A stretch of 64,000 nt of DNA from Candidatus Limnocylindrales bacterium (lineage in GTDB: Bacteria; Chloroflexota; Limnocylindria; Limnocylindrales; CSP1-4): NCBI GenBank assembly GCA_050010635.1, contig JBEKKR010000004.1, positions 70,272-134,271 on the forward strand. The letters run 5' to 3'. Both the position numbers and the translations under genes were made by a program. This document shows, in pieces, positions 1-64,000 of this stretch. The notes below the pieces were generated by a model, which saw nothing but the letters and a program-made list of their open reading frames with translations, searched no databases and was not told the origin of the DNA. Position 1 is the stretch's first letter; each line of letters begins with the position of its first letter.

Positions 1-1
1 C

Positions 2-157
2 GCGGGCCGCTGGGACGCCAAGGAGCGAGGCGAGCTCCAGCACATGGAGCCGGGCGACGTCCGGCGCTACGATCTGGAGATCGGCGCCCTTGTAGGCGAG
101 AAGGCGATCGACGGGTTCGCGACCCGGGTGGAGCGGCTCGCACCGGCCCCGAAGTAG
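2..157 (+). CDS. C-terminal fragment of an upstream gene (5' partial), unknown function
   Basis: Frame 2 is open from the window edge to TAG at 155-157 (..WDAKERGELQHMEPGDVRRYDLEIGALVGEKAIDGFATRVERLAPAPK). Amino-acid composition is protein-like. No recognisable family. Confidence 0.3.
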   Translation, partial: AGRWDAKERGELQHMEPGDVRRYDLEIGALVGEKAIDGFATRVERLAPAPK

Positions 158-235
158 CCGGAACGAGCTCGGCCCGCCGGCCGGAGAGATCCGCGTACTC
201 GAAAGGTCGAAAGGCGCCTAGACTGGCGAGGGCTC

Positions 236-601
236 ATGCCGCCCTTGACTACGGCGGGGCGGCGGGCCCGGAGCTTCAAGGTGTCCTACGGGCTTCTTCA
301 CCGCCGGAGCGAGGCGGCACGGTCATCGATCCTGCGCGATCCTTCGCCCTCCAGGCGCATCTTCGTCGCATCGGAGATCGGGGCCGGCTGGCTCGTCGTC
401 GATACGGACGGTGTCGGCGTGGGCAAGGTGGCCGGGCTCGAGGGCGACTTCCTGATCGTCTCGCGCGGTTTCCTCTCTCCGCGTCTGTATGTCCCGCTCG
501 TGGGCGTGAGAGAGGTCACCGAAGGCACGGTGCGCCTCACCCTGACGATCGACCAGATCACCGGAAGTCGCTGGGCGGAGAAGCCGCGCAACGACCACTA
601 G
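236..601 (+). CDS. DUF2171-like small protein (PRC-barrel-like), hypothetical
   Basis: Core segment IGAGWLVVDTDGVGVGKVAGLEGDFLIVSRG..LYVPLVGVREVTEGTVRLTLTIDQI resembles the DUF2171 fold. It parallels the second copy at 60853-61134. True start is probably internal (GTG at about 281). Confidence 0.45.
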   Translation: MPPLTTAGRRARSFKVSYGLLHRRSEAARSSILRDPSPSRRIFVASEIGAGWLVVDTDGVGVGKVAGLEGDFLIVSRGFLSPRLYVPLVGVREVTEGTVRLTLTIDQITGSRWAEKPRNDH

Positions 602-696
602 CCGTTCCGCGTGCCGGTCTGCGGATGCGGGCCGGCGCTCTGCCGCTCGGCAGATGCGAACATCGGTCGACAAGCAGGATCAGCAGGAGGGTAGAC

Positions 697-1140
697 ATGG
701 CCACAGTCCGTCGTGCGGCGGTCAAATGGACGGGCGACCTCAACTCGGGAAACGGTCGCGTGGATGCGGTCACGAGTGGAGCCTTCTCGGCCTTGCCGGT
801 GACTTGGGCCTCGCGAATAGAGGCGGCCGACGGCCGCACGAGTCCGGAGGAATTGCTCGCCGCCGCCCACGCCAGCTGCTTCTCGATGGCCTTCTCCAGC
901 GATCTGGCCAAGGCCGGCTCGCCGCCGGAGAGCCTGGAGGTCACCTCTGAGGTCACCTTCGACAGGGTCGACGGCAAGTGGACGGTGATTTCGAGCAAGC
1001 TGGCGGTCCGCGGCCGCGTACCAGGCCTGGACGAAGAGCGATTCCGCGCCCTGGCCGACGGGGCCAAGAACGGCTGCCCGATCTCGCGAGCGATACAGGG
1101 CAACGTCGCCCTCAGCATCGAGGCGTCCCTGGACCAGTAG
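697..1140 (+). CDS. osmC: OsmC/Ohr family peroxiredoxin-like protein
   Basis: MATVRRAAVKWTGDLNSGNGRVDAV.. with the conserved Cys region (AHASCFSMAF, NGCPISRA) typical of OsmC. Internal ATG chosen over the extended ORF-track start. Confidence 0.8.
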   Translation: MATVRRAAVKWTGDLNSGNGRVDAVTSGAFSALPVTWASRIEAADGRTSPEELLAAAHASCFSMAFSSDLAKAGSPPESLEVTSEVTFDRVDGKWTVISSKLAVRGRVPGLDEERFRALADGAKNGCPISRAIQGNVALSIEASLDQ

Positions 1141-1255
1141 TCGCGCCCCGGGGCCAGCCGGACTCCCCGCTCGCCTGGCGGCCGGGGCCGCCCGGGGAGT
1201 CGGAAGCCTGCGGGCTCTCCTCCCCTCCAGCGCCCGGCCCTGCTAATCTCGCCGC

Positions 1256-1801
1256 ATGAGCAAACAGGACCCGCCCAAGGCCGTTCGTATCGACAGCTGG
1301 AGCTTCGACGGCAGCTGGCCCGCCAGGCGGCCGGGTATCCCGATGGTCGGCATCTTCCTGATCATCCTGGGCCTCTTCCTCGGTGCCGGCCAGCTCTTCA
1401 GCCAGGCTCAACTGGGGGCCTCGGCATTCTTCCTCGCCGTAGGCCTAGTCCTGGTCATCGTCGGGATTCGCGACCGCAGCGACCTGGCCCTCTACGTGGG
1501 CGTGTTCATCACGGCGCTGGCCCTATCGGACGTCCTCACCAGCCTGAACGTCATCCGCGGCTCAGGATGGGGCACCCTGTTCCTTGGTGTGGGCGTGATG
1601 GCGATCGCCCTGATCCGCTCGACCGCCGGCCGCCGTTGGGGCTGGGCCCTTGGCATCGGCGCCCTCCTCGCCCTCTGGGGCGGCAGCGACGTGGCGGCGT
1701 CCTACGCCAACTTCCCCACCGATCGGCTCATCGGGCCTCTGCTGATAGTGCTTCTCGGGGTCTACATCGTGACCCGGAGCCGGAGCGGCAGGCGCGTCTG
1801 A
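1256..1801 (+). CDS. hypothetical integral membrane protein
   Basis: 181 aa with 4-5 hydrophobic helices (IFLIILGLFLGAG.., FFLAVGLVLVIVGI.., LLIVLLGVYIV). No family recognised. Confidence 0.55.
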   Translation: MSKQDPPKAVRIDSWSFDGSWPARRPGIPMVGIFLIILGLFLGAGQLFSQAQLGASAFFLAVGLVLVIVGIRDRSDLALYVGVFITALALSDVLTSLNVIRGSGWGTLFLGVGVMAIALIRSTAGRRWGWALGIGALLALWGGSDVAASYANFPTDRLIGPLLIVLLGVYIVTRSRSGRRV

Positions 1802-2222
1802 CTCCACCCAGCGCGGGTAGCTCTGCGGAAGCACCGGGCGGGCGCGGCGGCCCGAAGTCGGGCGGAAACGCGCAATTGGCCGGTAACGGTACGAACGCGT
1901 GCTCTGGGTTGGGTCCGTCGGCCCGGCTCGTTCGACCGAGGGCCCCGCGACCGAGGCCGTTGGACGGCGACGAACGGCCCCTCAGGCCGGCCTGTCGCCG
2001 GCCCGCGCTCGGAGCCCTCGACGGCCGCCGGAATCGCCGCCGGCGCTCCGATCAGCAGCTCCAGCAGCGAGTAGGCCTCGCGACGGGCTTCCTCCACAGA
2101 CAGCGCACCGGCCTCGAGAATGCGGACGACGAAGCCGTCGATGAGGGTCATCTTCGACGGTCATCCGGCACTTCGCCGGGTGGCCGTCGGGGACGTTGTT
2201 CGCCGGAGAGGATCCGGCGAGC

Positions 2223-3614
2223 TCAGCCCGGCCCGGGCGCGACCTCCGCGCAGGCCTTCTCTACCGCGCCCCCGACGATTTCGACGCAACGCGCCAACTC
2301 CACGTCCGTGATCACGAACGGCGGCCCGAGAAGGATGGTGTCGCCGTTCGTGCCGTCGGCGTTGCCCGTGCCGTGGTACATGAGCAGACCGGCGGCGCGG
2401 GCCTGGACCATGACGGCCTCGATCAGCCGGGCCGACCGCGGGAAGGGCCGCCGCGTAGCGCGATCGGCGACCAGCTCCAGTCCAACCATCAAGCCGCGGC
2501 CCCGGATCTCGCCAACGTTCCGATGGCCCCCCAGGCGATCCGCCAGGAGCCCCTTCAGCCGCGCGCCCTTGACCGCGCTCGCCTCGACGAGCTTCTCCGT
2601 CTCGAGGATTCGGAGCACCTCGCCGGCCGCGGCCGCACCGACCGGTGAGTGGCTGTATGTGAACCCATGGACGAAGCCACCGGCGGCCGTGACCGTCTCG
2701 TAGACTTGGCCACTCGCCACGGCCAGGCCGAACGGGAAGTAGCCCCCGGCGGCGCCCTTGGCCGCGGCCATCACGTCGGCCCGGACGCCCCAGTGATCCA
2801 TCCCGAACCATCGCCCCGTCCGCCCGAATCCGGTCATCACCTCGTCGGCCACGAGCAGGACGCCGTGGCGCCGGCAGACCTCCGCGACGGCCGGCCAGTA
2901 GCCGTCCGGCGGGGCCACCGCGCCGAGAGTGGCGCCGACGATTGGCTCTGCGACAAAGGCGGCCACTCTCCCCTCCCCGGCCGCGGCGATGGCCGCCTCG
3001 AGCTCGGCGACCAGCCTGTCCACGTCGCCGAGGGCGTGAGCGGCGGCCTCTCCCGCCCGGTACGGGTACGCGGCGCTGACGTGGTCGAAGCGGCCCAGCC
3101 ACGGCTCGTAGGGGCGGCGCAGCGGCTCGCGGCCGGATAGATCAAGCGCCCCCATGGAGTTGCCGTGGTAGCTGCCCCACCGGGCGATGACGGCGGTCCG
3201 GTCGGGCTCGCGGCGGGCCAGGTGATAGGCCCGCGCCAGCTTGAGGCAGCTCTCGATCGCCTCCGAGCCGCCGCTGACCGGGTAGATGGCCGGATCGTCA
3301 ACGGGGAGGTACCGGGCCACGGCTCGCGCGTACGACTCGAGCGGCTCGCTGGTGAAGGTAGTGCCGTGGACGTAGGTGAAGGCGCCGGCCTGGCGCGCCA
3401 TGGCGTCCACGACCGACTGCCGGCCGTGGCCCACGTTGACGACGACGGCCCCGCCGGCGGCGTCCAGATACGCCCGGCCTTCGGTGTCCCAGATGGTGCA
3501 GCCTTCGGCCCTCGCCGCGACCGGCAGATCGCGGCCGATGACCCGCTGGAAGACTCGCCCGGTGACGGTCGCGCCGACGCCAGCGCCGACGCGGGTGCGA
3601 TCTCTAAGGCTCAT
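2223..3614 (-). CDS. class III (omega) aminotransferase, PLP-dependent
   Basis: 463 aa. Carries the aspartate-aminotransferase-family-III hallmarks: GxGxxG-type PLP region, VLLVADEVMTGFGRTG (PLP-lysine loop), and SYHGNS. Confidence 0.9.
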   Translation of the reverse strand: MSLRDRTRVGAGVGATVTGRVFQRVIGRDLPVAARAEGCTIWDTEGRAYLDAAGGAVVVNVGHGRQSVVDAMARQAGAFTYVHGTTFTSEPLESYARAVARYLPVDDPAIYPVSGGSEAIESCLKLARAYHLARREPDRTAVIARWGSYHGNSMGALDLSGREPLRRPYEPWLGRFDHVSAAYPYRAGEAAAHALGDVDRLVAELEAAIAAAGEGRVAAFVAEPIVGATLGAVAPPDGYWPAVAEVCRRHGVLLVADEVMTGFGRTGRWFGMDHWGVRADVMAAAKGAAGGYFPFGLAVASGQVYETVTAAGGFVHGFTYSHSPVGAAAAGEVLRILETEKLVEASAVKGARLKGLLADRLGGHRNVGEIRGRGLMVGLELVADRATRRPFPRSARLIEAVMVQARAAGLLMYHGTGNADGTNGDTILLGPPFVITDVELARCVEIVGGAVEKACAEVAPGPG

Positions 3615-3733
3615 CTGCCGATTGTAGGACGCAGGTCAGATCAGCCGCGCGAACCAAATACATGAGTGAGTCACTTAGGGCCATAGGGCGCCCGTGACGT
3701 GACAAGCGGCAGATGGTCACATGCATTCCAGCG

Positions 3734-3747
3734 ATCTATTCATAGAT
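3734..3747. promoter_or_regulatory. perfect 6-2-6 palindrome ATCTATTCATAGAT, candidate ArsR-type operator
   Basis: Inverted repeat ATCTAT/ATAGAT seen directly in the divergent intergenic region. It lies about 65 bp upstream of the ArsR start and the whole sulfur operon. Confidence 0.4.
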
Positions 3748-3810
3748 CACGCATAGATCGATGGGAGTCCGCCAATGCCGAACCTCACGCGTCCGCTGGA
3801 GCACTGAGCC

Positions 3811-4179
3811 ATGTTGCGCCCCGCCGACGGCATCTACGGCCTCCAGGCCTCACTCCTCAAGACACTTGCCAGCCCGCGCCGGCTCGAGATCGTCCACTAC
3901 CTGGGTGAGTCCGGCCCGGTCGAGGTGCGGAAGCTCGCCGAGCATTTCGGCTCGACTCAGCCGGCGATCTCGCAGCACCTTGCCGCCCTGCGGGGAGTGG
4001 GCATCGTCGAGGCCGTTCGAGACGGTCGTGAAGTCCGGTACCAACTGGCCGATCCGGAGATCGTCGCGGCGTGCGGCGCGATGCGCCAGGTCCTGATTCG
4101 GCGCATTGCCCGTCTCGGCGACATCGCCGCGTCGTATTCCAACCCTCAACCGGCCGACTCCGTCCCGGTCAACCGGTAG
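3811..4179 (+). CDS. ArsR/SmtB family transcriptional regulator (sHdrR/SoxR-like)
   Basis: wHTH signature LKTLASPRRLEIVHYLGESGPVEVRKLAEHFGSTQPAISQHLAALRGVGIVE. About 60% identical paralog at 16892-17278. Confidence 0.85.
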   Translation: MLRPADGIYGLQASLLKTLASPRRLEIVHYLGESGPVEVRKLAEHFGSTQPAISQHLAALRGVGIVEAVRDGREVRYQLADPEIVAACGAMRQVLIRRIARLGDIAASYSNPQPADSVPVNR

Positions 4180-4222
4180 GCAAACCAAAATCTGGTTCCG
4201 CACAACAAGGAGATTGCGAGTC

Positions 4223-4588
4223 GTGGCCGAGAAGCTCATGTTCATGCTCACCCACGGGCCGAACCATCCCGAACACGTGACGATCCCGTTCGTCATGGCA
4301 GTTGCCGCTCTTGCCTCGGACGTCGAGGCCGTCATCGGACTCCAGGCCGACGGCGTCGAGATCGCCGTCAAGGGCCGCGCCGAATCGGTCGCTGCCGAAG
4401 GCTTCCCTCCCCTCTCCAAGCTCATGAACGACTACAAAGAACTCGGCGGGAAGATCCTCATCTGCGGCCCGTGCGTCAAGTCACGCCAGATCGACGCCGC
4501 CACCCAGCTCGTCGAGAACGCCGAGGTCGTCGCGGCGGCCCGGTTTGTGGTCGAACTGACTTCCGCCACAAACGCCCTGAGTTACTAA
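4223..4588 (+). CDS. DsrE/DsrF-like sulfur relay family protein
   Basis: GTG start 8 nt after AAGGAG. MFMLTHGPNHPE..ILICGPCVKSR resembles the DsrE/YchN fold. It sits immediately 5' of tusA. Confidence 0.75.
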   Translation: MAEKLMFMLTHGPNHPEHVTIPFVMAVAALASDVEAVIGLQADGVEIAVKGRAESVAAEGFPPLSKLMNDYKELGGKILICGPCVKSRQIDAATQLVENAEVVAAARFVVELTSATNALSY

Positions 4589-4612
4589 CCAGCAACCCAT
4601 TCGGAGAAACCT

Positions 4613-4876
4613 ATGAGCGCCTTGGACGTAGCAGAACTCGGAAACCTCACCGCCGCCGAAGTCATCGACGCCCGCGGCGCTGCCTGCCCCGGCCCGCTCC
4701 TCGAGGCCAAGAAGGGCATGGGCAAGGTCGCCATCGGCGACGTCATTGAAGTCTGGTCCAGCGACCCGGTCACCAAGACCGACATGGGCGCCTGGGCCGG
4801 CAAGGTCGGGCATGAGTTCCTCGGCGTCATCGAGGCAGACGGATACGACCGCGTCTTCCTTCGCCGCGGCAAGTAG
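4613..4876 (+). CDS. tusA: TusA-like sulfur carrier protein
   Basis: 87 aa with the invariant CPxP motif (ARGAACPGPLLEAKKGM) and typical two-layer alpha/beta size. Confidence 0.85.
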   Translation: MSALDVAELGNLTAAEVIDARGAACPGPLLEAKKGMGKVAIGDVIEVWSSDPVTKTDMGAWAGKVGHEFLGVIEADGYDRVFLRRGK

Positions 4877-4966
4877 CGCGGTCGGCCGGCACGAGCCGGC
4901 GGGACCCCGATCGGCGGGCGGCCCCCTCGCCCCCGCCGGGTTGAGCATCGCAGGAGCACTGGACTG

Positions 4967-5407
4967 ATGACTGCGCTCGCGGCACCTGTTGATGAGAAGA
5001 CGGGCACAGCCGCCCCGCGAATCCTGGTCTTCTCCACCAACAACATCTCCGATCCCGGCATCGACCTAGCCGGGAGCGCCCACCTCCACTACTCACCCGG
5101 TGTGCGTGTCATCAGCATGCCGTGCACCAGCGGCATCCGCCCTTCATGGATCCTCCACGCCATCAAGCAGGGTTTCGAAGGTGTCTTCATTGCCTCCGAC
5201 GGGGACGAGTGTGCCTACCTGCCCGACTGCGCCAAGCGCGCGTCGCGGATCATCGCCGAGGCTCAGGCGCTGCTCAAGGCGGAGGGTCTCGCGCCGCAGC
5301 GCATCAAGATGGCCGCCATCTGCTCGGTCTGCGCGGAGAACTTCGCCAAGCACATGAACCAGTTCTCGGAGGCGCTGATCGCGCTCCGATCGGCTGGAGC
5401 CAACTGA
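4967..5407 (+). CDS. MvhD/FlpD-like iron-sulfur protein (methyl-viologen-reducing hydrogenase delta subunit family)
   Basis: 146 aa. RILVFSTNNISDPGIDLAG..MPCTSGI..FIASDGDECAYLPDC..CSVC matches the MvhD Cys pattern. Its stop overlaps the hdrA1 start (ATGA). Confidence 0.8.
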   Translation: MTALAAPVDEKTGTAAPRILVFSTNNISDPGIDLAGSAHLHYSPGVRVISMPCTSGIRPSWILHAIKQGFEGVFIASDGDECAYLPDCAKRASRIIAEAQALLKAEGLAPQRIKMAAICSVCAENFAKHMNQFSEALIALRSAGAN

Positions 5408-8133
5408 TGACCAGCTACGACGCCCTTGTCGTCGGCAGCGGCATCGCCGGCATGGAATCCGCGCTCAAGCTGGGCGACATGGGCTACAAGATCCTGCTCG
5501 TCGAGAAGGAGGCGAGCGTCGGCGGCCGGATGATCCTGCTCAGCAAGGTCTTCCCCACCCTCGACTGCGCCAGCTGCATCTCCACGCCGAAGATGGCAGC
5601 CTCGATCCACCACCCCAACGTGACCGCTCTGACGTACACCGAAGTCGACGACATCGCCCGCCAGGAGGGCGGCCGCTTCAAGGCCACCATCCGTCGGAAG
5701 CCGCGCTTCGTCGACGAGGCCGCCTGCACCGGATGCCAGCTATGCGAGACGGCCTGTACAGTCGCCGTCCCGGACCAGTTCAACGCCGACATGGTCGCCC
5801 GCCGGGCCGCCTACATCACGTTCCCGCAGGCCGTACCGAAGAAGGCCGTCCTCGAGCGGGCCGGCACTTCGCCCTGCACCTACACGTGTCCTGCGGGCAT
5901 CAAGGCCCACGGCTACGTCTCCCTCATTCGCAGCGGGGAATACGAGAAGGCCTTCCAGCTCGTCCTGGATGCGACGCCGCTAGTTGGGACCCTCGGCCGA
6001 GCCTGCTACGCCCCGTGCGAGGGCGAGTGCACCCGCGGCTCCCTCGAAGGCACGCTGCCGATACGGCGACTCAAGCGCTTCGCCGCCGACCAGCACTACG
6101 CCTCCGCCGATGGGCCCAATGTCGAAATTCCGCCCGCCAACGGCAGGAGGGTGGCCGTTGTCGGCTCCGGACCGGCCGGCCTGACCGCCGCCTGGCAGCT
6201 CGCCCGGCGTGGCTACGGCGTGAAGATCTTCGAAGCCGCTCCGGTTGCCGGCGGCTTCCTCAGGCTCGCCATCCCGGCCTACCGCCTCCCGGCCGAGGTC
6301 GTGGATCAGGACATCTCCAACGTGACCGCCATCGGCGTGGAAATCGCCACGAATTCGCCGGTCACGGACCTAGACGCGCTGCGGCGAGACGGCTACGACG
6401 CCGTCCTGGTCGCCACCGGAACGCCGCTTTCCACCGCGCTCAACGTCCCCGGTGAGAACCTTGATGGCGTCCTCGGCGGTCTGAAGTTCCTCCGCACCGC
6501 CAAGCTCGGCGCCCCGACGGACCTGACCGGCAAGAAGGTCGTGGTCGTGGGCGGCGGCAACGTCGCCATGGACGCGGCCCGCAGCGCCGTCCGGCTCGGC
6601 GCCGCCGAGACCACCGTCGCCTATCGCCGCGGTCGAGAAGAGATGCCGGCCCATAAGGCCGAAGTCGACGAAGCCGAACAAGATGGCGTCAGGTTCTCGT
6701 TGCAGGTAGCTCCCGTCGAGGTCGTCGGTGATGCCGCCGGCCAAGTCACCGGGCTGCGCTGCCAGCGCATGGCCCTGGGCAAGCCCGACGCCTCCGGGCG
6801 CCGCCGCCCGGAGCCGATCAGGGGCAGCGAATTCGTGATCGCCTGCGACACGGTCCTCGTGGCCATCGGCATGGCTCCCGAAGGTTCGGCCTTTGGGAGC
6901 GGCATCGCCGCCAACGCGAACGGCACGCTCGTCGCCGACAAGAACACGCTCCAGACGGCCGTCCCGCACGTATTCGCCGCCGGCGACGTGACCACGGGCG
7001 CGTCGGACATTACCCAAGCGGTCGGCCAGGGCCGCCGGGCCGCCCACATGATCGACCGATATCTGCAGGGCGAGCCGCTCACCGGGTTCGAGATGGACGG
7101 CCTCCTGCCGCTCGTCGACAAGCCGGCCGTCCTGGCCCGCCAGAAAAACTACGTCAACCACTCGCCGGCGATCGCCGCCGAACCTGCACCCGGCGGCGTT
7201 GCCGGCCTCGCCAAGCCGGACTTCGCGGAGGTGGAGGCCCCCCTGACCGAAGAGGAGGCGCGCGCCTCCGCCGGCGATTGCCTGGACTGCGGCGTCTGCT
7301 CGGAGTGCCAGGAGTGCGTCACGGTCTGTCCATCGGATGCCATCCACCTGGACATGCGCGAGCAGATCGAAGAGATCGACGTCGGCGCTGTGGTGGTCGC
7401 AACCGGCTACAAGCTGTTCACGGCCGACGCCAAGCCTGAGTACGGCTTCGGCCGCTACAAGAACGTCATCACCGGCATGCAGATGGACCGCCTGCTCGCG
7501 CCGACCAGGCCGTTCAACACGGTCCTGCGCCCGGGCGACGGCAAGGTTCCCGAGCGAATCGCTTACGTCATGTGCACGGGCTCTCGCGACGAGACCGTCG
7601 ACAACCCGCTCTGCTCGCGCTTCTGCTGCATGTACTCGATCAAGCAGAACCAGCTCGTCATGGGCGCGCTGCCGCTGGCCGAGGTCACCGTCCACTACAT
7701 GGACATCCGAGCCCCGGGCAAGCGCTACGACGAGTTCTACGAGGGCGCCAAAGCGATGGGCGCCACGTACGTCAAGGGCCGCGTCGCGAAGATCACCGAG
7801 AAGCCCGACGGCAACCTGGTCCTGCGCTACGAGGACATCGAGCACGGCGGGGCGCTCGTCGAGGCCGAGTACGACATGGTCGTGCTGGCAGTCGGCGTCC
7901 AGCCGAATCGAGACGTCGAACGCCTCTTCTCAGGCGACACGATCGAACTCAACGATTACCACTACGTGGCCGAACCGAGCGAGGACATGAACCCGGGGAC
8001 GACGAGCATACCCGGCGTCTTCGTGGCCGGAACCGCGTCCGGCGCAAAGGACATCACCGACTCGATCCTGCATGCCGGCGCCGCAGCGGCCCAAGCCGCA
8101 GCCCACCTGGAGTCAGTGAAGGTGCCGGCATGA
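5407..8133 (+). CDS. HdrA-like FAD/FeS flavoprotein with inserted GltD/NfnB-like NAD(P)H oxidoreductase module
   Basis: 909 aa. Domains in order: N-terminal FAD Rossmann (VVGSGIAGM), a ferredoxin motif CTGCQLCETAC, and an approximately 430-aa pyridine-nucleotide-disulfide-oxidoreductase module. That module has two GxGxxG sites (VAVVGSGPAGL and VVVVGGGNVAMD) and ends in AAGDVTTG, like the glutamate-synthase small subunit. A second Fd motif CLDCGVCSECQECVTVCP follows, then the HdrA signature CTGSRDETVDNPLCSRFCC. Confidence 0.85.
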   Translation: MTSYDALVVGSGIAGMESALKLGDMGYKILLVEKEASVGGRMILLSKVFPTLDCASCISTPKMAASIHHPNVTALTYTEVDDIARQEGGRFKATIRRKPRFVDEAACTGCQLCETACTVAVPDQFNADMVARRAAYITFPQAVPKKAVLERAGTSPCTYTCPAGIKAHGYVSLIRSGEYEKAFQLVLDATPLVGTLGRACYAPCEGECTRGSLEGTLPIRRLKRFAADQHYASADGPNVEIPPANGRRVAVVGSGPAGLTAAWQLARRGYGVKIFEAAPVAGGFLRLAIPAYRLPAEVVDQDISNVTAIGVEIATNSPVTDLDALRRDGYDAVLVATGTPLSTALNVPGENLDGVLGGLKFLRTAKLGAPTDLTGKKVVVVGGGNVAMDAARSAVRLGAAETTVAYRRGREEMPAHKAEVDEAEQDGVRFSLQVAPVEVVGDAAGQVTGLRCQRMALGKPDASGRRRPEPIRGSEFVIACDTVLVAIGMAPEGSAFGSGIAANANGTLVADKNTLQTAVPHVFAAGDVTTGASDITQAVGQGRRAAHMIDRYLQGEPLTGFEMDGLLPLVDKPAVLARQKNYVNHSPAIAAEPAPGGVAGLAKPDFAEVEAPLTEEEARASAGDCLDCGVCSECQECVTVCPSDAIHLDMREQIEEIDVGAVVVATGYKLFTADAKPEYGFGRYKNVITGMQMDRLLAPTRPFNTVLRPGDGKVPERIAYVMCTGSRDETVDNPLCSRFCCMYSIKQNQLVMGALPLAEVTVHYMDIRAPGKRYDEFYEGAKAMGATYVKGRVAKITEKPDGNLVLRYEDIEHGGALVEAEYDMVVLAVGVQPNRDVERLFSGDTIELNDYHYVAEPSEDMNPGTTSIPGVFVAGTASGAKDITDSILHAGAAAAQAAAHLESVKVPA

Positions 8134-9878
8134 GCCCCGCCGAAAGCCGCGACCCTCAAGCCCGCCGCATCGGGGTTTATGTCTGCCACTGCGGCGGCAA
8201 CATCTCCGACTACGTCGACGTCCAGGCCGTCGTCGACGCGGTCAAGGACGAGCAGGGCGTCGTGATCGCCAAGCACATGATGTTCGCCTGCTCCGACGCC
8301 GGACAGCAGGAGATGGAAGAGGACATCGCCGCCAACGACCTGGACGGCCTCGTCGTCGCCTCTTGCTCGCCCAAGCTCCACGTCGTCACGTTCCGCGGCG
8401 TCGCGAAGCGCTCGGGCATGAATCCCTACGAGTACAACCAGGCCAACATCCGCGAGCAGTGCTCGTGGACCCACACCGACGATCGCGACGGCGCCACGCA
8501 CAAGGCCATCGGCCTGGTCCGCGGCGTCATCGGCCGGACCCGCCTCACCGAGGCCCTGGAACCGCTCGTCGTCGAGACCACGCAGAAGGCGCTGATCATC
8601 GGCGGCGGCGTGACCGGCCTGCGAGCCGCGATCGGTATGGCGGACATCGGCCTGGGCGTCTTCCTGGTGGAGCGCGAGCCCGAGCTCGGCGGCTGGGTCG
8701 GCAAGTTCGGCCCGATGTTCCCACACGAGCGAGACGGCCGCGAGCTGATCGCCCGGATGGTCTCCGAGATCAAGAAGCGACCATCGATCAAGGTCTTCAC
8801 CGGGGCCGAGGTCGTAACCAAGGCCGGCAGCTTCGGTAACTACGAGATCGGCATCCGCGTTGCCGCCGACCCGCCGCAGACCCTCTCTGTGGAGGTCGGC
8901 TCGATCGTCGTCGCTACCGGCTTCGACGCCTACCAGCCGGCCGAAGGCGAGCTCGGGGCCGGCTTGCCGGGCGTACTGACGCTGCCCGAGTTCAAGGATC
9001 TGGTCGACGGCTCGAAGGGTCCGCTCCGCTACAACGGCCGGCCCGTTCGCAGCCTCGCGTACATCTACTGCGTGGGCAGCCGCCAGCCGGACGGCAACGA
9101 GTACTGCTCGCGCTTCTGCTGCTCCGCCACGGCTCACGTCTCGATCAAGGTCTCGGAGCGGGACCCGAAGGTTCGCCAGTACCACCTCTATCGCGACATC
9201 CGGACGTACGGCAACTTCGAGCTTCTGTACACGGAAGCCCGCAAGCAGGGCGCGATCTACGTCAAGTTCCCGGACGACGCCCCTCCCGTCGTAGCCGTCG
9301 AGGCGGGTGGCGGCCTGGCGGTGACCGTCCGCGACCTGCTCTCCGGCGACGAAGAGCTGGAGATACCGGTGGACCTGGTGGTCCAGGTCACCGGCATGAT
9401 CGCCCGTAAGAACGACGAGATGGTCGGGATGCTGAAGCTACCGCTCGGCCGCGATGGCTTCTTCAACGAGATCCACCCCAAGCTGCGGCCGGTCGAAACG
9501 ATGGTCGACGGGGTCCTGATCGCCGGCGCTTGCCAGGGGCCCAAGAGCTCGGCCGAGAGCGTGGCCTCGGGCCTGGCCGCGGTCACCCAGAGCGCGTCCG
9601 TGCTCAAGAAGGGCGTGGCGGAGCTGGATCCGCTCGTCGCCACGGTCGACCCGGACAGGTGCACCTGGTGCGGCAAATGCGAGACCGCCTGCCCCTACGG
9701 AGCGATCGAGAAGCTGTCGCTCAACGGTCGCGAGGTCGCGACGATCAGCGAGGCCGGCTGCAAAGGCTGCGGCGGCTGCGTCCCAATGTGCCCCGAAAAC
9801 GCCATCGACCTGCGCGGCTACACGGACGCCCAGATCACGGCAATGATCGACGGCCTGCTCGAGGAGGCGATCGCATGA
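8130..9878 (+). CDS. HdrA/QmoB-like FAD/FeS flavoprotein with C-terminal 2x[4Fe-4S] ferredoxin domain
   Basis: 583 aa. Cys-rich N-domain (VYVCHCGGNISDYVD), FAD site ALIIGGGVTGL, HdrA signature CVGSRQPDGNEYCSRFCC, and C-terminal CTWCGKCETACP / CKGCGGCVPMCP. ATGA overlap with hdrA1. Confidence 0.85.
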   Translation: MSPAESRDPQARRIGVYVCHCGGNISDYVDVQAVVDAVKDEQGVVIAKHMMFACSDAGQQEMEEDIAANDLDGLVVASCSPKLHVVTFRGVAKRSGMNPYEYNQANIREQCSWTHTDDRDGATHKAIGLVRGVIGRTRLTEALEPLVVETTQKALIIGGGVTGLRAAIGMADIGLGVFLVEREPELGGWVGKFGPMFPHERDGRELIARMVSEIKKRPSIKVFTGAEVVTKAGSFGNYEIGIRVAADPPQTLSVEVGSIVVATGFDAYQPAEGELGAGLPGVLTLPEFKDLVDGSKGPLRYNGRPVRSLAYIYCVGSRQPDGNEYCSRFCCSATAHVSIKVSERDPKVRQYHLYRDIRTYGNFELLYTEARKQGAIYVKFPDDAPPVVAVEAGGGLAVTVRDLLSGDEELEIPVDLVVQVTGMIARKNDEMVGMLKLPLGRDGFFNEIHPKLRPVETMVDGVLIAGACQGPKSSAESVASGLAAVTQSASVLKKGVAELDPLVATVDPDRCTWCGKCETACPYGAIEKLSLNGREVATISEAGCKGCGGCVPMCPENAIDLRGYTDAQITAMIDGLLEEAIA

Positions 9879-10138
9879 ACGCTCCCAACGTCGCGCCCGA
9901 CAGGGACCTGCGCGAGATCATCCGCGAGGAGCCGCTCATGAGAAGCCGGATCCTCGAGGTTCTCGCCGACGGTCCGCACACCGTGCCGGAGATCGCCGAG
10001 GCCCTCGGCCGCCCGACTCATGAAGCCATGTACTGGGTCATGGGCATGCGCCGGTACGGCTGGGTCCGTGAGCTCAAGGATGTGACGCCCGAGGGCTACT
10101 TCCGCTACGGGGCCGTCCAGAAGGAGACGCGGTCATGA
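9875..10138 (+). CDS. small winged-helix-like protein, translationally coupled inside the hdr/qmo-like operon
   Basis: 87 aa. GAGGAGG RBS, and ATGA overlaps on both sides. ILEVLADGPHTVPEIAEALGRPTHEAMYWVMGMRRYGWV looks like a wHTH fold. Confidence 0.5.
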   Translation: MNAPNVAPDRDLREIIREEPLMRSRILEVLADGPHTVPEIAEALGRPTHEAMYWVMGMRRYGWVRELKDVTPEGYFRYGAVQKETRS

Positions 10139-11292
10139 CCGCGCGAGTCGATCGCAACCTCTATCCCGAGCTTCAGCGCTTCGGCGCCACGGACATTTCG
10201 GCGTGCTTCAACTGCGGTGTCTGCTCCGCCATCTGCCCGCTTTCAGTGGACGGCGCCTCGTTCCCGCGCCGGATGTCCCGCTACGCCCAGCTCGGTCTTC
10301 GCGAGAAGCTGCTCGCCAGCCCGGAGCTATGGTCTTGCTACGGCTGCTCCGAATGCACGGACTCGTGCCCGACCAAGGCCGATCCGGCCTCGTTCATGGC
10401 CGCCGCACGGCGCTACGCCGTCGCCAGCTATGACCGAACCCACCTCGCCTACCTGCTGGCAACCTCGCGGCTCTTCGCAGGCTTCTTCGTCGTCGCCCTC
10501 GTCGGGCTCCTTGCTGCCTTCATGTATTCGGTCCACAAGCCGGTCGACGGCTCGACGCTCGCCTTCTTCGACTTCGTCCCCAGCGACGTCATCCACAACA
10601 TGGGCATCGTCGCCATGGCGGTCATGGGAGTGGCGGCACTGGTCGGCCTGATAGAGATGGTCAGGCGCGTGTTGCGCGGACCCAAGGCAGTAGCCGCGAA
10701 GACGACGTTCGGCAAGGTGGCCGGGGCCGCCGTCTACGCGGTGGGCACCGAGTCGCTGGCCCAGACGCGCTTCCGAAAGGATTGCGCCGACGGGGCGGCG
10801 TCCGGCGAAGCCGGCGAGGCCCGGCCCTGGTATTCGCAGCGCTGGTTCATCCACTTCGCCACCATGTGGGGGTTCCTGGGCCTGCTCGGCGCCACGATGC
10901 TCGACTACGGCCTGGAACTGCTCGGCGTCAAGGCCGTGGGCACGGCGGTGCCGATCTGGTATCCAGTGCGCCTGCTCGGCACGATCGCCGGCGCCGCGCT
11001 GATCTACGGCACGACCGTGCTGATTGTCCGGCGCCTGCGCAAGAGCGACCGCTCAAGCCTCCACTCGACGACTTCGGACTGGACTTTCCTGGCAATGCTC
11101 TGGGTCACGGGCGTAACGGGCTTCGTCCTGGAACTCGCGCTATACCTGCCGCAGGCCCCCACGTGGGGCTACCCGATGTTCCTGCTCCACGTCGGAGTGG
11201 CCATGGCCCTGGTCCTGCTGGTGCCGTTCGGCAAGTTCGCCCACGTCTTCTACCGGCCGGTTGCGCTCTTCGCCATCAGGCTGCGCGGCTGA
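10135..11292 (+). CDS. QmoC/HdrE-HdrC-like membrane protein: di-[4Fe-4S] ferredoxin domain fused to a multi-helix, probably heme-b, membrane domain
   Basis: N-terminus carries CFNCGVCSAICP and CYGCSECTDSCP (HdrC-type). Five or more TM helices follow, with conserved His (HNMG, HFATMWG, HVGVAM, HVFYRP) as in NarI/HdrE cytochrome b. Confidence 0.8.
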   Translation: MTARVDRNLYPELQRFGATDISACFNCGVCSAICPLSVDGASFPRRMSRYAQLGLREKLLASPELWSCYGCSECTDSCPTKADPASFMAAARRYAVASYDRTHLAYLLATSRLFAGFFVVALVGLLAAFMYSVHKPVDGSTLAFFDFVPSDVIHNMGIVAMAVMGVAALVGLIEMVRRVLRGPKAVAAKTTFGKVAGAAVYAVGTESLAQTRFRKDCADGAASGEAGEARPWYSQRWFIHFATMWGFLGLLGATMLDYGLELLGVKAVGTAVPIWYPVRLLGTIAGAALIYGTTVLIVRRLRKSDRSSLHSTTSDWTFLAMLWVTGVTGFVLELALYLPQAPTWGYPMFLLHVGVAMALVLLVPFGKFAHVFYRPVALFAIRLRG

Positions 11293-11394
11293 GGCCTGCC
11301 GAGGGCACAACCTTTCCATACTCCATGACGTAAGCTCGAAGACACGCGAGACCGACCCACGGCGGCACATCGCAACCACAAAAGGAACCGGCCG

Positions 11395-11985
11395 ATGAGT
11401 TCCAAGAAACGCCACGGCGCAGCCGGCCGTCGCTCCACGGGTGGGACCGTCGTTGCCTCCAGCCCATCGAGGCCGGCGCTCTTTGCCGATGGGCAAGCTC
11501 GACTCGTTCTGCTCGTCGCCGTCCTCGTTCTGGCCGCCGCCGTCGTGATCGGCGCCGATCTTATCTTCGGCGCGATATCGAACGGCAGCGGGAGCACCGC
11601 AGCAACCGCTACGCCGGCCGCCACCTCGAGCCAGATCGGTGTCGTCGTCCAGGGCAGAGGGGGCCACTGGACCAACGTAACGCCGGATCAGCTGGCTCAG
11701 ATGATGGCCCGCAAGGACTTCACCCTGGTCAACGTCAAGACGCCGTACATCGGCGAGATCGACGGCACGGACCTCTACATCCCCTACGACCAGCTCACGG
11801 CGCGTGCCTCGGCGCTGCCCTCGAACAAGGGCGCCCGGATCCTCGTCTACTGCCGGAGCGGCGCGGAGAGCGCTCAGGCCGCCCAGACGCTGCTGGACCT
11901 GGGATATACCAACGTCTGGAACCTGGATGGCGGGATGAACGCCTGGCAGGCGTCCGGCCGCCCGATCGTCACCAGGAACCGGTAG
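11395..11985 (+). CDS. rhodanese-domain sulfurtransferase with N-terminal membrane anchor or signal
   Basis: TM helix LVLLVAVLVLAAAVVIG, then a rhodanese domain with active-site loop CRSGAES and C-terminal LDGGMNAW. Confidence 0.8.
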   Translation: MSSKKRHGAAGRRSTGGTVVASSPSRPALFADGQARLVLLVAVLVLAAAVVIGADLIFGAISNGSGSTAATATPAATSSQIGVVVQGRGGHWTNVTPDQLAQMMARKDFTLVNVKTPYIGEIDGTDLYIPYDQLTARASALPSNKGARILVYCRSGAESAQAAQTLLDLGYTNVWNLDGGMNAWQASGRPIVTRNR

Positions 11986-12001
11986 CGCCGGCCGGCGCGC
12001 T

Positions 12002-12718
12002 ATGTCCGCGGCGCCCGCCCTGTCCACCTATCGCGAGGGGTCGCTCCACGCGGCGTTGAAGGAGCTGTACGCCGGGGCGGGCGGCCGAACCGAGGCGAAA
12101 GTCGACGGCTACGTCGTGGACGTGGTCCGCGGCGACGAGCTGATCGAGATCCAAACCGCGGGCTTCGCCATGGCCGCCCGCAAGCTGAGGCGCCTGGTCG
12201 CGGACCACCGCATCGCCCTCGTCCACCCGATTGCCGTCGAGCGGTGGCTGCTGCGCGTCGACGCCGACGGCGTGGTCGTGGACCGCCGGCGCTCGCCCAA
12301 GCGCGGACGGCCGCTCGACGTCTTCGAGGAGCTCGTCGCCTTTCCGGAGCTCGTGGCGCACCCGAACTTCCGGCTCGAGTTGCCGATGATCTGCGAGGAA
12401 GAGATCCGCGGCCCGATACCGGCCGGCGCCCGCTACCGCTATCCGCGCGAGTGGTGGCGGCTCGACCGCCGGCTGCTCGAGGTAGTCGAGACGATCAGGA
12501 TCGACGTGCCGGCGGACCTGCTGCGGCTGCTACCCGAGGGCCTGCCCTCGCCTTTCACGACGGCCGACATCGTCGCCGCATCGAGGCGGTCGAAGCGACT
12601 GGCGATGCGAGCGGCCTACTGCCTGGCGAAATCCGGCGCCACTCGCAGCGTCGGCCTGGCCGGCCGGCTCCTCACCTACGAAGCCGAGACGAGCCCCGTG
12701 ACGGCCGGAGCTCAGTAG
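12002..12718 (+). CDS. conserved hypothetical protein (possible PD-(D/E)xK-like fold)
   Basis: 238 aa with protein-like composition. GYVVDVVRGDELIEIQT loosely resembles a nuclease-fold motif. No confident family. Confidence 0.45.
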   Translation: MSAAPALSTYREGSLHAALKELYAGAGGRTEAKVDGYVVDVVRGDELIEIQTAGFAMAARKLRRLVADHRIALVHPIAVERWLLRVDADGVVVDRRRSPKRGRPLDVFEELVAFPELVAHPNFRLELPMICEEEIRGPIPAGARYRYPREWWRLDRRLLEVVETIRIDVPADLLRLLPEGLPSPFTTADIVAASRRSKRLAMRAAYCLAKSGATRSVGLAGRLLTYEAETSPVTAGAQ

Positions 12719-13188
12719 ATCCAGGGCAGCAGGCGGCGCGTCCGGCTGCGGTAGCTGCCGTAGTCGGCGAACTGCTCCGCCAGCCAGAGTTCTTCGCGAC
12801 GCGACTTGAGGTCGAAGAAGACGGCCAGGCCGAGCGCCAGGACCAGGGTGAGCGGCGAGGCCCGCAAGATCCCCCACCCTGCTGCTCCGAGTATCAGGCC
12901 GCCGTAGATCGGATGTCGAACCAGGCTGTATGCGCCACAGTCAACCAGGGTCGCGCCGGGAAGCGGCTTCGGGAACGGCGTCAGGTTCTCGCGCAGATCC
13001 AGCACGCCGCGGACCGACAGCAGCCCGCCGCAGACAATCAGGATGGCGCCGAGGGCTTCGCCGGCCGTCCGCGCCGTGCCGCCCCAGGCGGGGCCGGCGA
13101 GGCCGGAGGCCGCGATCGCCGCGAAGAAGACCAGCTGCAGCAGGAACCAGCCCTCGCCGCGTCGGCCGAGATCGGGAAGCCGAGTCAT
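12712..13188 (-). CDS. isoprenylcysteine carboxyl methyltransferase (ICMT)/phospholipid methyltransferase family membrane protein
   Basis: 158 aa membrane protein with the C-terminal RHPxYxG-type motif (VRHPIYGGLILGAAGW..EE..L...F..Y..Y). Confidence 0.7.
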   Translation of the reverse strand: MTRLPDLGRRGEGWFLLQLVFFAAIAASGLAGPAWGGTARTAGEALGAILIVCGGLLSVRGVLDLRENLTPFPKPLPGATLVDCGAYSLVRHPIYGGLILGAAGWGILRASPLTLVLALGLAVFFDLKSRREELWLAEQFADYGSYRSRTRRLLPWIY

Positions 13189-13197
13189 GGCATTCGT

Positions 13198-13824
13198 CTA
13201 CTGGCGGGGCAGGCGGCGGATGACGAGCAGCGAGTCGATCGGGGCACGGGCGGGCGGCGGGGCCCTCCGCACCACCTCGGCGCGCTCGACGACAAGGCCG
13301 GGATCGGTGGCCAGCAGCTCGCGGCCGATCTCTTCTGCGGTGAACAAGCGAGTCGCTTCCGGCGGCCCGCCCTCGCCCTGGGTCTCGTTCAGGCGGTCGT
13401 GGCCCACGACGATCATGCTGCCGCCCGGCGCCACCGCGGCCGCCGCCCGGGCATAGACGGGTCCGCGTTCCTTGGGCGACAGGTGCAGGTAGACGATGAC
13501 CACCAGGCCAAAGGCCCGTCGGGGTGGGAACCAGTCGAACAGGTTGCGTTCCAGCCAGTCGACGGTGACCCCGGCGTCACGCGCTTTCGCCATGCCGTTG
13601 GCCAGCGCAACGGGTGACCAATCCACGGCCGTGGTCCGCCAGCCCTGCCCGGCCAGCCAGACCGCGTTGGTGCCGCTGCCCGCGGCGAGCTCGAGCGCAT
13701 TGCCGGGGATCGTGCCTGCCAGACCGGCCAAGCCCAGGACGAGCGTCGGGTTAGGAGCATCGCCCTCGAAGTCGCCGGCACGGTGGCGGTCGTCCCAGGC
13801 CAGGCGCCGTTCGTCGGCAGTCAC
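13198..13824 (-). CDS. class I SAM-dependent methyltransferase (TehB/thiopurine-MT-like)
   Basis: Motif I LELAAGSGTNAVWLA and post-I acidic residue (TTAVDWS). Size and layout match small-molecule methyltransferases. Confidence 0.7.
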   Translation of the reverse strand: MTADERRLAWDDRHRAGDFEGDAPNPTLVLGLAGLAGTIPGNALELAAGSGTNAVWLAGQGWRTTAVDWSPVALANGMAKARDAGVTVDWLERNLFDWFPPRRAFGLVVIVYLHLSPKERGPVYARAAAAVAPGGSMIVVGHDRLNETQGEGGPPEATRLFTAEEIGRELLATDPGLVVERAEVVRRAPPPARAPIDSLLVIRRLPRQ

Positions 13825-13827
13825 TCG

Positions 13828-14163
13828 TCAGTCCCGCTCAAGAGGCCGGTTGGCGCGAGCCCAGGCGTCGGTCCCGCCTTTGACCGAGACAACACCCTCG
13901 AAGCCGTTCCGAAGAAGCAGGTCCGTCGCCACCCGGCTCCGAATGCCGTGCTCGCAGATGACCAGGAGCCGCTCGCCTCGCGGCAGGACGGCAATCCGTG
14001 CGGGCAGCTGGGCGAGGGGCAGGCTCACCGCCCCCGGGACGCGACGCCGCCGGAACTCCCACTCCTCGCGGACGTCCAGGAGGCGCACGCCTCCGTCGGT
14101 CATCAGGACGCCGAGTTCGTCAACGTCAATCTCCGGAATGGGTTGACGAATTGGCAGGGACAC
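13828..14163 (-). CDS. single-domain rhodanese (GlpE/PspE-like sulfurtransferase)
   Basis: 111 aa. Active-site loop CEHGIRS and C-terminal VKGGTDAW. Confidence 0.8.
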   Translation of the reverse strand: MSLPIRQPIPEIDVDELGVLMTDGGVRLLDVREEWEFRRRRVPGAVSLPLAQLPARIAVLPRGERLLVICEHGIRSRVATDLLLRNGFEGVVSVKGGTDAWARANRPLERD

Positions 14164-14280
14164 AGATGCTCCGATTCGGCCACTGCTGGGGATGAAGATC
14201 TACGCCACCGATTATCGTTGATGAGCCGATTTCCTGGCGCAGCGGATCGGCCCTTGGGATACATTACCGGCACTTGCGTT

Positions 14281-14290
14281 ATTGCGCAAT
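14281..14290. promoter_or_regulatory. 10-bp perfect palindrome ATTGCGCAAT upstream of tauE
   Basis: Seen in the divergent intergenic region about 40 bp upstream of the TauE/SafE start codon. Confidence 0.25.
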
Positions 14291-14330
14291 TTGGCATGTG
14301 CGAGGCCTTTATGCCGCCCTTCGGGTTCCG

Positions 14331-15173
14331 ATGACACCGGGCGCCGACATCGCGATCTTCGCGATCAGCGCCGCCGCGGGGCTGATCGGCGCCCTGGCGG
14401 GCGTCGGCGGTGGGATCCTGGTCATCCCTACGCTGACATTCGGTTTCGGCGTGGACATCCACCTGGCCGTCGGGGCGAGCATCGTATCGGTCATCGCCAC
14501 GAGCTCCGGAGCAGCCGCAGCCTACGTTCGGGACCGCATGACGGACATGCGGGTCGGCAAGTTTCTCGAACTGGCGACGACAACCGGAGCCGTCTGCGGC
14601 GCGCTCCTGGCGGCCGTCGTGGCGCCGGCTTTCCTGTACTTGCTGCTGGGTGTCGTCCTTCTCGGCACGGCGGCGATACAGGTCGCGCGCATGGGCGAGG
14701 AGAGCCCGCCAAACGACACGCCGTCGCCGCTGGCCGCCCGCCTGCGGCTTGAGTCGTCGTACCCAGACCGGCGTCTGGGCCGCGAAATCCCCTACTCGGC
14801 GCGCCGCATCCCCCTCGGGTTCGTGCTCATGTGGATCGCGGGCGTGGTGTCCGGGTTGCTCGGGATAGGCTCAGGCGTGCTGAAGGTGCTAGCGATGGAC
14901 GGCGTGATGCGGCTTCCGATGAAGGTCAGCTCCGCCACGAGCAACTTCATGATCGGGGTCACCGCGGCCGCCTCGGCCGGCATATACCTGGGCCGCGGCG
15001 ACGTGGACCCGAGGATCGCCGCGCCGGTGGCGCTGGGCGTCCTCACCGGGGCAATCGTCGGAGCCCGCCTCCTCGGCCGGGTCTCCAACCGCGCGGTCAG
15101 GCTGATCTTCCTGCCCGTTGTCATTGCCGTAGGGCTCGAGACGATCGGCCGCGGTTTGGGGTTCGGGCTATGA
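14331..15173 (+). CDS. TauE/SafE (TSUP, DUF81) family sulfite/organosulfonate exporter
   Basis: Two DUF81 repeats with Gly-rich helices (GVGGGILVIP, GIGSGVLKVL), 7-8 TM segments. Internal ATG at 14331 chosen. Confidence 0.8.
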   Translation: MTPGADIAIFAISAAAGLIGALAGVGGGILVIPTLTFGFGVDIHLAVGASIVSVIATSSGAAAAYVRDRMTDMRVGKFLELATTTGAVCGALLAAVVAPAFLYLLLGVVLLGTAAIQVARMGEESPPNDTPSPLAARLRLESSYPDRRLGREIPYSARRIPLGFVLMWIAGVVSGLLGIGSGVLKVLAMDGVMRLPMKVSSATSNFMIGVTAAASAGIYLGRGDVDPRIAAPVALGVLTGAIVGARLLGRVSNRAVRLIFLPVVIAVGLETIGRGLGFGL

Positions 15174-15529
15174 AACCGGAACGGTTCAGGAGGGTGATCA
15201 GCGCGGTGCTGATCGTCGGCGTCGGCATCAGCGCAGCCCTGATTGCGATCGGCTTCGTGGCTGCCCTAGCGATCGGCTGGCAGGGATCGCTCGTCGGCGC
15301 CGGCCCCTTCGCCGCCGCGACAACCGACTTCTCCAACCTTCCGGCTCGTCTGGCATCGCTGGAACCGGCCGCTATCGTCCAGCTCGGCCTCCTCACCTTG
15401 CTGGCCACGCCGGTCGCGAGGGTCGCGGCCTCGGTCGTCGGTTTCACCCTCGAGGGCGACCGCCTCTACGCGGCCATCACGCTGGCGGTTCTGCTGATCC
15501 TTCTGACCAGCATCTTCGTCTTGCGCTAA
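15170..15529 (+). CDS. DUF1634 family membrane protein (usual TauE partner)
   Basis: 120 aa with 3 TM helices. ATGA overlap with the tauE stop. DUF1634 commonly follows TSUP exporters. Confidence 0.65.
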   Translation: MKPERFRRVISAVLIVGVGISAALIAIGFVAALAIGWQGSLVGAGPFAAATTDFSNLPARLASLEPAAIVQLGLLTLLATPVARVAASVVGFTLEGDRLYAAITLAVLLILLTSIFVLR

Positions 15530-15642
15530 GGCGCCAACGGCACGCGACCCCGGGGTGTCCTCGTGAAGACGCTCCGGGGTCGCCGTGACGGGGGTCCGGT
15601 GATTGTCCGGCGCAGGCCGACGGTGGTTGGCAGGCCGCGAAC

Positions 15643-16140
15643 CTAGATGAACATCGTGGAGTCGGCCTCGGTCGCCAGCTGCAGCATCGTCGCCGCGCCG
15701 ACCGTCTCCTCGAGGCCGTCGATGAGATCCTCGCGCCTGATGCCGAACAAGTCCGAGGTCATCTGGCACGGGTAGATCCTGACCCCGAGTTCCTGGCACA
15801 TCGCGAGCAGCTCCTTGGGCTTGGAGGCCTTGTACTTGTCGGCCAGCTGGAACATCATCCACGGCCCCATGCCCATGAAGTTCATCTTGCTCGTCTTGCG
15901 ATGGCTGATGCCCGGCCGCTGCATGAAGGACAGCATCTTCTGCATCCAGTTCTGGCCGGTGATGCGCTTGCCGTCCTTCACAAAGGCCTGCAAGGCCCAG
16001 AAGGTCACGAAGATCGAGGTCTCTATCTCCATCGCGGCGGCGGCGGAGGCGATGATCAACGATGCCCACGTCTTCTCCAGGTCGCCGCTGTAGGCGATGA
16101 TGCAGAGCTTCTTGGGCTTGCTGGCAGCCTCTGCGGTCAT
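15643..16140 (-). CDS. DsrE-family protein (COG2210-type, DsrE2/DsrE3-like)
   Basis: 165 aa. KLCIIAYSGDLEKTWASLIIASAAAAME..YPCQMTSD. Confidence 0.7.
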   Translation of the reverse strand: MTAEAASKPKKLCIIAYSGDLEKTWASLIIASAAAAMEIETSIFVTFWALQAFVKDGKRITGQNWMQKMLSFMQRPGISHRKTSKMNFMGMGPWMMFQLADKYKASKPKELLAMCQELGVRIYPCQMTSDLFGIRREDLIDGLEETVGAATMLQLATEADSTMFI

Positions 16141-16191
16141 TTCGGATCCTTTCGTGTTGAGGGCGAACCAGTTGGGCGCTCGCCGGGGTGG

Positions 16192-16419
16192 CTACTTGTG
16201 GCGGAGCACGAAGCGGAACTTGCCGTTGGCGGAGTCCTGCTCCACGAGGGCGTTGCCGGTAGAGGCGGCCCACGCCGCGAAGTCCTTGACCGACCCCGGG
16301 TCCGTAGCCAGGACCTCCATCAGATCGCCTGCCTCGAGAGTCCTCATGCCCAGCGTCGCCTTGAGGATCGGCCCCGGGCAGGAGAGACCGCTGGCGTCCA
16401 CTTTGAGCTTGATATCCAT
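16192..16419 (-). CDS. tusA: TusA-like sulfur carrier protein (second copy)
   Basis: MDIKLKVDASGLSCPGPILKA.. with the CPxP motif. Internal ATG chosen; 76 aa. Confidence 0.8.
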   Translation of the reverse strand: MDIKLKVDASGLSCPGPILKATLGMRTLEAGDLMEVLATDPGSVKDFAAWAASTGNALVEQDSANGKFRFVLRHK

Positions 16420-16468
16420 CTGCTGCCCTTTCGCTGCTGGTTTGGCCGGGTAGGCCGGTTCCTTCCGA

Positions 16469-16882
16469 CTAGATGAAGAGGATCTGGCCCTCACCGGCGT
16501 TGACATAGAAAGCGGCCACTCCCTCTACGCCGTCGACGATGGGGTCGAGGTCCGAATGCTTGAGCCCGAGGAGCTCCATTGAGGCCGAACAGGCCTGGAT
16601 GTCGACCTCGCCCAATTCCTTGGCCATCCGGAGTGTCTCTGTCCAGTGCGCCTGACCTGCTTTCGCGGCCGCGTCGAGGGCGGCCTTGCCGGCCGGACCG
16701 GCCTCGGGCACAAGACCGTGATCGGCCGTGATCCGATCGGCTCGGAAGGACTCAAGGGCCCAATACTGCAGAAGGATCTTGACCGGCCGACCGAGCGCGG
16801 CGGCACCCGCGGTCAGGACCGAGGCAGATTGAAGCTTGTCGTCGGTCCCCGAGAAGAGGACTATCGAGATGGTTTCGTCCAT
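16469..16882 (-). CDS. DsrE-family protein (COG2210-type, DsrE3-like)
   Basis: 137 aa. ISIVLFSGTDDKLQSASVLTAGAAALG..DIQACSASMELLGL. Together with 16192-16419 and 15643-16140 this forms a DsrE-TusA-DsrE triplet. Confidence 0.7.
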   Translation of the reverse strand: MDETISIVLFSGTDDKLQSASVLTAGAAALGRPVKILLQYWALESFRADRITADHGLVPEAGPAGKAALDAAAKAGQAHWTETLRMAKELGEVDIQACSASMELLGLKHSDLDPIVDGVEGVAAFYVNAGEGQILFI

Positions 16883-16891
16883 GCGAGGGCC

Positions 16892-17278
16892 TCAGCTAGT
16901 TCTGTTGTTAGGCGCGGTCGAGACGGTGGATGTGCCCGATGTCCGCTCAGCGACGAGCTCGTCTGAAGTACGTGCGGCGGCGGCGGAGATACGGGCCAGC
17001 CTACGGGCGAGGACGCCGCGCATCATCTCGCAGGCGACGATGATCTCCGGATCGCTGAGCCGGTAGCGAACCTCGCGGCCGTCCCGATCGGCCTCGACCA
17101 CACCGCCGGCCCGCATTACGGCCAGGTGCTGCGAGACGTTTGGCTGGCTGATGCCCATCTCCTCGGCCAGGCGCGAGACCTCGCGAGGGCCGTCGGCGAG
17201 CAGGTGGATGATCTCGAGGCGGCGCACGTTAGCGATCGTCTTGAGAACTTCGACCTGGAGCTTGTAGACCTCATCCAT
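16892..17278 (-). CDS. ArsR/SmtB family transcriptional regulator (paralog of 3811-4179)
   Basis: MDEVYKLQVEVLKTIANVRRLEIIHLLADGPREVSRLAEEMGISQPNVSQHLAVMRAGGVVEADRDGREVRYRL. Confidence 0.8.
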   Translation of the reverse strand: MDEVYKLQVEVLKTIANVRRLEIIHLLADGPREVSRLAEEMGISQPNVSQHLAVMRAGGVVEADRDGREVRYRLSDPEIIVACEMMRGVLARRLARISAAAARTSDELVAERTSGTSTVSTAPNNRTS

Positions 17279-17296
17279 GGGATGCAGTCTTGGATA

Positions 17297-17314
17297 TATG
17301 CGCAGGTGCGCATA
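17297..17314. promoter_or_regulatory. perfect 8-2-8 palindrome TATGCGCAGGTGCGCATA, candidate operator of the second ArsR/DsrE-TusA module
   Basis: Seen directly, 19 nt upstream of the ArsR ATG at 17278 on the minus strand, in the intergenic region before hypE. Confidence 0.45.
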
Positions 17315-17446
17315 GGTACAGGTGTCCCGACGCTGAGGGCCAAATGGCACGTGAGGCTAAGAAAGTAAGGCGACAGGCGGCGTCGGCCTAATATAAGTGG
17401 GGCGGTTACCATTTTCGGCCGGTCACGGCTCCTGCCGTGGCCGCCG

Positions 17447-18622
17447 CTAGCAGATGCGGGGCAGCTGCTCCCCGACCAGCATGTCCACGATCCGCTGCGA
17501 GCCGACAATCGTGCGGACGGTGACCATCGACGGGTGGTCCGCCACGACGCGGCCGATCTCGACCGCCTCCGCCCCTTCCGGGAGAACCCGCATCGCCGCC
17601 AGCACGGCCTCGACCGCGGCGGCCGGCACGATCGCGACGAGCTTGCCTTCGTTGGCCACGTGGAGCGGATCCAACCCAAGCATCTCGCAGGCGGCCCGCA
17701 CGGGGCCGGGGATCGGAATCGTCTCCTCGCGCAGGTCCACGCCCACCTGAGATGCCCCGGCGATCTCGTTGAGCGCCGAGGCCAGGCCGCCGCGTGTCGG
17801 GTCGCGGAGGACGTGGACGTCCGGGCAGGCGGCGACGATCGCGGCCACCAGCGCGTTGAGCGGCTGCGTGTCCGAGGCGATCTCGACCTCGAAACCCAGG
17901 CCCTCGCGGACGCTCATGATGGCGATGCCGTGCAGTCCGATCGGGCCGGAGAGGATGACCGCGTCGCCGGGGGCCGCCCGATCGGCGCCGACCGAGACGC
18001 CGGCGGCCACCAGCCCGATGCCCGCGGTGTTGACGAAGAGCCCATCCGCCGCTCCCCGACCGACGACCTTCGTGTCGCCGGTCACGATTCGAACGCCGGC
18101 TCGGGCCGCCGCCCGCGCGACCGACTCGGTGATCTTCCGCAGCTCGTCGATCAGCAGGCCTTCCTCGATGACGTAGGCGAGCGACAGCGCCAGCGGCTGG
18201 GCGCCCATCATGGCCAGGTCGTTGACGGTGCCGAAGACGGCCAGCTCGCCGATGTCGCCGCCGGGGAACTCGAGCGGGCTGACCACGAACGAGTCGGTGG
18301 TGAAGGCGAGCCGCGAACCCGCGACATCCACGACGGCGGCATCGTTCAGCGGCCCCTGGGCCGCACCGCCGGCCGCAGCCAGCGCCGGGCCGATAACCTC
18401 GCGCATGAGCGCCGCGGAGAGCTGCCCGCCGGAGCCGTGGCCCAGGAGGACTCGTGCGCGTTCGGGTATCGAGGCCGGGCAGGCTAGATTGGCCGGGTCC
18501 GGCGCCGCCGAACCAGCCGGGCCGGGCGCGGCCGCCAGCTCGGTCTCGCTCGCCGCGCGCCCGCCCAGGTTCGTCTCGTCCGGGAAGCCGCCGAAGATGT
18601 CGGCCGCCCGCTTCTCCGTCAT
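17447..18622 (-). CDS. hypE: hydrogenase maturation protein HypE (carbamoyl dehydratase)
   Basis: PurM-like fold. N-terminal [15 protein letters not shown] and invariant C-terminal PRIC. About 50-aa N-terminal extension. Confidence 0.85.
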
Positions 18623-19767
18623 CTCGGCGCCTCGCCGAGCGGCCGCGACAACTCGTAGAGCGGGAACGCCGTCGGCGCCGCGAGCCCCCGCCCCGCCGCG
18701 TGATAGGCGGAGCAGACCCCCTCGGCGCTGACCATCGGCGCCCCCAGCGGCTTCTGGGGGTTGCAGAGCACGCCGTAAGCCGTGCAGTCGAGCGGGGTCT
18801 TCGTGCCCTGCAGGATCTGGCCGGCGATGCAGGCCGGGTGCTCCTGGGTGTGGATGTCGCCGACCTCGAACCGCTTCTCGGCGTCGAACTCCTCGAACTC
18901 GGGCCGCAGGTGGTAGCCCGACGCCGGGATGGTGCCGATGCCGCGCCAGGTCCGCTCGCCCACCTCGAAGACGCGGAAGACCGTCTCCTGCGCCTCGCGA
19001 TTACCCTCGCGCTTCACGGCTCGCGCGTACTGGTTCTCGACGACCGCCCGCCCTTCCTCGAGCTGGCGAATCGCCATCAGAATCCCCTCGAGCAGGTCCA
19101 GCGGCTCGAACCCGGTCACCACGATCGGGACGTGGTAGCGCTCCGCGATCGGCTCGTATTCGGTCCAGCCCATGACCGCGCAGACGTGGCCCGCGGCCAG
19201 GAAGGCCTGGACCTGGTTCGTCGGCGACTCCAGGATCGCGGTCATCGCGGGCGGAACCAGGACGTGGCTGACGAGAACGGAGAAGTTCTCGAGCCCGAGC
19301 CGGGCGGCCTGCCGGACCGCCATGGCGTTTGCCGGTGCCGTCGTCTCGAACCCGATCGCGAAGAAGACGACCTGCCGATCCGGGTTCGCGGCCGCAATTC
19401 GGACCGCATCCAAAGGCGAGTACACGATCCTTACGTCAGCGCCGCGCGCCTTCAGCGCCAGCAGATCAGTCGTCGATCCCGGGACGCGGAGCATGTCGCC
19501 GTAGCTGGTGAAGATGACGTCCGGCCGGGCGGCGATCGCAAGCGCCTTGTCGATCTGCTCGAGCGGGGTCACGCACACGGGGCAACCGGGGCCGTGGATC
19601 ATCCGCACGCCCTTCGGCAGCGCCTCGTCGATACCCTGCTTGACGAGTGTGTGGGTCTGCCCGCCGCACACCTCCATCAGCGACCACGGCCGAGTGGTGA
19701 TGCGGTGGATCTCGTCGACCAGCTTGCGGGCGATCTCGGAGTCGCGGTACTCGTCGACGTACTTCAT
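18619..19767 (-). CDS. hypD: hydrogenase maturation protein HypD
   Basis: [17 protein letters not shown] and the C-terminal CxxH motifs of HypD. 382 aa. Confidence 0.9.
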
Positions 19768-20075
19768 ACGCGCGCCCCCGGCGCGGGCGGCGGCCCTGAA
19801 GCGGCAGGCGGCGCGGCCTCGGCCATCGCGCCCAGCTCCATGGCCATGCCTTCCTCGTCGATCATCCGTAGCAGCTCGAGCGTCTTGAGAGCCTCCTCCT
19901 CGTCGAGCTGGCTGATCGCAAAACCGACGTGGACGATGACGTAGTCGCCGATGCCGACCTCCGGCAGGTAGGCCAGGCAGGCTTCCTTGCGCACCCCGCC
20001 GAAGTCGACGCGAGCCATGCGCAGCGCTCCGTCATCGCGGATCTCCACGACCTTGCCCGGGATGCCGAGGCACAT
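19764..20075 (-). CDS. hypC: hydrogenase assembly chaperone HypC/HupF
   Basis: Starts [12 protein letters not shown] (invariant Cys2). About 104 aa with an Ala/Pro-rich tail. Internal ATG chosen. Confidence 0.8.
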
Positions 20076-20080
20076 TCGAA

Positions 20081-22549
20081 CTACTCCTTCGCGGGGGCCG
20101 CGGCCAGCCGCGCGGCTGCCACCGCCGCCTGACCGTAGCTGATCCCGCCGTCGTTCGCCGGGACCTTCTGATTGGTGTAGACCTCGAACCCGTCGCCGCC
20201 AAGGCGCCGGACGAGGGTAGTGGCAAGCCACTGATTCTGGAAGACGCCCCCGGAGAGTGCGACGGTCCGGAGACCGGTCTCCGACCGGACGGCGGTGCAG
20301 AACTCGCGGGTGACGGCGGCGATCGTCTCCTGGAACCGCGCGGCGAGAGTCTCCGGCGCGGCTCCCTCGGCACGACTTTCGAGGAGCGCCCGAATGGTGG
20401 GCCGGGGATCGTATACGAGGAGCGACCTGCGGTCGCTTTGGCCGTCGCGTCGAACCATCCTATACGGCAGCGGCGCGACGGTTCCCTCCTCCGCCAGCAG
20501 CTCCAACTCGATCGCGGCCTGCGCCTCGTACTCCGCCACATCGCGGATGCCGAGGAGGCTGGCCGCGGCATCGAATAGCCGGCCGGCCGACGAGGCGACG
20601 GGCGCGTTGAGGCTGCGCGCCAGCTGGACGCGGACGACTTCGACCTCGCGGGGGTCGAGCCGGTCGAGGAAGGCGTGCGTCAGCTCGGGATCGATCCAGC
20701 CGGCCACCGAACCTTCGGGCTCGAACGCCTCGCCCGCCAGCAGGTACCCGAGGGCCATGCGGTACGGCTTCTTGACCGCCAGCGCCCCGCCCGGCATCGG
20801 CGCACGGCCGAAGCGGCCGACGCGCCGGTAGCCCGCCAGCGTGGCTATGAGCACCTCGCCGCCCCAAAACGTGCCGTCGTCGCCCATGCCCAGGCCGTCG
20901 AAAGCGACGCCGATGAACTCGGCCGCGGCGCCCGAGCCGGCCCCGATGCCCGCCTCGGCCGCGACCGACGCCACGTGGGCGTGGTGATGCTGGACGGCGA
21001 TTCGTCGGCTCTCCGGGAAGTGGCTCACGGCGTACTGCGTCGACAGATAGGCCGGATGCAGGTCGTGGGCGACATATTCCGGCTCCAGGTCCAGCAGCCG
21101 CTTCAGGTGAGCCAGGTTCGTCTCGAAGGCCCGGTGCGTCAGCAGGTCTTCGAGGTCGCCGGTATGCGGCGCGACGTGGGCACGCGAGCCGCGCGCGAGC
21201 GTGAACGTGTGCTTGAGCTCCGCGCCTACCGCCAGAAGAGGGGCGGGCGTGGCCACGGGCAGGTCGAGCGGCTCCGGGGCATAGCCGCGGCCGCGCCGGA
21301 TCAGGCTCTCGCGTCCATCGACGACCCGCGTGACCGAGTCGTCGTAGCGGGCCCGGATCTCGCGGTCGTGCTGCAGGAACGAGTCGGCGATGCCCGCCAG
21401 CCGCTCGACAGCTTCGGCATCGTCCGTGGCCAGCGGCTCGTCGGAGAGGTTGCCGCTCGTGAGCACGATCGGCCGGCCCAGCCCCTCCAGCAGCAGGTGG
21501 TGGAGTGGCGTGTACGGCAGGAAGAGACCGACCCGGCGGTTGAGGGCGGCCGCGCGGGCCGGGTCCGCGGCCGCGTCAGCCGCCGCGACGACTCCGTCGG
21601 CCAGCGGCGAGGCGCCGCTCGCCGGCCCCTCGCGGCGCCGCTCGACGAGCACGATCGGCCGCGCCGGCGAGGTCAGGAGCTCCTCCTCCTCGCGCGAGAT
21701 CTCGGCCTGGGCGCGGGCGGCGACCATGTCCCGGACCATGACCGCGAACGGCTTGGCCCAGCGGTGCTTGCGGTCGCGGAGCCGCGCGACCGCGGCCGGG
21801 TCGGTGGCGTCGCAGGCGAAGTGGTAGCCGCCCAGCCCCTTCACGGCCACGATTCGCCCGGCCCGAAGGTCCGCCAGGGCCGCGGCAAGGGCCGCTTCCC
21901 GATGCGCCGCCGGGGCAGCGTCGCCGGGCCGCCGGTACGAGAGCTGCGGCCCGCAGTCCGGGCACGCGACCGGCTCGGCGTGGAAGCGGCGGTTCGCCGG
22001 GTCGCGGTACTCGGCTCCGCACGCGGCGCAGAGCGGAAACTCCCGCATAGACGTCCGGGCGCGGTCGTAGGGCAGGTCGTCGATGATCGTGGCCCGCGGC
22101 CCGCAATTCGTGCAATTGGTGAACGGGTAGCGGTAGCGCCGGTCGGCCGGGTCGAACAGCTCGCCCAGGCAGTCGTCGCAAGTGGCGATGTCGGGAGGGA
22201 AGAGCCGCTCGGCGGACGCGACGGCCTCGCTCTCGTCGATCGCGAAGCCGGCTCCCGGCTCGATCGTTCGGCCGCTCGGGCGGACCTCAACCGCCTCCAC
22301 ACGGGCTCGCGGAGGCGCCTCGCTCGCCAGCCGCCGAGCGAAGGCTTCGACTGCCTCCGCCGGTCCCGCAACCTCGATCTCGACCTGGCCGGCACGGTTG
22401 ACGACCCTGCCGTCGAGCCCGAGCTCGGCCGCCAGCCGCCATACGAAGGGCCGGAAGCCAACCCCCTGGACGACGCCGCGGACCTCGATGGCGCGCGCGA
22501 CGCGGCCGGCCGAAGCGGCTTCCCCTGGCGTCAGTCCTGCGTCGCGCAT
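20081..22549 (-). CDS. hypF: carbamoyltransferase HypF
   Basis: 822 aa. Acylphosphatase domain (VRGVVQGVGFRPFV), two CxxC-x18-CxxC zinc fingers, a YrdC-like domain, and a Kae1-like domain. Confidence 0.9.
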   Translation of the reverse strand: MRDAGLTPGEAASAGRVARAIEVRGVVQGVGFRPFVWRLAAELGLDGRVVNRAGQVEIEVAGPAEAVEAFARRLASEAPPRARVEAVEVRPSGRTIEPGAGFAIDESEAVASAERLFPPDIATCDDCLGELFDPADRRYRYPFTNCTNCGPRATIIDDLPYDRARTSMREFPLCAACGAEYRDPANRRFHAEPVACPDCGPQLSYRRPGDAAPAAHREAALAAALADLRAGRIVAVKGLGGYHFACDATDPAAVARLRDRKHRWAKPFAVMVRDMVAARAQAEISREEEELLTSPARPIVLVERRREGPASGASPLADGVVAAADAAADPARAAALNRRVGLFLPYTPLHHLLLEGLGRPIVLTSGNLSDEPLATDDAEAVERLAGIADSFLQHDREIRARYDDSVTRVVDGRESLIRRGRGYAPEPLDLPVATPAPLLAVGAELKHTFTLARGSRAHVAPHTGDLEDLLTHRAFETNLAHLKRLLDLEPEYVAHDLHPAYLSTQYAVSHFPESRRIAVQHHHAHVASVAAEAGIGAGSGAAAEFIGVAFDGLGMGDDGTFWGGEVLIATLAGYRRVGRFGRAPMPGGALAVKKPYRMALGYLLAGEAFEPEGSVAGWIDPELTHAFLDRLDPREVEVVRVQLARSLNAPVASSAGRLFDAAASLLGIRDVAEYEAQAAIELELLAEEGTVAPLPYRMVRRDGQSDRRSLLVYDPRPTIRALLESRAEGAAPETLAARFQETIAAVTREFCTAVRSETGLRTVALSGGVFQNQWLATTLVRRLGGDGFEVYTNQKVPANDGGISYGQAAVAAARLAAAPAKE

Positions 22550-22753
22550 CCGAATCGAGCCTCCATGAAGCGCACCTCTGAATCCGGGCGGGCACGCAGG
22601 GCCGCTGAAGCCCCGTATATCTCACACCCGGGCGCTGAAGTTTCCGCCTGCCGAGCGGCCCGCCGCCGCGGCCAAAAGGTCCCGACTACGGACCGTCCGG
22701 CCGGGTGGGTCGGGGGGCCGCCTGCACCGGCCGCCGGCCAGGACACCCCGCCA

Positions 22754-23977
22754 TCAGACGACGACCGGGGAGTCCTCCATGCCGAAGCCCGCCAGGGCGT
22801 GCTTGCAGCGCGGGCAGCGGCCTTCGACCAGGCGCCACTCCGTGACCGAGAAGTCCGCCCGGGCGATCAGCCGCTCGCCGCAACGGGCGCACGTGGTCAT
22901 CGACTGCTCGACCTCCGGAGCGTTGCCGATGTAGACGTGGCGGAGACCGGCCTCGCGGGCGATCTTCGCCGCCTCGACCAGCGTGGCCGCCGGCGTGGGC
23001 TGCAAATCCGCCAGGTGGTATGCGGGATGGAAACGGGTCAGGTGCCAGGGCGTCTCCGGACCCACGGCCGTACCGATCCACTCGGCCATGGACCGCAGCT
23101 CCTCCGGATCGTCGTTGAGCCCCGGGATGACCAGCGTCGTCAGCTCGATCCAGATGCCCCGCCTTCTCATCTCTACGATCGAGTCGCGAACCGGCTCCCA
23201 GCGGGCCCCGCAGATGCGGTGGTAGAAGCTCTCGTTCGCCGCCTTGAGATCCACGTTGGCGGCATCGAGATACGGCGCGATCAGCTCGATCGCCTCCGGC
23301 GTCTCGTAGCCGTTGGTGACGAAGACGTTGTGAAGGCCGGCCGAATGAGCCCGGGCCATCGAATCGAGGGCGAACTCGATGAAGACCGTGGGCTCGACAT
23401 AGGTGTAGGCGACGCTCCGGACGCCCGCCTCCACTGCCTCGTCGACCACCTCTTCGGGCGTCACGTTGCGGCTCTGGGGCACCATGCCCTCGCGGTGCGC
23501 CTGGGACATCTGCCAGTTCTGGCAGTAGGCGCAGTGAAAGTTGCAGCCCTGGGTCGCGACCGAATAGGCGTCGCTGCCCGGCATGAAGTGGAAAAACGGC
23601 TTCTTCTCGATCGGCTCGGCCTTGGCAGCCACGACCTGGCCGTAGACCAGGGTGTAGAGCCAGCCGCCCCGGTTCTGCCGGACGCCGCAGATGCCGATCC
23701 TGCTCGGCCGGAGGACGCAGCGATGGGCGCAGGCCACGCATCGGACACTGCCGGGGGCGATGGGGTCGTCGAACGGCTCGCCGAGCAAGGCCGGGCGGAT
23801 GTGCGGCTCGGATTCGGTGCCCGGTCCAAGGTCGTCGACATGGAGCCCGTCCGCCGGCTCCTCGCCGGGGAAGTGCGCCCGTACCGGCACCAGGGTCGCC
23901 GCGTCCGGATCCATGGCAACCGTGGGCGCCTTCGTGAAAGTCTCCGGGGCACCGTTCCGGTGCGGTTCGTGCTCCAT
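22754..23977 (-). CDS. radical SAM enzyme, AmmeMemoRadiSam-system / PFL-activase-like
   Basis: CX3CX2C as GCNFHCAYCQNW. Upstream and C-terminal Cys pairs (CVACAHRC..CGV, CARCGERL..CPRC). Internal ATG at 23977 chosen over a 92-aa spurious extension. Confidence 0.7.
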   Translation of the reverse strand: MEHEPHRNGAPETFTKAPTVAMDPDAATLVPVRAHFPGEEPADGLHVDDLGPGTESEPHIRPALLGEPFDDPIAPGSVRCVACAHRCVLRPSRIGICGVRQNRGGWLYTLVYGQVVAAKAEPIEKKPFFHFMPGSDAYSVATQGCNFHCAYCQNWQMSQAHREGMVPQSRNVTPEEVVDEAVEAGVRSVAYTYVEPTVFIEFALDSMARAHSAGLHNVFVTNGYETPEAIELIAPYLDAANVDLKAANESFYHRICGARWEPVRDSIVEMRRRGIWIELTTLVIPGLNDDPEELRSMAEWIGTAVGPETPWHLTRFHPAYHLADLQPTPAATLVEAAKIAREAGLRHVYIGNAPEVEQSMTTCARCGERLIARADFSVTEWRLVEGRCPRCKHALAGFGMEDSPVVV

Positions 23978-24374
23978 CAAGGCCCTCTGAGTGCGGTCTC
24001 GCCGTGACTCGGATCCAGGGCCCTTGGTCACTGCCCCACTCCATTTGCAGTATGCCATCAGATCGGCCCATATGGCGGGCGGCCCGCGCCGCCGAGAGTG
24101 CCAATGTCGACGGCGAGCAACGGAATGTGCATGTTCGGGACATCGGGGGCCTCGCGCGCGGCCAGCATCGGGGCCGACCCCTGACTGGCGATCCCGCGGC
24201 GCACCCCTATCGGCCTTGAACCGCATGCCCATCCGGGCGGGTCCGTTCGGCACTTGCCCGATCCGGCTCCCGGCCTGAGGTTAAGGGCAACAAGTCCCGT
24301 GCGCGGGACCGCCGCAGGCCGAGAGGTCTGTGGCTTGTTCTGCGACGGGCTCCGCACCCGAAAGCGAGCAGCGA

Positions 24375-24662
24375 ATGGCGATCAGTCCAGTTGCCATGGC
24401 TCTCCGGCCGCCGGTGCCGTGGACTCCCCTCGTTATCGCCGAGGACCGCTGCAAGGGCTGCGAGCTGTGCGTCGCAGCCTGCCCCAAGCGCGTTCTCGAG
24501 CTGAACCGGAGCCGCATCAACGTGCTCGGCTACCACCCCGTCGAGCTGACCGACGCAGCCGCCTGCACGAGCTGCGCCTTCTGCGCCCGTGTCTGCCCGG
24601 ACACCGTCTTCACCGTCTGGGCCGCCCCGCGCGAGGCCTCGAGAGAGGAGCGGTCGCGATGA
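24375..24662 (+). CDS. 2x[4Fe-4S] ferredoxin, delta subunit of 2-oxoacid:ferredoxin oxidoreductase
   Basis: [12 protein letters not shown] and [12 protein letters not shown]. Stop overlaps the korA start (ATGA). Start uncertain (24330 or 24375). Confidence 0.7.
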
Positions 24663-25899
24663 AATCCGATCGTGAGATAGGCCTCGGCGCACGCCAAACC
24701 GCGGCGGAGCTGGAAGCGAGCCGCCGCTCCCGGGTTCTGATGAAGGGAAACGAGGCGATCGCGGAGGCCGCCGTACAGGCCGGCTGCGATGCCTACTTCG
24801 GCTATCCGATCACGCCGCAGGCCGAGCTCCTCGAGTGGATGGCCCGGCGCATGCTCGAGCTGGGGCGGGTCTTCGTCCAGGCCGAGAGCGAGCTGGGCGC
24901 GATCAACATGGCCCTCGGCGCCGCCGCCACGGGCGCCCGGGTCATGGTTTCGTCGTCGAGCCCGGGCATCAGCCTGATGGCCGAGGCGATGAGTTACATG
25001 GCCGGCTCCGGCACGCCGATGGTGCTCGTCAACATCATGCGGGCCGGCCCCGGCCTGGGCGGCATCGGTCCGTCCCAGAGCGACTACTTCCAGGCCACCA
25101 AGGGCCACGGCCACGGCGACTACCGCGTGCCGGTCCTCGCCCCCGACTCGATCAGCGAGGCTATGGATCTCACGGCAACGGCCTTCGAGCTGGCGGAGCG
25201 CTATCGGACGCCCGTCATGCTCGTCGCCGACGGAATACTCGGCCAGGCGATGGAACCGGTCGAGCTGCGCTTCCGAACGCCAGAAAGGCACACCTTCGAC
25301 TGGGCCCTCACCGGCGCAGCCGGCCGCCCGGCCCGGATCATCAAGTCGATCGACCTCGATCCCGAGGTCCTCGAGGCGCGCAACCAGGCCCTCCAGCACA
25401 AGTACCGCGAGATCGCCCGCCACGAGGTCCGCTGGGAGGGCTGGCAGCTCGAGGATGCCGAGTTCGCCATCGTCGCCTACGGCACGGCGGCCCGCGTCGC
25501 TCGCTCCGCCATTGCCATAGCCCGGGAAAAGGGCATCAAGGTGGGCCTCTTCCGGCCGATCACGCTTTGGCCCTTCCCCGAGCGCGAGCTGGCCCGGCTC
25601 AGCCGGCGCCTCCACGGCATCCTGACCGTCGAGCTCTCGTCCGGCCAGATGGTCGAGGACGTCCGGCTGGCCGTCGAGGGTCGCTGCCCGGTCGCCTTCC
25701 ACGGTCGAATGGGCGGCCTGGTGCCTACCCCGGACGAGGTCCTCGGTGCGCTCAAGGCCCTGCGGGCCCGCACCGAGCGCACGCGATCGGCCGAACACCA
25801 TGCGGCCACGGCGTCGCCGCCATCCCGTCCGCTGGCTACGTACGAATCGTCCGAGATCGCCCCGTGGGTTCACGAACGGGCCCGGCGGGGAGGTCGACG

Positions 25900-25903
<4 letters not shown>
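24659..25903 (+). CDS. korA: 2-oxoacid:ferredoxin oxidoreductase alpha subunit (KorA/PorA/VorA)
   Basis: [34 protein letters not shown] is typical of OFOR alpha. 415 aa. Confidence 0.85.
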
Positions 25904-26733
<830 letters not shown>

Positions 26734-26734
26734 G

Positions 26735-27301
26735 ATGGAGCATTCCGTGGTCTTTGCCGGGTTCGGCGGCCAGGGCCTCCTGTTCGCCGGCCAGGTCCTA
26801 GCCCGGGCCGCCATCAAGGACGGCCTGGAGGCCTTCTGGATCCCCTCCTACGGGCCCGAGATGCGCGGCGGCACGGCCTCGTGCACGGTCATCGTCGGCG
26901 ACGGCCCGATCGGCTCACCGGTGGTGGATCGGTTCGACGCCGCGGTCGTGATGAACCTGCCGTCACTGCGCAAGTTCGCGCCGAAGGTGGCGTCGGGCGG
27001 CGTCATCGCCATGAACACCTCGCTGCTCGGCGAGGAGAGGAGCGGCCGCTCGGACGTGACCGAGATGCACCTTCTCTGCACCGAGCTGGCGGCGAAGGGC
27101 GGCGACGACAAGCTGATCAGCGTCGCCGCCCTGGGCGCGTTGGTGGCCAGGACGGGCTGGGTCACGCCGGACTCGATCCGAGCCGCCCTGCGCGAGATGG
27201 CCGGAAGGAAGCGCCCCGAGGTCGTAGAGGCGGACCTGGGCGTCCTTGCGGCCGGCCTCGAGGCGGGCCGGGCCGGGGCCGCGGAGGCCGTCGCGACCTG
27301 A
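26735..27301 (+). CDS. 2-oxoacid:ferredoxin oxidoreductase gamma subunit
   Basis: FAGFGGQGLLFAGQVLARAA is the hallmark of the OFOR gamma subunit. Confidence 0.85.
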   Translation: MEHSVVFAGFGGQGLLFAGQVLARAAIKDGLEAFWIPSYGPEMRGGTASCTVIVGDGPIGSPVVDRFDAAVVMNLPSLRKFAPKVASGGVIAMNTSLLGEERSGRSDVTEMHLLCTELAAKGGDDKLISVAALGALVARTGWVTPDSIRAALREMAGRKRPEVVEADLGVLAAGLEAGRAGAAEAVAT

Positions 27302-27311
27302 CCGGAGACGG

Positions 27312-27815
27312 CTACGTGCTGGGGCCGGACGCGGCTGCGCTTGGACCCGGCGTGGGCAGCCCAAATCCTCCGCCGCGGCTACGCCCGCCGTCGCCGAAAC
27401 CGCGGACGCCGCTCTGGATGCGCGTGGCATTGACAGAGCCGTCGGCGTTGGGCGTGCCCTGAACCACGATCCGGTCGCCGACCGCGATGTTGTCGATGGT
27501 GGCGGCGGTGACTCCGCGCAGGGAGTAGGTCGTCGCCGGCGAGACATTCACGGTGACCGTCTGGCCGGCAAGGGTCGTCACGACGATCGCCGAGGCGGTC
27601 TTGCTCACCACCGTTCCGATCACGGACCCGGGCCCGCCTGCCCCGACCCTTGGAATGCCACGTCCAGTTGCCGCGGGACTTGCGACCGAACCGGCCGGTA
27701 CCCCGTGGGGACCTCCGGTAGTGGCCCCCCACGAGAAGGCCACCGAAGCCACACCGATGAAGACGAGCGCCACAGCAGGCGCGATGACCGATAACCGCGA
27801 AAACGAGAGGTTCAT
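27312..27815 (-). CDS. secreted hypothetical protein (signal peptide; Gly/Ser/Thr-rich)
   Basis: N-terminal signal MNLSFSRLSVIAPAVALVFIGVASVAFS. Repetitive (T/S)V(T/N)V beta-strand-like segments. Confidence 0.45.
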   Translation of the reverse strand: MNLSFSRLSVIAPAVALVFIGVASVAFSWGATTGGPHGVPAGSVASPAATGRGIPRVGAGGPGSVIGTVVSKTASAIVVTTLAGQTVTVNVSPATTYSLRGVTAATIDNIAVGDRIVVQGTPNADGSVNATRIQSGVRGFGDGGRSRGGGFGLPTPGPSAAASGPST

Positions 27816-27982
27816 GTGTGCCGACTCGCTCTTGAGCTGATTCGTGCCAGGACCCGGATATCCAAGGTTCGAGGGTCCGCACTATCTAAGAGCGCCTTGC
27901 TTAAGTAATCCTGAAACGGCGGTCACGATCCCCTGAGCGACCCGAACTGATACCCCGGGGGCCGCTCTCGGCCTCGCGAATC

Positions 27983-28014
27983 GGAACCGGGGCCCCCTGC
28001 GAGGCCCCGGTTCC
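27983..28014 (-). terminator. GC-rich hairpin (12-bp perfect stem, 8-nt loop) downstream of the PFOR operon
   Basis: GGAACCGGGGCC-ccctgcga-GGCCCCGGTTCC seen directly, about 55 nt 3' of the 28071 stop. No U-tract, as is common in high-GC genomes. Confidence 0.45.
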
Positions 28015-28070
28015 TGGTGACGGTGCGGTGAGCGTGGCGCCGGCCCGAGGGACGGCGCGGGCGTGTCTGG

Positions 28071-29738
28071 CTAGTGGCCCGTCCGCAGGACGCCGGCCAT
28101 CTCCTGCAGGACCTTCCAGTCCTGGAGCCGGTCCTCCTGGGAGCGCTGCAGCTCGACCGAGGGATTGCCCTCCTTGTCGAAGTGCTGGCTGAAACGGCCC
28201 TCGGTCCTGGCGAACGAGATGAAGTCGAACGTCGTGCCGTCCGGGTTCTTCGTCCAGTCTTCCTTGACCGCGGGGTTGCCCTGCAGCGAGAGCCGCTCGG
28301 CGAGCGAGTTGCCTCGACGCGGGTCGTAGGTGAAGAGCGGGAATGCGCGCGAGTCGACCGCAAGCTTGGCCTGGCGGTTGGCCGCGTCGTCGGCGATGCC
28401 GTGCTCCGGCATGCAGGGGGTGTAGGCAACGATCACGGCCGGGCCCGGATAGGCGTTGGCTTCCATGACCGCCTTGTAGAGGTGGTTGATGGTACAGGCC
28501 GCGACCTGGGCGACGTAGACATCGCCGTGGGCCATCAGGATGCGACCCAGTTCCTTGCGCTTCTCCGACTTGCCGTGCTCGGCCTTGCCGTAGGCGGAGA
28601 GCTTGGCAACCTGCGAAGTGAACGACGCGGTCGAGGTCTGGCCGCCGGTGTTCGAGTAGACGCCGGTGTCGAGGACGAGGACCTTGACGTCCATGCCCGA
28701 CGAGACCAGGCGCGACAGCGACTGGAAGCCGATGTCGTACATGGCCCCGTCGCCGCCGAAGACCCACAGCCGCCGATCCTCGTGACCGGCCTGATCCCAG
28801 CGCAGCCGGATGCCCATGGCATCGGCCGGGCCGTTCTCGAAGAGGGAGTTGGTCCACGGAACCGTGAACGGGTTGAACGGGTACGTGCTTCCGAAGACCG
28901 TGTTGCAGCCGGTCTCGGCCACGATGCCCATGCTCTGCGGTCCGTAGGTCTGGAGCGTGGCGGCCACGACCATGCGGACGACGGTGCCTTCGCCGCAGCC
29001 GGAGCAGGAACCGGCTCCGCCGACGAAGCCGAAGGCGTTCTCGCCGAGCATCAGGTCCGCGAGGACCTTCTCGTTGCGATACTCGACAGGGGTTGGCGGG
29101 AGGGACTTGTAGAAGGCGATGTCGCGGCGGTAGCGGTCCAGCGTGCACTCGCCGCTTGCTTCGGCATCGCACTTCTCGATCATGGCCAGGGCGTCATGAC
29201 CCTGGGCCACGCAGACGTCAACGCACTCGGCGCAGCCCTTGCAGTGGTACGGGTCGATGAAGAGGCCGAAGTCCGCGCCCTCGATGCCCTTCTTGGCGGG
29301 CACGTCGGCGTACTTGGTCGTGTGGACGAAGTGCTGCCTGACCGTCTCCGCGGCGAGCTTGGGATCCTTCTGGGCCGCGGCGAACCCGTCGATCGCCATT
29401 GCCAGCGAGGTCTTCGGCTGGGCCGTGGCCATGATGGCGCTGTCCGGGCAGGCGCTGACGCAGGCCATGCAGCCCACGCACTTCTCTGCCGTCAGCTGCG
29501 GAATAAGCGGCGAAAGGGTGCTGAAATCGCGAACGCCTGCGGTCGCGGGGGCGATGAGGCTGCGAGCCACGCCCCTGTCGGCCGGCAGGTCGACGTCGGC
29601 GACGCCGCGGCGGTAGGCATCGATGACATTCCTGTTGAAGTCGTCGACGTAGTCCGCGATGTCGAGAGTCTGGGGTGCGATGAGCCCGGGGCCGGCCCCA
29701 AGCTTCTCGATGTTGGTATCTGCAATCGTGTCGGTCAT
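28071..29738 (-). CDS. pyruvate:ferredoxin oxidoreductase, C-terminal part (ferredoxin domain plus TPP-binding beta domain)
   Basis: CVGCMACVSACP and CKGCAECVDVCV, then GGDGAMYDIGFQSL..DTGVYSNTGGQ (TPP site). This is homologous to domains IV-VI of single-chain PFOR. Confidence 0.85.
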   Translation of the reverse strand: MTDTIADTNIEKLGAGPGLIAPQTLDIADYVDDFNRNVIDAYRRGVADVDLPADRGVARSLIAPATAGVRDFSTLSPLIPQLTAEKCVGCMACVSACPDSAIMATAQPKTSLAMAIDGFAAAQKDPKLAAETVRQHFVHTTKYADVPAKKGIEGADFGLFIDPYHCKGCAECVDVCVAQGHDALAMIEKCDAEASGECTLDRYRRDIAFYKSLPPTPVEYRNEKVLADLMLGENAFGFVGGAGSCSGCGEGTVVRMVVAATLQTYGPQSMGIVAETGCNTVFGSTYPFNPFTVPWTNSLFENGPADAMGIRLRWDQAGHEDRRLWVFGGDGAMYDIGFQSLSRLVSSGMDVKVLVLDTGVYSNTGGQTSTASFTSQVAKLSAYGKAEHGKSEKRKELGRILMAHGDVYVAQVAACTINHLYKAVMEANAYPGPAVIVAYTPCMPEHGIADDAANRQAKLAVDSRAFPLFTYDPRRGNSLAERLSLQGNPAVKEDWTKNPDGTTFDFISFARTEGRFSQHFDKEGNPSVELQRSQEDRLQDWKVLQEMAGVLRTGH

Positions 29739-29757
29739 CGCTCGCTCAGTCTTCGGT

Positions 29758-30153
29758 CTACCTCAACCACAACCGTACGAGGTCGCTGGTCGAGATGATG
29801 CCGATCGGGGTGGCCGCATCGTCGGTGACGACGAGGCGGTGGACTCGGCGCTCTTCCATCAACCTGGCCGCCTCTTCGAGGCGGGCCGTGGCGGAGATGG
29901 TGAGAGCCGGCTTGGTCATCACCTGGCCGACCGCGAGGCCGGGCCAGCTGGTGGCCATGTTCTGGCTTGCTCGAACCCGAACGAGGTCGGTCTGACTCAG
30001 GACGCCCACGAGGAGCCCGTCCGTGTCGACAACGGGAAGACCGGTGATCTTCTTGCTGTCGAGGATCCCGGCGGCCTCCGCGAGGGAGGCCGACTCGACG
30101 ATCGAGATCGGGTTGGGGGTCATGATCTCGCCGACCGTTCGAGATTGGTTCAT
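29758..30153 (-). CDS. CBS-domain pair protein
   Basis: Two CBS motifs (IMTPNPISIV..ITGLPVVDTDGLLVGVLSQTDL and VMTKPALTIS..HRLVVTDD..IGIISTSDL). Stop overlaps the start of the upstream PFOR gene. Confidence 0.75.
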   Translation of the reverse strand: MNQSRTVGEIMTPNPISIVESASLAEAAGILDSKKITGLPVVDTDGLLVGVLSQTDLVRVRASQNMATSWPGLAVGQVMTKPALTISATARLEEAARLMEERRVHRLVVTDDAATPIGIISTSDLVRLWLR

Positions 30154-32486
30154 CGACCGACCTCGGCACGAGCCGGGACGGCGACCTTGCCGGCGATGGC
30201 CTCGGTGACGTCGATGACGCCGTCGTAGGCGCCCTGGATGACGGCGAGGTTGGCGTCGACAACGGCCGAGCCGCGCTTCCCGAAGAATCGGGTCAGGTTG
30301 ACGCGGACGGCTTCCATCAGGGCGGGGCGGTCGAGACCGGCCCGCTCTGCGAACGGCGAGACCTTGAGGAAGACGCCGACGAGGGCCACGCCCTGCATCC
30401 GGATCTCGAGATCCTCCCGGGGCGCGTACTGCTTGGCGAGCGCTGCGGCGTCCAGCGCGAGGAGCCTGATCTTGCGGGCCAGGATCTCCGCGCGCGTGGC
30501 GGGCGGAAGGGCGGCCCAGATCTCGTCCGGATCGGTCAGCGGCGTCGGCACGAAGACCGTGCCGCCGTCGACCAGGCCGGCGAGAGGATCGCCCTGCTTG
30601 AACGAGTTGGTGTCGAAGAGCGGCACGAAGTCGACTTCGGTCAGCTCGTTATGGAGCCGGATCGGCTCCTCGGCGATGGTGAGGAAGTAGGTCGTCGGCA
30701 GGCCCTTCTTCTCCGAGCCGTAGCGCGGATAGGCCTGGACGTACAGGTTGAACAACTCGCCGACGGTCGTGGCCACGAGCTTGTTCGTGGTGACGCTGCC
30801 GAAGCCGCCGACCGAGTGGCCGCGCAGGCTGTATGCGCCCTTGGGCCGGATGCTGAGGCTGCTCTTGTCCAGCGCCAGCGGATGGCGAATGCCGAGGAAG
30901 GCGCGGCGTGTCTTCTTGACGCGGACGTCGTCCGCCATGAGGTCGAAGACGGCCCCGAGGTCGCCCGGCTGGATGTCGCGCGAGCCGAGACCGGCCGAGA
31001 CGGAGATGACGCGCGGCATCGGCGCGCCGTCCATGGCCGCGTCGGCCAGGGCCGACTTGAGCTCACGCGTCAGCGGGTTGTCCGCTGCAGCGGGTTCGTC
31101 CGTCCGCTCGACGACAGCCACGACCTTTGCCTTGGCAAGCGCCTTGGCGAGACGAGTGGCCGGGAACGGCCGGAAGCTCGTGACGGTCACGCAACCGACC
31201 TTGCGGCCCTGGTTGCGCAATTCGTCTACGACCGCCAGGGCCGTATCCGCCATGGTCCCCATCGAGACCATGATGTAGTCCGCGCCTTCCGTGCGGTACT
31301 CGCTGATCAGACCGTAGTGGCGGCCGGTAAAGGCCTCCCACTCGGCCATGGCCCGTTCCGTGATGTCCGTGAGCTGGTCGTACCAGGCACGCTGCCCGAT
31401 CCGACCTTTCATGTAGGAGTCCTGATTCTGAACGACGCCGATCATCAGCGCGTCCTTGGGGTCGAACATGTCACGGACGGTGACGCGCGGGTCCCCAACG
31501 AACCGCTTGAGGAGTTCATCCTCGGGAAGATTGACGTTCTCGATTGTGTGCGTGGTCAGGAACCCGTCCTGAGCGACGAACCACGGGGTCTCGGCGTCCT
31601 CGGCCACTCGTCGGGCAATCGCGGTGAGATCTGCCGCTTCCTGGCAGTTCCGGGCGAAGAAGATGCCCCAACCTGCATCGGCGACGCCCATGACGTCGTC
31701 GTGGCCGGCGTGGATGTTGAGGCTCTGGCTGGTCAGGGCGCGGGCCCCGATGTGGAATACAGCGGGAAGACGCTTGCCGGAGATGACGTACAGGACTTCC
31801 TTCATGAGGATGAGTCCTTGTCCGGCGGTGAAGTTCGTGACCCGTCCGCCCGCCAGGGCGAAGCCTTCGGCGGCTGAGGCGGAGGAATGCTCCGACTCCG
31901 GCTCGATGAACTTCAGGTGCGTTCCCCATAGGTTCGGGGTGCCGTTGGCGACGGCAACCTGGTAGACCGCCGCCATGGTCGTGGACGGAGTGATCGGGTA
32001 GGCGCAGGCGCCGTCGCTGATCCGCGTCTCGACGTAGGCGATGGCCTCCGAGCCGTCGATGATGGCAGGAATGCCTGGAAATTCGGGAGTCGGCGAATTC
32101 GTCACGATGGTCGGTTCACTCAATGCACGCAGCTGGCGGGCCAGCGCGCTTCCGTCCAGGTGCTTGAGCAGGGTGCCGCCTATCCCGCTGGCGACCGCCT
32201 CGCGCTGCTCGTCTGCATGCCAGTAGGAAGCCAGCACGGCGATCCGACCCGCGGGGATCAGATCGCGCAGGGCGGCAACCATTGGCCTCCACCCCCCGGC
32301 CACATCCGCATCGAGCAGCACCACGTCCGGCCGGGCACCGGCGGCCTCGCGAGCCGCGGATTCACACGACGCCTGAGCGACGATGAAGCCATGGCGCGAG
32401 AGGTGATCGCAGAGAGCCTCGGTTGCGGCGCGGTGCTGGCTGACGATGAGAACTCGGCGGAGGGGTATCTGGGAGTCAGCGAGCAT
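30150..32486 (-). CDS. fusion of a degenerate response-regulator receiver (REC) domain with the pyruvate:ferredoxin oxidoreductase N-terminal (alpha and gamma-like) domains
   Basis: Residues 1-120 form a REC-like domain (RVLIVSQH.., DVVLLDADVAGG, VLAS, LLKHL) lacking the acidic DD pair. Then YPITPSTTMAAVYQ...GQGLILMKEVLY, which is PFOR domain I-III. Confidence 0.85.
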   Translation of the reverse strand: MLADSQIPLRRVLIVSQHRAATEALCDHLSRHGFIVAQASCESAAREAAGARPDVVLLDADVAGGWRPMVAALRDLIPAGRIAVLASYWHADEQREAVASGIGGTLLKHLDGSALARQLRALSEPTIVTNSPTPEFPGIPAIIDGSEAIAYVETRISDGACAYPITPSTTMAAVYQVAVANGTPNLWGTHLKFIEPESEHSSASAAEGFALAGGRVTNFTAGQGLILMKEVLYVISGKRLPAVFHIGARALTSQSLNIHAGHDDVMGVADAGWGIFFARNCQEAADLTAIARRVAEDAETPWFVAQDGFLTTHTIENVNLPEDELLKRFVGDPRVTVRDMFDPKDALMIGVVQNQDSYMKGRIGQRAWYDQLTDITERAMAEWEAFTGRHYGLISEYRTEGADYIMVSMGTMADTALAVVDELRNQGRKVGCVTVTSFRPFPATRLAKALAKAKVVAVVERTDEPAAADNPLTRELKSALADAAMDGAPMPRVISVSAGLGSRDIQPGDLGAVFDLMADDVRVKKTRRAFLGIRHPLALDKSSLSIRPKGAYSLRGHSVGGFGSVTTNKLVATTVGELFNLYVQAYPRYGSEKKGLPTTYFLTIAEEPIRLHNELTEVDFVPLFDTNSFKQGDPLAGLVDGGTVFVPTPLTDPDEIWAALPPATRAEILARKIRLLALDAAALAKQYAPREDLEIRMQGVALVGVFLKVSPFAERAGLDRPALMEAVRVNLTRFFGKRGSAVVDANLAVIQGAYDGVIDVTEAIAGKVAVPARAEVGR

Positions 32487-32767
32487 GCGTATAGGGTGCG
32501 CGCCGAAACCTCTCGCTACGAGCGACAGGGCTCCCTAACACCGGGGGCCATATGGCCCGCGGAGGCACGGGACGGGATAGGTGGCACCTGCCCACAAGAG
32601 TGGGCTCATGGCGGCTTGGAGGGTGGGTCGCGCGGGCGGATTGACCTGTGCGCCGGAGGGCATGCGGCCCCCTCGGCGTCCTCATCCGGGCGGGGGAACA
32701 CTTGCCCGCGGCTGAGGGCCATTCGGCACTGCCGCGGCAGCTGCACCGGCCCGAGACTTCCGCTTGT

Positions 32768-32808
32768 GACGAACGCCGGAGGGGACGCCCGGCGTTCGTC
32801 CTTTTTAC
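32768..32808 (+). terminator. canonical intrinsic terminator (12-bp stem, 9-nt loop, CTTTTTA tail) oriented for plus-strand transcription
   Basis: GACGAACGCCGG-aggggacgc-CCGGCGTTCGTC followed by CTTTTTAC. No plus-strand gene precedes it, so this is an orphan. Confidence 0.6.
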
Positions 32809-32887
32809 GCCCCTAACAAACGCAACGGGCGACTGGCCGCCCAGCCCAAGCGTGCCGGCTCCCTGCTCCACCGCCGTAGGGCGGCCC

Positions 32888-34159
32888 CTACAGTTCGTGG
32901 TACTTGCGGGCGTAGGAAGCCAGCTCGTCGCGGAAGTCCGGGTGGGCAATTGCGATGAGACGCTTGGCTCGCTCGCGGAGCCCCTGGCCGAACAGCTCGG
33001 CCACCCCGTACTCGGTCACGACCGTGCGCACGCTCGAACGAGTCGTGGTGACCCCCGCGCCGTCATACAGCTCCCACGTGATACGCGAGACCTTCCCGTC
33101 GGCCGTGGTGGATGGCAGGGCGATGATCGCCCGCCCCTCCGGCGCCAGGGACGCGCCGCGCACGAAGTCCATCTGCCCGCCGACGCCGCTGTACATGCGG
33201 TGGCCGAGGGAGTCGGCGCAGACCTGGCCGGTCAGGTCAACCTCGATCGCGGAATTCACCGCGGTCATGCGCCGCTGCCTGCGAATCGTGGCAGTGTCGT
33301 TGGTGTAGTCCACGCCGCGCAGCTCGAGCATCGGGTTGCCGTCGACCCACCTGTAGAGGCGCGGCGTCCCCATCATGAACGCGGCCACGACCTTGTGCGG
33401 GTCGACGGTCTTGGCGCTGCAGTCCACGACCCCCTTCTCAACCAGTTCGACGAGGGGGTCCGTGAACATCTCGGTGTGGACCCCGAGATGCTTCTTGCCC
33501 TCGAGGCACATGCCGACGGCCGTCGGGATGGCCCCGATGCCCATCTGGAGCGTGGCCTCGTCCGGGATCAGGTCCGCGACGTACTCGCCGATCCGGCGCT
33601 CCACCTCGCCGATCTCGCCCGGGGTGTAGACGTATGGCGCCTGGTCGACCTCGACCGCCAGGTCGATCTGGCTGACGTGGACGTAGCTGTCGCCGTGAGT
33701 GCGCGGCATTGCCTTGTTGAGCTGGGCGATGACCGTCTTCGCACAACGGATCGCGGTCTGCATCGATTCGACGGACGTTCCCAGCGAGCAGAAGCCGTGG
33801 TCGTCGGGCGGCGTCATGTTGGCGAAGACGGCATCGAGCGGCAGCAAGCCGCTCTCCATCAGCAAAGGGACGTCCGACAGCTGGACCGGGATGAACTCCG
33901 CCCGTCCGTCGTTGATGGCCGCCCGGGCGTTCGGTCCGATGAAGAGCGCCCGGTGGAAGAGGTGGCCCTGCATTTCGGGGGCAAGGTGCGGGTGCGGCCC
34001 CTCGCAGTGCAAGTGAACGACTTTGACGTCCTCCAGCTCCGGGGCCTTACGGCACAGGGCGTCGAGGAGCACGGACGGCGTGGCAGCCGCGCACTGGACG
34101 TAGATTTGGTGGCCTGACTTGATCCCCGAGACTGCCTCATCGGCGCTGACGATACGCAT
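32888..34159 (-). CDS. acetyl-CoA hydrolase/transferase family protein (4-hydroxybutyrate CoA-transferase/Cat1-like)
   Basis: 423 aa, full-length match to the family pattern (LQMGIGAIP.., DLTGQVCADS, GVGGQMDF). Confidence 0.85.
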   Translation of the reverse strand: MRIVSADEAVSGIKSGHQIYVQCAAATPSVLLDALCRKAPELEDVKVVHLHCEGPHPHLAPEMQGHLFHRALFIGPNARAAINDGRAEFIPVQLSDVPLLMESGLLPLDAVFANMTPPDDHGFCSLGTSVESMQTAIRCAKTVIAQLNKAMPRTHGDSYVHVSQIDLAVEVDQAPYVYTPGEIGEVERRIGEYVADLIPDEATLQMGIGAIPTAVGMCLEGKKHLGVHTEMFTDPLVELVEKGVVDCSAKTVDPHKVVAAFMMGTPRLYRWVDGNPMLELRGVDYTNDTATIRRQRRMTAVNSAIEVDLTGQVCADSLGHRMYSGVGGQMDFVRGASLAPEGRAIIALPSTTADGKVSRITWELYDGAGVTTTRSSVRTVVTEYGVAELFGQGLRERAKRLIAIAHPDFRDELASYARKYHEL

Positions 34160-34260
34160 GCGCCGAATCTATGCACTCCGCATGGAGGCGCGAGGGCCGA
34201 ACGGCAGCATTTCGGGCGGTGCGGGCGACAACGAAGGTGTCGACCGCCCGCGACGCAGCC

Positions 34261-35532
34261 CTAGAGGCCGTAGACCTTCCTGGCGTACGACGTCAGCTCG
34301 TCGCGGAAGTCGGGATGTGAGATTGCGATCAGACGTCTGGCCCGCTCTCGCAGGCTCTGCCCGAACAGCTCGGCGATGCCGTACTCCGTCACGATCGTGC
34401 AGGGGTGGGATCGGGTCGTGGTCACGCCCGCACCCTCCTTGAGGGCCACGGTGATCCGCGAGACCTTGCCGTCTGCCGCGGTCGAGGGCAGGGCGATGAT
34501 CGCTCGACCCTCCTCGGCGAGAGCCGCGCCGCGAACGAAGTCCAGCTGGCCACCGACGCCGCTGTACATCTTGTGCCCGATCGAATCGGCGCAGACCTGG
34601 CCGGTGAGGTCGACCTCGATGGCGGAGTTGATGGCGGTCATGCGCCGGTGCCGGCGGATCACCGAAGTGTCGTTCGTGTAGTCGACCTGGCGCATCTCGA
34701 CCATCGGGTTGTTGTCCACGAACCTGTACAGTCGCCTGGTGCCCATCATGAAGGTGACGACGATCTTGCCGCAGTCCAGATCCTTCTTCTGGCAGGTCAC
34801 CACGCCTCGCTCGACCAGATCGACGAGTACGTCCGTGAACATCTCGGTATGGATCCCGAGATCCTTCTTGTCGACGAGGTAGAGGCACACCGCGCTCGGG
34901 ATCGCGCCGATACCCATCTGCAGCGTCGCCTCGTTGGGGACGAGCTCCGCCACCGCCTCACCGATGCGACGTTCGATGTCGCTGATGACCGGGTCGGCGT
35001 GCTCGTAAGGCAGCTGATCGACCTCGACGCCGAGATCGATCATGCTGACGTGGACGAAGCTGTCGCCCAGCGTCCGGGGCATCGATCGGTTCAGCTGGGC
35101 GATGATCGTCTTGCCGCAGCGTACGGCGGCCAGACAGGTGTCGACGGACGTACCGAGCGAGCAGAAGCCATGCTCGTCGGGTGGGGTGACGTTGAGGAGC
35201 ACCGCGTCCAGTGGCAGAACGCCTTTGTCGAACAGCGACGGGATGTCCGACAGGAAGACCGGGATGAACTCCGCCCGGCCGTCGTTGATCGCCTTTCGCG
35301 CGTTGGGGCCGATGAACAATGCGCGGTGACAGAAGTGGCCGGCCATCTCGGGGGCCAGATGCGGACCGGGCCCCTCGGCGTGCATGTGGACGATCTTCAC
35401 GTCCTCGAGTTCGGGCGCTCGCGCGACCAGGGCATCGAGGAGGAAGGAGGGCGTGGCAGCCGCCCCCTGCATGAAGACCTGCTGACCAGACTTGATTCCG
35501 GATACGGCTTCTTCGGCGGTCACGATACGCAT
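34261..35532 (-). CDS. acetyl-CoA hydrolase/transferase family protein (tandem paralog of 32888-34159)
   Basis: About 75% identical to the neighbouring gene over its full length. Internal ATG (MRIVTAEEAV) chosen. Confidence 0.85.
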   Translation of the reverse strand: MRIVTAEEAVSGIKSGQQVFMQGAAATPSFLLDALVARAPELEDVKIVHMHAEGPGPHLAPEMAGHFCHRALFIGPNARKAINDGRAEFIPVFLSDIPSLFDKGVLPLDAVLLNVTPPDEHGFCSLGTSVDTCLAAVRCGKTIIAQLNRSMPRTLGDSFVHVSMIDLGVEVDQLPYEHADPVISDIERRIGEAVAELVPNEATLQMGIGAIPSAVCLYLVDKKDLGIHTEMFTDVLVDLVERGVVTCQKKDLDCGKIVVTFMMGTRRLYRFVDNNPMVEMRQVDYTNDTSVIRRHRRMTAINSAIEVDLTGQVCADSIGHKMYSGVGGQLDFVRGAALAEEGRAIIALPSTAADGKVSRITVALKEGAGVTTTRSHPCTIVTEYGIAELFGQSLRERARRLIAISHPDFRDELTSYARKVYGL

Positions 35533-35627
35533 GATTAGGAGTTTACGTACCGCCGCTGTACCGGCGAGGGTCAATTGCGAGGTATCGGAGGGCCGTCCGG
35601 CCTGCCCCGGACAAGTCGCCGAGGGGA

Positions 35628-36299
35628 CTACGCGCCGCCTTTGAGGCGGTGGCGGGCGACGAACGCGGCGGCCTGGGCGCGGCGTTCGAGGTTCAGCTTC
35701 GAAAGGATGGAGCTGACGTAGTTCTTGACCGTCTTGTCGGACAGGAAGACCTCGGAGGCGATCTCCTTGTTGGTCTTGCCCTCGGCGACGAGCAGCAGGA
35801 TCTTCTGCTCTTGCTGGGTCAGCTGGGCCAGCTCGTCCGTGTAGGTGCCGGTCGCGATGCGGCGGACTCGGTCCAGGACCTTCTCCGTGACGGCCGGGTC
35901 CAGCAGCGACTCGCCGCGGCCGACGGACTCGAGGGCGCTGACGAGGTCGCGGCCGCGAATCTGCTTCAGCAGGTAGCCGGATGCGCCGGCGATGATCGCC
36001 GAGAGGACCGCTTCCTCATCGGGGTAGCTGGTCAGGATGACAACGCGGGTGCTCGGGAACTCGGCCCGAATCTCGCGACAGGCCTCGATGCCCGAGCCGT
36101 CCGGCAGCCGAACGTCCATGACCACGAGGTCGGGCTCGAACTTGCGAGCCATCTCGACGGCTTCGGCCGCAGTGCCCGCTTCGGCTACGACCTGGAAGTG
36201 TTCGCGTCGCTCCAGCAGCGAGACGAGGCCCTGACGAACGACCTCGTGGTCGTCGACCACGAGCAGCCTCAGGGGGCGTGCATCGATCTGGTCGGTCAT
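35628..36299 (-). CDS. NarL/LuxR-family response regulator (DosR/DevR-like)
   Basis: REC domain (LLVVDDHEVVRQG, DLVVMDVRLPDGSG, K) plus C-terminal LuxR HTH (LTQQEQKILLLVAEGKTNKEIA). ATGA-coupled to the kinase. Confidence 0.85.
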   Translation of the reverse strand: MTDQIDARPLRLLVVDDHEVVRQGLVSLLERREHFQVVAEAGTAAEAVEMARKFEPDLVVMDVRLPDGSGIEACREIRAEFPSTRVVILTSYPDEEAVLSAIIAGASGYLLKQIRGRDLVSALESVGRGESLLDPAVTEKVLDRVRRIATGTYTDELAQLTQQEQKILLLVAEGKTNKEIASEVFLSDKTVKNYVSSILSKLNLERRAQAAAFVARHRLKGGA

Positions 36300-37858
36300 T
36301 CCTCTCCTTGATCCGTAACCCCGCCCAGTATGTCGCGGCGGGGCGCCTCGACGATGATACGCGTGCCGGCGCCGGGACCGCTCTGGACGTCAAGCCAGCC
36401 GCCGACAGACGAGGCGCGGGCGCGCATGTTGACCAGGCCCTGGTGGCCCACGCCCCGGGGCCTGGCCGGGTCGAAGCCGACGCCGTTGTCGCCGATTATC
36501 AGCCTGACGACCTCGTCGCCCGTCTCGACGCGAACGCTGCCGCGAGTGGCCCTTGAGTGGCGGGCGATGTTGCTGAGAGCCTCGCGGGCAATCGAGAGCA
36601 GCTGTCCGATGAGCTCGGGCGGAAGGTCCGCATCGCGCGCCTCGTCCGTATCGAGGTCGATGTCCACCATGCTGTTGACGCGGAACTCGTCGGCCAGGGC
36701 GGCCAGGCCGCCGATCAGGCCCGCCTGCTCGAGCAACTCGGGCCGGAGACCGAAGATGAAGTTGCGGATGTCTCGGATCGATTGATCGAGCGAATCCACA
36801 GCGCGCTCGACGCGCGCTCGCGCCTCGTCCGGCTCGTCGGCCATCAGGTCCGGCACGTCTTCCAGCGACAGGCCCACCGCGTAGATGCTCTGGATGATGC
36901 CGTCGTGGAGGTCGCGACCGATCCGCTCGCGTTCCTCGACGATGGCGAGGCGCTGGACCTGCTCGTGCAGGCGGGCGTTCTCGATGGCGATGCCGGCGTG
37001 GAGGGCGAACATCTCGACCAGGCGCTCGTCGTCCTCGGTGAAGTCGCCGAAGGGCTGCTTGTTGGTCAGATACAACCGGCCGATCGACCGGCCCTTCGCC
37101 CCGATCGGCACACCGAGCAGCGAACGCATCTCCGGGTGGTTCGGTGGGAAGCCGTAGCGGCGCGGGTCGGTGGCGATGTCGTGGACCCGGACGGGATGCG
37201 TCTGGCGCGCGATGACACCGAGCAGCCCGTGGCCGTGCGGCGGCGGGCCGATCCGCTCGCGCTCCGCACGGGTTATGCCGCTCGTGATGAACCGTTCGAT
37301 GCCGCCCTCCTGGTCCACGATCCCGAGGGCGGCGTACTCGGCATGGGCAAGCTCGCGGACGCGGTCCGTGATCAGCTGCAGGACGCGGTCGAGATCGAGG
37401 ACGCCGGCGATTCCGCGCGTGGCGGTGTCCAGGGCGGCCAGCTCGTCCGAGGCCTGGCCGGCGCGGGCCCTCGACCAGGCCGAGCCGATGACGATCTCCA
37501 GGCCGCGGGCGCATTCGTCCACGGAGAAGACCGCCGCGGGCGGCGCGTCCAGCTGGAGCGTGGCCAGGACGCGATCGCCGAAGGAAAGCTGGTAGGTTCG
37601 CAGGCCCGCCGTCTCCGCATCCTGGTCGAGCAGGCTCCCGGCGCGCAGCTCCACCTCGGTCAGAGGCGGGGCGTCCAGGTGCAGGTGCCCGCCGCCCAGG
37701 CCCGAGCTGTCGATCACGCGGCTGAAGGCCGACGAGAGCTGCACATGACCTTCGGGAGCGGGATGGTTCTGCCAGCTCTCGAGAGCGACCGATAACTCGC
37801 GCAGGCCGAGCAGGCCGGTCGAATCCCGGCTCGAAGGCGTCACCTGCGAGGAGCTCAT
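36296..37858 (-). CDS. tandem-GAF sensor histidine kinase (HisKA_3/HATPase_c; DosS/DevS-like)
   Basis: Two GAF domains, an H-box ERERIGRDLHDGIIQS, and ATPase motifs (DNGVGF, GHQGLVNMRARA..GG). Confidence 0.85.
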   Translation of the reverse strand: MSSSQVTPSSRDSTGLLGLRELSVALESWQNHPAPEGHVQLSSAFSRVIDSSGLGGGHLHLDAPPLTEVELRAGSLLDQDAETAGLRTYQLSFGDRVLATLQLDAPPAAVFSVDECARGLEIVIGSAWSRARAGQASDELAALDTATRGIAGVLDLDRVLQLITDRVRELAHAEYAALGIVDQEGGIERFITSGITRAERERIGPPPHGHGLLGVIARQTHPVRVHDIATDPRRYGFPPNHPEMRSLLGVPIGAKGRSIGRLYLTNKQPFGDFTEDDERLVEMFALHAGIAIENARLHEQVQRLAIVEERERIGRDLHDGIIQSIYAVGLSLEDVPDLMADEPDEARARVERAVDSLDQSIRDIRNFIFGLRPELLEQAGLIGGLAALADEFRVNSMVDIDLDTDEARDADLPPELIGQLLSIAREALSNIARHSRATRGSVRVETGDEVVRLIIGDNGVGFDPARPRGVGHQGLVNMRARASSVGGWLDVQSGPGAGTRIIVEAPRRDILGGVTDQGEE

Positions 37859-37980
37859 GACCGGAGACTAGCAGGACGTTCGGCGGCGCGTCACTGCCCC
37901 GGCCGGGTGTTGCGCCGAGGTTGAGCCGTTTGCGAGGATGGATACGGTCGATCGGGGCTCTCGGGCGCCGGATGGCACCG

Positions 37981-38023
37981 GGGACCTTGGACCCACCGGA
38001 ACGGGCCGGAGGTCCCTTGGCCC
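37981..38023. promoter_or_regulatory. two DevR/DosR-box-like elements (GGGACCTTGGACCC and GGTCCCTTGGCCC) in the divergent dosS/usp intergenic region
   Basis: Seen in sequence, 80-120 bp upstream of the USP start. Similarity to the mycobacterial Dev box half-site GGGAC(T/C) is partial. Confidence 0.3.
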
Positions 38024-38100
38024 TTCATCGGGCCGCGCCCAACCTTGCCGAGCACGAAGGCCGGCACCACTTCAGCGCACCGGCCGAACGGACGGGGGTC

Positions 38101-38550
38101 ATGTCCCACCTCGAAACCATCCTGCTCGCCACCGACGGCTCGCCCGCGTCGGAAAGCGCCAGCGAGGAAGCGATCGACCTGGCTGTCCAAGTCCAGGCGC
38201 GGCTGCTCGTCGTCAGCGTCCTCGGCACCTCGGCGCGCCCGTCGGAGGCATCGGCCGGAGCCGGGAGCCTGGCCGACTCGCGCGACTCGCTGACGACCAA
38301 GGCCCAGTCGATCGTGCAGCGGGCCAAGGCTTCGGGCGCCGACGCGACCTTCCTGGTCTGGGAAGGCGAGCCGGGCGAAGCCATCGTCGCCGCCGCCGAG
38401 TCGGAGAACGCCGACATGATCGTGGTCGGCTCGCACGGCCGCAGCGGCGTCAGCCGCTTCCTGATCGGCAGCGTCTCGGACTACGTAGTCCGCCACGCCC
38501 ATTGCCCGGTGATGGTGGTCCGCGGCAGGCCGGACTCCACGCGGCGGTAG
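38101..38550 (+). CDS. universal stress protein (UspA family)
   Basis: ILLATDGSPASESA..MIVVGSHGRSGVSRFLIGSVSDYVVRHAHCPVMVV, ATP-binding type USP. Divergent from the DosS/DosR-like pair. Confidence 0.8.
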   Translation: MSHLETILLATDGSPASESASEEAIDLAVQVQARLLVVSVLGTSARPSEASAGAGSLADSRDSLTTKAQSIVQRAKASGADATFLVWEGEPGEAIVAAAESENADMIVVGSHGRSGVSRFLIGSVSDYVVRHAHCPVMVVRGRPDSTRR

Positions 38551-38562
38551 AGCCCCGCTCCC

Positions 38563-39372
38563 CTACTTCGTGTAGACGCCCTCGGGATCCAGCTCCTCGC
38601 GGATGAGGCGCAATTCCTCGGCCGTGGGCACGGGCGTGACCGCCAGCGGCTCCGCAACCTTAGGCTCCCAACCGATCGTCTCGCGGACCTGCTCGAGCGT
38701 GGCGCCGGGGTGGATCGAATCGAGGCGCATCTCGCCCGAATCGTCGAAGTGGTAGATGCCCAGATCCGTCACCACGACCGATGGGCCGCGCCCGAGCCAG
38801 CCCTCCTCGCGGCGGATCCTGGCCGCGGCTTCCGCTCCGCCAAGGTTGCCGGGCGAGGTCCGGAAGTCGATCCGATCGACGAACGAGCGCTTCGACTGGC
38901 GCATTATCACGAAGACCTGGCGGGCGTTGATGGCGATCTCGCACGCCCCGCCGGAGCCCGGCAGCCGCGTCTTCGGATGCTCGTAGTCGCCGATGACGGT
39001 GCTGTTGATGTTGCCGAACCGGTCTATCTGGGCCGCGCCGAGGAAGCCGACGTCCACGAGCCCGCCCTGCAGGTAGAAGCTGAACAGCTCGAACATCGAG
39101 ACGGCCGCGGTGGCGCCGGTGACGATCGTGGGGTCGCCGATGGAGAGCGGTAGGCGGGCGGGCTTTGCGCCGAAAGCGCCCGACTCGTAGACGAGCTCCA
39201 GCGCCGGGGCCACGGTCAAGCGGGCCAGGTTCACGGCGATGTTCGGCAGCCCGACGCCGACGAAGCAGACGCGCTGGCCGGCCAGCTCGCGGGCCGCCGC
39301 CACGATCATCATCTCGGACTTGCTGAAGGCGGGGGCTCCCGCCGCGCCGGGCTGCACCGCAGGCTCGCTCAT
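38563..39372 (-). CDS. CoA-transferase subunit B (glutaconate/3-oxoacid CoA-transferase family)
   Basis: MSEPAV..SESGEMRLDS-type family I CoA-transferase B subunit. Internal ATG. ATGA overlap with subunit A. Confidence 0.8.
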   Translation of the reverse strand: MSEPAVQPGAAGAPAFSKSEMMIVAAARELAGQRVCFVGVGLPNIAVNLARLTVAPALELVYESGAFGAKPARLPLSIGDPTIVTGATAAVSMFELFSFYLQGGLVDVGFLGAAQIDRFGNINSTVIGDYEHPKTRLPGSGGACEIAINARQVFVIMRQSKRSFVDRIDFRTSPGNLGGAEAAARIRREEGWLGRGPSVVVTDLGIYHFDDSGEMRLDSIHPGATLEQVRETIGWEPKVAEPLAVTPVPTAEELRLIREELDPEGVYTK

Positions 39373-40328
39373 TTGTAGACCCCGTAGTCGACCGAACCGG
39401 AAGGAGCCATGCCCCAGGGCTGCAGCGAAGCCATCCGTTCGGCCCCGAGCTTCTCCATGTACTCCGCCCGACCGCTCACGCCGTAGACCCATTCGTCGAG
39501 CCAGGCTTGCGTCGTGGCGGCCTCTCGGGAGATGGCGTCCCAGTCGCGGTAGAAGTGGTTGTCGCGGTCGTACGCGCCCTGAACGTATGAAGGATGGGCA
39601 CCCCACGGCTCCACCACGACCGCGTCCACGATCAGGCCGGGGATGACGGTGCGGTTCGGGTCGGCGCGGACGACGGCCTCGTCCACGAGCTCCTCAACGA
39701 CGACGATGACCCGCTCCGCCGCGAAGGCCGCCTCCTTCTGACAGCCGAGCAGGCCCCACATCTGAGTGTTGCCCTCGGCGTCGGCCCGCTGGGCGTGGAC
39801 GACGGTCACGTCCGGCTTGAGCGGCGGGACGGCATAGACCGTCTCGTCGCCGTATGGCGACTTGATCGGCCGGATCAGTGGGTTCGCCTTCGGCAGGTCC
39901 GTCTCGAAGTACGACCGCAGCGGGAAGAAGGGCAGGTTCGAGGCGCCGGCCGTGTATCGGCCGACCATGCCGAAATGGCTGTACTCCTCCAGCTCCAGCG
40001 GGGCTGGATCGGCATCTTCCACACGGCGGCGGATGGCATGCAGCCCGCCGACGCCCGGATTGCCGAGCCAGCTGAAGACGAGCTTCCGCGCCGTTCCGGC
40101 CGCGACCATCTGGTCGTAGATGAGGTCCGGCGTCAAGCGGGCCAGGGTCAGGTCCCGCTTGCGCTGGCGGATGATCTCGTGGCCGGCGGCGAAGCAGATC
40201 AGATGCGTGAAGCCTTCGATGGCGACCACGTCACCGTCGTGGACCAGGGCGGCGACGGCGTCGCGCATCGATGCGACCTTGCCCCGGCTGTGCCGGGGCT
40301 CCTCATCGGCGCTCACCTGCGACTTCAC
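39369..40328 (-). CDS. CoA-transferase subunit A (glutaconate CoA-transferase-like)
   Basis: 319 aa. DGDVVAIEGFTHL..GNPGVGG is typical of CoA-transferase alpha subunits. Confidence 0.8.
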   Translation of the reverse strand: MKSQVSADEEPRHSRGKVASMRDAVAALVHDGDVVAIEGFTHLICFAAGHEIIRQRKRDLTLARLTPDLIYDQMVAAGTARKLVFSWLGNPGVGGLHAIRRRVEDADPAPLELEEYSHFGMVGRYTAGASNLPFFPLRSYFETDLPKANPLIRPIKSPYGDETVYAVPPLKPDVTVVHAQRADAEGNTQMWGLLGCQKEAAFAAERVIVVVEELVDEAVVRADPNRTVIPGLIVDAVVVEPWGAHPSYVQGAYDRDNHFYRDWDAISREAATTQAWLDEWVYGVSGRAEYMEKLGAERMASLQPWGMAPSGSVDYGVYK

Positions 40329-40378
40329 CGCGGATCACCTCGGGATCTACCGCGGCTTCACCGCGGCTGCACTGACGC

Positions 40379-41752
<1,374 letters not shown>

Positions 41753-41893
41753 GGTGCACCTCGACTGGTTCTTGGCGGGCCGCGGAACGGGCGCAGCTGC
41801 CGCAATAACGGATAGCCTTTATGCAGGCTGGATAGTCACAGAAGTATAGCGGAGCGGCCGGGCGTCGCCGGTGGATCGTTCGACCGGCCGCCC

Positions 41894-43468
41894 TCAGTCG
41901 ACCAGGGTTTGCGACTGCTCCCTCATGAACTGCTGGACGTAGTACAGGCCGCCGGAGGCCTTGCCGGTCGTGCCCGAGCCCTTCCAGCCCCCGAAGGGCT
42001 GGATGCCGGGCCAGGCGCCGGTCGTCGCGCCTGCTCGCCGGTTGATGTAGATCACGCCGGCCTCGATCGCCTCCTTGAAGCGCTCGATCTCCTCGTGGTC
42101 GTCGCTGAAGAAGCCGGCGGTCAGGCCGTAGATGGTGTCGTTGGCGCGCTCGAAGGCTTCGTCGAGCGTCTTGACCGAAGTCACGGCGACCACCGGCACG
42201 AACAGCTCCTCGCGCCAGATCCGGTGGCCCGCCGGAAGATCCGCCACGATCGTCGGGGCGACGTAGAGATCCGTGCCGTAGCCGGTCAGGACCTCGCCGC
42301 CGGCGACGATCCGCCCGTCGCGCTTGGCCTCGGCAATCGCGGCCTCGTACTTGGCCTTGGCCTTGGCGTTGACCAGCGGGCCGAGCCAGACCTTGCGGTC
42401 GGTCGGATCGCCGACGGTGATGCCCTTCGTCTTGGCGACCAGCGCCTCGAGGAATGCCTCGTACACGGGGGCCTGGACGTAGACGCGGCTGCAGGCCGAG
42501 CACTTCTGGCCGCCGTAGCCGAACGCCGAGCGCATGACGCCTTCGGCCGCCTCTTCGAGGTCGGCCCGGGCGCTGACGATGGCCGGGTTCTTGCCGCCCA
42601 TCTCGACAACGACCGGCTTGGGGAACTGCTTGCTGAATGTCTTGAAGACGCCGTTGAAGCCGATCTCGTACGAACCGGTGAAGAGCAGGCCGTCGACGCC
42701 TTCGTTCTCCTGCAGCTCGGCGCCGACCGTCGCTCCGGGGCCGCTGATCATGTTGAAGACCCCATGCGGCAGCCCGGCCAGATCCGCGATCTCGGCCAGC
42801 TTGACGCCGCACAGGGGCGCGTCACTGGAGGGCTTGTAGACGACCGCGTTGCCGGCCACGAGCGCGCCGCCGGACGGTCCGCCCGACAGGGCCATCGGGA
42901 AGTTGAAGGGGCTGATCACCGCCCAGACGCCTTGCGGCTTGAGGACCGATCGGGTGTGGACCGTTGGATCGCCAAGGTTGCCCATGGGGCGGTCGAAGCC
43001 GTCGTTGGCCTGCATCTGGTCGCAGTAGTAACGGATCAGGTCTGCCGCCTCCTCGACGTCGCCGAGGGCCTCGAGCCGGTTCTTGCCGACCTCGATGGCC
43101 ATCAGCGCGGCCAGCTCCATCTGCCGCTCGCTGATCATGTCGGCCATGCGGCGCATGATCGCGATCCGTTCCAGCCAGGGCGTCCGAGCCCAGGCTGGGG
43201 CGGCAGCGCGGGCTGCGGCGATCGCATCTCTCACGTCCTTGCGCGTGCCGGCACCGAACTTGCCCACGAGCGAGCCGTCGTTCGGCGAGCGCTTCTCGAA
43301 GGTGGCCGCGGCGGGCCGCCACTGGCCGTCGATGAAGAGGCCGTGGGTGGCCCCCAGCTCGCCTCGGGCCGTCGCCAGGCCGGCATCGTACGAGGCGTGC
43401 AACTGCTCGTTGTCGTTGCGGAGCGTGGCGTAGGTGATCTTGAGCCGGGGCTCAGACGTCGCGGTCAT
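41894..43468 (-). CDS. NAD(P)-dependent aldehyde dehydrogenase (succinate-semialdehyde / P5C dehydrogenase-like)
   Basis: 524 aa. Catalytic region VVVEMGGKNPAIV..GQKCSACSRVYV. Confidence 0.85.
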   Translation of the reverse strand: MTATSEPRLKITYATLRNDNEQLHASYDAGLATARGELGATHGLFIDGQWRPAAATFEKRSPNDGSLVGKFGAGTRKDVRDAIAAARAAAPAWARTPWLERIAIMRRMADMISERQMELAALMAIEVGKNRLEALGDVEEAADLIRYYCDQMQANDGFDRPMGNLGDPTVHTRSVLKPQGVWAVISPFNFPMALSGGPSGGALVAGNAVVYKPSSDAPLCGVKLAEIADLAGLPHGVFNMISGPGATVGAELQENEGVDGLLFTGSYEIGFNGVFKTFSKQFPKPVVVEMGGKNPAIVSARADLEEAAEGVMRSAFGYGGQKCSACSRVYVQAPVYEAFLEALVAKTKGITVGDPTDRKVWLGPLVNAKAKAKYEAAIAEAKRDGRIVAGGEVLTGYGTDLYVAPTIVADLPAGHRIWREELFVPVVAVTSVKTLDEAFERANDTIYGLTAGFFSDDHEEIERFKEAIEAGVIYINRRAGATTGAWPGIQPFGGWKGSGTTGKASGGLYYVQQFMREQSQTLVD

Positions 43469-43735
43469 CCGAACGCCCTCCTGGGTCGTGCACCTGTGAG
43501 GCCGAGCCGCCCCGAGCCGCGCGCTCGCAGCAGGGCGCAGCCTGTATTAGCCCTAGTCTAGCGCCGCCCGCCCAGAGGCCGCCGGCAGACCCGACGACCG
43601 GCACCGCCATCGGGGTATCCTTCACCGGAACCGCACCTGCGCCCCTGCTGGTTCCACGCCATCCCGGCGGCGACCGATCCGGGAAAGCCTCGACACCATC
43701 CGCCAGGCGTTGCCGGGCGATCTCCGGAGACTTGG

Positions 43736-44641
43736 ATGACCGAAGCAAGACCGATCCACAGCGTGGTCCTGGTAAAGCAGGTGCCCGACACGCACAACCT
43801 CACCGGCGAGGTGATGACCAAGGACGGCACCATGAACCGCGGTGCCCTGCCGGCCATCTTCAACCCGGAGGACCTCAACGCTCTCGAGATGGCTCTCGAG
43901 ATCAAGGGGCGGCACGGCGGCACCGTGACCGTCATCACGATGGGTCCGCCCAAGGCGGCCAACATCCTGCGCGAATCCCTCTTCCGGGGCGCGGACAAGG
44001 TGGTCCTGCTGACGGACCGCAAGTTCGCCGGCGCGGACACCCTGGCCACTTCCTACGCCCTCCAGCTCGCGGTGCAGAAGCTGGACCACTTCGACCTCGT
44101 CCTGGCCGGCCGGCAGGCTATCGACGGCGACACCGCCCAGGTCGGGCCGCAGACGGCCGAGAAGCTCGGCATCCCGCAAATCACCTACGCCGAGCAGATC
44201 ATCGATATCGCCGACGGCAAGATCACGGCCCAGCGGGCGCTGGACTCCGGTTCGGAGATCGTCCGCTGCACGCTCCCCTGCCTTCTCACCGTCGTCGGCT
44301 CGGCCAACACGCCCCGCCCCGCCTCGGTCCGGCGCCAGATGGAACGCAAGCTCTCCGCCGCCCCCGGCGAGTACGCGGCCCTGCGGACGCAGTGGCCCGA
44401 GTTCGAGACGGACGAGGCCCTCGAGGCCTTCCTGACCGAACACGACCTGAAGATCCCCGTCTGGACGGCCGAGGACATCGGCGCGACCGAGGGGAGCATC
44501 GGGCTGGCGGGCTCTCCCACGCAGGTCCACAAGATCAACTTCGTGGTCCTCGAGAGCACCGAGAGCAAGACCATCGCGCCCACGCCCGAGGCAATCGCGG
44601 CGATGGTGGCCGAGCTGGTCCATGAATACATCGTCGGGTAG
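43736..44641 (+). CDS. etfB: electron transfer flavoprotein beta subunit
   Basis: VVLVKQVPDT, DLVLAGRQAIDGDTAQVGPQTAEKLGIP. Confidence 0.9.
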   Translation: MTEARPIHSVVLVKQVPDTHNLTGEVMTKDGTMNRGALPAIFNPEDLNALEMALEIKGRHGGTVTVITMGPPKAANILRESLFRGADKVVLLTDRKFAGADTLATSYALQLAVQKLDHFDLVLAGRQAIDGDTAQVGPQTAEKLGIPQITYAEQIIDIADGKITAQRALDSGSEIVRCTLPCLLTVVGSANTPRPASVRRQMERKLSAAPGEYAALRTQWPEFETDEALEAFLTEHDLKIPVWTAEDIGATEGSIGLAGSPTQVHKINFVVLESTESKTIAPTPEAIAAMVAELVHEYIVG

Positions 44642-44648
44642 GCGCGAG

Positions 44649-45719
44649 ATGGCAGAGCGAAAGAGCATCTGGGTATTCATCGAGCACACCGACGATCGCA
44701 TCGCCGATGTCAGCCTCGAACTGACGGGCAAGGCCCGCGAGCTGGGCGACCAGCTGGACTACGAGGTCGTCGGTCTGCTGTGCGGCCACAACGCCGACGC
44801 GCTGGCCCAGGATGTGATCCACCACGGCGCCGACCGGGTCCTGCTGGCGGACCACCCGGAGCTGGCCCTGTACCGGACGCTGCCGTACGCCCGCGTGGCG
44901 ATTGCGGAAGCCCAGCGCAGGGGGCCCGAGATCTTCCTGGTCGGCGGGACACCCAACGGCCGCGACTTCGCGCCACGCGTCGCCAGCGCCCTGCGCTGCG
45001 GCCTGACGGCCGATTGCACGGACCTCCAGATCGGCGACTACTACCTCAAGAAGGAAGACAAGACCTACAAGGATCTGCTCTACCAGATCCGGCCGGCCTT
45101 CGGCGGCAACCTGATCGCCACAATCGTCAACCCCAGGACGCGGCCGCAGATGGCCACCGTCCGCGAAGGCGTCATGCGCAAGCCGGCCGCCGACGCGAGC
45201 CGGACCGGGGTCGTGGAGAAGGTCACGCCGGCGTTCGAGCCCGGCGACTTCGCCCTGGAGGTCCTGAGCCGCCAGGTCCGCAAGTCCACGGTCAAGCTCA
45301 AGGACGCCCCGGTCATCGTGGCCGGCGGTGCCGGCGTAGACGGGGCCGAGGAATTCGCCCTCCTGCGCGACCTGGCGAACCTGCTGGGCGGCGAGGTCGG
45401 CGCTTCACGTGCCGCCGTCGACGCCGGCATGATCGACCGAGCCCACCAGGTCGGCCAGACCGGCACCACGGTCCGGCCGCGCCTCTACATCGCGGCCGGC
45501 ATCTCGGGCGCGATCCAGCACCGGGCCGGCATGGACCAGTCGTCAAAGATCATCGCCATCAACACGGACCCGAACGCGCCCATGTTCCAGATCGCCCATT
45601 ACCGCATCGTCGGAGACGTCGGCGAAGTCCTGCCGATGATCATCAAGTCCCTGCGCGAGCGCTCGCTTGGCGAGTCCGATGCGGCCGAGCGCCCCACCGA
45701 CCAGGGAGACGTCGAATGA
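44649..45719 (+). CDS. etfA: electron transfer flavoprotein alpha subunit
   Basis: IWVFIEH.., the FAD-binding C-terminus [33 protein letters not shown]. Confidence 0.85.
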
Positions 45720-47437
45720 GCGAGAACTTCTTCCTCGACAACCCGGACCTCCAGTTCCGTCTCCAGCAGATCGACCTCCGCGAGGCCCTCGAGCTCAAGG
45801 AGAAGAGTTACTCCGAGGCCGCGATCTACCCCGGCGCGCCGCGCAACTACGCCGACGCCAAGGACAACTACCGGATCGTGTTGGACGTCCTAGGCGAGAT
45901 CTGCGGCGAGCGGATCGCTCCCCGGGCCGGCGAGGCGGACGAGGAGGGCGCCCACTTCGACAGCGGCGTCGTCACGTACGCCGCCGCGACCCTGGACGCC
46001 ATCGAGGCCCTCCGGCAGGCCGAGCTCTTCGGGGCGATGCTGCCGCGGGAGTTCGGCGGCCTGAACCTGCCCGAGTCCATCTATCAAATGATGGTCGAGG
46101 TGGTGGCCCGGGCCGAGAGCGGCCTTATGACCGTGTACGGTCTCCAGGAGATCGCCTCGATGATCGACGAGTACGGCGATCCCGAGACGAAGGCCCGCGT
46201 CCTGCCCCGCTTCTCGCGCGGCGAGGTCTCCGGCGCGATGGTCCTGACCGAAGCCGATGCCGGCTCCGACCTGGGCGCCGTCGCGACGAAGGCAACCCTG
46301 GACGAAGCCACGGGCCAGTGGCACCTCAACGGCGTCAAGCGCTTTATCACCAACGGCCTGGCCGACATCTCCGTCGTGCTGGCCCGCAGCGAGGAAGGCT
46401 CCACGGACGCCCGCGGCCTCTCGATGTTCCTGGTGGAAAAGGACGAGACCGTCAAGATCCGCCGCATCGAGAACAAGCTGGGCATCCACGCCTCCCCGAC
46501 GTGCGAGATCCAGTACAACAACACGCCGTGCACCCTCATCGGCAAGCGCCGCTTCGGGCTGATGCGCTACTCCATGAACCTGATGAACGGGGCCCGGCTG
46601 GCGGTCGCCGCCCAGGCACTCGGCATCGCCGAGGCCGCCTACCGCGAGGCCGATCGCTACTCCAGGGAACGCATCCAGTTCGGCAAGCCGATCCGCGTCC
46701 TGCCGGCCGTCGGCCGGCTGCTTCTCTCGATGCGTGTGGACCTGGAGGCAACGCGCGCCCTCCTGGCCGAGACGGCGACCTGGGTGGACCTGTGGAAGGT
46801 CTACGAGAAGGCCGTCGGCGAGGGCGGGACCGAAACCGACCCGGCCGCCCGGGCCCGCCACAAGCAGTGCCAGGCCCTGGCCGAGACCCTGACCCCCATG
46901 GTGAAGTACTGCTCCACCGAGATGGGCAACCGCGTCTGCTACCAGTCGATGCAGGTCCACGGCGGGGTCGGCTACATGCGCGAGTTCAACATCGAGCGGC
47001 TCTTCCGCGACGTTCGGATCACGAACATCTACGAAGGCACGAGTCAACTGCAGGTAGTCGCGGCCATCGGCAAGCTCCTCAACCGCTCGCTCGATCCGCT
47101 ATTCGCCGAGTGGGCCGCGGCCGAGTACCCGGCCGACATGGCCGCCGAGAAGGCCACGCTGGTCGAGCTGACCGGCGTCTACCAGCGGGCCGTCGACGCG
47201 CTCAAGGCCCAGCCCGAGCGCGACAAGGTGGACTACTACGCCTGCGACCTGGTCGACGCGGCCGTCTGGCTCACCTGCTCCTGGCTGCTGCTTCGCGACA
47301 CGAACCTGCTCGAGTCGAAGAAGTCGATCGCCCGCAGCTACGTCGCCTCGATCGCGCCCCGGCTCCGGGCCGCGGCCGGGATCGTGACGGAGTCCAACGC
47401 CGTTCCACTCGAGGCGATCGGCGCGCTCCTGGCGTAA
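45716..47437 (+). CDS. acyl-CoA dehydrogenase with long C-terminal extension (574 aa)
   Basis: ACAD N, middle and C domains (GAMVLTEADAGSDL, RITNIYEGTSQLQ). ATGA overlap with etfA. Confidence 0.85.
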   Translation: MSENFFLDNPDLQFRLQQIDLREALELKEKSYSEAAIYPGAPRNYADAKDNYRIVLDVLGEICGERIAPRAGEADEEGAHFDSGVVTYAAATLDAIEALRQAELFGAMLPREFGGLNLPESIYQMMVEVVARAESGLMTVYGLQEIASMIDEYGDPETKARVLPRFSRGEVSGAMVLTEADAGSDLGAVATKATLDEATGQWHLNGVKRFITNGLADISVVLARSEEGSTDARGLSMFLVEKDETVKIRRIENKLGIHASPTCEIQYNNTPCTLIGKRRFGLMRYSMNLMNGARLAVAAQALGIAEAAYREADRYSRERIQFGKPIRVLPAVGRLLLSMRVDLEATRALLAETATWVDLWKVYEKAVGEGGTETDPAARARHKQCQALAETLTPMVKYCSTEMGNRVCYQSMQVHGGVGYMREFNIERLFRDVRITNIYEGTSQLQVVAAIGKLLNRSLDPLFAEWAAAEYPADMAAEKATLVELTGVYQRAVDALKAQPERDKVDYYACDLVDAAVWLTCSWLLLRDTNLLESKKSIARSYVASIAPRLRAAAGIVTESNAVPLEAIGALLA

Positions 47438-47777
47438 TTGGCCCCACGCAGTCCGCGGCCGCCGGGTTTCGACCCGGCGGCCGCTTGCTATCCGGCGGGC
47501 GGTACGTAACGGGCGGCGCCGAATCCGCAACGTTCGCCCGGTTCGATTGTGCAGCGCAATGGTTCGGGCTATTCTCCGCGCCAGCCCGATGGCGGCCGTC
47601 ACAGCGCGTCCGGCCGCTCCTCCGTCGCGAGTAACGATCGAGCTACATCAGGGTTTGGATAGATGCTACGAGCCGGCGTCGAATAGGCACCGGCCAACCG
47701 ACTCGCCGCGGCCCGCCGGGATAGCGGACCCGCAGACCAGCGATCCCGGAACGGCACATCGGAGGACCGACGGACTC

Positions 47778-48764
47778 ATGGAACTCACCAAGCGATCGAC
47801 GGCGCCGTCCGTCGAGCAGGAAACCGCCATTCAGACGCAGCCGGACGCCGGAGAGCCGGCCACCGCCCCGGAGCGGGGCCCCACCGCGTCGCGTGCCGCG
47901 GCAGTCGAAGTCCCGACCGCGACCGTCATCGCAAAGCCGCGCGCCCGCCGGCTCGCCCGCCCCGCCGACGACTGCGTCCGCGAGGGCTTGCTCAAGGGCA
48001 AGAAGGCGCTCGTGTTCGGCGTCGCCAATGACCATTCGATCGCCTGGGGGATCGCCAAAGCGCTCTACGACCAGGGCGCCGAGGTCGGCTTCAGCTCGAT
48101 GGCCTCGCTGATCAAGCGGCGCGTCCGGCCGCTGGCCGCCTCCATCGGCTCGACCTTCGTCGAGGCCTGCGACGTCCGCGACGACGACGAGATCCGCAAG
48201 GTCTTCGAGCGCTGGCATCGGAAGGAAGGCGATCTCGACATCCTCGTCCACGCCGTCGCCTATGCCGAGAAGGAAGACCTGGCCGGCAACTTCAGCTCGA
48301 CCAGCCGGGACGGCTTCCACACCGCCTTCGACATCAGCGTCTACTCGCTCATCGCCATGGCCCGCGAGGCTCGGCCGTATATGAAGCCCGGCTCCTCGAT
48401 CATGACGATGACCTACTACGGCGCCGAGAAGGTCGTGCCCCACTACAACATCATGGGCGTGGCCAAGGCCGCCCTGGAGGCGTCCACTCGCTACCTGGCC
48501 GCCGACCTGGGCCCCAGCGGCATCCGCGTCAACGCCATCAGCGCCGGGCCGGTCCGGACCCTCTCGGCCCACGGTATCGCCGGGTTCAAGCTGATGTACG
48601 GGGGCTTCGCGGAAGTCGCGCCGCTGCGCTCGCACATCACCATCGAGGACGTGGCCGGCACGGCCGTATACCTGGCCAGCCCCCTCTCCGGCCAGACCAC
48701 GGGCGAGGTCATCTACGTCGACGGCGGTTTCAACATCCTGGGACTGCCGGTCGCGGAGGAATAG
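47778..48764 (+). CDS. fabI: enoyl-ACP reductase FabI (NADH) with about 70-aa low-complexity N-terminal extension
   Basis: LLKGKKALVFGVANDHSIAWGIAKAL, the Y-x6-K triad region (MGVAKAALEASTRYLA). GGAGGA RBS before the ATG at 47778. True start uncertain. Confidence 0.75.
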   Translation: MELTKRSTAPSVEQETAIQTQPDAGEPATAPERGPTASRAAAVEVPTATVIAKPRARRLARPADDCVREGLLKGKKALVFGVANDHSIAWGIAKALYDQGAEVGFSSMASLIKRRVRPLAASIGSTFVEACDVRDDDEIRKVFERWHRKEGDLDILVHAVAYAEKEDLAGNFSSTSRDGFHTAFDISVYSLIAMAREARPYMKPGSSIMTMTYYGAEKVVPHYNIMGVAKAALEASTRYLAADLGPSGIRVNAISAGPVRTLSAHGIAGFKLMYGGFAEVAPLRSHITIEDVAGTAVYLASPLSGQTTGEVIYVDGGFNILGLPVAEE

Positions 48765-48797
48765 GCGCCGCCTCTCCTTGGCGAAGCCCGCCGGACT

Positions 48798-49232
48798 TCA
48801 GCCGGTTCGGCGCGACCGGAGACGGAGCCAGACGGTCAACGCCAGGAGGGCGATCGCCGCCCCGGCCGAGTCGATCGCGACGTCCACGGGCGAGGCGTGG
48901 CGGCCGGCGGTGAACGACTGGTGGAACTCGTCCGACACGGCATAGAGGATCGTCAGAGCCAGGCTGACCGCGACGGCGCCGCGAGGCCTCGAGTACGAAA
49001 CGGCTCTCCAGAGGAGCACCGCCAGGATGCCGAAGGCGGCCATATGGCCGGCCTTCCGCACAACGAAGTCGATGGCATCTGCCTGGACGAAGCGGAGGTT
49101 GGGCGTCGCCGATAGGGCGAATATCAACCCGGCCCAGGCGACCACGAGGACCCAGGCCAGGCCCAGCCGCACCGGGTCGGCGTCCCAGGAGCGCCTCACT
49201 CGCTCCGGAAGTCCCCCGCCGGCGCGCGCCAC
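48798..49232 (-). CDS. VanZ-family membrane protein
   Basis: 4 TM helices. RKAGHMAAFGILAVLL..YAVSDEFHQSFTAGR motif. Confidence 0.65.
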   Translation of the reverse strand: MARAGGGLPERVRRSWDADPVRLGLAWVLVVAWAGLIFALSATPNLRFVQADAIDFVVRKAGHMAAFGILAVLLWRAVSYSRPRGAVAVSLALTILYAVSDEFHQSFTAGRHASPVDVAIDSAGAAIALLALTVWLRLRSRRTG

Positions 49233-49233
49233 C

Positions 49234-50001
49234 TCAGTCGCTGCCGCCCGGTAGCTCGAAGCGCATCAGCTTCCACGTGGCGACGACCAGGGCGGCTGCC
49301 ACGAGCACCGCAGACAGGATGAAGGCCGTCTCCGCGGAGAGGCGCGCCTCCTGGACGGGCAGCTGGAAGATCGCGGCCGAGGCGCCCAGGGCGTACTGGC
49401 GGATCGACAGGTTGGCGATGCCGGGCAGCAGGAACGAGAGGGCGCCCTCCCAGACCAGCATGTAGCCGATACCGATCACCAGGGCCCGGCGGGTGAAGAG
49501 GCTGAGCGCGAGGAACAGCGAGACGTAGCAGGCCGAGCCCACGATCATGGCCAGGATCTGGGCCTCGGTCGCAAGGACGCCGTCGTTTCCGGCCGGGACG
49601 AGGTCGATGAAACCGGCCAGGGCCGTCGAGGCGCCTGTCAGCAGAACGGCCATCGCCGTCGCGCTGAGCGCCTTCGCCGCGATCACCATCCAGCGCGGGA
49701 CCGGCTTCGCCAGCAAGTAGACGACCGTGCCGTCGTCGATCTCGGCACCGAAGGCGCCCGAGCCGAACAGGATCGCGACGAGAGGCAGCAGAATCGTCAT
49801 CGAGACCGTGTCGAAGATGCGGCGGGTGAACCGCTCTACATCGGTCTGGCCTCCCAGGCGGAAGGCGACGGCCAGCAGCACCGGCAGCGCCGCGAGCAGC
49901 ACGAGCAGCAGCGTCCGGCGGCGGCCGAGCAGCTGTCGGAACGTGACCCGCATGATCTCCGGGATGGCGGCAATCGGGCTCACCGGCCCCTCCCCGCTCA
50001 T
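49234..50001 (-). CDS. ABC-2 type transporter permease
   Basis: 6 TM helices, operonic with the ATPase (overlap). Confidence 0.7.
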   Translation of the reverse strand: MSGEGPVSPIAAIPEIMRVTFRQLLGRRRTLLLVLLAALPVLLAVAFRLGGQTDVERFTRRIFDTVSMTILLPLVAILFGSGAFGAEIDDGTVVYLLAKPVPRWMVIAAKALSATAMAVLLTGASTALAGFIDLVPAGNDGVLATEAQILAMIVGSACYVSLFLALSLFTRRALVIGIGYMLVWEGALSFLLPGIANLSIRQYALGASAAIFQLPVQEARLSAETAFILSAVLVAAALVVATWKLMRFELPGGSD

Positions 50002-50981
50002 CGACGCACCAGGTAGTCGAAGACGCTCTCGAGCGACTCGTCCGCCGGAACGACCTCGAACAGCCGAACGCTCGCGGCTCGGCTGACGGCGGCCAGCAGA
50101 CGGCGGAAGGCCGTCAGGTGGGCCGTCTGCACCGTGATCCCATTCGGGGTCAACTCGACCGCGAAGACCGACGGCTCGGCCATGAGGCTGATGGCCAGGC
50201 GTCGATCGTCGCTCGATCGGACGGTGATGCTGTGCGGCCGGTCGGTCATCAGGGTTCGAATTGCCCGGAAGTCGCCCGAGGCTGCGAGGCGGCCCGACAC
50301 CATCACCAGGATCTCCGTCCCGACGCGCTCGACCTCCTCGAGGATGTGCGACGAGAAGAGGATGGTGCGGCCCTGCTCCGCCAGCGTCCCGAGGAGATCC
50401 ATCATTGAGATGCGGTTGCGGGGATCCATGCCGTTGAAGGGCTCGTCCAGCAGGAGCACCTGGGGGTCGTGGACGAGCGATCCGGCCACCTTGATACGCT
50501 GCCGCATCCCCTTGGAGTACGTCCCGATCTGGCGGTCCATGGAGTCTTCCATGCCCACCAGTTCGATCGTGTGGCGGGCGGCCAGGTCCGCGTTTCGCAT
50601 CCCCTGCAGCCGGGCATTGAACCTCACGTAATCGAATCCGGTCAGGAACGAGTAGACGGCCTCCCGCTCCGGGACGAGCCCGATCTGGCGGTAAACCGAG
50701 GGATCGCGGTGCGGGCTGCGGCCGAGGACCAGGACCTCGCCGGCGGAGGGCGCCAGGAAGCCCGCCAGCATATGCAGGACGGTCGTCTTGCCGGCTCCGT
50801 TGGGGCCGAGCAGGCCGGTCACTCCGGCGCCGAGTGTGAAGCTGACGTCGTTGACCGCGACCACGTTGCCGTACCAGCGGGCCGCATGCGAGAGTTGGAT
50901 TGTCGGGGCGACGGCCCCCGCCGGCGCGGGCGCGGGAGCCGGAGATCCTTCGCGGAGGTTCGGGGCCGGTTGCGCCGTCAT
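49998..50981 (-). CDS. ABC transporter ATP-binding protein
   Basis: Walker A GPNGAGKTT, signature YSKGMRQR, Walker B LLLDEP. Confidence 0.85.
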   Translation of the reverse strand: MTAQPAPNLREGSPAPAPAPAGAVAPTIQLSHAARWYGNVVAVNDVSFTLGAGVTGLLGPNGAGKTTVLHMLAGFLAPSAGEVLVLGRSPHRDPSVYRQIGLVPEREAVYSFLTGFDYVRFNARLQGMRNADLAARHTIELVGMEDSMDRQIGTYSKGMRQRIKVAGSLVHDPQVLLLDEPFNGMDPRNRISMMDLLGTLAEQGRTILFSSHILEEVERVGTEILVMVSGRLAASGDFRAIRTLMTDRPHSITVRSSDDRRLAISLMAEPSVFAVELTPNGITVQTAHLTAFRRLLAAVSRAASVRLFEVVPADESLESVFDYLVRR

Positions 50982-51901
50982 GCGGGCATCCTCCGGTAGC
51001 GGAACAGCAGGACCGAGGTCGCCACCACGAAGCTCGCCACCGCTGCGATCAGGTATTCGCCGCTCGTGAGAGAGCCGTTGAAGTCCTGGCGAGTGAGCGG
51101 CTCACCGAAGAACCAGAACACCCCGCCCATGAGGGACGTGAGCGGCGTCAAGGCGAATAGCTTGTCCGCCCAGTCCCAGCCGGCATTCTGGCCGACCGAG
51201 TAGATGGCCGCCGGGATCGCCTCCATGAGCAGCGTGTAGGCCACGATGCCGATGGCCGAATACGCCCGGCGCGGCGAGAAGGAGGAGATGGCCAGCGAGA
51301 GTGAGGCCAGACAGATGGAGACGAGCGCGTTGGCCGGCAGCGAAGGCAGCGCCTTCGGCAGCTCGTCGCCGATCGCCTTGAAAGTGTCCGGCTTCATCAG
51401 CACGTCGCCGACGAAGAGGCCGGCCGTGGGCACGAGCAGCAGCAGGAACATGGCCGCGGCCAATGAAGCGAGTCTGGCCAGGGCGTATTCGCTCCGGCCC
51501 ATGGCCCTCGTGAAGTAGAGCGGCAGTACCTGGTAGCGCTGATCGCGGCAGACCAGCTCTGGAGCCTGGGCCACGCAGAACAGGATGATGAAGAAGCTCA
51601 GCCGCTGGAAGTAGTTGCCGTAGGCGAACAGGCCCATCTCTTCAGTGCTGTTCATCTGTTGCGAGATCGTGGACGAGAACGCGAGCTGGATCGCAGCCGG
51701 CAGCGCGTACAGGCCGGCGAGGATGAACGGGGCCGCCTTGGCGGTCATCGGCCGGCCGAAGCCCCAGACGCCACGGAAGCTTTCGACGAACAGCGACCAC
51801 ATTGCGTAGGCACGACCGTTTCGCTTGCCCTCGTAGTGGCGGTAGCCGAGGTCGTAGATGCTGCCGGTCGCCGAGCTGGCGGCGGGGTTTAGGGCGTTCA
51901 T
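50978..51901 (-). CDS. ABC-2 type transporter permease
   Basis: Multi-TM. Overlaps both neighbouring genes. Confidence 0.7.
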   Translation of the reverse strand: MNALNPAASSATGSIYDLGYRHYEGKRNGRAYAMWSLFVESFRGVWGFGRPMTAKAAPFILAGLYALPAAIQLAFSSTISQQMNSTEEMGLFAYGNYFQRLSFFIILFCVAQAPELVCRDQRYQVLPLYFTRAMGRSEYALARLASLAAAMFLLLLVPTAGLFVGDVLMKPDTFKAIGDELPKALPSLPANALVSICLASLSLAISSFSPRRAYSAIGIVAYTLLMEAIPAAIYSVGQNAGWDWADKLFALTPLTSLMGGVFWFFGEPLTRQDFNGSLTSGEYLIAAVASFVVATSVLLFRYRRMPA

Positions 51902-52818
51902 TGGGGGCTCCCGGCGGTTGGGGCGGCGTCGCGGAAGAGGTCTTCGAGCCGGCCGCGCTCCTGCTGGATGCGGACCAGCGGCAGGGCCAGGTCCGCAACA
52001 GCGTCCCGGACCGCGTCGTAGATGGCGTCGCTTTCGATGGCAACCAGGACGCCGGTCCCGTAGAGCTGGGCGCGCGCGCCTCGGGCGGAGAGCGCGGCCG
52101 CGAGCCGGTCCGCCCCTTCCTCGACCTCGACGGCCAGGACGGGCGTCCGCTGGGTGAAGAAGGAGATCGGCGCGGCCTGCAGAAGGTGGCCGTCGTCGAT
52201 CGCGAGCAAGAACGTGCAGACCTGCTCGATCTCGCCGAGCAGATGGGAGGCGACCACGACGGTGATCCCGAAATCGGTGCCTGTTCGCTTGATCAGGTCG
52301 AGCATCTCGTCGCGGCCGGAGGGGTCCAGGCCGTTCGTCGGCTCGTCGAGGAGCAGCACCTTGGGGTCGTGGACGAGGGCCTGGGCCAGCTTGACCCGTT
52401 GCTTCATGCCGGTGGAGTAGCCGCCGATCTGGCGGTAGCGCTCCTCGTACAACCCAACGTGGCGCAGGACCTCGGCGGTTCTCTCACGCGCCGCCGTTCG
52501 CGGTAGCCCGGAGATGCGGGCCATGTGGGTGACGAAGTCGGTCGCGCCGACATCCGGTGGCAGGCAATCATGCTCGGGCATGTAGCCGACGACGTGGCGG
52601 ATGGCGCGAGTCTCGCGCACGGAGTCCATGCCCAGGACGGAAGCGCTCCCGCTGGTGGGGGCAAGCAGCCCCAGCAGGATCTTCAGGAGCGTGCTCTTCC
52701 CGGCGCCGTTGGCCCCGACCAAGCCGATGATCCCGGGCTCCACAGAGAGGTCGAGCTTCTCGAGAGCCTTGACCGAACCGAAGTGCTTGGTCAGACCGAC
52801 GGTCTCGATGAGTGCCAT
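51898..52818 (-). CDS. ABC transporter ATP-binding protein
   Basis: GANGAGKST, YSTGMKQR, LLLDEPTNGLD. Confidence 0.85.
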   Translation of the reverse strand: MALIETVGLTKHFGSVKALEKLDLSVEPGIIGLVGANGAGKSTLLKILLGLLAPTSGSASVLGMDSVRETRAIRHVVGYMPEHDCLPPDVGATDFVTHMARISGLPRTAARERTAEVLRHVGLYEERYRQIGGYSTGMKQRVKLAQALVHDPKVLLLDEPTNGLDPSGRDEMLDLIKRTGTDFGITVVVASHLLGEIEQVCTFLLAIDDGHLLQAAPISFFTQRTPVLAVEVEEGADRLAAALSARGARAQLYGTGVLVAIESDAIYDAVRDAVADLALPLVRIQQERGRLEDLFRDAAPTAGSPQ

Positions 52819-52966
52819 GCCCGCGATTATGCGGCTCGCGCGCCTCGACCGGCGTCCTACTTACGGCCGGACCGCGTGTCATCCCAAAGGCCGATTGCCG
52901 GCCCGGCCCACCGAAAGATGGCCCGGTCGGGCCCACTGGCCCAGCCTGAGTTCGTGTTGCCATACT

Positions 52967-52988
52967 AAGTTCAGTATTGACTGAACTT
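52967..52988. promoter_or_regulatory. perfect 9-4-9 inverted repeat AAGTTCAGT-ATTG-ACTGAACTT, candidate operator for the GbsR/MarR-like regulator
   Basis: Seen directly in an AT-richer divergent intergenic region, about 80 bp upstream of the regulator GTG. Confidence 0.45.
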
Positions 52989-53067
52989 GCCGAAAGTTCT
53001 AGCCTCCCCAAATCCACTCGACCGGCACCGCCGGCCGCGGCATGGGAGGTCTCCCAGAGGAGGCTAC

Positions 53068-53577
53068 GTGGACGATCTGTTGGAACGAACCGGCGAGACT
53101 CGGCACTCTCGTATCTCCGCGGAGAGGTTCGTCGAGGAGATCGGCCTGGTCTTCGACTCGATGCACCTGCCCCGCATGGCCGGACGCGTGCTCGGGGCCA
53201 TCCTGCTGGGCCCGGCAGACGGCCCGACGGCCTCGGACCTGGCCGAGACCCTCCAGGCCAGCAAGGGCTCCATCAGCAACATGACCCAGCTGCTCATCCA
53301 CTACCGCTTCGTCGAGCGGACCGTGCGTGCCGGCGATCGGCGCGACCGCTTCGTGATCAAGTCGGGGGCGTGGGCCCGAATGATGCTGTGGCGCCTGGAG
53401 CTGCTGCAGCGACTGCAGGAGCTGGCCAGCGACGGCCTCGAGCTGCTCCCCGCGGAAGGCAACCCGGAACCATTGCAGGAGGTTCGCGACATGTACGCGT
53501 TCTTGGAACGTGAGCTGCCCAAGCTCTTCGATCGATGGGAGGTTGAACGTCCAACGGTCCGAAAGGAGGCCCCCTGA
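53068..53577 (+). CDS. GbsR/MarR-family transcriptional regulator
   Basis: GTG start 6 nt after GAGGAGG. wHTH region MAGRVLGAILLGPADGPTASDLAETLQASKGSISNMTQLL. Confidence 0.6.
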   Translation: MDDLLERTGETRHSRISAERFVEEIGLVFDSMHLPRMAGRVLGAILLGPADGPTASDLAETLQASKGSISNMTQLLIHYRFVERTVRAGDRRDRFVIKSGAWARMMLWRLELLQRLQELASDGLELLPAEGNPEPLQEVRDMYAFLERELPKLFDRWEVERPTVRKEAP

Positions 53578-54503
53578 TGACGGCCGCAATCGAGACTCAC
53601 AAGCTCACGAAGTGGTACGGCCGCTCGCGCGGCATCATCGACGTCGACCTGGTCGTTGAGACTGGCCAGATCTTCGGCTTCCTCGGACCCAACGGGGCCG
53701 GCAAATCGACCACGATCCGGCTCCTGTTCGACCTCATCCGGCCGACGGGCGGGTCGGCCAGCGTGCTCGGTCTTGACGTCCATCGCGATCGGCTCGCGAT
53801 CGACCGGCGAGCGAGCTACGTCCCGGGCGAGCTGTCGCTGTACGGCGACCTGACCGGCCGCCAGTTGCTGACATACCTGGCCAACCTCCAGGGCAGAGTC
53901 GACGTCGATTACCGCGACAAGCTGATCGAGCGTCTCGAGCTCGACCCAACCAAGAAGATCAAGAGCCTCTCGCGCGGCAACAAGCAGAAGGTTGGGCTGG
54001 TTGCCGCCTTCATGATCCGGCCCGAGCTCCTGATTCTGGACGAGCCGACCGCCGGCCTCGACCCCTTCGTCCAACTCGAATTCGAGCACCTCTGCGAAGA
54101 GGCCCGCGACGAGGGCCGCACGGTCTTCATCTCGTCCCACCAGCTGCCCGAGGTCGAGCACCTGTGCGACCGGGTCGGCATCATCCGCGAGGGCCGGCTG
54201 CTCGCCGTCGAGTCGATCGTCGACCTCAAGGCCAGGGCGGTGCGCCGCCTGGAGATCGACTTCGGCGAGCCCGTGTCGGCCGATTCGTTTGCGAATCTGC
54301 CGGGCGTTCGCGACCTGACGATCCACGACGGCGTCCTGCGCTGCACCGTCATGGGCAGCCTGGACGCGCTCGTCAAGTCGGCCGCGCGATACCGGATCGA
54401 CAACCTCCGGAGCATCGAGACGAGTCTCGAGGAGATCTTCCTGGCCTACTACGGTGCCGGCGATGGAGTCGCCGGGGAGGAGGCGCGCCATGCTGCTGCG
54501 TAA
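53577..54503 (+). CDS. ABC transporter ATP-binding protein
   Basis: GPNGAGKST, LSRGNKQK, LILDEPTAGLD. Confidence 0.85.
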   Translation: MTAAIETHKLTKWYGRSRGIIDVDLVVETGQIFGFLGPNGAGKSTTIRLLFDLIRPTGGSASVLGLDVHRDRLAIDRRASYVPGELSLYGDLTGRQLLTYLANLQGRVDVDYRDKLIERLELDPTKKIKSLSRGNKQKVGLVAAFMIRPELLILDEPTAGLDPFVQLEFEHLCEEARDEGRTVFISSHQLPEVEHLCDRVGIIREGRLLAVESIVDLKARAVRRLEIDFGEPVSADSFANLPGVRDLTIHDGVLRCTVMGSLDALVKSAARYRIDNLRSIETSLEEIFLAYYGAGDGVAGEEARHAAA

Positions 54504-55290
54504 CGTCTTCACCAAGACGGTCCGCGACCTGCGCTGGCCCACGTTCTGGGTCGCCCTCGGCATGGGCGCGATGACCGGCTACTTCGCCCTCCTGTTCCCA
54601 ACCTACGCCAAGATCGTCGACCTGAACTCCATCCTGGACAAGATGGGGCCGGCGGCGAAGCTCCTCGGTGCGAGCATGGGCGATGCCAGCACTCTCATCG
54701 GATTCCTCCACATCGAACTCTTCTCGATGATCCTGCCGGCGTTGATGGTCACGTTCGCGGCGGGGATGGCCAGCGGGTTCACCGCCGCCGAGGAGTCGCG
54801 CGGCACGATCGACGTGCTGCTCTCCTACCCCGTCTCGCGGCGGCGGCTGGTCCTGGAGAAGACCCTGGCGGTCGTCCTGGGCTGCGTCGTCTCGGCGGTA
54901 GTGGTCTGGGTCTTTGCCATCGTCGGAGCCGCGGCCAGCGCCAGCGTCCTGCCCGGGGACAAGCTGGCGGCCGCGCTCGTGATGATGGTCCTGATCGGCC
55001 TCGACTTCGGCGCCATCGCCCTGTCGATCTCGGCCTTCACCGGCAACCGCGGCGCCTCGATCGGCATTGCCGTGGCCCTTATGGTCGTGATGTACCTGGT
55101 CGACGCCCTCGCCAACATCGTCGACAGCCTGGGCATGGTCAGGCCACTCTCGCTCTTCCGCTACTACATGGGCGGCGATCCGCTCCGCAACGGCCTCGAC
55201 CTCGCCGACGCGGGCGTCCTTGCGGCCGTCGCCCTGGTATTCCTGGTCGTCTCCGTCATCGCCTTCGAGAGGCGCGACCTGGCGGCCTGA
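54490..55290 (+). CDS. ABC-2 type transporter permease
   Basis: 6 TM helices. Start overlaps the ATPase stop. Confidence 0.75.
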   Translation: MLLRNVFTKTVRDLRWPTFWVALGMGAMTGYFALLFPTYAKIVDLNSILDKMGPAAKLLGASMGDASTLIGFLHIELFSMILPALMVTFAAGMASGFTAAEESRGTIDVLLSYPVSRRRLVLEKTLAVVLGCVVSAVVVWVFAIVGAAASASVLPGDKLAAALVMMVLIGLDFGAIALSISAFTGNRGASIGIAVALMVVMYLVDALANIVDSLGMVRPLSLFRYYMGGDPLRNGLDLADAGVLAAVALVFLVVSVIAFERRDLAA

Positions 55291-55511
55291 CCTCGATCGC
55301 TCATTCGACCGCGGCCGCCCCAGGGTGGCCGCGGTTCGATTCCCGGCGCGTTGCGCGCGATCGTCTCACTTGCCCGAACGGGCGGGCTCCTCAGACGTTG
55401 CGCCTGTAGGCTGATGCGGACGCGATAGAGTAGTCGCGGGCTTATCGTTCCGTTCCGAGGTCACCCAGACCCTCCGGACGGACCGGCTCAGAGCGGGAAG
55501 CGGAAGCGGCA

Positions 55512-57200
55512 ATGCCCCGATGGAACTCCCACCGACGCGTTGAGACAGCAGGGACCTCCCTCGGCGCGGACAACTTCCACGACTACCTGGCCCGGAACCT
55601 ATCGGACGGATACCGGCTTGCTGTGATGGTCCTCGACGATCCGATCGAGGCCGGTGCCGTCCTCCGCGGCACGACCATGTCGACCTGGCTGACGGCCAGC
55701 GATCCATCGCCGGAAGCGGTCGACGAAGCCTTCCGCCGCCGTTTCGACTCGGACCTGCAGGCGGCCGTTCGATCGAGGCAATCGGGTGAGGGCCTGGACG
55801 TCGTCGTGCTGGGACCGCTCGAGGCGGCTATGGCGGGACTCGGGCCGCGGCTGCAGATCGCGCTGGCTCGCGGATTGGGGCCGTGGCAAGGGATCGGGCC
55901 GCTCGCCGTGGACGCCGACGCGACCGCGAAGGCAACGGCGGAGGCCATGGGAACCCTGGAAGCCCGGCTGGGCGCGAGCGATGCCGTCGCGCCGCCCGCC
56001 GGCGACACCGAGGCGCAACTGCGGACTCTCTACGAAGCCCGGGATCCCGGAGAGCCGGCGCCGCTGCCGCTGCGGATGCGACTCCAGCAGGACCTCCGCG
56101 GGGCCGAGGTGGCTTCGGCCGAACGGACGCGACTGGCGCGGGCCTCCGGCTGGCGATTCGTCTTCAATGCCTTCCTGGCGTTGGTCGTCCTGAGCCTGCT
56201 GGTGGCGCTGGCCAGCGTGCTCGGCGTCCGTTCGAGCCCGATAGTCGCCGGCGACCCGACGAGCGACCCGGCTTCGCCCCTGACCATCTCGGGCCTCTCG
56301 CTCGTCCAGGGGTCCATCGACGGCGTCGACGTCCACGTCGGGTCGACCCAACGGACGATGATCGTGGCCTTCGCGCCGTCGCCCCTCTGGCATTCGTCGG
56401 ACAAACAATGCCAGGCCGACGTCTTCGGCGTGATCGACTGGCACGGCCAGACGACCTGGATCGGGCAGCAGGCCGGCCACACGGACCTCATTGCCGGCGA
56501 CCCATCATCGGCCAGCGCCTACGTGGCGGGGCTGGGTGCGTATTGCGGGGTCGGGCGGTTCGCGACCGCAGACGGTGGCGTGACCTGGTCCGCCGGCGCA
56601 CTTCCCGGCGGCGCGGCGGAGAACCCGGCATGGCTGTCCTTCGATCCGGCCCGGGCCCACGCTCTCTTCGCCTACTACCCCGAGACGCTGTATACGAGCA
56701 CGGATTCGGGCGCGAGCTGGACCTCCAGGCCTTCGACGGTCGCGCCGCTTGCGTTCGATTCGACCGGTCGCCTGGTCGGCTGGTCGGCTGGCATCCTGTA
56801 CGAGTCGATGGACGACGGGGCCTCCTGGCAGGCGACCGGCCCCGGACCGGCCGATGCCCCGACGGCCGCCGGTGCGAACTCGGGCGGCGTGCTGATCGGG
56901 GCGAAGGACGGCCTGTGGTGGTACCCAAGCAGCTCGGCGGCCAGCCTGGTCCGGGCCGGCAGCGTCTTCTCGATTGCCACCCTCGGCGACGGTGCCGTGG
57001 TCCTCGGCGCGGATTCGACCGGCCATCCCTGGCTCGGCACGGTGGACGCCGCGACACCGGGGATCAACCTGGCAGCGTTGCCGCCCGAGGTCGGCACGCT
57101 CCAGGTCTCCGGGGGCAGCGTCGCGGTCAACGACAGCGGCGCGGTCGTGGCCTTCTCGGGCAGCAGCTCCGCCATCGCACTCGCCTCGTTCGGCCACTGA
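55512..57200 (+). CDS. single-pass membrane protein with extracytoplasmic BNR/Asp-box repeat domain; N-terminus resembles sigma-70 region 2 fragment
   Basis: TM helix WRFVFNAFLALVVLSLLVALASVLGV. Asp-box motifs SxDxGxTW (TSTDSGASWT, SMDDGASWQ, ADGGVTWS). N-terminus NFHDYLARNLSDGYRLAVMVLDDPIEAGAV. Confidence 0.55.
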   Translation: MPRWNSHRRVETAGTSLGADNFHDYLARNLSDGYRLAVMVLDDPIEAGAVLRGTTMSTWLTASDPSPEAVDEAFRRRFDSDLQAAVRSRQSGEGLDVVVLGPLEAAMAGLGPRLQIALARGLGPWQGIGPLAVDADATAKATAEAMGTLEARLGASDAVAPPAGDTEAQLRTLYEARDPGEPAPLPLRMRLQQDLRGAEVASAERTRLARASGWRFVFNAFLALVVLSLLVALASVLGVRSSPIVAGDPTSDPASPLTISGLSLVQGSIDGVDVHVGSTQRTMIVAFAPSPLWHSSDKQCQADVFGVIDWHGQTTWIGQQAGHTDLIAGDPSSASAYVAGLGAYCGVGRFATADGGVTWSAGALPGGAAENPAWLSFDPARAHALFAYYPETLYTSTDSGASWTSRPSTVAPLAFDSTGRLVGWSAGILYESMDDGASWQATGPGPADAPTAAGANSGGVLIGAKDGLWWYPSSSAASLVRAGSVFSIATLGDGAVVLGADSTGHPWLGTVDAATPGINLAALPPEVGTLQVSGGSVAVNDSGAVVAFSGSSSAIALASFGH

Positions 57201-57394
57201 TGGTGCCGCCGGCACGACGGTGAATCGGCGAGCGCCGAAGTTGGGCTGGTGGGTTGCGGTCGGATATCGGCGGCGCCCAAAGGGAATCCTTCGCGCCACC
57301 CAAATGCATCCGTCCCTCCACTGACGCGCGGGCAGCGACTCCCTAGCCTGGGCTCGAATTCGTCCCAAGGACCCGGCCGTGAAGGAGGAATCCC

Positions 57395-57691
57395 ATGATG
57401 CCGCAAGCTCCGACCCCCGGTCTTCGTATTCCGACTGCCGGCCGCGCCCGAACCGCAACGGAGAGACTGCCCAGCTCAACGCCCGACTCCGACTCCAGCC
57501 AGGCCGTGAGGCTCGTTGCCCTGTTGCGCGCCATCGTCGCCACCGAGCGTGCCGGCGCCTGCCCGGTCTCCGATGGACAGCGCCTGAGTGGCGAGCCGCC
57601 CTCGAAGGCCGCGGCTGCCTCCCGCGCGGGCAGTGCGTCCCGAACGACAACCGATCCGCGACGACGACGCCACCAAACGTCTACTGGCTGA
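57395..57691 (+). CDS. possible small ORF (98 aa) with unusually strong RBS
   Basis: AAGGAGGA 7 nt upstream of ATGATG. Composition is low-complexity (R/S/T/P-rich) and GC3 is only moderate, so coding status is doubtful. Confidence 0.2.
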   Translation: MMPQAPTPGLRIPTAGRARTATERLPSSTPDSDSSQAVRLVALLRAIVATERAGACPVSDGQRLSGEPPSKAAAASRAGSASRTTTDPRRRRHQTSTG

Positions 57692-57827
57692 GCACTGAAT
57701 TCCCGCCGTCCCGCCCGTAGGCTCGCGGTCTCGGGTCGACACTCGACCTCTAGTGACCGGTTTGCACAATCCATGGGTGGCCCGGACGCATTGATTCAGT
57801 CGTCGGGCGCGGCGGGGGCGCCGCCCG

Positions 57828-58358
57828 CTACCTCAGCAACTTCTCGTACAGGGCATACGGCACGTCAAAGGCCGGGCCGCTCACCTCGCCCCGGTATTCG
57901 AAGCCGGCCCCCTCGTAGTAGGCCCGGATCGCGGGGTTACCGGCCACGCAGTCGAGCCGCAGGCAGACCGCGCCGCCATCTCGGGCAAGGATTTCGGCGA
58001 GCCCGAGCAGCTCCCGCCCCAGGCCGGGATGGCTCCGGAGGATCGCCAGCTTGTGCAGGTACCGCGCGTGCCCCGGCGGTTCGTCCGGCCGCTCTCCCCA
58101 GAACCTGACGTCCGTCCGGTGGAGGCTGAAGGTGCCGACCGCGGTCGGGCCGTCCCAGGCCAGGTAGGTCGGGCCGAGGGCCAGGCCGGCTTCGAGCACC
58201 GCCACGGAGAGGGGCCTCGGCCAGCAGTCGAGACCCCGGCTCGCCAGCCACGCCGACGCTTCGTCGAGAATCCCGGCCGCGACCGGCAGCTCGTCGGCCC
58301 GGGCGGCGGCGACGCGAATTCGGCCGTCCGCGAGCAACCATTCCTGCGGCAGAACCAT
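57828..58358 (-). CDS. GNAT family N-acetyltransferase
   Basis: 176 aa. Acetyl-CoA-binding motif region ..VCLRLDCVAGNPAIRAYYEGAGFEYRG. Internal ATG chosen from a 755-aa artefactual ORF. Confidence 0.7.
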   Translation of the reverse strand: MVLPQEWLLADGRIRVAAARADELPVAAGILDEASAWLASRGLDCWPRPLSVAVLEAGLALGPTYLAWDGPTAVGTFSLHRTDVRFWGERPDEPPGHARYLHKLAILRSHPGLGRELLGLAEILARDGGAVCLRLDCVAGNPAIRAYYEGAGFEYRGEVSGPAFDVPYALYEKLLR

Positions 58359-58481
58359 TCGAGGCGCCTCCCGACCCGCGACCTGCAACCCTTTCGATAC
58401 CTTACCCGCGAATCGCCGAAAGGCGTCGAGCGCTAAGCTAATGCGCCGGGGAAGTGGGGGCATGCGGCGTTCGAGCCCACA

Positions 58482-59984
58482 ATGTTGGAGGTCTGGGTGC
58501 GCGTCTCGATTGGGATAGACCTGGGGTCGTCGAGGGTCAAGCTCCTGGCGCTGGACGAGGCCGGTGAGTCGCTCGGCGTGACAATGGCCTCCTACCCAAC
58601 CGAATCGCGTCAAGCCGGGTATGCCGAGCAGAACCCCGATCGCTGGTGGGACGCCCTTCGCGCGGCCATGTCCGAGATGCTGGCCCGTCCGGCCCTTCGC
58701 GGCACAAGCGTCGAAGCTATCGGGCTGAGCGGCCAGATGCACAGCGCCGTATTCCTCGATGCGAACGGGTCGGCGGTCAGGCCGGCGCTGATGTGGTCGG
58801 ACGGGCGAGCCGAGGCGGAGGCTGCCGAGATCGAGCAGCGCATCCCGCGAGCCGATCTCGTGGCCATCACCGGCAACCGCTCGAGCGTCAGCTTCACCGC
58901 GCCGAAGATCATGTGGGTCGCCCGCAACGAGCCCGAGGTCATGGCCAGGACGCGCTGGATAGTCCAGCCGAAGGATGCGCTTCGAGCACGCCTGACGGGC
59001 GAGGTGGCCAGCGATGTCTCGGATGCCTCCGCCACGCTGCTGTTCGACCTGCGAGCCCGAACCTGGTCCGACGAGGTCTGCAACCGCCTGGAGATCGATC
59101 GCGGCCGGCTGGCGCCGCTGACCGAATCGGAGGCATCGGCCGGCGCCTTGCGCGAGGACGCAGCTCGGGCGCTTGGGCTCCCGACCGGGATCGCCGTCGC
59201 CGTCGGCGGCGCCGATGCGCCCGCGGCAGCGCTCGGCCTTGGACTTGCCCGCGAGGAGGATGCCCACGGCACGGTGCTCGTCTCGTTGGGCACGGGCGGC
59301 CAGGTCCTGGCTCCGGTCACGAAGCCGATGGCCGACGTGGAGGGCCGCCTCCACGGCCTGTGCCACGTGGTTCCCGGCCAGTGGTGCGTCATGGCCGCCA
59401 CCCTGTCGGCGGCGGCCTCGCTCGATTGGATCGTGCGGCTGCTCCGTCCGGACGATCCGAACGGTGCCCGCGAGCTTCTCGCCGCAGCCGCGAAGGCGCC
59501 GGCCGGCAGTGACGGCGTCATCTTCCTGCCCTACCTCCGCGGCGAGCGGACGCCCCACTTCGACCCGGCTGCGACCGGCGCGCTGGTGGGTCTCCGGATC
59601 GGGCACGGACCCGCGGAGGTGACCCGGGCGGTCCTGGAGGGAGTGGCATTCGCCCTCGCCGAGGGCCTGGATCTCATGCGCGGCCTGGGCCTCGAGCCCA
59701 AATCCGGCGTCGTGGCCGGCGGCGGCGTCAACCGCCTGTGGCAGCAGATCATCGCCGACGTCCTCAACATGCCCGTCACGCTCGGGGCCACGGAACACGC
59801 TTCCGCCCGGGGCGCGGCGCTGCTCGGAGCCGTTGCCGCAGGCATCGCGCCGTCCACGGCCGAGTCCACGTGGCCGCTCCCCGGCGACACGCGCGTTATG
59901 GACCCGATCCCCGCCCAGGCTGCCCTCTACGCCGAGCGCTCTTCGATCTACCGCGAGCTCTACGGCCGGCTGCCGAAGGGGTAA
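58482..59984 (+). CDS. FGGY-family carbohydrate kinase (xylulokinase-like)
   Basis: IGIDLGSSRVK (actin-fold phosphate-1), GTGG.., GGGVN... Start is TTG or GTG between 58482 and 58497. Confidence 0.8.
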   Translation: MLEVWVRVSIGIDLGSSRVKLLALDEAGESLGVTMASYPTESRQAGYAEQNPDRWWDALRAAMSEMLARPALRGTSVEAIGLSGQMHSAVFLDANGSAVRPALMWSDGRAEAEAAEIEQRIPRADLVAITGNRSSVSFTAPKIMWVARNEPEVMARTRWIVQPKDALRARLTGEVASDVSDASATLLFDLRARTWSDEVCNRLEIDRGRLAPLTESEASAGALREDAARALGLPTGIAVAVGGADAPAAALGLGLAREEDAHGTVLVSLGTGGQVLAPVTKPMADVEGRLHGLCHVVPGQWCVMAATLSAAASLDWIVRLLRPDDPNGARELLAAAAKAPAGSDGVIFLPYLRGERTPHFDPAATGALVGLRIGHGPAEVTRAVLEGVAFALAEGLDLMRGLGLEPKSGVVAGGGVNRLWQQIIADVLNMPVTLGATEHASARGAALLGAVAAGIAPSTAESTWPLPGDTRVMDPIPAQAALYAERSSIYRELYGRLPKG

Positions 59985-60185
59985 GGAAGTCTGTCGGGAC
60001 CGCCTACGTTTGACCGACGGCGGGAACCTGCGCGGACTGGCCGGCCGCGTTGACCGCCGTGATCCACAGGCACATCGCGCCGCCGCCAGTGGCAAGCCCG
60101 TTGTAGATCGTCAAAGCCCGCGCGTTGGCCGCGGTCTGCCACACCATCGTCGGATTGGACTGAATGTCAGCGGGTGCGGGCCCGA

Positions 60186-60662
60186 CTATGGAACGGGAGA
60201 GCTTGCGCCGCCCGAGAGGTCAATGAGCGCCTCGTGCGCCGCGTCCAGTCGTCCAAGGAGCGCTCGGGCCACGGCAAAGTAGACCGACGCCGCGAACTCG
60301 CAATCTTGTTCGAACAGCGACCGTATCGCGGAGGCATCAACGGCCAGCGCGTGAACGTCACCGACTGCGGTCACCGTTGTCGTCGCCCGGTGCGGCGGCA
60401 CGAGGGCGGAGAGCCCGAAGACCTCGCCGACCTCTGCCGTCTCGAGCGTGACCTGGCCTCGCCCTGAGACGCCGAGCTGAAGCGCAATCCGACCGGAGGC
60501 AACGACGCCAAACCAGGCCACGCGGTCACCCTCGCGCATGATCTCGGTGCCCCCCGGGAAGGAAGTGGGGGTGGCAATGGCCAGGATCTTGCTGCGGGCC
60601 TCCCGAGGCATCGTGGCGAGCCAGCCACTGAGAACGGCATCATCCGGGTTGGTAGCAGCCAC
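60186..60662 (-). CDS. cyclic-nucleotide-binding domain protein (no DNA-binding domain)
   Basis: cNMP-binding beta-barrel (FPGGTEIMREGDRVAWFGVVASGRIAL..). GTG start 8 nt after GAGGAGG chosen. Confidence 0.6.
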   Translation of the reverse strand: MAATNPDDAVLSGWLATMPREARSKILAIATPTSFPGGTEIMREGDRVAWFGVVASGRIALQLGVSGRGQVTLETAEVGEVFGLSALVPPHRATTTVTAVGDVHALAVDASAIRSLFEQDCEFAASVYFAVARALLGRLDAAHEALIDLSGGASSPVP

Positions 60663-60852
60663 TACGACTTCCTCCTCGGTGCGAACAGTGTAGGGACTGC
60701 GACTGGCTCCCGGCAACCCTCGCCGGTCGCGGAAGGAGGGCGTAACGCAGCGGCCCTTGCGCCGCCGGCGGCGCAAGGCGCTCCTAGAGGGCTAGGTCGC
60801 GGCGATCCGAACCTGAGGCCTCCGGCGGCGCTCTGTGCCGCGGGCAGCTCGG

Positions 60853-61134
60853 TCAGACGTGCCTGTGCAGGTCCGTTTCTGGCGACGTCTCCGGCGCGTC
60901 CTGATCCCTTGGCGGCTGCTCCCAGCCCATCTCATCGGCCTCGCGTTTCGAGAGATTGAGGTACACCACCTCATGTTCGACATTGGCCACGTGAGTCGCG
61001 GGAACGTAGAGATGGCCGGCGAGACCGGCTTTCGCCGCGAGGATGTAGTTCTGGCCCACACTCTGGACCGTGCCAAAGCGGTGCCCGTCATTGCTGAGGA
61101 TCGCCCAGCCGGCCTTCAGGTCCGTCATGCGCAT
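60853..61134 (-). CDS. DUF2171 family small protein
   Basis: MRMTDLKAGWAILSNDGHRFGTVQSV..HLYVPATHVANVEHEVVYLNLSKREAD matches the DUF2171 pattern. Confidence 0.55.
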   Translation of the reverse strand: MRMTDLKAGWAILSNDGHRFGTVQSVGQNYILAAKAGLAGHLYVPATHVANVEHEVVYLNLSKREADEMGWEQPPRDQDAPETSPETDLHRHV

Positions 61135-61211
61135 GGCTCTCGGCCTCCTCGCCTCTGAGCGGCCACTCCAGCAACGGGACGGCGGCCGACCACTTCGTCG
61201 ACGAGCCTTCG

Positions 61212-62084
61212 CTAGCTGCAAACCGAATCGGCGTCCGAAGATTCGCCTTCAAGACGATTCCATATGGCGTTGATTGCGGGCAGGTCGACCTTGTTCACGG
61301 TGGTGTACTTGCCCGCGAACCAATCATCCATTCCCTTGATGTCCGCATTGTCGTACAGGATCAGGTCGTTGTAGAAGACCGAGTAGCAGTCCATGGGTGG
61401 GTGGGCACTGAGCCAACCCAGATCGGCTTGGGCATCCGCCTTCACCTTCGTCGCAGCGGCATAGGTTGTCGACCCATTGTTCGCGGCGTTCCAAGCTTGA
61501 TTGTCGGCGACCTGCTTTGCGTGCTCAGCCGTCTCATAGGCGCTGAAGACTTGCCAGGGGGTGCCAAACGGAGTTGGCACCAACGTTGGAACTGGAGTGA
61601 CGTAGACGATCTCCGGCGTAGGCGTTGGGGCCAGGGTCGGGGTCGCGGTCACCGTGGCAAGCGCGATGGCGGACGCGCCAGACGTGGCATGGGGGCCACC
61701 GGCCGAGGATAAAAGCACCACGCCCACGACGATGACTGCGACGAGCCCGATCAGGCCCAGTGCCACGTAGATGGGCATCGAGTTGCGGCGGGCGGGTGTC
61801 GGTGCGTAGCCATAGCCGGCGGGATAACCGGGGACCGGACCGTAGCCTTGAGGTTGCTGGGCTGGCGGCTGGCCGTAGCCCTGCGGCTGGCCGTAGCCCT
61901 GCGGCTGCGTGTATCCGGGAGTGAACGTGGGCGGTAACGGTGGCGGCGCAGCGGGAGAAGTCAATGAGGGCGCCTGCGTCGTGTTCATGACCCGGCCACA
62001 GGCCGGACAGAAGCTGGCACCGGCGGGGGTTTGGTTGCCACAGTTGGGGCACGTGATCTCAGCCTGGCCCGGGTTGTAGCTCAT
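61212..62084 (-). CDS. zinc-ribbon plus single-TM membrane protein with P/Q/G/Y-rich linker
   Basis: N-terminal CPNCG..CPACG zinc ribbon, QGYGQP repeats, TM helix IYVALGLIGLVAVIVVGVVLL, and an about 150-aa extracellular domain. Confidence 0.6.
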   Translation of the reverse strand: MSYNPGQAEITCPNCGNQTPAGASFCPACGRVMNTTQAPSLTSPAAPPPLPPTFTPGYTQPQGYGQPQGYGQPPAQQPQGYGPVPGYPAGYGYAPTPARRNSMPIYVALGLIGLVAVIVVGVVLLSSAGGPHATSGASAIALATVTATPTLAPTPTPEIVYVTPVPTLVPTPFGTPWQVFSAYETAEHAKQVADNQAWNAANNGSTTYAAATKVKADAQADLGWLSAHPPMDCYSVFYNDLILYDNADIKGMDDWFAGKYTTVNKVDLPAINAIWNRLEGESSDADSVCS

Positions 62085-62393
62085 GATTCGCTCCCTCGAT
62101 GTCGGACTGATGTTGGGCGCACGTGCCCCACCTCAGTACATGTGGCAGAGGGGCTGGCCGGCGGCTTGGCGCCGACCCAAGGCATACCCTCGCTCGCACC
62201 GCACGGATCGGTCTCGCCAATGGCTCGGCGCGGTCCCAACGGCCGAAGCGCGGGCCACGATTAGAAACCTTCCGTGTGGCGGCAGCGTCATCTTGGGCGG
62301 AGCGGCTGCCTAGTGCCGAAGGTCGTCGACCGGCAGCGTCCCGGCGTCACCGGCCGGGCAATGGTCGCGCCGCTGAGATCGAAGTGATACCGC

Positions 62394-64000
62394 CTACCCG
62401 TCCCTCGCCAGCTCGATGAAGCGGCAGAGGGCGTTGGCGAGTTGCATCTGGCGGGGGGTGCGGGCCCGGACGCGGATCAGGGCGGGGTTGGCGACGACGA
62501 CCGCAAGGCAGCGGGCGCGAGAAGTGGCCACGTTCAGGCGGTTCAGGCTGTAGAGAAACTCCATGCCGCGCGGCGCATCCTCCGGGCTGGAAGTGGCCAT
62601 CGAGTAGAGCGAGACCGGCGCCTCCTGGCCCTGGAACTTGTCCACCGTGCCGGCGCGGACTCCGTGGAGGGCTCGAGCGATCTCGGCCACTTGGGCGTTG
62701 TACGGGGCGACCACGAGCACGTCGTCCAGCGATAGCTCGTGGCGGCGGCCTTCGCCGTCCGTCCACGTCCCGCCAGCCGCCATCAGCTCGCCAATGAGCC
62801 CCGCGACGACAACCGCTTCCTCGGGCGAGTCGTTTCGGTTGCCCTCGTGGGTCACAGCCACGAACCGCACGCCCGTCCCGTCCAGCACGCCCGACCCCGC
62901 CAGATTCTGGTGCGCCAGCCACGGCTCCGACGCGAGGCGGCTCTCGTAGAAGGCCTCCGAGGTGAACCGGCACAGGTCCGGGTGCAGCCGCCGGGTTCGC
63001 TCGAGGAAGAGGCCCATCTCCGGCGGCATCGTCGACTTGCGGTCCAGGATGTGGCCCAGGGCCGAGGCCTCCGCGCCGGGCGGATGGGTCCCCTGCAGTG
63101 GCTGGTCGAGCTGCTGCGGATCGCCCAGAAGAACGAGGTTCCGGGCTGCCGGTGAGACTGCCACGGCATTGGCGAGCGAGAGCTGGCCGGCTTCGTCGAC
63201 CACCAGGACGTCGAGCGACTCCGCGAACTCCGGCCGCGACCACAGCCAGGCCGTGCCCCCGACCACGTTCACCTCGCCCGAACCGAGCGCGGCGAGCAGA
63301 TCGCCGTAGTCCTCGTACGGCTCGGCGGCGTCCGAGGTGCAGTCGCCCGAGCGGTCCGGCTTCTGGCCGATCCTGACCGGGACGCCGTGCTCCTCTGCCC
63401 GCTCGGCGACCGAGTCGAGCAGGTGGCCGATGACCCGATGGCTGTTGGCGGTGACACCGACCTTGCGGCCGAGCCGAACGAGTTCGACCACGACTTCCGC
63501 CCCGAGGTAGGTCTTGCCCGAACCCGGCGGGCCCTGGACCGCCAGCCAGCCGCCGTTCAACGCCGGGGCGATTCGTTGAGCGGCCTCCGAGACCGTCTCG
63601 CCGTCGCAGCAGAGTGACTCCCCCACCCCGGCGCCCGACGGCCGCCGGCCCGAGGGCCGCCGGCCCGACGGCCGCCGGCCCGACGGCCGCCGCATCAGCA
63701 GCTCGCGAGCGGCCGAGTACTCGCCCGGACTGTCGATGCCGCGATCCGCGATCCACTCCCCGATCCGCAGCAGGCTCTCCTGGAGCGGCTCCGTGCCGAC
63801 GCGGTCGAACGGAACCAGCGACGTTGGGTGGGGGCCGTCCGTCCTTGGACCGCGCTTCAAGTCCAAGGTGCAGGTCGCGTCGTCGATCGCGATCACGCTG
63901 CCGGGCGACCGGCCTGTGGCCGGGTCCCGGACGTCGGTGCCTACGTCGATGGCGTGCTCCTGCTCCGGGTAGCTGTAGCGGTAGACGACCGATCGGTCCA
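62394..64000 (-). CDS. superfamily-1 DNA helicase (AAA_11/AAA_12, possibly RecB-nuclease-fused), N-terminus beyond window edge
   Basis: Walker A GPPGSGKT, DEAGQ (Walker B), motif VI-like RLNVATSRAR. Reading frame stays open to position 64000. The track start is a GTG inside the ORF. Confidence 0.7.
   Translation of the reverse strand, partial: DRSVVYRYSYPEQEHAIDVGTDVRDPATGRSPGSVIAIDDATCTLDLKRGPRTDGPHPTSLVPFDRVGTEPLQESLLRIGEWIADRGIDSPGEYSAARELLMRRPSGRRPSGRRPSGRRPSGAGVGESLCCDGETVSEAAQRIAPALNGGWLAVQGPPGSGKTYLGAEVVVELVRLGRKVGVTANSHRVIGHLLDSVAERAEEHGVPVRIGQKPDRSGDCTSDAAEPYEDYGDLLAALGSGEVNVVGGTAWLWSRPEFAESLDVLVVDEAGQLSLANAVAVSPAARNLVLLGDPQQLDQPLQGTHPPGAEASALGHILDRKSTMPPEMGLFLERTRRLHPDLCRFTSEAFYESRLASEPWLAHQNLAGSGVLDGTGVRFVAVTHEGNRNDSPEEAVVVAGLIGELMAAGGTWTDGEGRRHELSLDDVLVVAPYNAQVAEIARALHGVRAGTVDKFQGQEAPVSLYSMATSSPEDAPRGMEFLYSLNRLNVATSRARCLAVVVANPALIRVRARTPRQMQLANALCRFIELARDG
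63633..63692. repeat. 15-nt tandem repeat x4 encoding (RRPSG)4 linker inside the helicase gene
   Basis: gcccga(c/g)ggccgccg repeated four times, seen directly. In-frame. Confidence 0.85.

Follow-up and report, generated by a model that had tools for sequence, protein, structure and literature searches.

Response regulators with an enzymatic output, such as the methylesterase CheB, the GGDEF proteins PleD and WspR, the HD-GYP protein RpfG and the PP2C-type proteins, combine canonical phospho-acceptor receivers with signalling enzymes as outputs. Phosphotransfer to a receiver needs Mg2+, which is held by the carboxylates of the acidic pair. Osp of Rhodobacter sphaeroides is a response-regulator-like protein that, in its unphosphorylated form, binds CckA via the transmitter domain and inhibits it; its β3 aspartate is kept, its acidic pair is missing, and its promoter has a CtrA site (PMC9430884). 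In Myxococcus xanthus, the single-domain response regulator EpsW is phosphorylated and activates EpsZ by direct binding (PMC12802240).

Here we analyse a split pyruvate:ferredoxin oxidoreductase (PFOR) whose N-terminal half begins with a fused receiver-fold domain (REC). The gene lies in a window of 64,000 nt (the whole stretch of DNA analysed) from a bacterium of the Limnocylindria (Chloroflexota). The architecture is real and conserved; our literature searches found no REC-PFOR protein, and it is apparently previously undescribed. Its regulatory role is put forward here as a proposal.

Results

The ORF check found three genes on the minus strand, in exact agreement with the positions in a preliminary description of this DNA. 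The first (30150–32486; 778 aa) encodes REC and PFOR domains I–III, the second (29758–30153; 131 aa) a stand-alone CBS-pair protein (two Pfam CBS domains, 108.7 bits) and the third (28071–29738; 555 aa) PFOR domains IV–VI, the delta and beta equivalents. Within the 778-aa product, the degenerate REC domain covers residues 1–125 (32112–32486). It is followed by a Pro/Thr-rich linker, EPTIVTNSPTPEFPGI, at residues 126–141 (32064–32111; delimited by alignments and low pLDDT), and by the alpha and gamma equivalents at residues 142–778 plus the stop codon (30150–32063). Directly upstream of REC-PFOR on the same strand is a first acetyl-CoA hydrolase/transferase gene (32888–34159; Pfam and synteny) and then a second copy (34261–35574; Pfam). 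These are preceded by genes for a DosR/DevR-like NarL-family response regulator with a canonical receiver (35628–36299) and a DosS/DevS-like GAF-HisKA_3 histidine kinase (36296–37858), both recognized by Pfam. A universal stress protein gene (37921–38550, plus strand; Pfam Usp) diverges from the kinase gene; its true start is likely near 38101, and a motif match to a Dev-box-like site, GGGCCGGAGGTCCC, lies at 38003–38016. The gene order is DosS-like GAF kinase, DosR-like regulator, acetyl-CoA hydrolase/transferase(s), PFOR I–III, CBS pair and PFOR IV–VI, and the locus as a whole may constitute a hypoxia/redox-type fermentation module.

The Pfam Response_reg profile matched residues 12–118 of the 778-aa protein. 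The HMM check proposed in the preliminary description was borne out in extent (profile positions 1–109 of 111) but not in score, which at 22.3 bits (E=1.5e-4) is under the gathering cut-off of 30.2 bits and so sub-threshold. A profile built from 16 sequences retrieved nothing but receiver domains from the PDB, the best natural match being DevR/DosR (E=2e-5, residues 12–123), and BLASTP aligned REC to the neighbouring NarL-type regulator with 30% identity over 118 aa (E=2e-10). The AF2 model (pLDDT 86.5) has the complete (βα)5 topology, with strands β1 to β5 at residues 10–15, 34–39, 55–59, 82–86 and 104–107 and helices α1 to α5 at 19–31, 44–51, 66–73, 91–100 and 112–123. All of the top 50 PDB matches of this model in Foldseek were receivers (TM ~0.8, rmsd ~2 Å). 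We conclude that residues 1–125 are a real receiver fold of the NarL/DosR type, and the suggestion that a CheY-like domain of ~120 aa heads the N-terminal half of this split enzyme is upheld.

The key residues of REC are S16, Q17, D59, A86, S87 and K108. As had been noted earlier, the acidic pair is missing (S16-Q17 instead), whereas D59 and K108, the equivalents of D57 and K109, are invariant in fused REC; the loss of both Mg2+-binding acids supports the reading as a pseudo- or atypical receiver. In a family census, all fused proteins (19/19) had S, Q/T, D, A and K at the equivalents of D12, D13, D57, T87 and K109. An acidic D13 was found in 45/52 stand-alone members but in 0/19 fused proteins; D57 was present in 52/52 stand-alone members, and the K109 equivalent is kept in nearly all of these. 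The earlier claim that the Ser/Thr is retained did not hold: alignments to DevR and to the neighbouring regulator, together with the census, place Ala at the T87 equivalent in 19/19 fused proteins, and the Ser comes one position later (T+1), which corresponds to the 'TSY' motif of the NarL type. Judged from these residues, control of the fused form by phosphorylation is unlikely, because both Mg2+-binding acids and the conserved Thr are lost while stand-alone relatives mostly keep D13; for this form, such control had been overstated. The invariant D57 and K109 would be compatible with some phosphorylation or with binding of a phosphate-like ligand.

If the annotation were an artefact, the true start would lie downstream and the 'receiver' would be an untranslated leader, a chance open frame in high-GC DNA. 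Response_reg scores under its gathering threshold, no Shine-Dalgarno sequence was found upstream of the REC-PFOR ATG, and gene callers take internal Met codons as the start of some homologs, all of which would fit this explanation. However, the dN/dS of REC (0.148) matches that of the PFOR core (0.145), and REC residues 81–124 are 86–100% identical compared with 75–92% for the core; the α1 and β4-α4-β5-α5 surfaces are very strongly conserved in the fused clade. Since purifying selection on REC equals that on the enzyme, the start codon upstream of REC is not mis-called. Among the fused loci, neither the ATG nor a fixed promoter block varies, and PFOR relatives that have no REC begin with a short, unrelated N-terminus. 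Stand-alone homologs of REC are real genes that reach the Pfam threshold (31.0 bits in L022; E<=0.01 in 10/12 members). Contradicted by selection, a confident fold, the invariant ATG and the stand-alone homologs, an artefact has practically no credibility left. A database search for REC-PFOR fusions, which had been suggested earlier, recovered the full N-terminal extension in 79 of 120 homolog clusters among the matches listed; 23 of the fetched loci, this window counted in, were classified as fused.

On the N-terminal half of the enzyme, Pfam recognized POR_N (158–380), PFOR_II (402–509) and POR (gamma; 560–755), and this half covers positions 3–612 of TIGR02176. The C-terminal half has two 4Fe-4S motifs (Fer4) and TPP_enzyme_C, with matches to TIGR02176 and PorB; the motifs CVGCMACVSACP, CKGCAECVDVCV and GGDGAMYDIG...NTGGQ can be read from its translation. 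All NCBIfam equivalog scores are far under their cut-offs, so the assignment of pyruvate as the substrate is provisional. The start codon of the CBS gene overlaps the stop codon of PFOR-N (ATGA), with GAGG 7 nt upstream, in agreement with the translational coupling between the halves described before. The CBS gene had also been seen as part of a special arrangement, but it has long accompanied split PFORs across the class: the 4-nt overlap occurred in 64 of 68 loci, and the gene was fused to PFOR-C in one genome (L060) and missing in seven. The split and the CBS insertion are present throughout the REC-less relatives in the Limnocylindria and are older than the fusion. We regard the CBS pair as an older accessory of the split PFOR in its own right, probably a stoichiometric one. 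Its best PDB relatives are CBSX2 and CBSX1 (6e-20), followed by Rv2626c (2.6e-5). Both G-h-h-S-x-x-D ribose-phosphate motifs are readable in the translation (GVLSQTD and GIISTSD); the pair may bind an adenosyl ligand, and these motifs make energy-charge sensing plausible.

The nearby DosS-like kinase named in the preliminary description was confirmed, its GAF residues 155–301 matching the GAF domains of DevS and DosT (E=1e-30). The adjoining regulator matches DevR (3c3w) over the full length (E=7e-59) and is 94–99% identical across the fused clade. A HisKA_3 kinase lies 4 kb away in every fused locus with enough flank. The receiver is dispensable for the basic circuit, since many clusters of DosS/DosR, acetyl-CoA hydrolase/transferase and PFOR have none.

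A perfect Dev-box-like palindrome, GGGCCATATGGCCC (32545–32558), is centred ~66 nt upstream of the REC-PFOR ATG, with its 5' end at -72. It fits the critical G3 G4 G5 C7 and W9 positions of the Dev box of Mycobacterium tuberculosis (PMC3177182) and is the sole exact match near the locus; across the window, the palindrome was not enriched (24 matches vs 15.5 expected). All 22 fused loci that do not belong to the divergent L001/L021 branch have it at -72 (±2), the form GGGCCGAATGGCCC precedes stand-alone REC genes, and GGGCCGAACGGCCC-type sites precede many REC-less PFOR genes. The degenerate box GGGAGCCCTGTCGC (32522–32535, minus strand) follows 9 nt downstream of the palindrome, in a promoter block at least 90% conserved in the 23 fused loci, and may be a secondary Dev box. 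A further conserved block, GCGCAC.CTAT (32491–32501, minus strand), ends 4 nt before the ATG and is possibly the -10 element of a leaderless mRNA. Acting via the candidate site at -72, the DosR-like regulator probably drives transcription of the entire unit.

A neighbour-joining tree built from 77 PFOR cores placed all fused proteins in one clade, which consists of uncultured soil and peat Chloroflexota. Its sister comprises L022 and L085, in which REC has a gene of its own immediately before that of an unfused PFOR. On the evidence of this tree, the REC-PFOR fusion arose once. REC is derived from atypical receivers that stand alone, a small family (44 clusters). In a DosS/DosR-like gene cluster, their genes always follow the one for acetyl-CoA transferase, the invariant upstream neighbour by synteny, and they have an upstream Dev-box-like palindrome of their own. 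In one lineage the REC gene lay directly upstream of PFOR, and a single deletion of ~220 bp joined both. Linker residues 126–141 stand where L022 and L085 have the REC C-terminus, ~180 nt of intergenic region and the first PFOR codons; on this alignment, the linker is a product of the fusion. The fused clade afterwards lost the last Mg2+-binding acid (D13 to Q) and kept D57 and K109. Stand-alone REC precedes an unfused split PFOR in L022, L085–L087 and L098. No split PFOR adjoins it in L089–L093, L097 and L099; in L091–L093 and L097 the neighbour is a four-subunit 2-oxoacid:ferredoxin oxidoreductase (OFOR), and in L089, L090 and L099 no oxidoreductase adjoins it. The receiver was pre-existing and not invented for PFOR. 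As a gene of the DosS/DosR-like cluster that often occurs without a split PFOR, it may owe its fusion to adjacency as much as to enzyme control, and the earlier view of the fusion as a sign of direct enzyme control was too strong.

Discussion

We tentatively favour the explanation, held with less than even confidence as a whole, that the fused REC no longer works as a phospho-switch. Tethered by a flexible Pro/Thr linker, it would instead bind proteins independently of phosphorylation and thereby connect PFOR with the DosS-like system. By analogy with Osp and CckA, its most likely docking site would be the transmitter domain of that system's kinase. Feedback on the output of the kinase would then scale with PFOR production, and the enzyme could be kept close to the sensor. 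We infer every step of this mechanism. In an alignment, REC and the cognate DosR-like regulator have dissimilar α1 residues, and the sequence therefore gives no indication of shared docking on the kinase. Retention of the fusion in every clade member sampled and the hyper-conserved α4-β5-α5 face fit a partner within PFOR equally well.

Such a partner is the core of a rival explanation, in which the stand-alone receiver, phosphorylated by the DosS-like kinase, binds PFOR or another OFOR. Fusion would have made the contact permanent and the D13 chemistry dispensable, and REC would tune PFOR dimerisation, activity or oxygen protection in cis. Rosetta-stone logic speaks for it, with a fusion kept under purifying selection throughout the clade, as do the receiver gene directly upstream of PFOR in the sister clade and L098, the neighbouring four-subunit OFOR in other loci, the loss of the D13 acid specifically in the fused clade and an output face more conserved than the enzyme; phosphorylated EpsW is a precedent (PMC12802240). 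Yet the constant neighbours of the REC family are the acetyl-CoA transferase and the kinase/regulator, three loci have no adjoining oxidoreductase, ~55 related split PFORs have no receiver at all, and a 16-aa Pro/Thr linker suggests a loose tether instead of a packed domain. We regard cis-regulation as possible, though rather unlikely. A true phospho-switch, as envisaged in the preliminary description, in which the DosS-like kinase or acetyl phosphate modifies D59 and turns PFOR on or off post-translationally, is improbable. It would be consistent with the invariant D57 and K109, the cognate-type kinase 4 kb off and the membership of REC in the same NarL/DosR family as the kinase's regulator, but the residues at D12, D13 and the conserved Thr are replaced in 19/19 fused proteins, established enzymology ties phosphotransfer to Mg2+ on the lost carboxylates, and Osp, which shares this deficit, does not become phosphorylated (PMC9430884). 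That the deletion simply joined neighbours, with REC doing little or keeping a PFOR-unrelated job (e.g. as auxiliary receiver or phosphate sink) and having no functional coupling to PFOR, seems improbable too. The event was single, the linker appears flexible, and the stand-alone family works in many genomes with no adjoining PFOR; but dN/dS and the near-invariant residues 81–124 exclude a functionless passenger, a phosphate sink is hard to square with the loss of D13, and no return to separate genes was found among the 23 fused loci.

Compared with known systems, REC resembles Osp in its receiver fold with the β3 Asp and without the two acids after β1, in a promoter with a predicted site of the system's own regulator, and in stand-alone relatives that are small auxiliary receivers of a two-component system. 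It differs in that Lys is kept (lost in Osp), in being joined to a metabolic enzyme (Osp is free-standing) and in belonging to a DosS/DosR-like system in place of CckA-ChpT-CtrA; kinase binding is demonstrated for Osp and inferred for REC. In EpsW-EpsZ, a protein made up of a receiver only acts on a metabolic enzyme, not on DNA, and that pair is a model of how the stand-alone ancestor might affect PFOR. Unlike fused REC, EpsW is canonical, phosphorylated and not fused to its target, and EpsZ is a phosphoglycosyl transferase, not a TPP/Fe-S oxidoreductase. As in response regulators with enzymatic output, an N-terminal receiver, a linker and a catalytic domain are found in one polypeptide; here, however, a degenerate receiver is paired with half of an oxidoreductase of central metabolism as its output.

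The GAF kinase, the NarL-type regulator and the palindrome with GGG.C half-site features recall DosS/DosT-DosR of M. tuberculosis, although the phylum is different and the half-site is GGGCC (vs GGGAC); for the present system, heme binding and hypoxia induction are putative. To our knowledge, the mycobacterial DosS/DosR system has no auxiliary single-domain receiver and no PFOR. As in the mycobacterial Dos regulon, the neighbourhood includes a universal stress protein, a stand-alone CBS-pair protein and ferredoxin-linked metabolism; the entries compared with the first two are Rv2623 and Rv2626c (PMC3177182 Table 1). The enzyme shares its domain order (I-II-III / IV-V-VI), TPP motif, two ferredoxin-type clusters and proximal-cluster cysteines with homodimeric single-chain PFOR (NifJ, YdbK and the Desulfovibrio africanus enzyme; TIGR02176) and the four-subunit PorABCD enzymes. 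It differs from both in consisting of two polypeptides, divided after domain III, and a CBS-pair gene occupies the point of division. This protein is a stand-alone CBS pair of the size (~130–160 aa) of chloroplast CBSX1/CBSX2 and M. tuberculosis Hrp1 (Rv2626c), but its gene sits between those for the enzyme halves and is translationally coupled with both; L060 has it fused to one half.

Architecture of the split PFOR locus

ORF calling recovered, exactly as in the preliminary description, three genes on the minus strand: one for a 778-aa protein that joins a receiver domain (REC, residues 1–125) to PFOR domains I–III (30150–32486), one for a 131-aa CBS-pair protein (29758–30153) and one for the 555-aa C-terminal half, PFOR-C (28071–29738). 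Pfam placed POR_N (residues 158–380; E=5e-55), PFOR_II (402–509; 1.5e-21) and POR/gamma (560–755; 1.7e-27) on the 778-aa protein, in which domains I, II and III (the alpha and gamma equivalents) are all present. Pfam also found two CBS stretches in the 131-aa protein (108.7 bits), and two 4Fe-4S motifs (Fer4) and TPP_enzyme_C in PFOR-C. Because the translation of PFOR-C contains two CxxCxxCxxxC motifs, the CSGC cysteines of the proximal cluster and the TPP motif GGDG...NTGGQ, the enzyme is predicted to be intact.

The 778-aa protein aligned to positions 3–612 of TIGR02176, the model of single-chain PFOR, and the 555-aa protein to its C-terminal part. The two genes depart from the single-chain homodimeric architecture and scored 369 and 217 bits, against a cut-off of 911 bits. 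The best NCBIfam matches were PFOR and PorA/PorB models. Since every equivalog score was far under its cut-off, pyruvate is a plausible rather than an established substrate. Acetyl-CoA transferase genes adjoin, and an acetate kinase gene follows the cassette in the homologous loci L002 and L003, which is a circumstantial fit with conversion of pyruvate to acetyl-CoA. The nearest homologs are named Candidatus Limnocylindrales/Limnocylindria or Chloroflexota, and homologs are annotated solely as PFOR or 2-oxoacid:acceptor oxidoreductase.

Long antisense ORFs at 28074–29798 (plus), 30651–31877 (plus) and 27901–29172 (minus) had no Pfam match and were set aside as typical high-GC artefacts. An Rfam scan by E-value of 27800–38700, including the 400-nt leader, detected no riboswitch or known RNA and gave one sub-threshold chance match. 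A second 2-oxoacid:ferredoxin oxidoreductase (OFOR) with four subunits (delta, alpha, beta and gamma) is encoded convergently at 24330–27301 (plus) and is syntenic in many relatives; between it and the split PFOR, a gene at 27312–27815 (minus) encodes a small DUF5666 protein whose N-terminus is hydrophobic.

The N-terminus is predicted to adopt a receiver fold

A CheY-like receiver had been proposed at the N-terminus of the 778-aa protein. The Pfam profile Response_reg (PF00072) gave a sub-threshold match, which covered profile positions 1–109 of 111 with a score of 22.3 bits (E=1.5e-4), below the 30.2-bit cut-off. A profile built from 16 homologous N-termini matched receiver domains only among the PDB sequences, the best natural match being DevR/DosR of M. 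tuberculosis (residues 12–123; E=2e-5). By BLASTP, REC was 30% identical over 118 aa to the NarL-type regulator encoded 3 kb upstream (E=2e-10). An AF2 model from the shallow 16-sequence alignment was poor (pLDDT 67.5; <50 for residues 87–110) and was replaced by a model from a diverse alignment, which reached a pLDDT of 86.5 and a pTM of 0.81, with beta1 to alpha5 complete and in canonical order. Foldseek returned 564 PDB matches at E<=1e-3, the best 50 of which were all receivers (TM 0.74–0.82; rmsd ~2 Å). Since the PDB profile matches, BLASTP, AF2 and Foldseek are independent tests and agree, we conclude that the N-terminus is, as modelled, a (beta-alpha)5 flavodoxin-like receiver fold. With only 30% identity, a recent duplication of the neighbouring regulator's receiver was ruled out as the source of REC.

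Active-site residues of fused and stand-alone receivers

We aligned 19 fused receivers and 52 stand-alone ones, which belong to the same family and are encoded by their own gene, with the canonical neighbouring regulator (VVDDH, VVMDV, ILTSY and LLKQ). The Asp corresponding to CheY D57, at the end of beta3, is invariant in both groups (19/19 and 52/52; D59 in the 778-aa protein). The Lys corresponding to K109, at the end of beta5, is present in all 19 fused (K108) and 49 of the 52 stand-alone receivers. The pair of acidic Mg2+ ligands that follows beta1 is absent from the fused clade, where the D12 position is always Ser (19/19; S16) and the D13 position is Gln in 17 and Thr in two (Q17 in the 778-aa protein). 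Among stand-alone receivers, D12 is never acidic and D13 is D or E in 45 of 52, so the loss of this Mg2+ ligand is specific to the fused clade. The position of T87, at the end of beta4, is Ala throughout the fused clade (19/19; Ala86) and Ala, Ser or Gly in 44, seven and one of the stand-alone receivers, respectively; in the alignments, Ala86 takes the place of T82 in DevR and of the Thr in ILTSY. At T+1, 18 of the 19 fused receivers carry Ser, and stand-alone receivers mostly Ala. The preliminary description thus correctly gave the phospho-acceptor-like Asp and the Lys as retained and the acidic pair as lacking, and wrongly listed the Ser/Thr as kept, since that Ser is the NarL-type T+1 residue. 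Two of the five conserved catalytic positions are kept: the fused REC has a receiver fold with an incomplete residue set.

The representative search also returned a 135-aa protein, P0121, that looks chimeric. Its N-terminal half is canonical NarL-type with an intact acidic pair (VCDDH), and from PDVVLLDADVPGGW onward, in the C-terminal half, its sequence is almost the same as that of the fused receiver. Either true recombination or a chimeric assembly could account for this protein.

The receiver is conserved and under purifying selection

The full N-terminal extension was found in 79 of the best 120 homolog clusters; the next tier of homologs (72–76% identity, 650–685 aa) begins directly at ...PRYPGIPAIVDGSE. 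Pairwise Nei–Gojobori dN/dS among the 19 fused genes was 0.148 for REC residues 9–124 and 0.145 for the catalytic core, indicating purifying selection on both. Identity to the 778-aa protein was 86–100% for REC residues 81–124 (beta4 to alpha5) and 75–92% for the core. The start codon ATG and the promoter block before it are invariant in the fused loci. The preliminary description had allowed that translation might start downstream of the receiver; the dN/dS of the receiver and the invariance of ATG and promoter block speak against this and, together with the stand-alone homologs, rule out a mis-called start or an untranslated leader. We regard an annotation artefact as having a negligible chance of explaining the fusion.

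A second, partial fused receiver (residues 53–125, 90% identity) was seen in locus L018, from a single MAG, at 18030–18248 on the opposite strand; it lies ~6 kb downstream of the intact gene, with rearranged PFOR-C fragments.

A Dev-box-like palindrome at a conserved position

A perfect palindrome, GGGCCATATGGCCC, resembling a Dev box, is located at 32545–32558. Leaving aside the divergent L001/L021 branch, fused loci carry it at −72 (±2) relative to the ATG; GGGCCGAATGGCCC is found at −71/−72 or −51 ahead of free receiver genes, and GGGCCGAACGGCCC-type sites at similar distances ahead of many PFOR genes that lack REC. The palindrome agrees with the critical positions of the M. tuberculosis Dev box, which are G3, G4, G5 and C7 of each half and A/T at 9 (PMC3177182). 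A degenerate second box, also conserved in fused loci, lies 3' of it (32522–32535), and sites with one mismatch are present at 35590, just upstream of the second transferase gene, and at 38003, in the divergent region between the kinase and USP genes. Across the window the motif was observed 24 times against 15.5 expected, and 3 of 100 shuffles reached 24; this enrichment is not significant and was dropped as an argument. The case for the palindrome as a candidate operator therefore rests on its positional conservation across loci. The only other exact GGGCC-N4-GGCCC in the window (52929–52942) lies between genes for a MarR-family regulator (52987–53577, plus) and an ABC-transporter ATPase (51898–52818, minus), and is probably an unrelated operator.

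Closer to the gene, a GCGCAC.CTAT block (32491–32501) is conserved in 23 fused loci and ends 4 nt before the invariant ATG, which no Shine–Dalgarno sequence precedes. This combination suggests that the REC-PFOR mRNA may be leaderless. The unfused PFOR genes of the homologous loci L022, L085 and L087 have the same architecture.

The receiver belongs to a DosS/DosR-like gene cluster

Wherever an upstream flank is available, a gene for an acetyl-CoA hydrolase/transferase immediately precedes the receiver, whether fused or free. Upstream of this transferase gene are genes for a GAF-HisKA_3 kinase and a NarL-type regulator, and a USP gene runs divergently. The GAF domain (residues 155–301) of the kinase, encoded at 36296–37858 in the window, matched those of DevS and DosT (E=1e-30) and the regulator matched DevR over its full length (E=7e-59); by these matches the two proteins are homologs of DevS and DevR. 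Downstream of the free receiver, the genes vary: the split PFOR in L022, L085–L087 and L098, a convergent RDD gene and then the four-subunit OFOR in L091–L093 and L097, and unrelated or unrecognised genes in L089, L090 and L099. In L091–L093 and L097 the split PFOR is absent and the four-subunit OFOR is the oxidoreductase closest to the receiver. Conversely, no such receiver is encoded within 10 kb of the split PFOR in ~55 related loci, many of which keep the kinase–regulator–transferase cluster upstream. The constant upstream genes, the variable downstream genes and the receiver-less PFOR loci show that the receiver is primarily a member of the DosS/DosR-like cluster, and that PFOR, which lies next to it only in some loci, captured it a single time.

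Some features of this neighbourhood differ between relatives. Two tandem acetyl-CoA hydrolase/transferase paralogues (32888–34159 and 34261–35574) are present in the window and in L014, L017 and L024, and one in most relatives. On the long ENA contig of L098 (4200–6200), kinase and regulator are seen upstream of the transferase gene as short fragments only (a 63-aa HATPase_c and a 55-aa GerE). The stand-alone receiver beside them is intact, and the split PFOR has no CBS gene; the fragments may stem from frameshifts in the assembly or from decay of the two-component system. A perfect hairpin with a 12-bp stem, GACGAACGCCGG-N9-CCGGCGTTCGTC (32768–32800), lies ~90 nt 3' of the first transferase gene and has AAAAA before it on the coding strand; it is kept in many related loci, where it appears as KKDERRASPPAFV or KRTNAGRPLRRSS in upstream translations. 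Because the plus strand reads as the hairpin followed by TTTTT, it resembles a terminator acting on antisense transcription.

The CBS gene is older than the fusion

Every one of the 80 genome loci, with or without the CBS gene, has PFOR divided between domains III and IV. The CBS start codon and the PFOR-N stop codon share a 4-nt overlap in 64 of 68 loci. Seven lineages (L011, L014, L045, L063, L069, L070 and L075) have no CBS gene, and their PFOR halves are still separate, as adjacent or overlapping genes; insertion of the CBS gene was thereby ruled out as the cause of the split. One Limnocylindria MAG (L060, 12001–14118) carries a 705-aa ORF that joins the CBS pair in frame to PFOR-C. Unless it is an assembly error, this fusion is a Rosetta-stone hint that the CBS protein may physically partner PFOR-C. 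From the overlap, the L060 fusion and the CBS-less split loci, we conclude that the CBS gene is an old accessory of the split PFOR, older than the REC fusion and independent of it; the accessory is probably stoichiometric. Because its gene is translationally coupled to the split PFOR almost everywhere, the CBS protein may be an accessory subunit of this enzyme family that has so far gone unstudied.

The protein contains two tandem CBS motifs forming a Bateman module. Its closest solved relatives are the chloroplast proteins CBSX2 and CBSX1 (6e-20), and Rv2626c, the Dev-regulon CBS protein of M. tuberculosis (PMC3177182), matched with 2.6e-5. As both G-h-h-S/T-x-x-D motifs can be read in its sequence, binding of an adenosyl ligand is plausible.

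A single fusion event between neighbouring genes

When 1.84 billion representatives were searched exhaustively with a profile, small proteins of 127–254 aa ranked first (E=1e-41 to 1e-24); they have GGW, AYW and GIGATLLK motifs in common. Response_reg matched 10 of 12 stand-alone relatives at E<=0.01, and the receiver of L022 reached the gathering score (31.0 bits). The stand-alone family is small (44 clusters at 90% identity). No other enzyme fusion of this family was found within the top 150 representatives, whose long members are ordinary hybrid kinases, NtrC-type regulators and GGDEF/EAL regulators.

In L022 (genome) and L085–L087 (metagenome), the receiver has a gene of its own immediately upstream of an unfused PFOR N-half; its stop codon lies in another frame than PFOR and is followed by ~180 nt of intergenic DNA. 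A neighbour-joining tree of 77 PFOR cores united all fused proteins in one clade with L022 and L085 as sister, and because the sister loci carry the two genes separate and adjacent, the tree indicates a single fusion event. The fusion removed the C-terminus of the stand-alone receiver, the spacer with PFOR's own promoter block and a few codons from the start of PFOR; in place of this segment there is now a Pro/Thr linker of 16 residues.

Discussion

Glycolysis opens into ferredoxin-dependent anaerobic metabolism through PFOR, and to our knowledge descriptions of how this enzyme is regulated are usually confined to transcription. Limnocylindria are abundant yet uncultured bacteria of soils, fens and peat. 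A literature search found nothing relevant on REC-PFOR fusions, CBS-PFOR operons or Limnocylindria PFOR. Receiver–enzyme fusions and pseudo-receivers are already known kinds of protein; the partner, half of a TPP/Fe-S enzyme of central metabolism, is unprecedented. The fusion is real, conserved and testable, and such a covalent link would offer an entry point for asking whether core metabolic enzymes can be direct targets of sensor kinases. Beyond this, the locus provides an unusually clean natural series for the decay of receivers into phosphorylation-independent modules, from the canonical regulator through the stand-alone atypical receiver with D13 to the fused receiver without it.

The module would constitute a hypoxia- or redox-induced pathway from pyruvate through acetyl-CoA to acetate, consisting of PFOR and the acetyl-CoA transferase, with the acetate kinase after the cassette in L002 and L003. 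Control by phosphorylation or energy charge had been suggested for the enzyme. The phosphorylation part of this proposal is weakened, and the association with PFOR may come partly from gene adjacency. A fusion that is purely incidental, without coupling, is decidedly improbable. A true phospho-switch, which would act through the retained D59, is improbable as well; the fused receiver would no longer be able to serve as one, and may instead be an interaction module with conserved alpha1 and alpha4-beta5-alpha5 surfaces. The main rival of docking on the DosS-like kinase is an effect in cis of the receiver on PFOR itself. D13 was lost only after the fusion, which favours this alternative, and EpsW–EpsZ is a precedent (PMC12802240); we consider it rather unlikely all the same. 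We tentatively favour docking of the fused receiver on the DosS-like kinase, at somewhat less than even chances.

Integrated control of PFOR by a sensor kinase (DosS-like, via the attached receiver), by adenylates (CBS) and by transcription (Dev box) is quite unlikely in its entirety. If it were true, a DosS-like heme/redox kinase would dock on or phosphorylate the PFOR-attached receiver and so control carbon flux directly, switching pyruvate oxidation within seconds of a change in oxygen or redox state. A stoichiometric CBS-pair subunit would add an adenylate (energy-charge) input, and stand-alone receivers would be a diffusible version of the same enzyme-targeting signal.

Our preference for kinase docking is based on the precedent of Osp, which has the same residue deficit, is unphosphorylated and binds the transmitter domain of CckA (PMC9430884). 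The Osp promoter carries a site of the regulator of Osp's own system (PMC9430884). The fused gene and the stand-alone REC genes are preceded by a Dev-box-like palindrome at a fixed position, a candidate operator of the cognate regulator.
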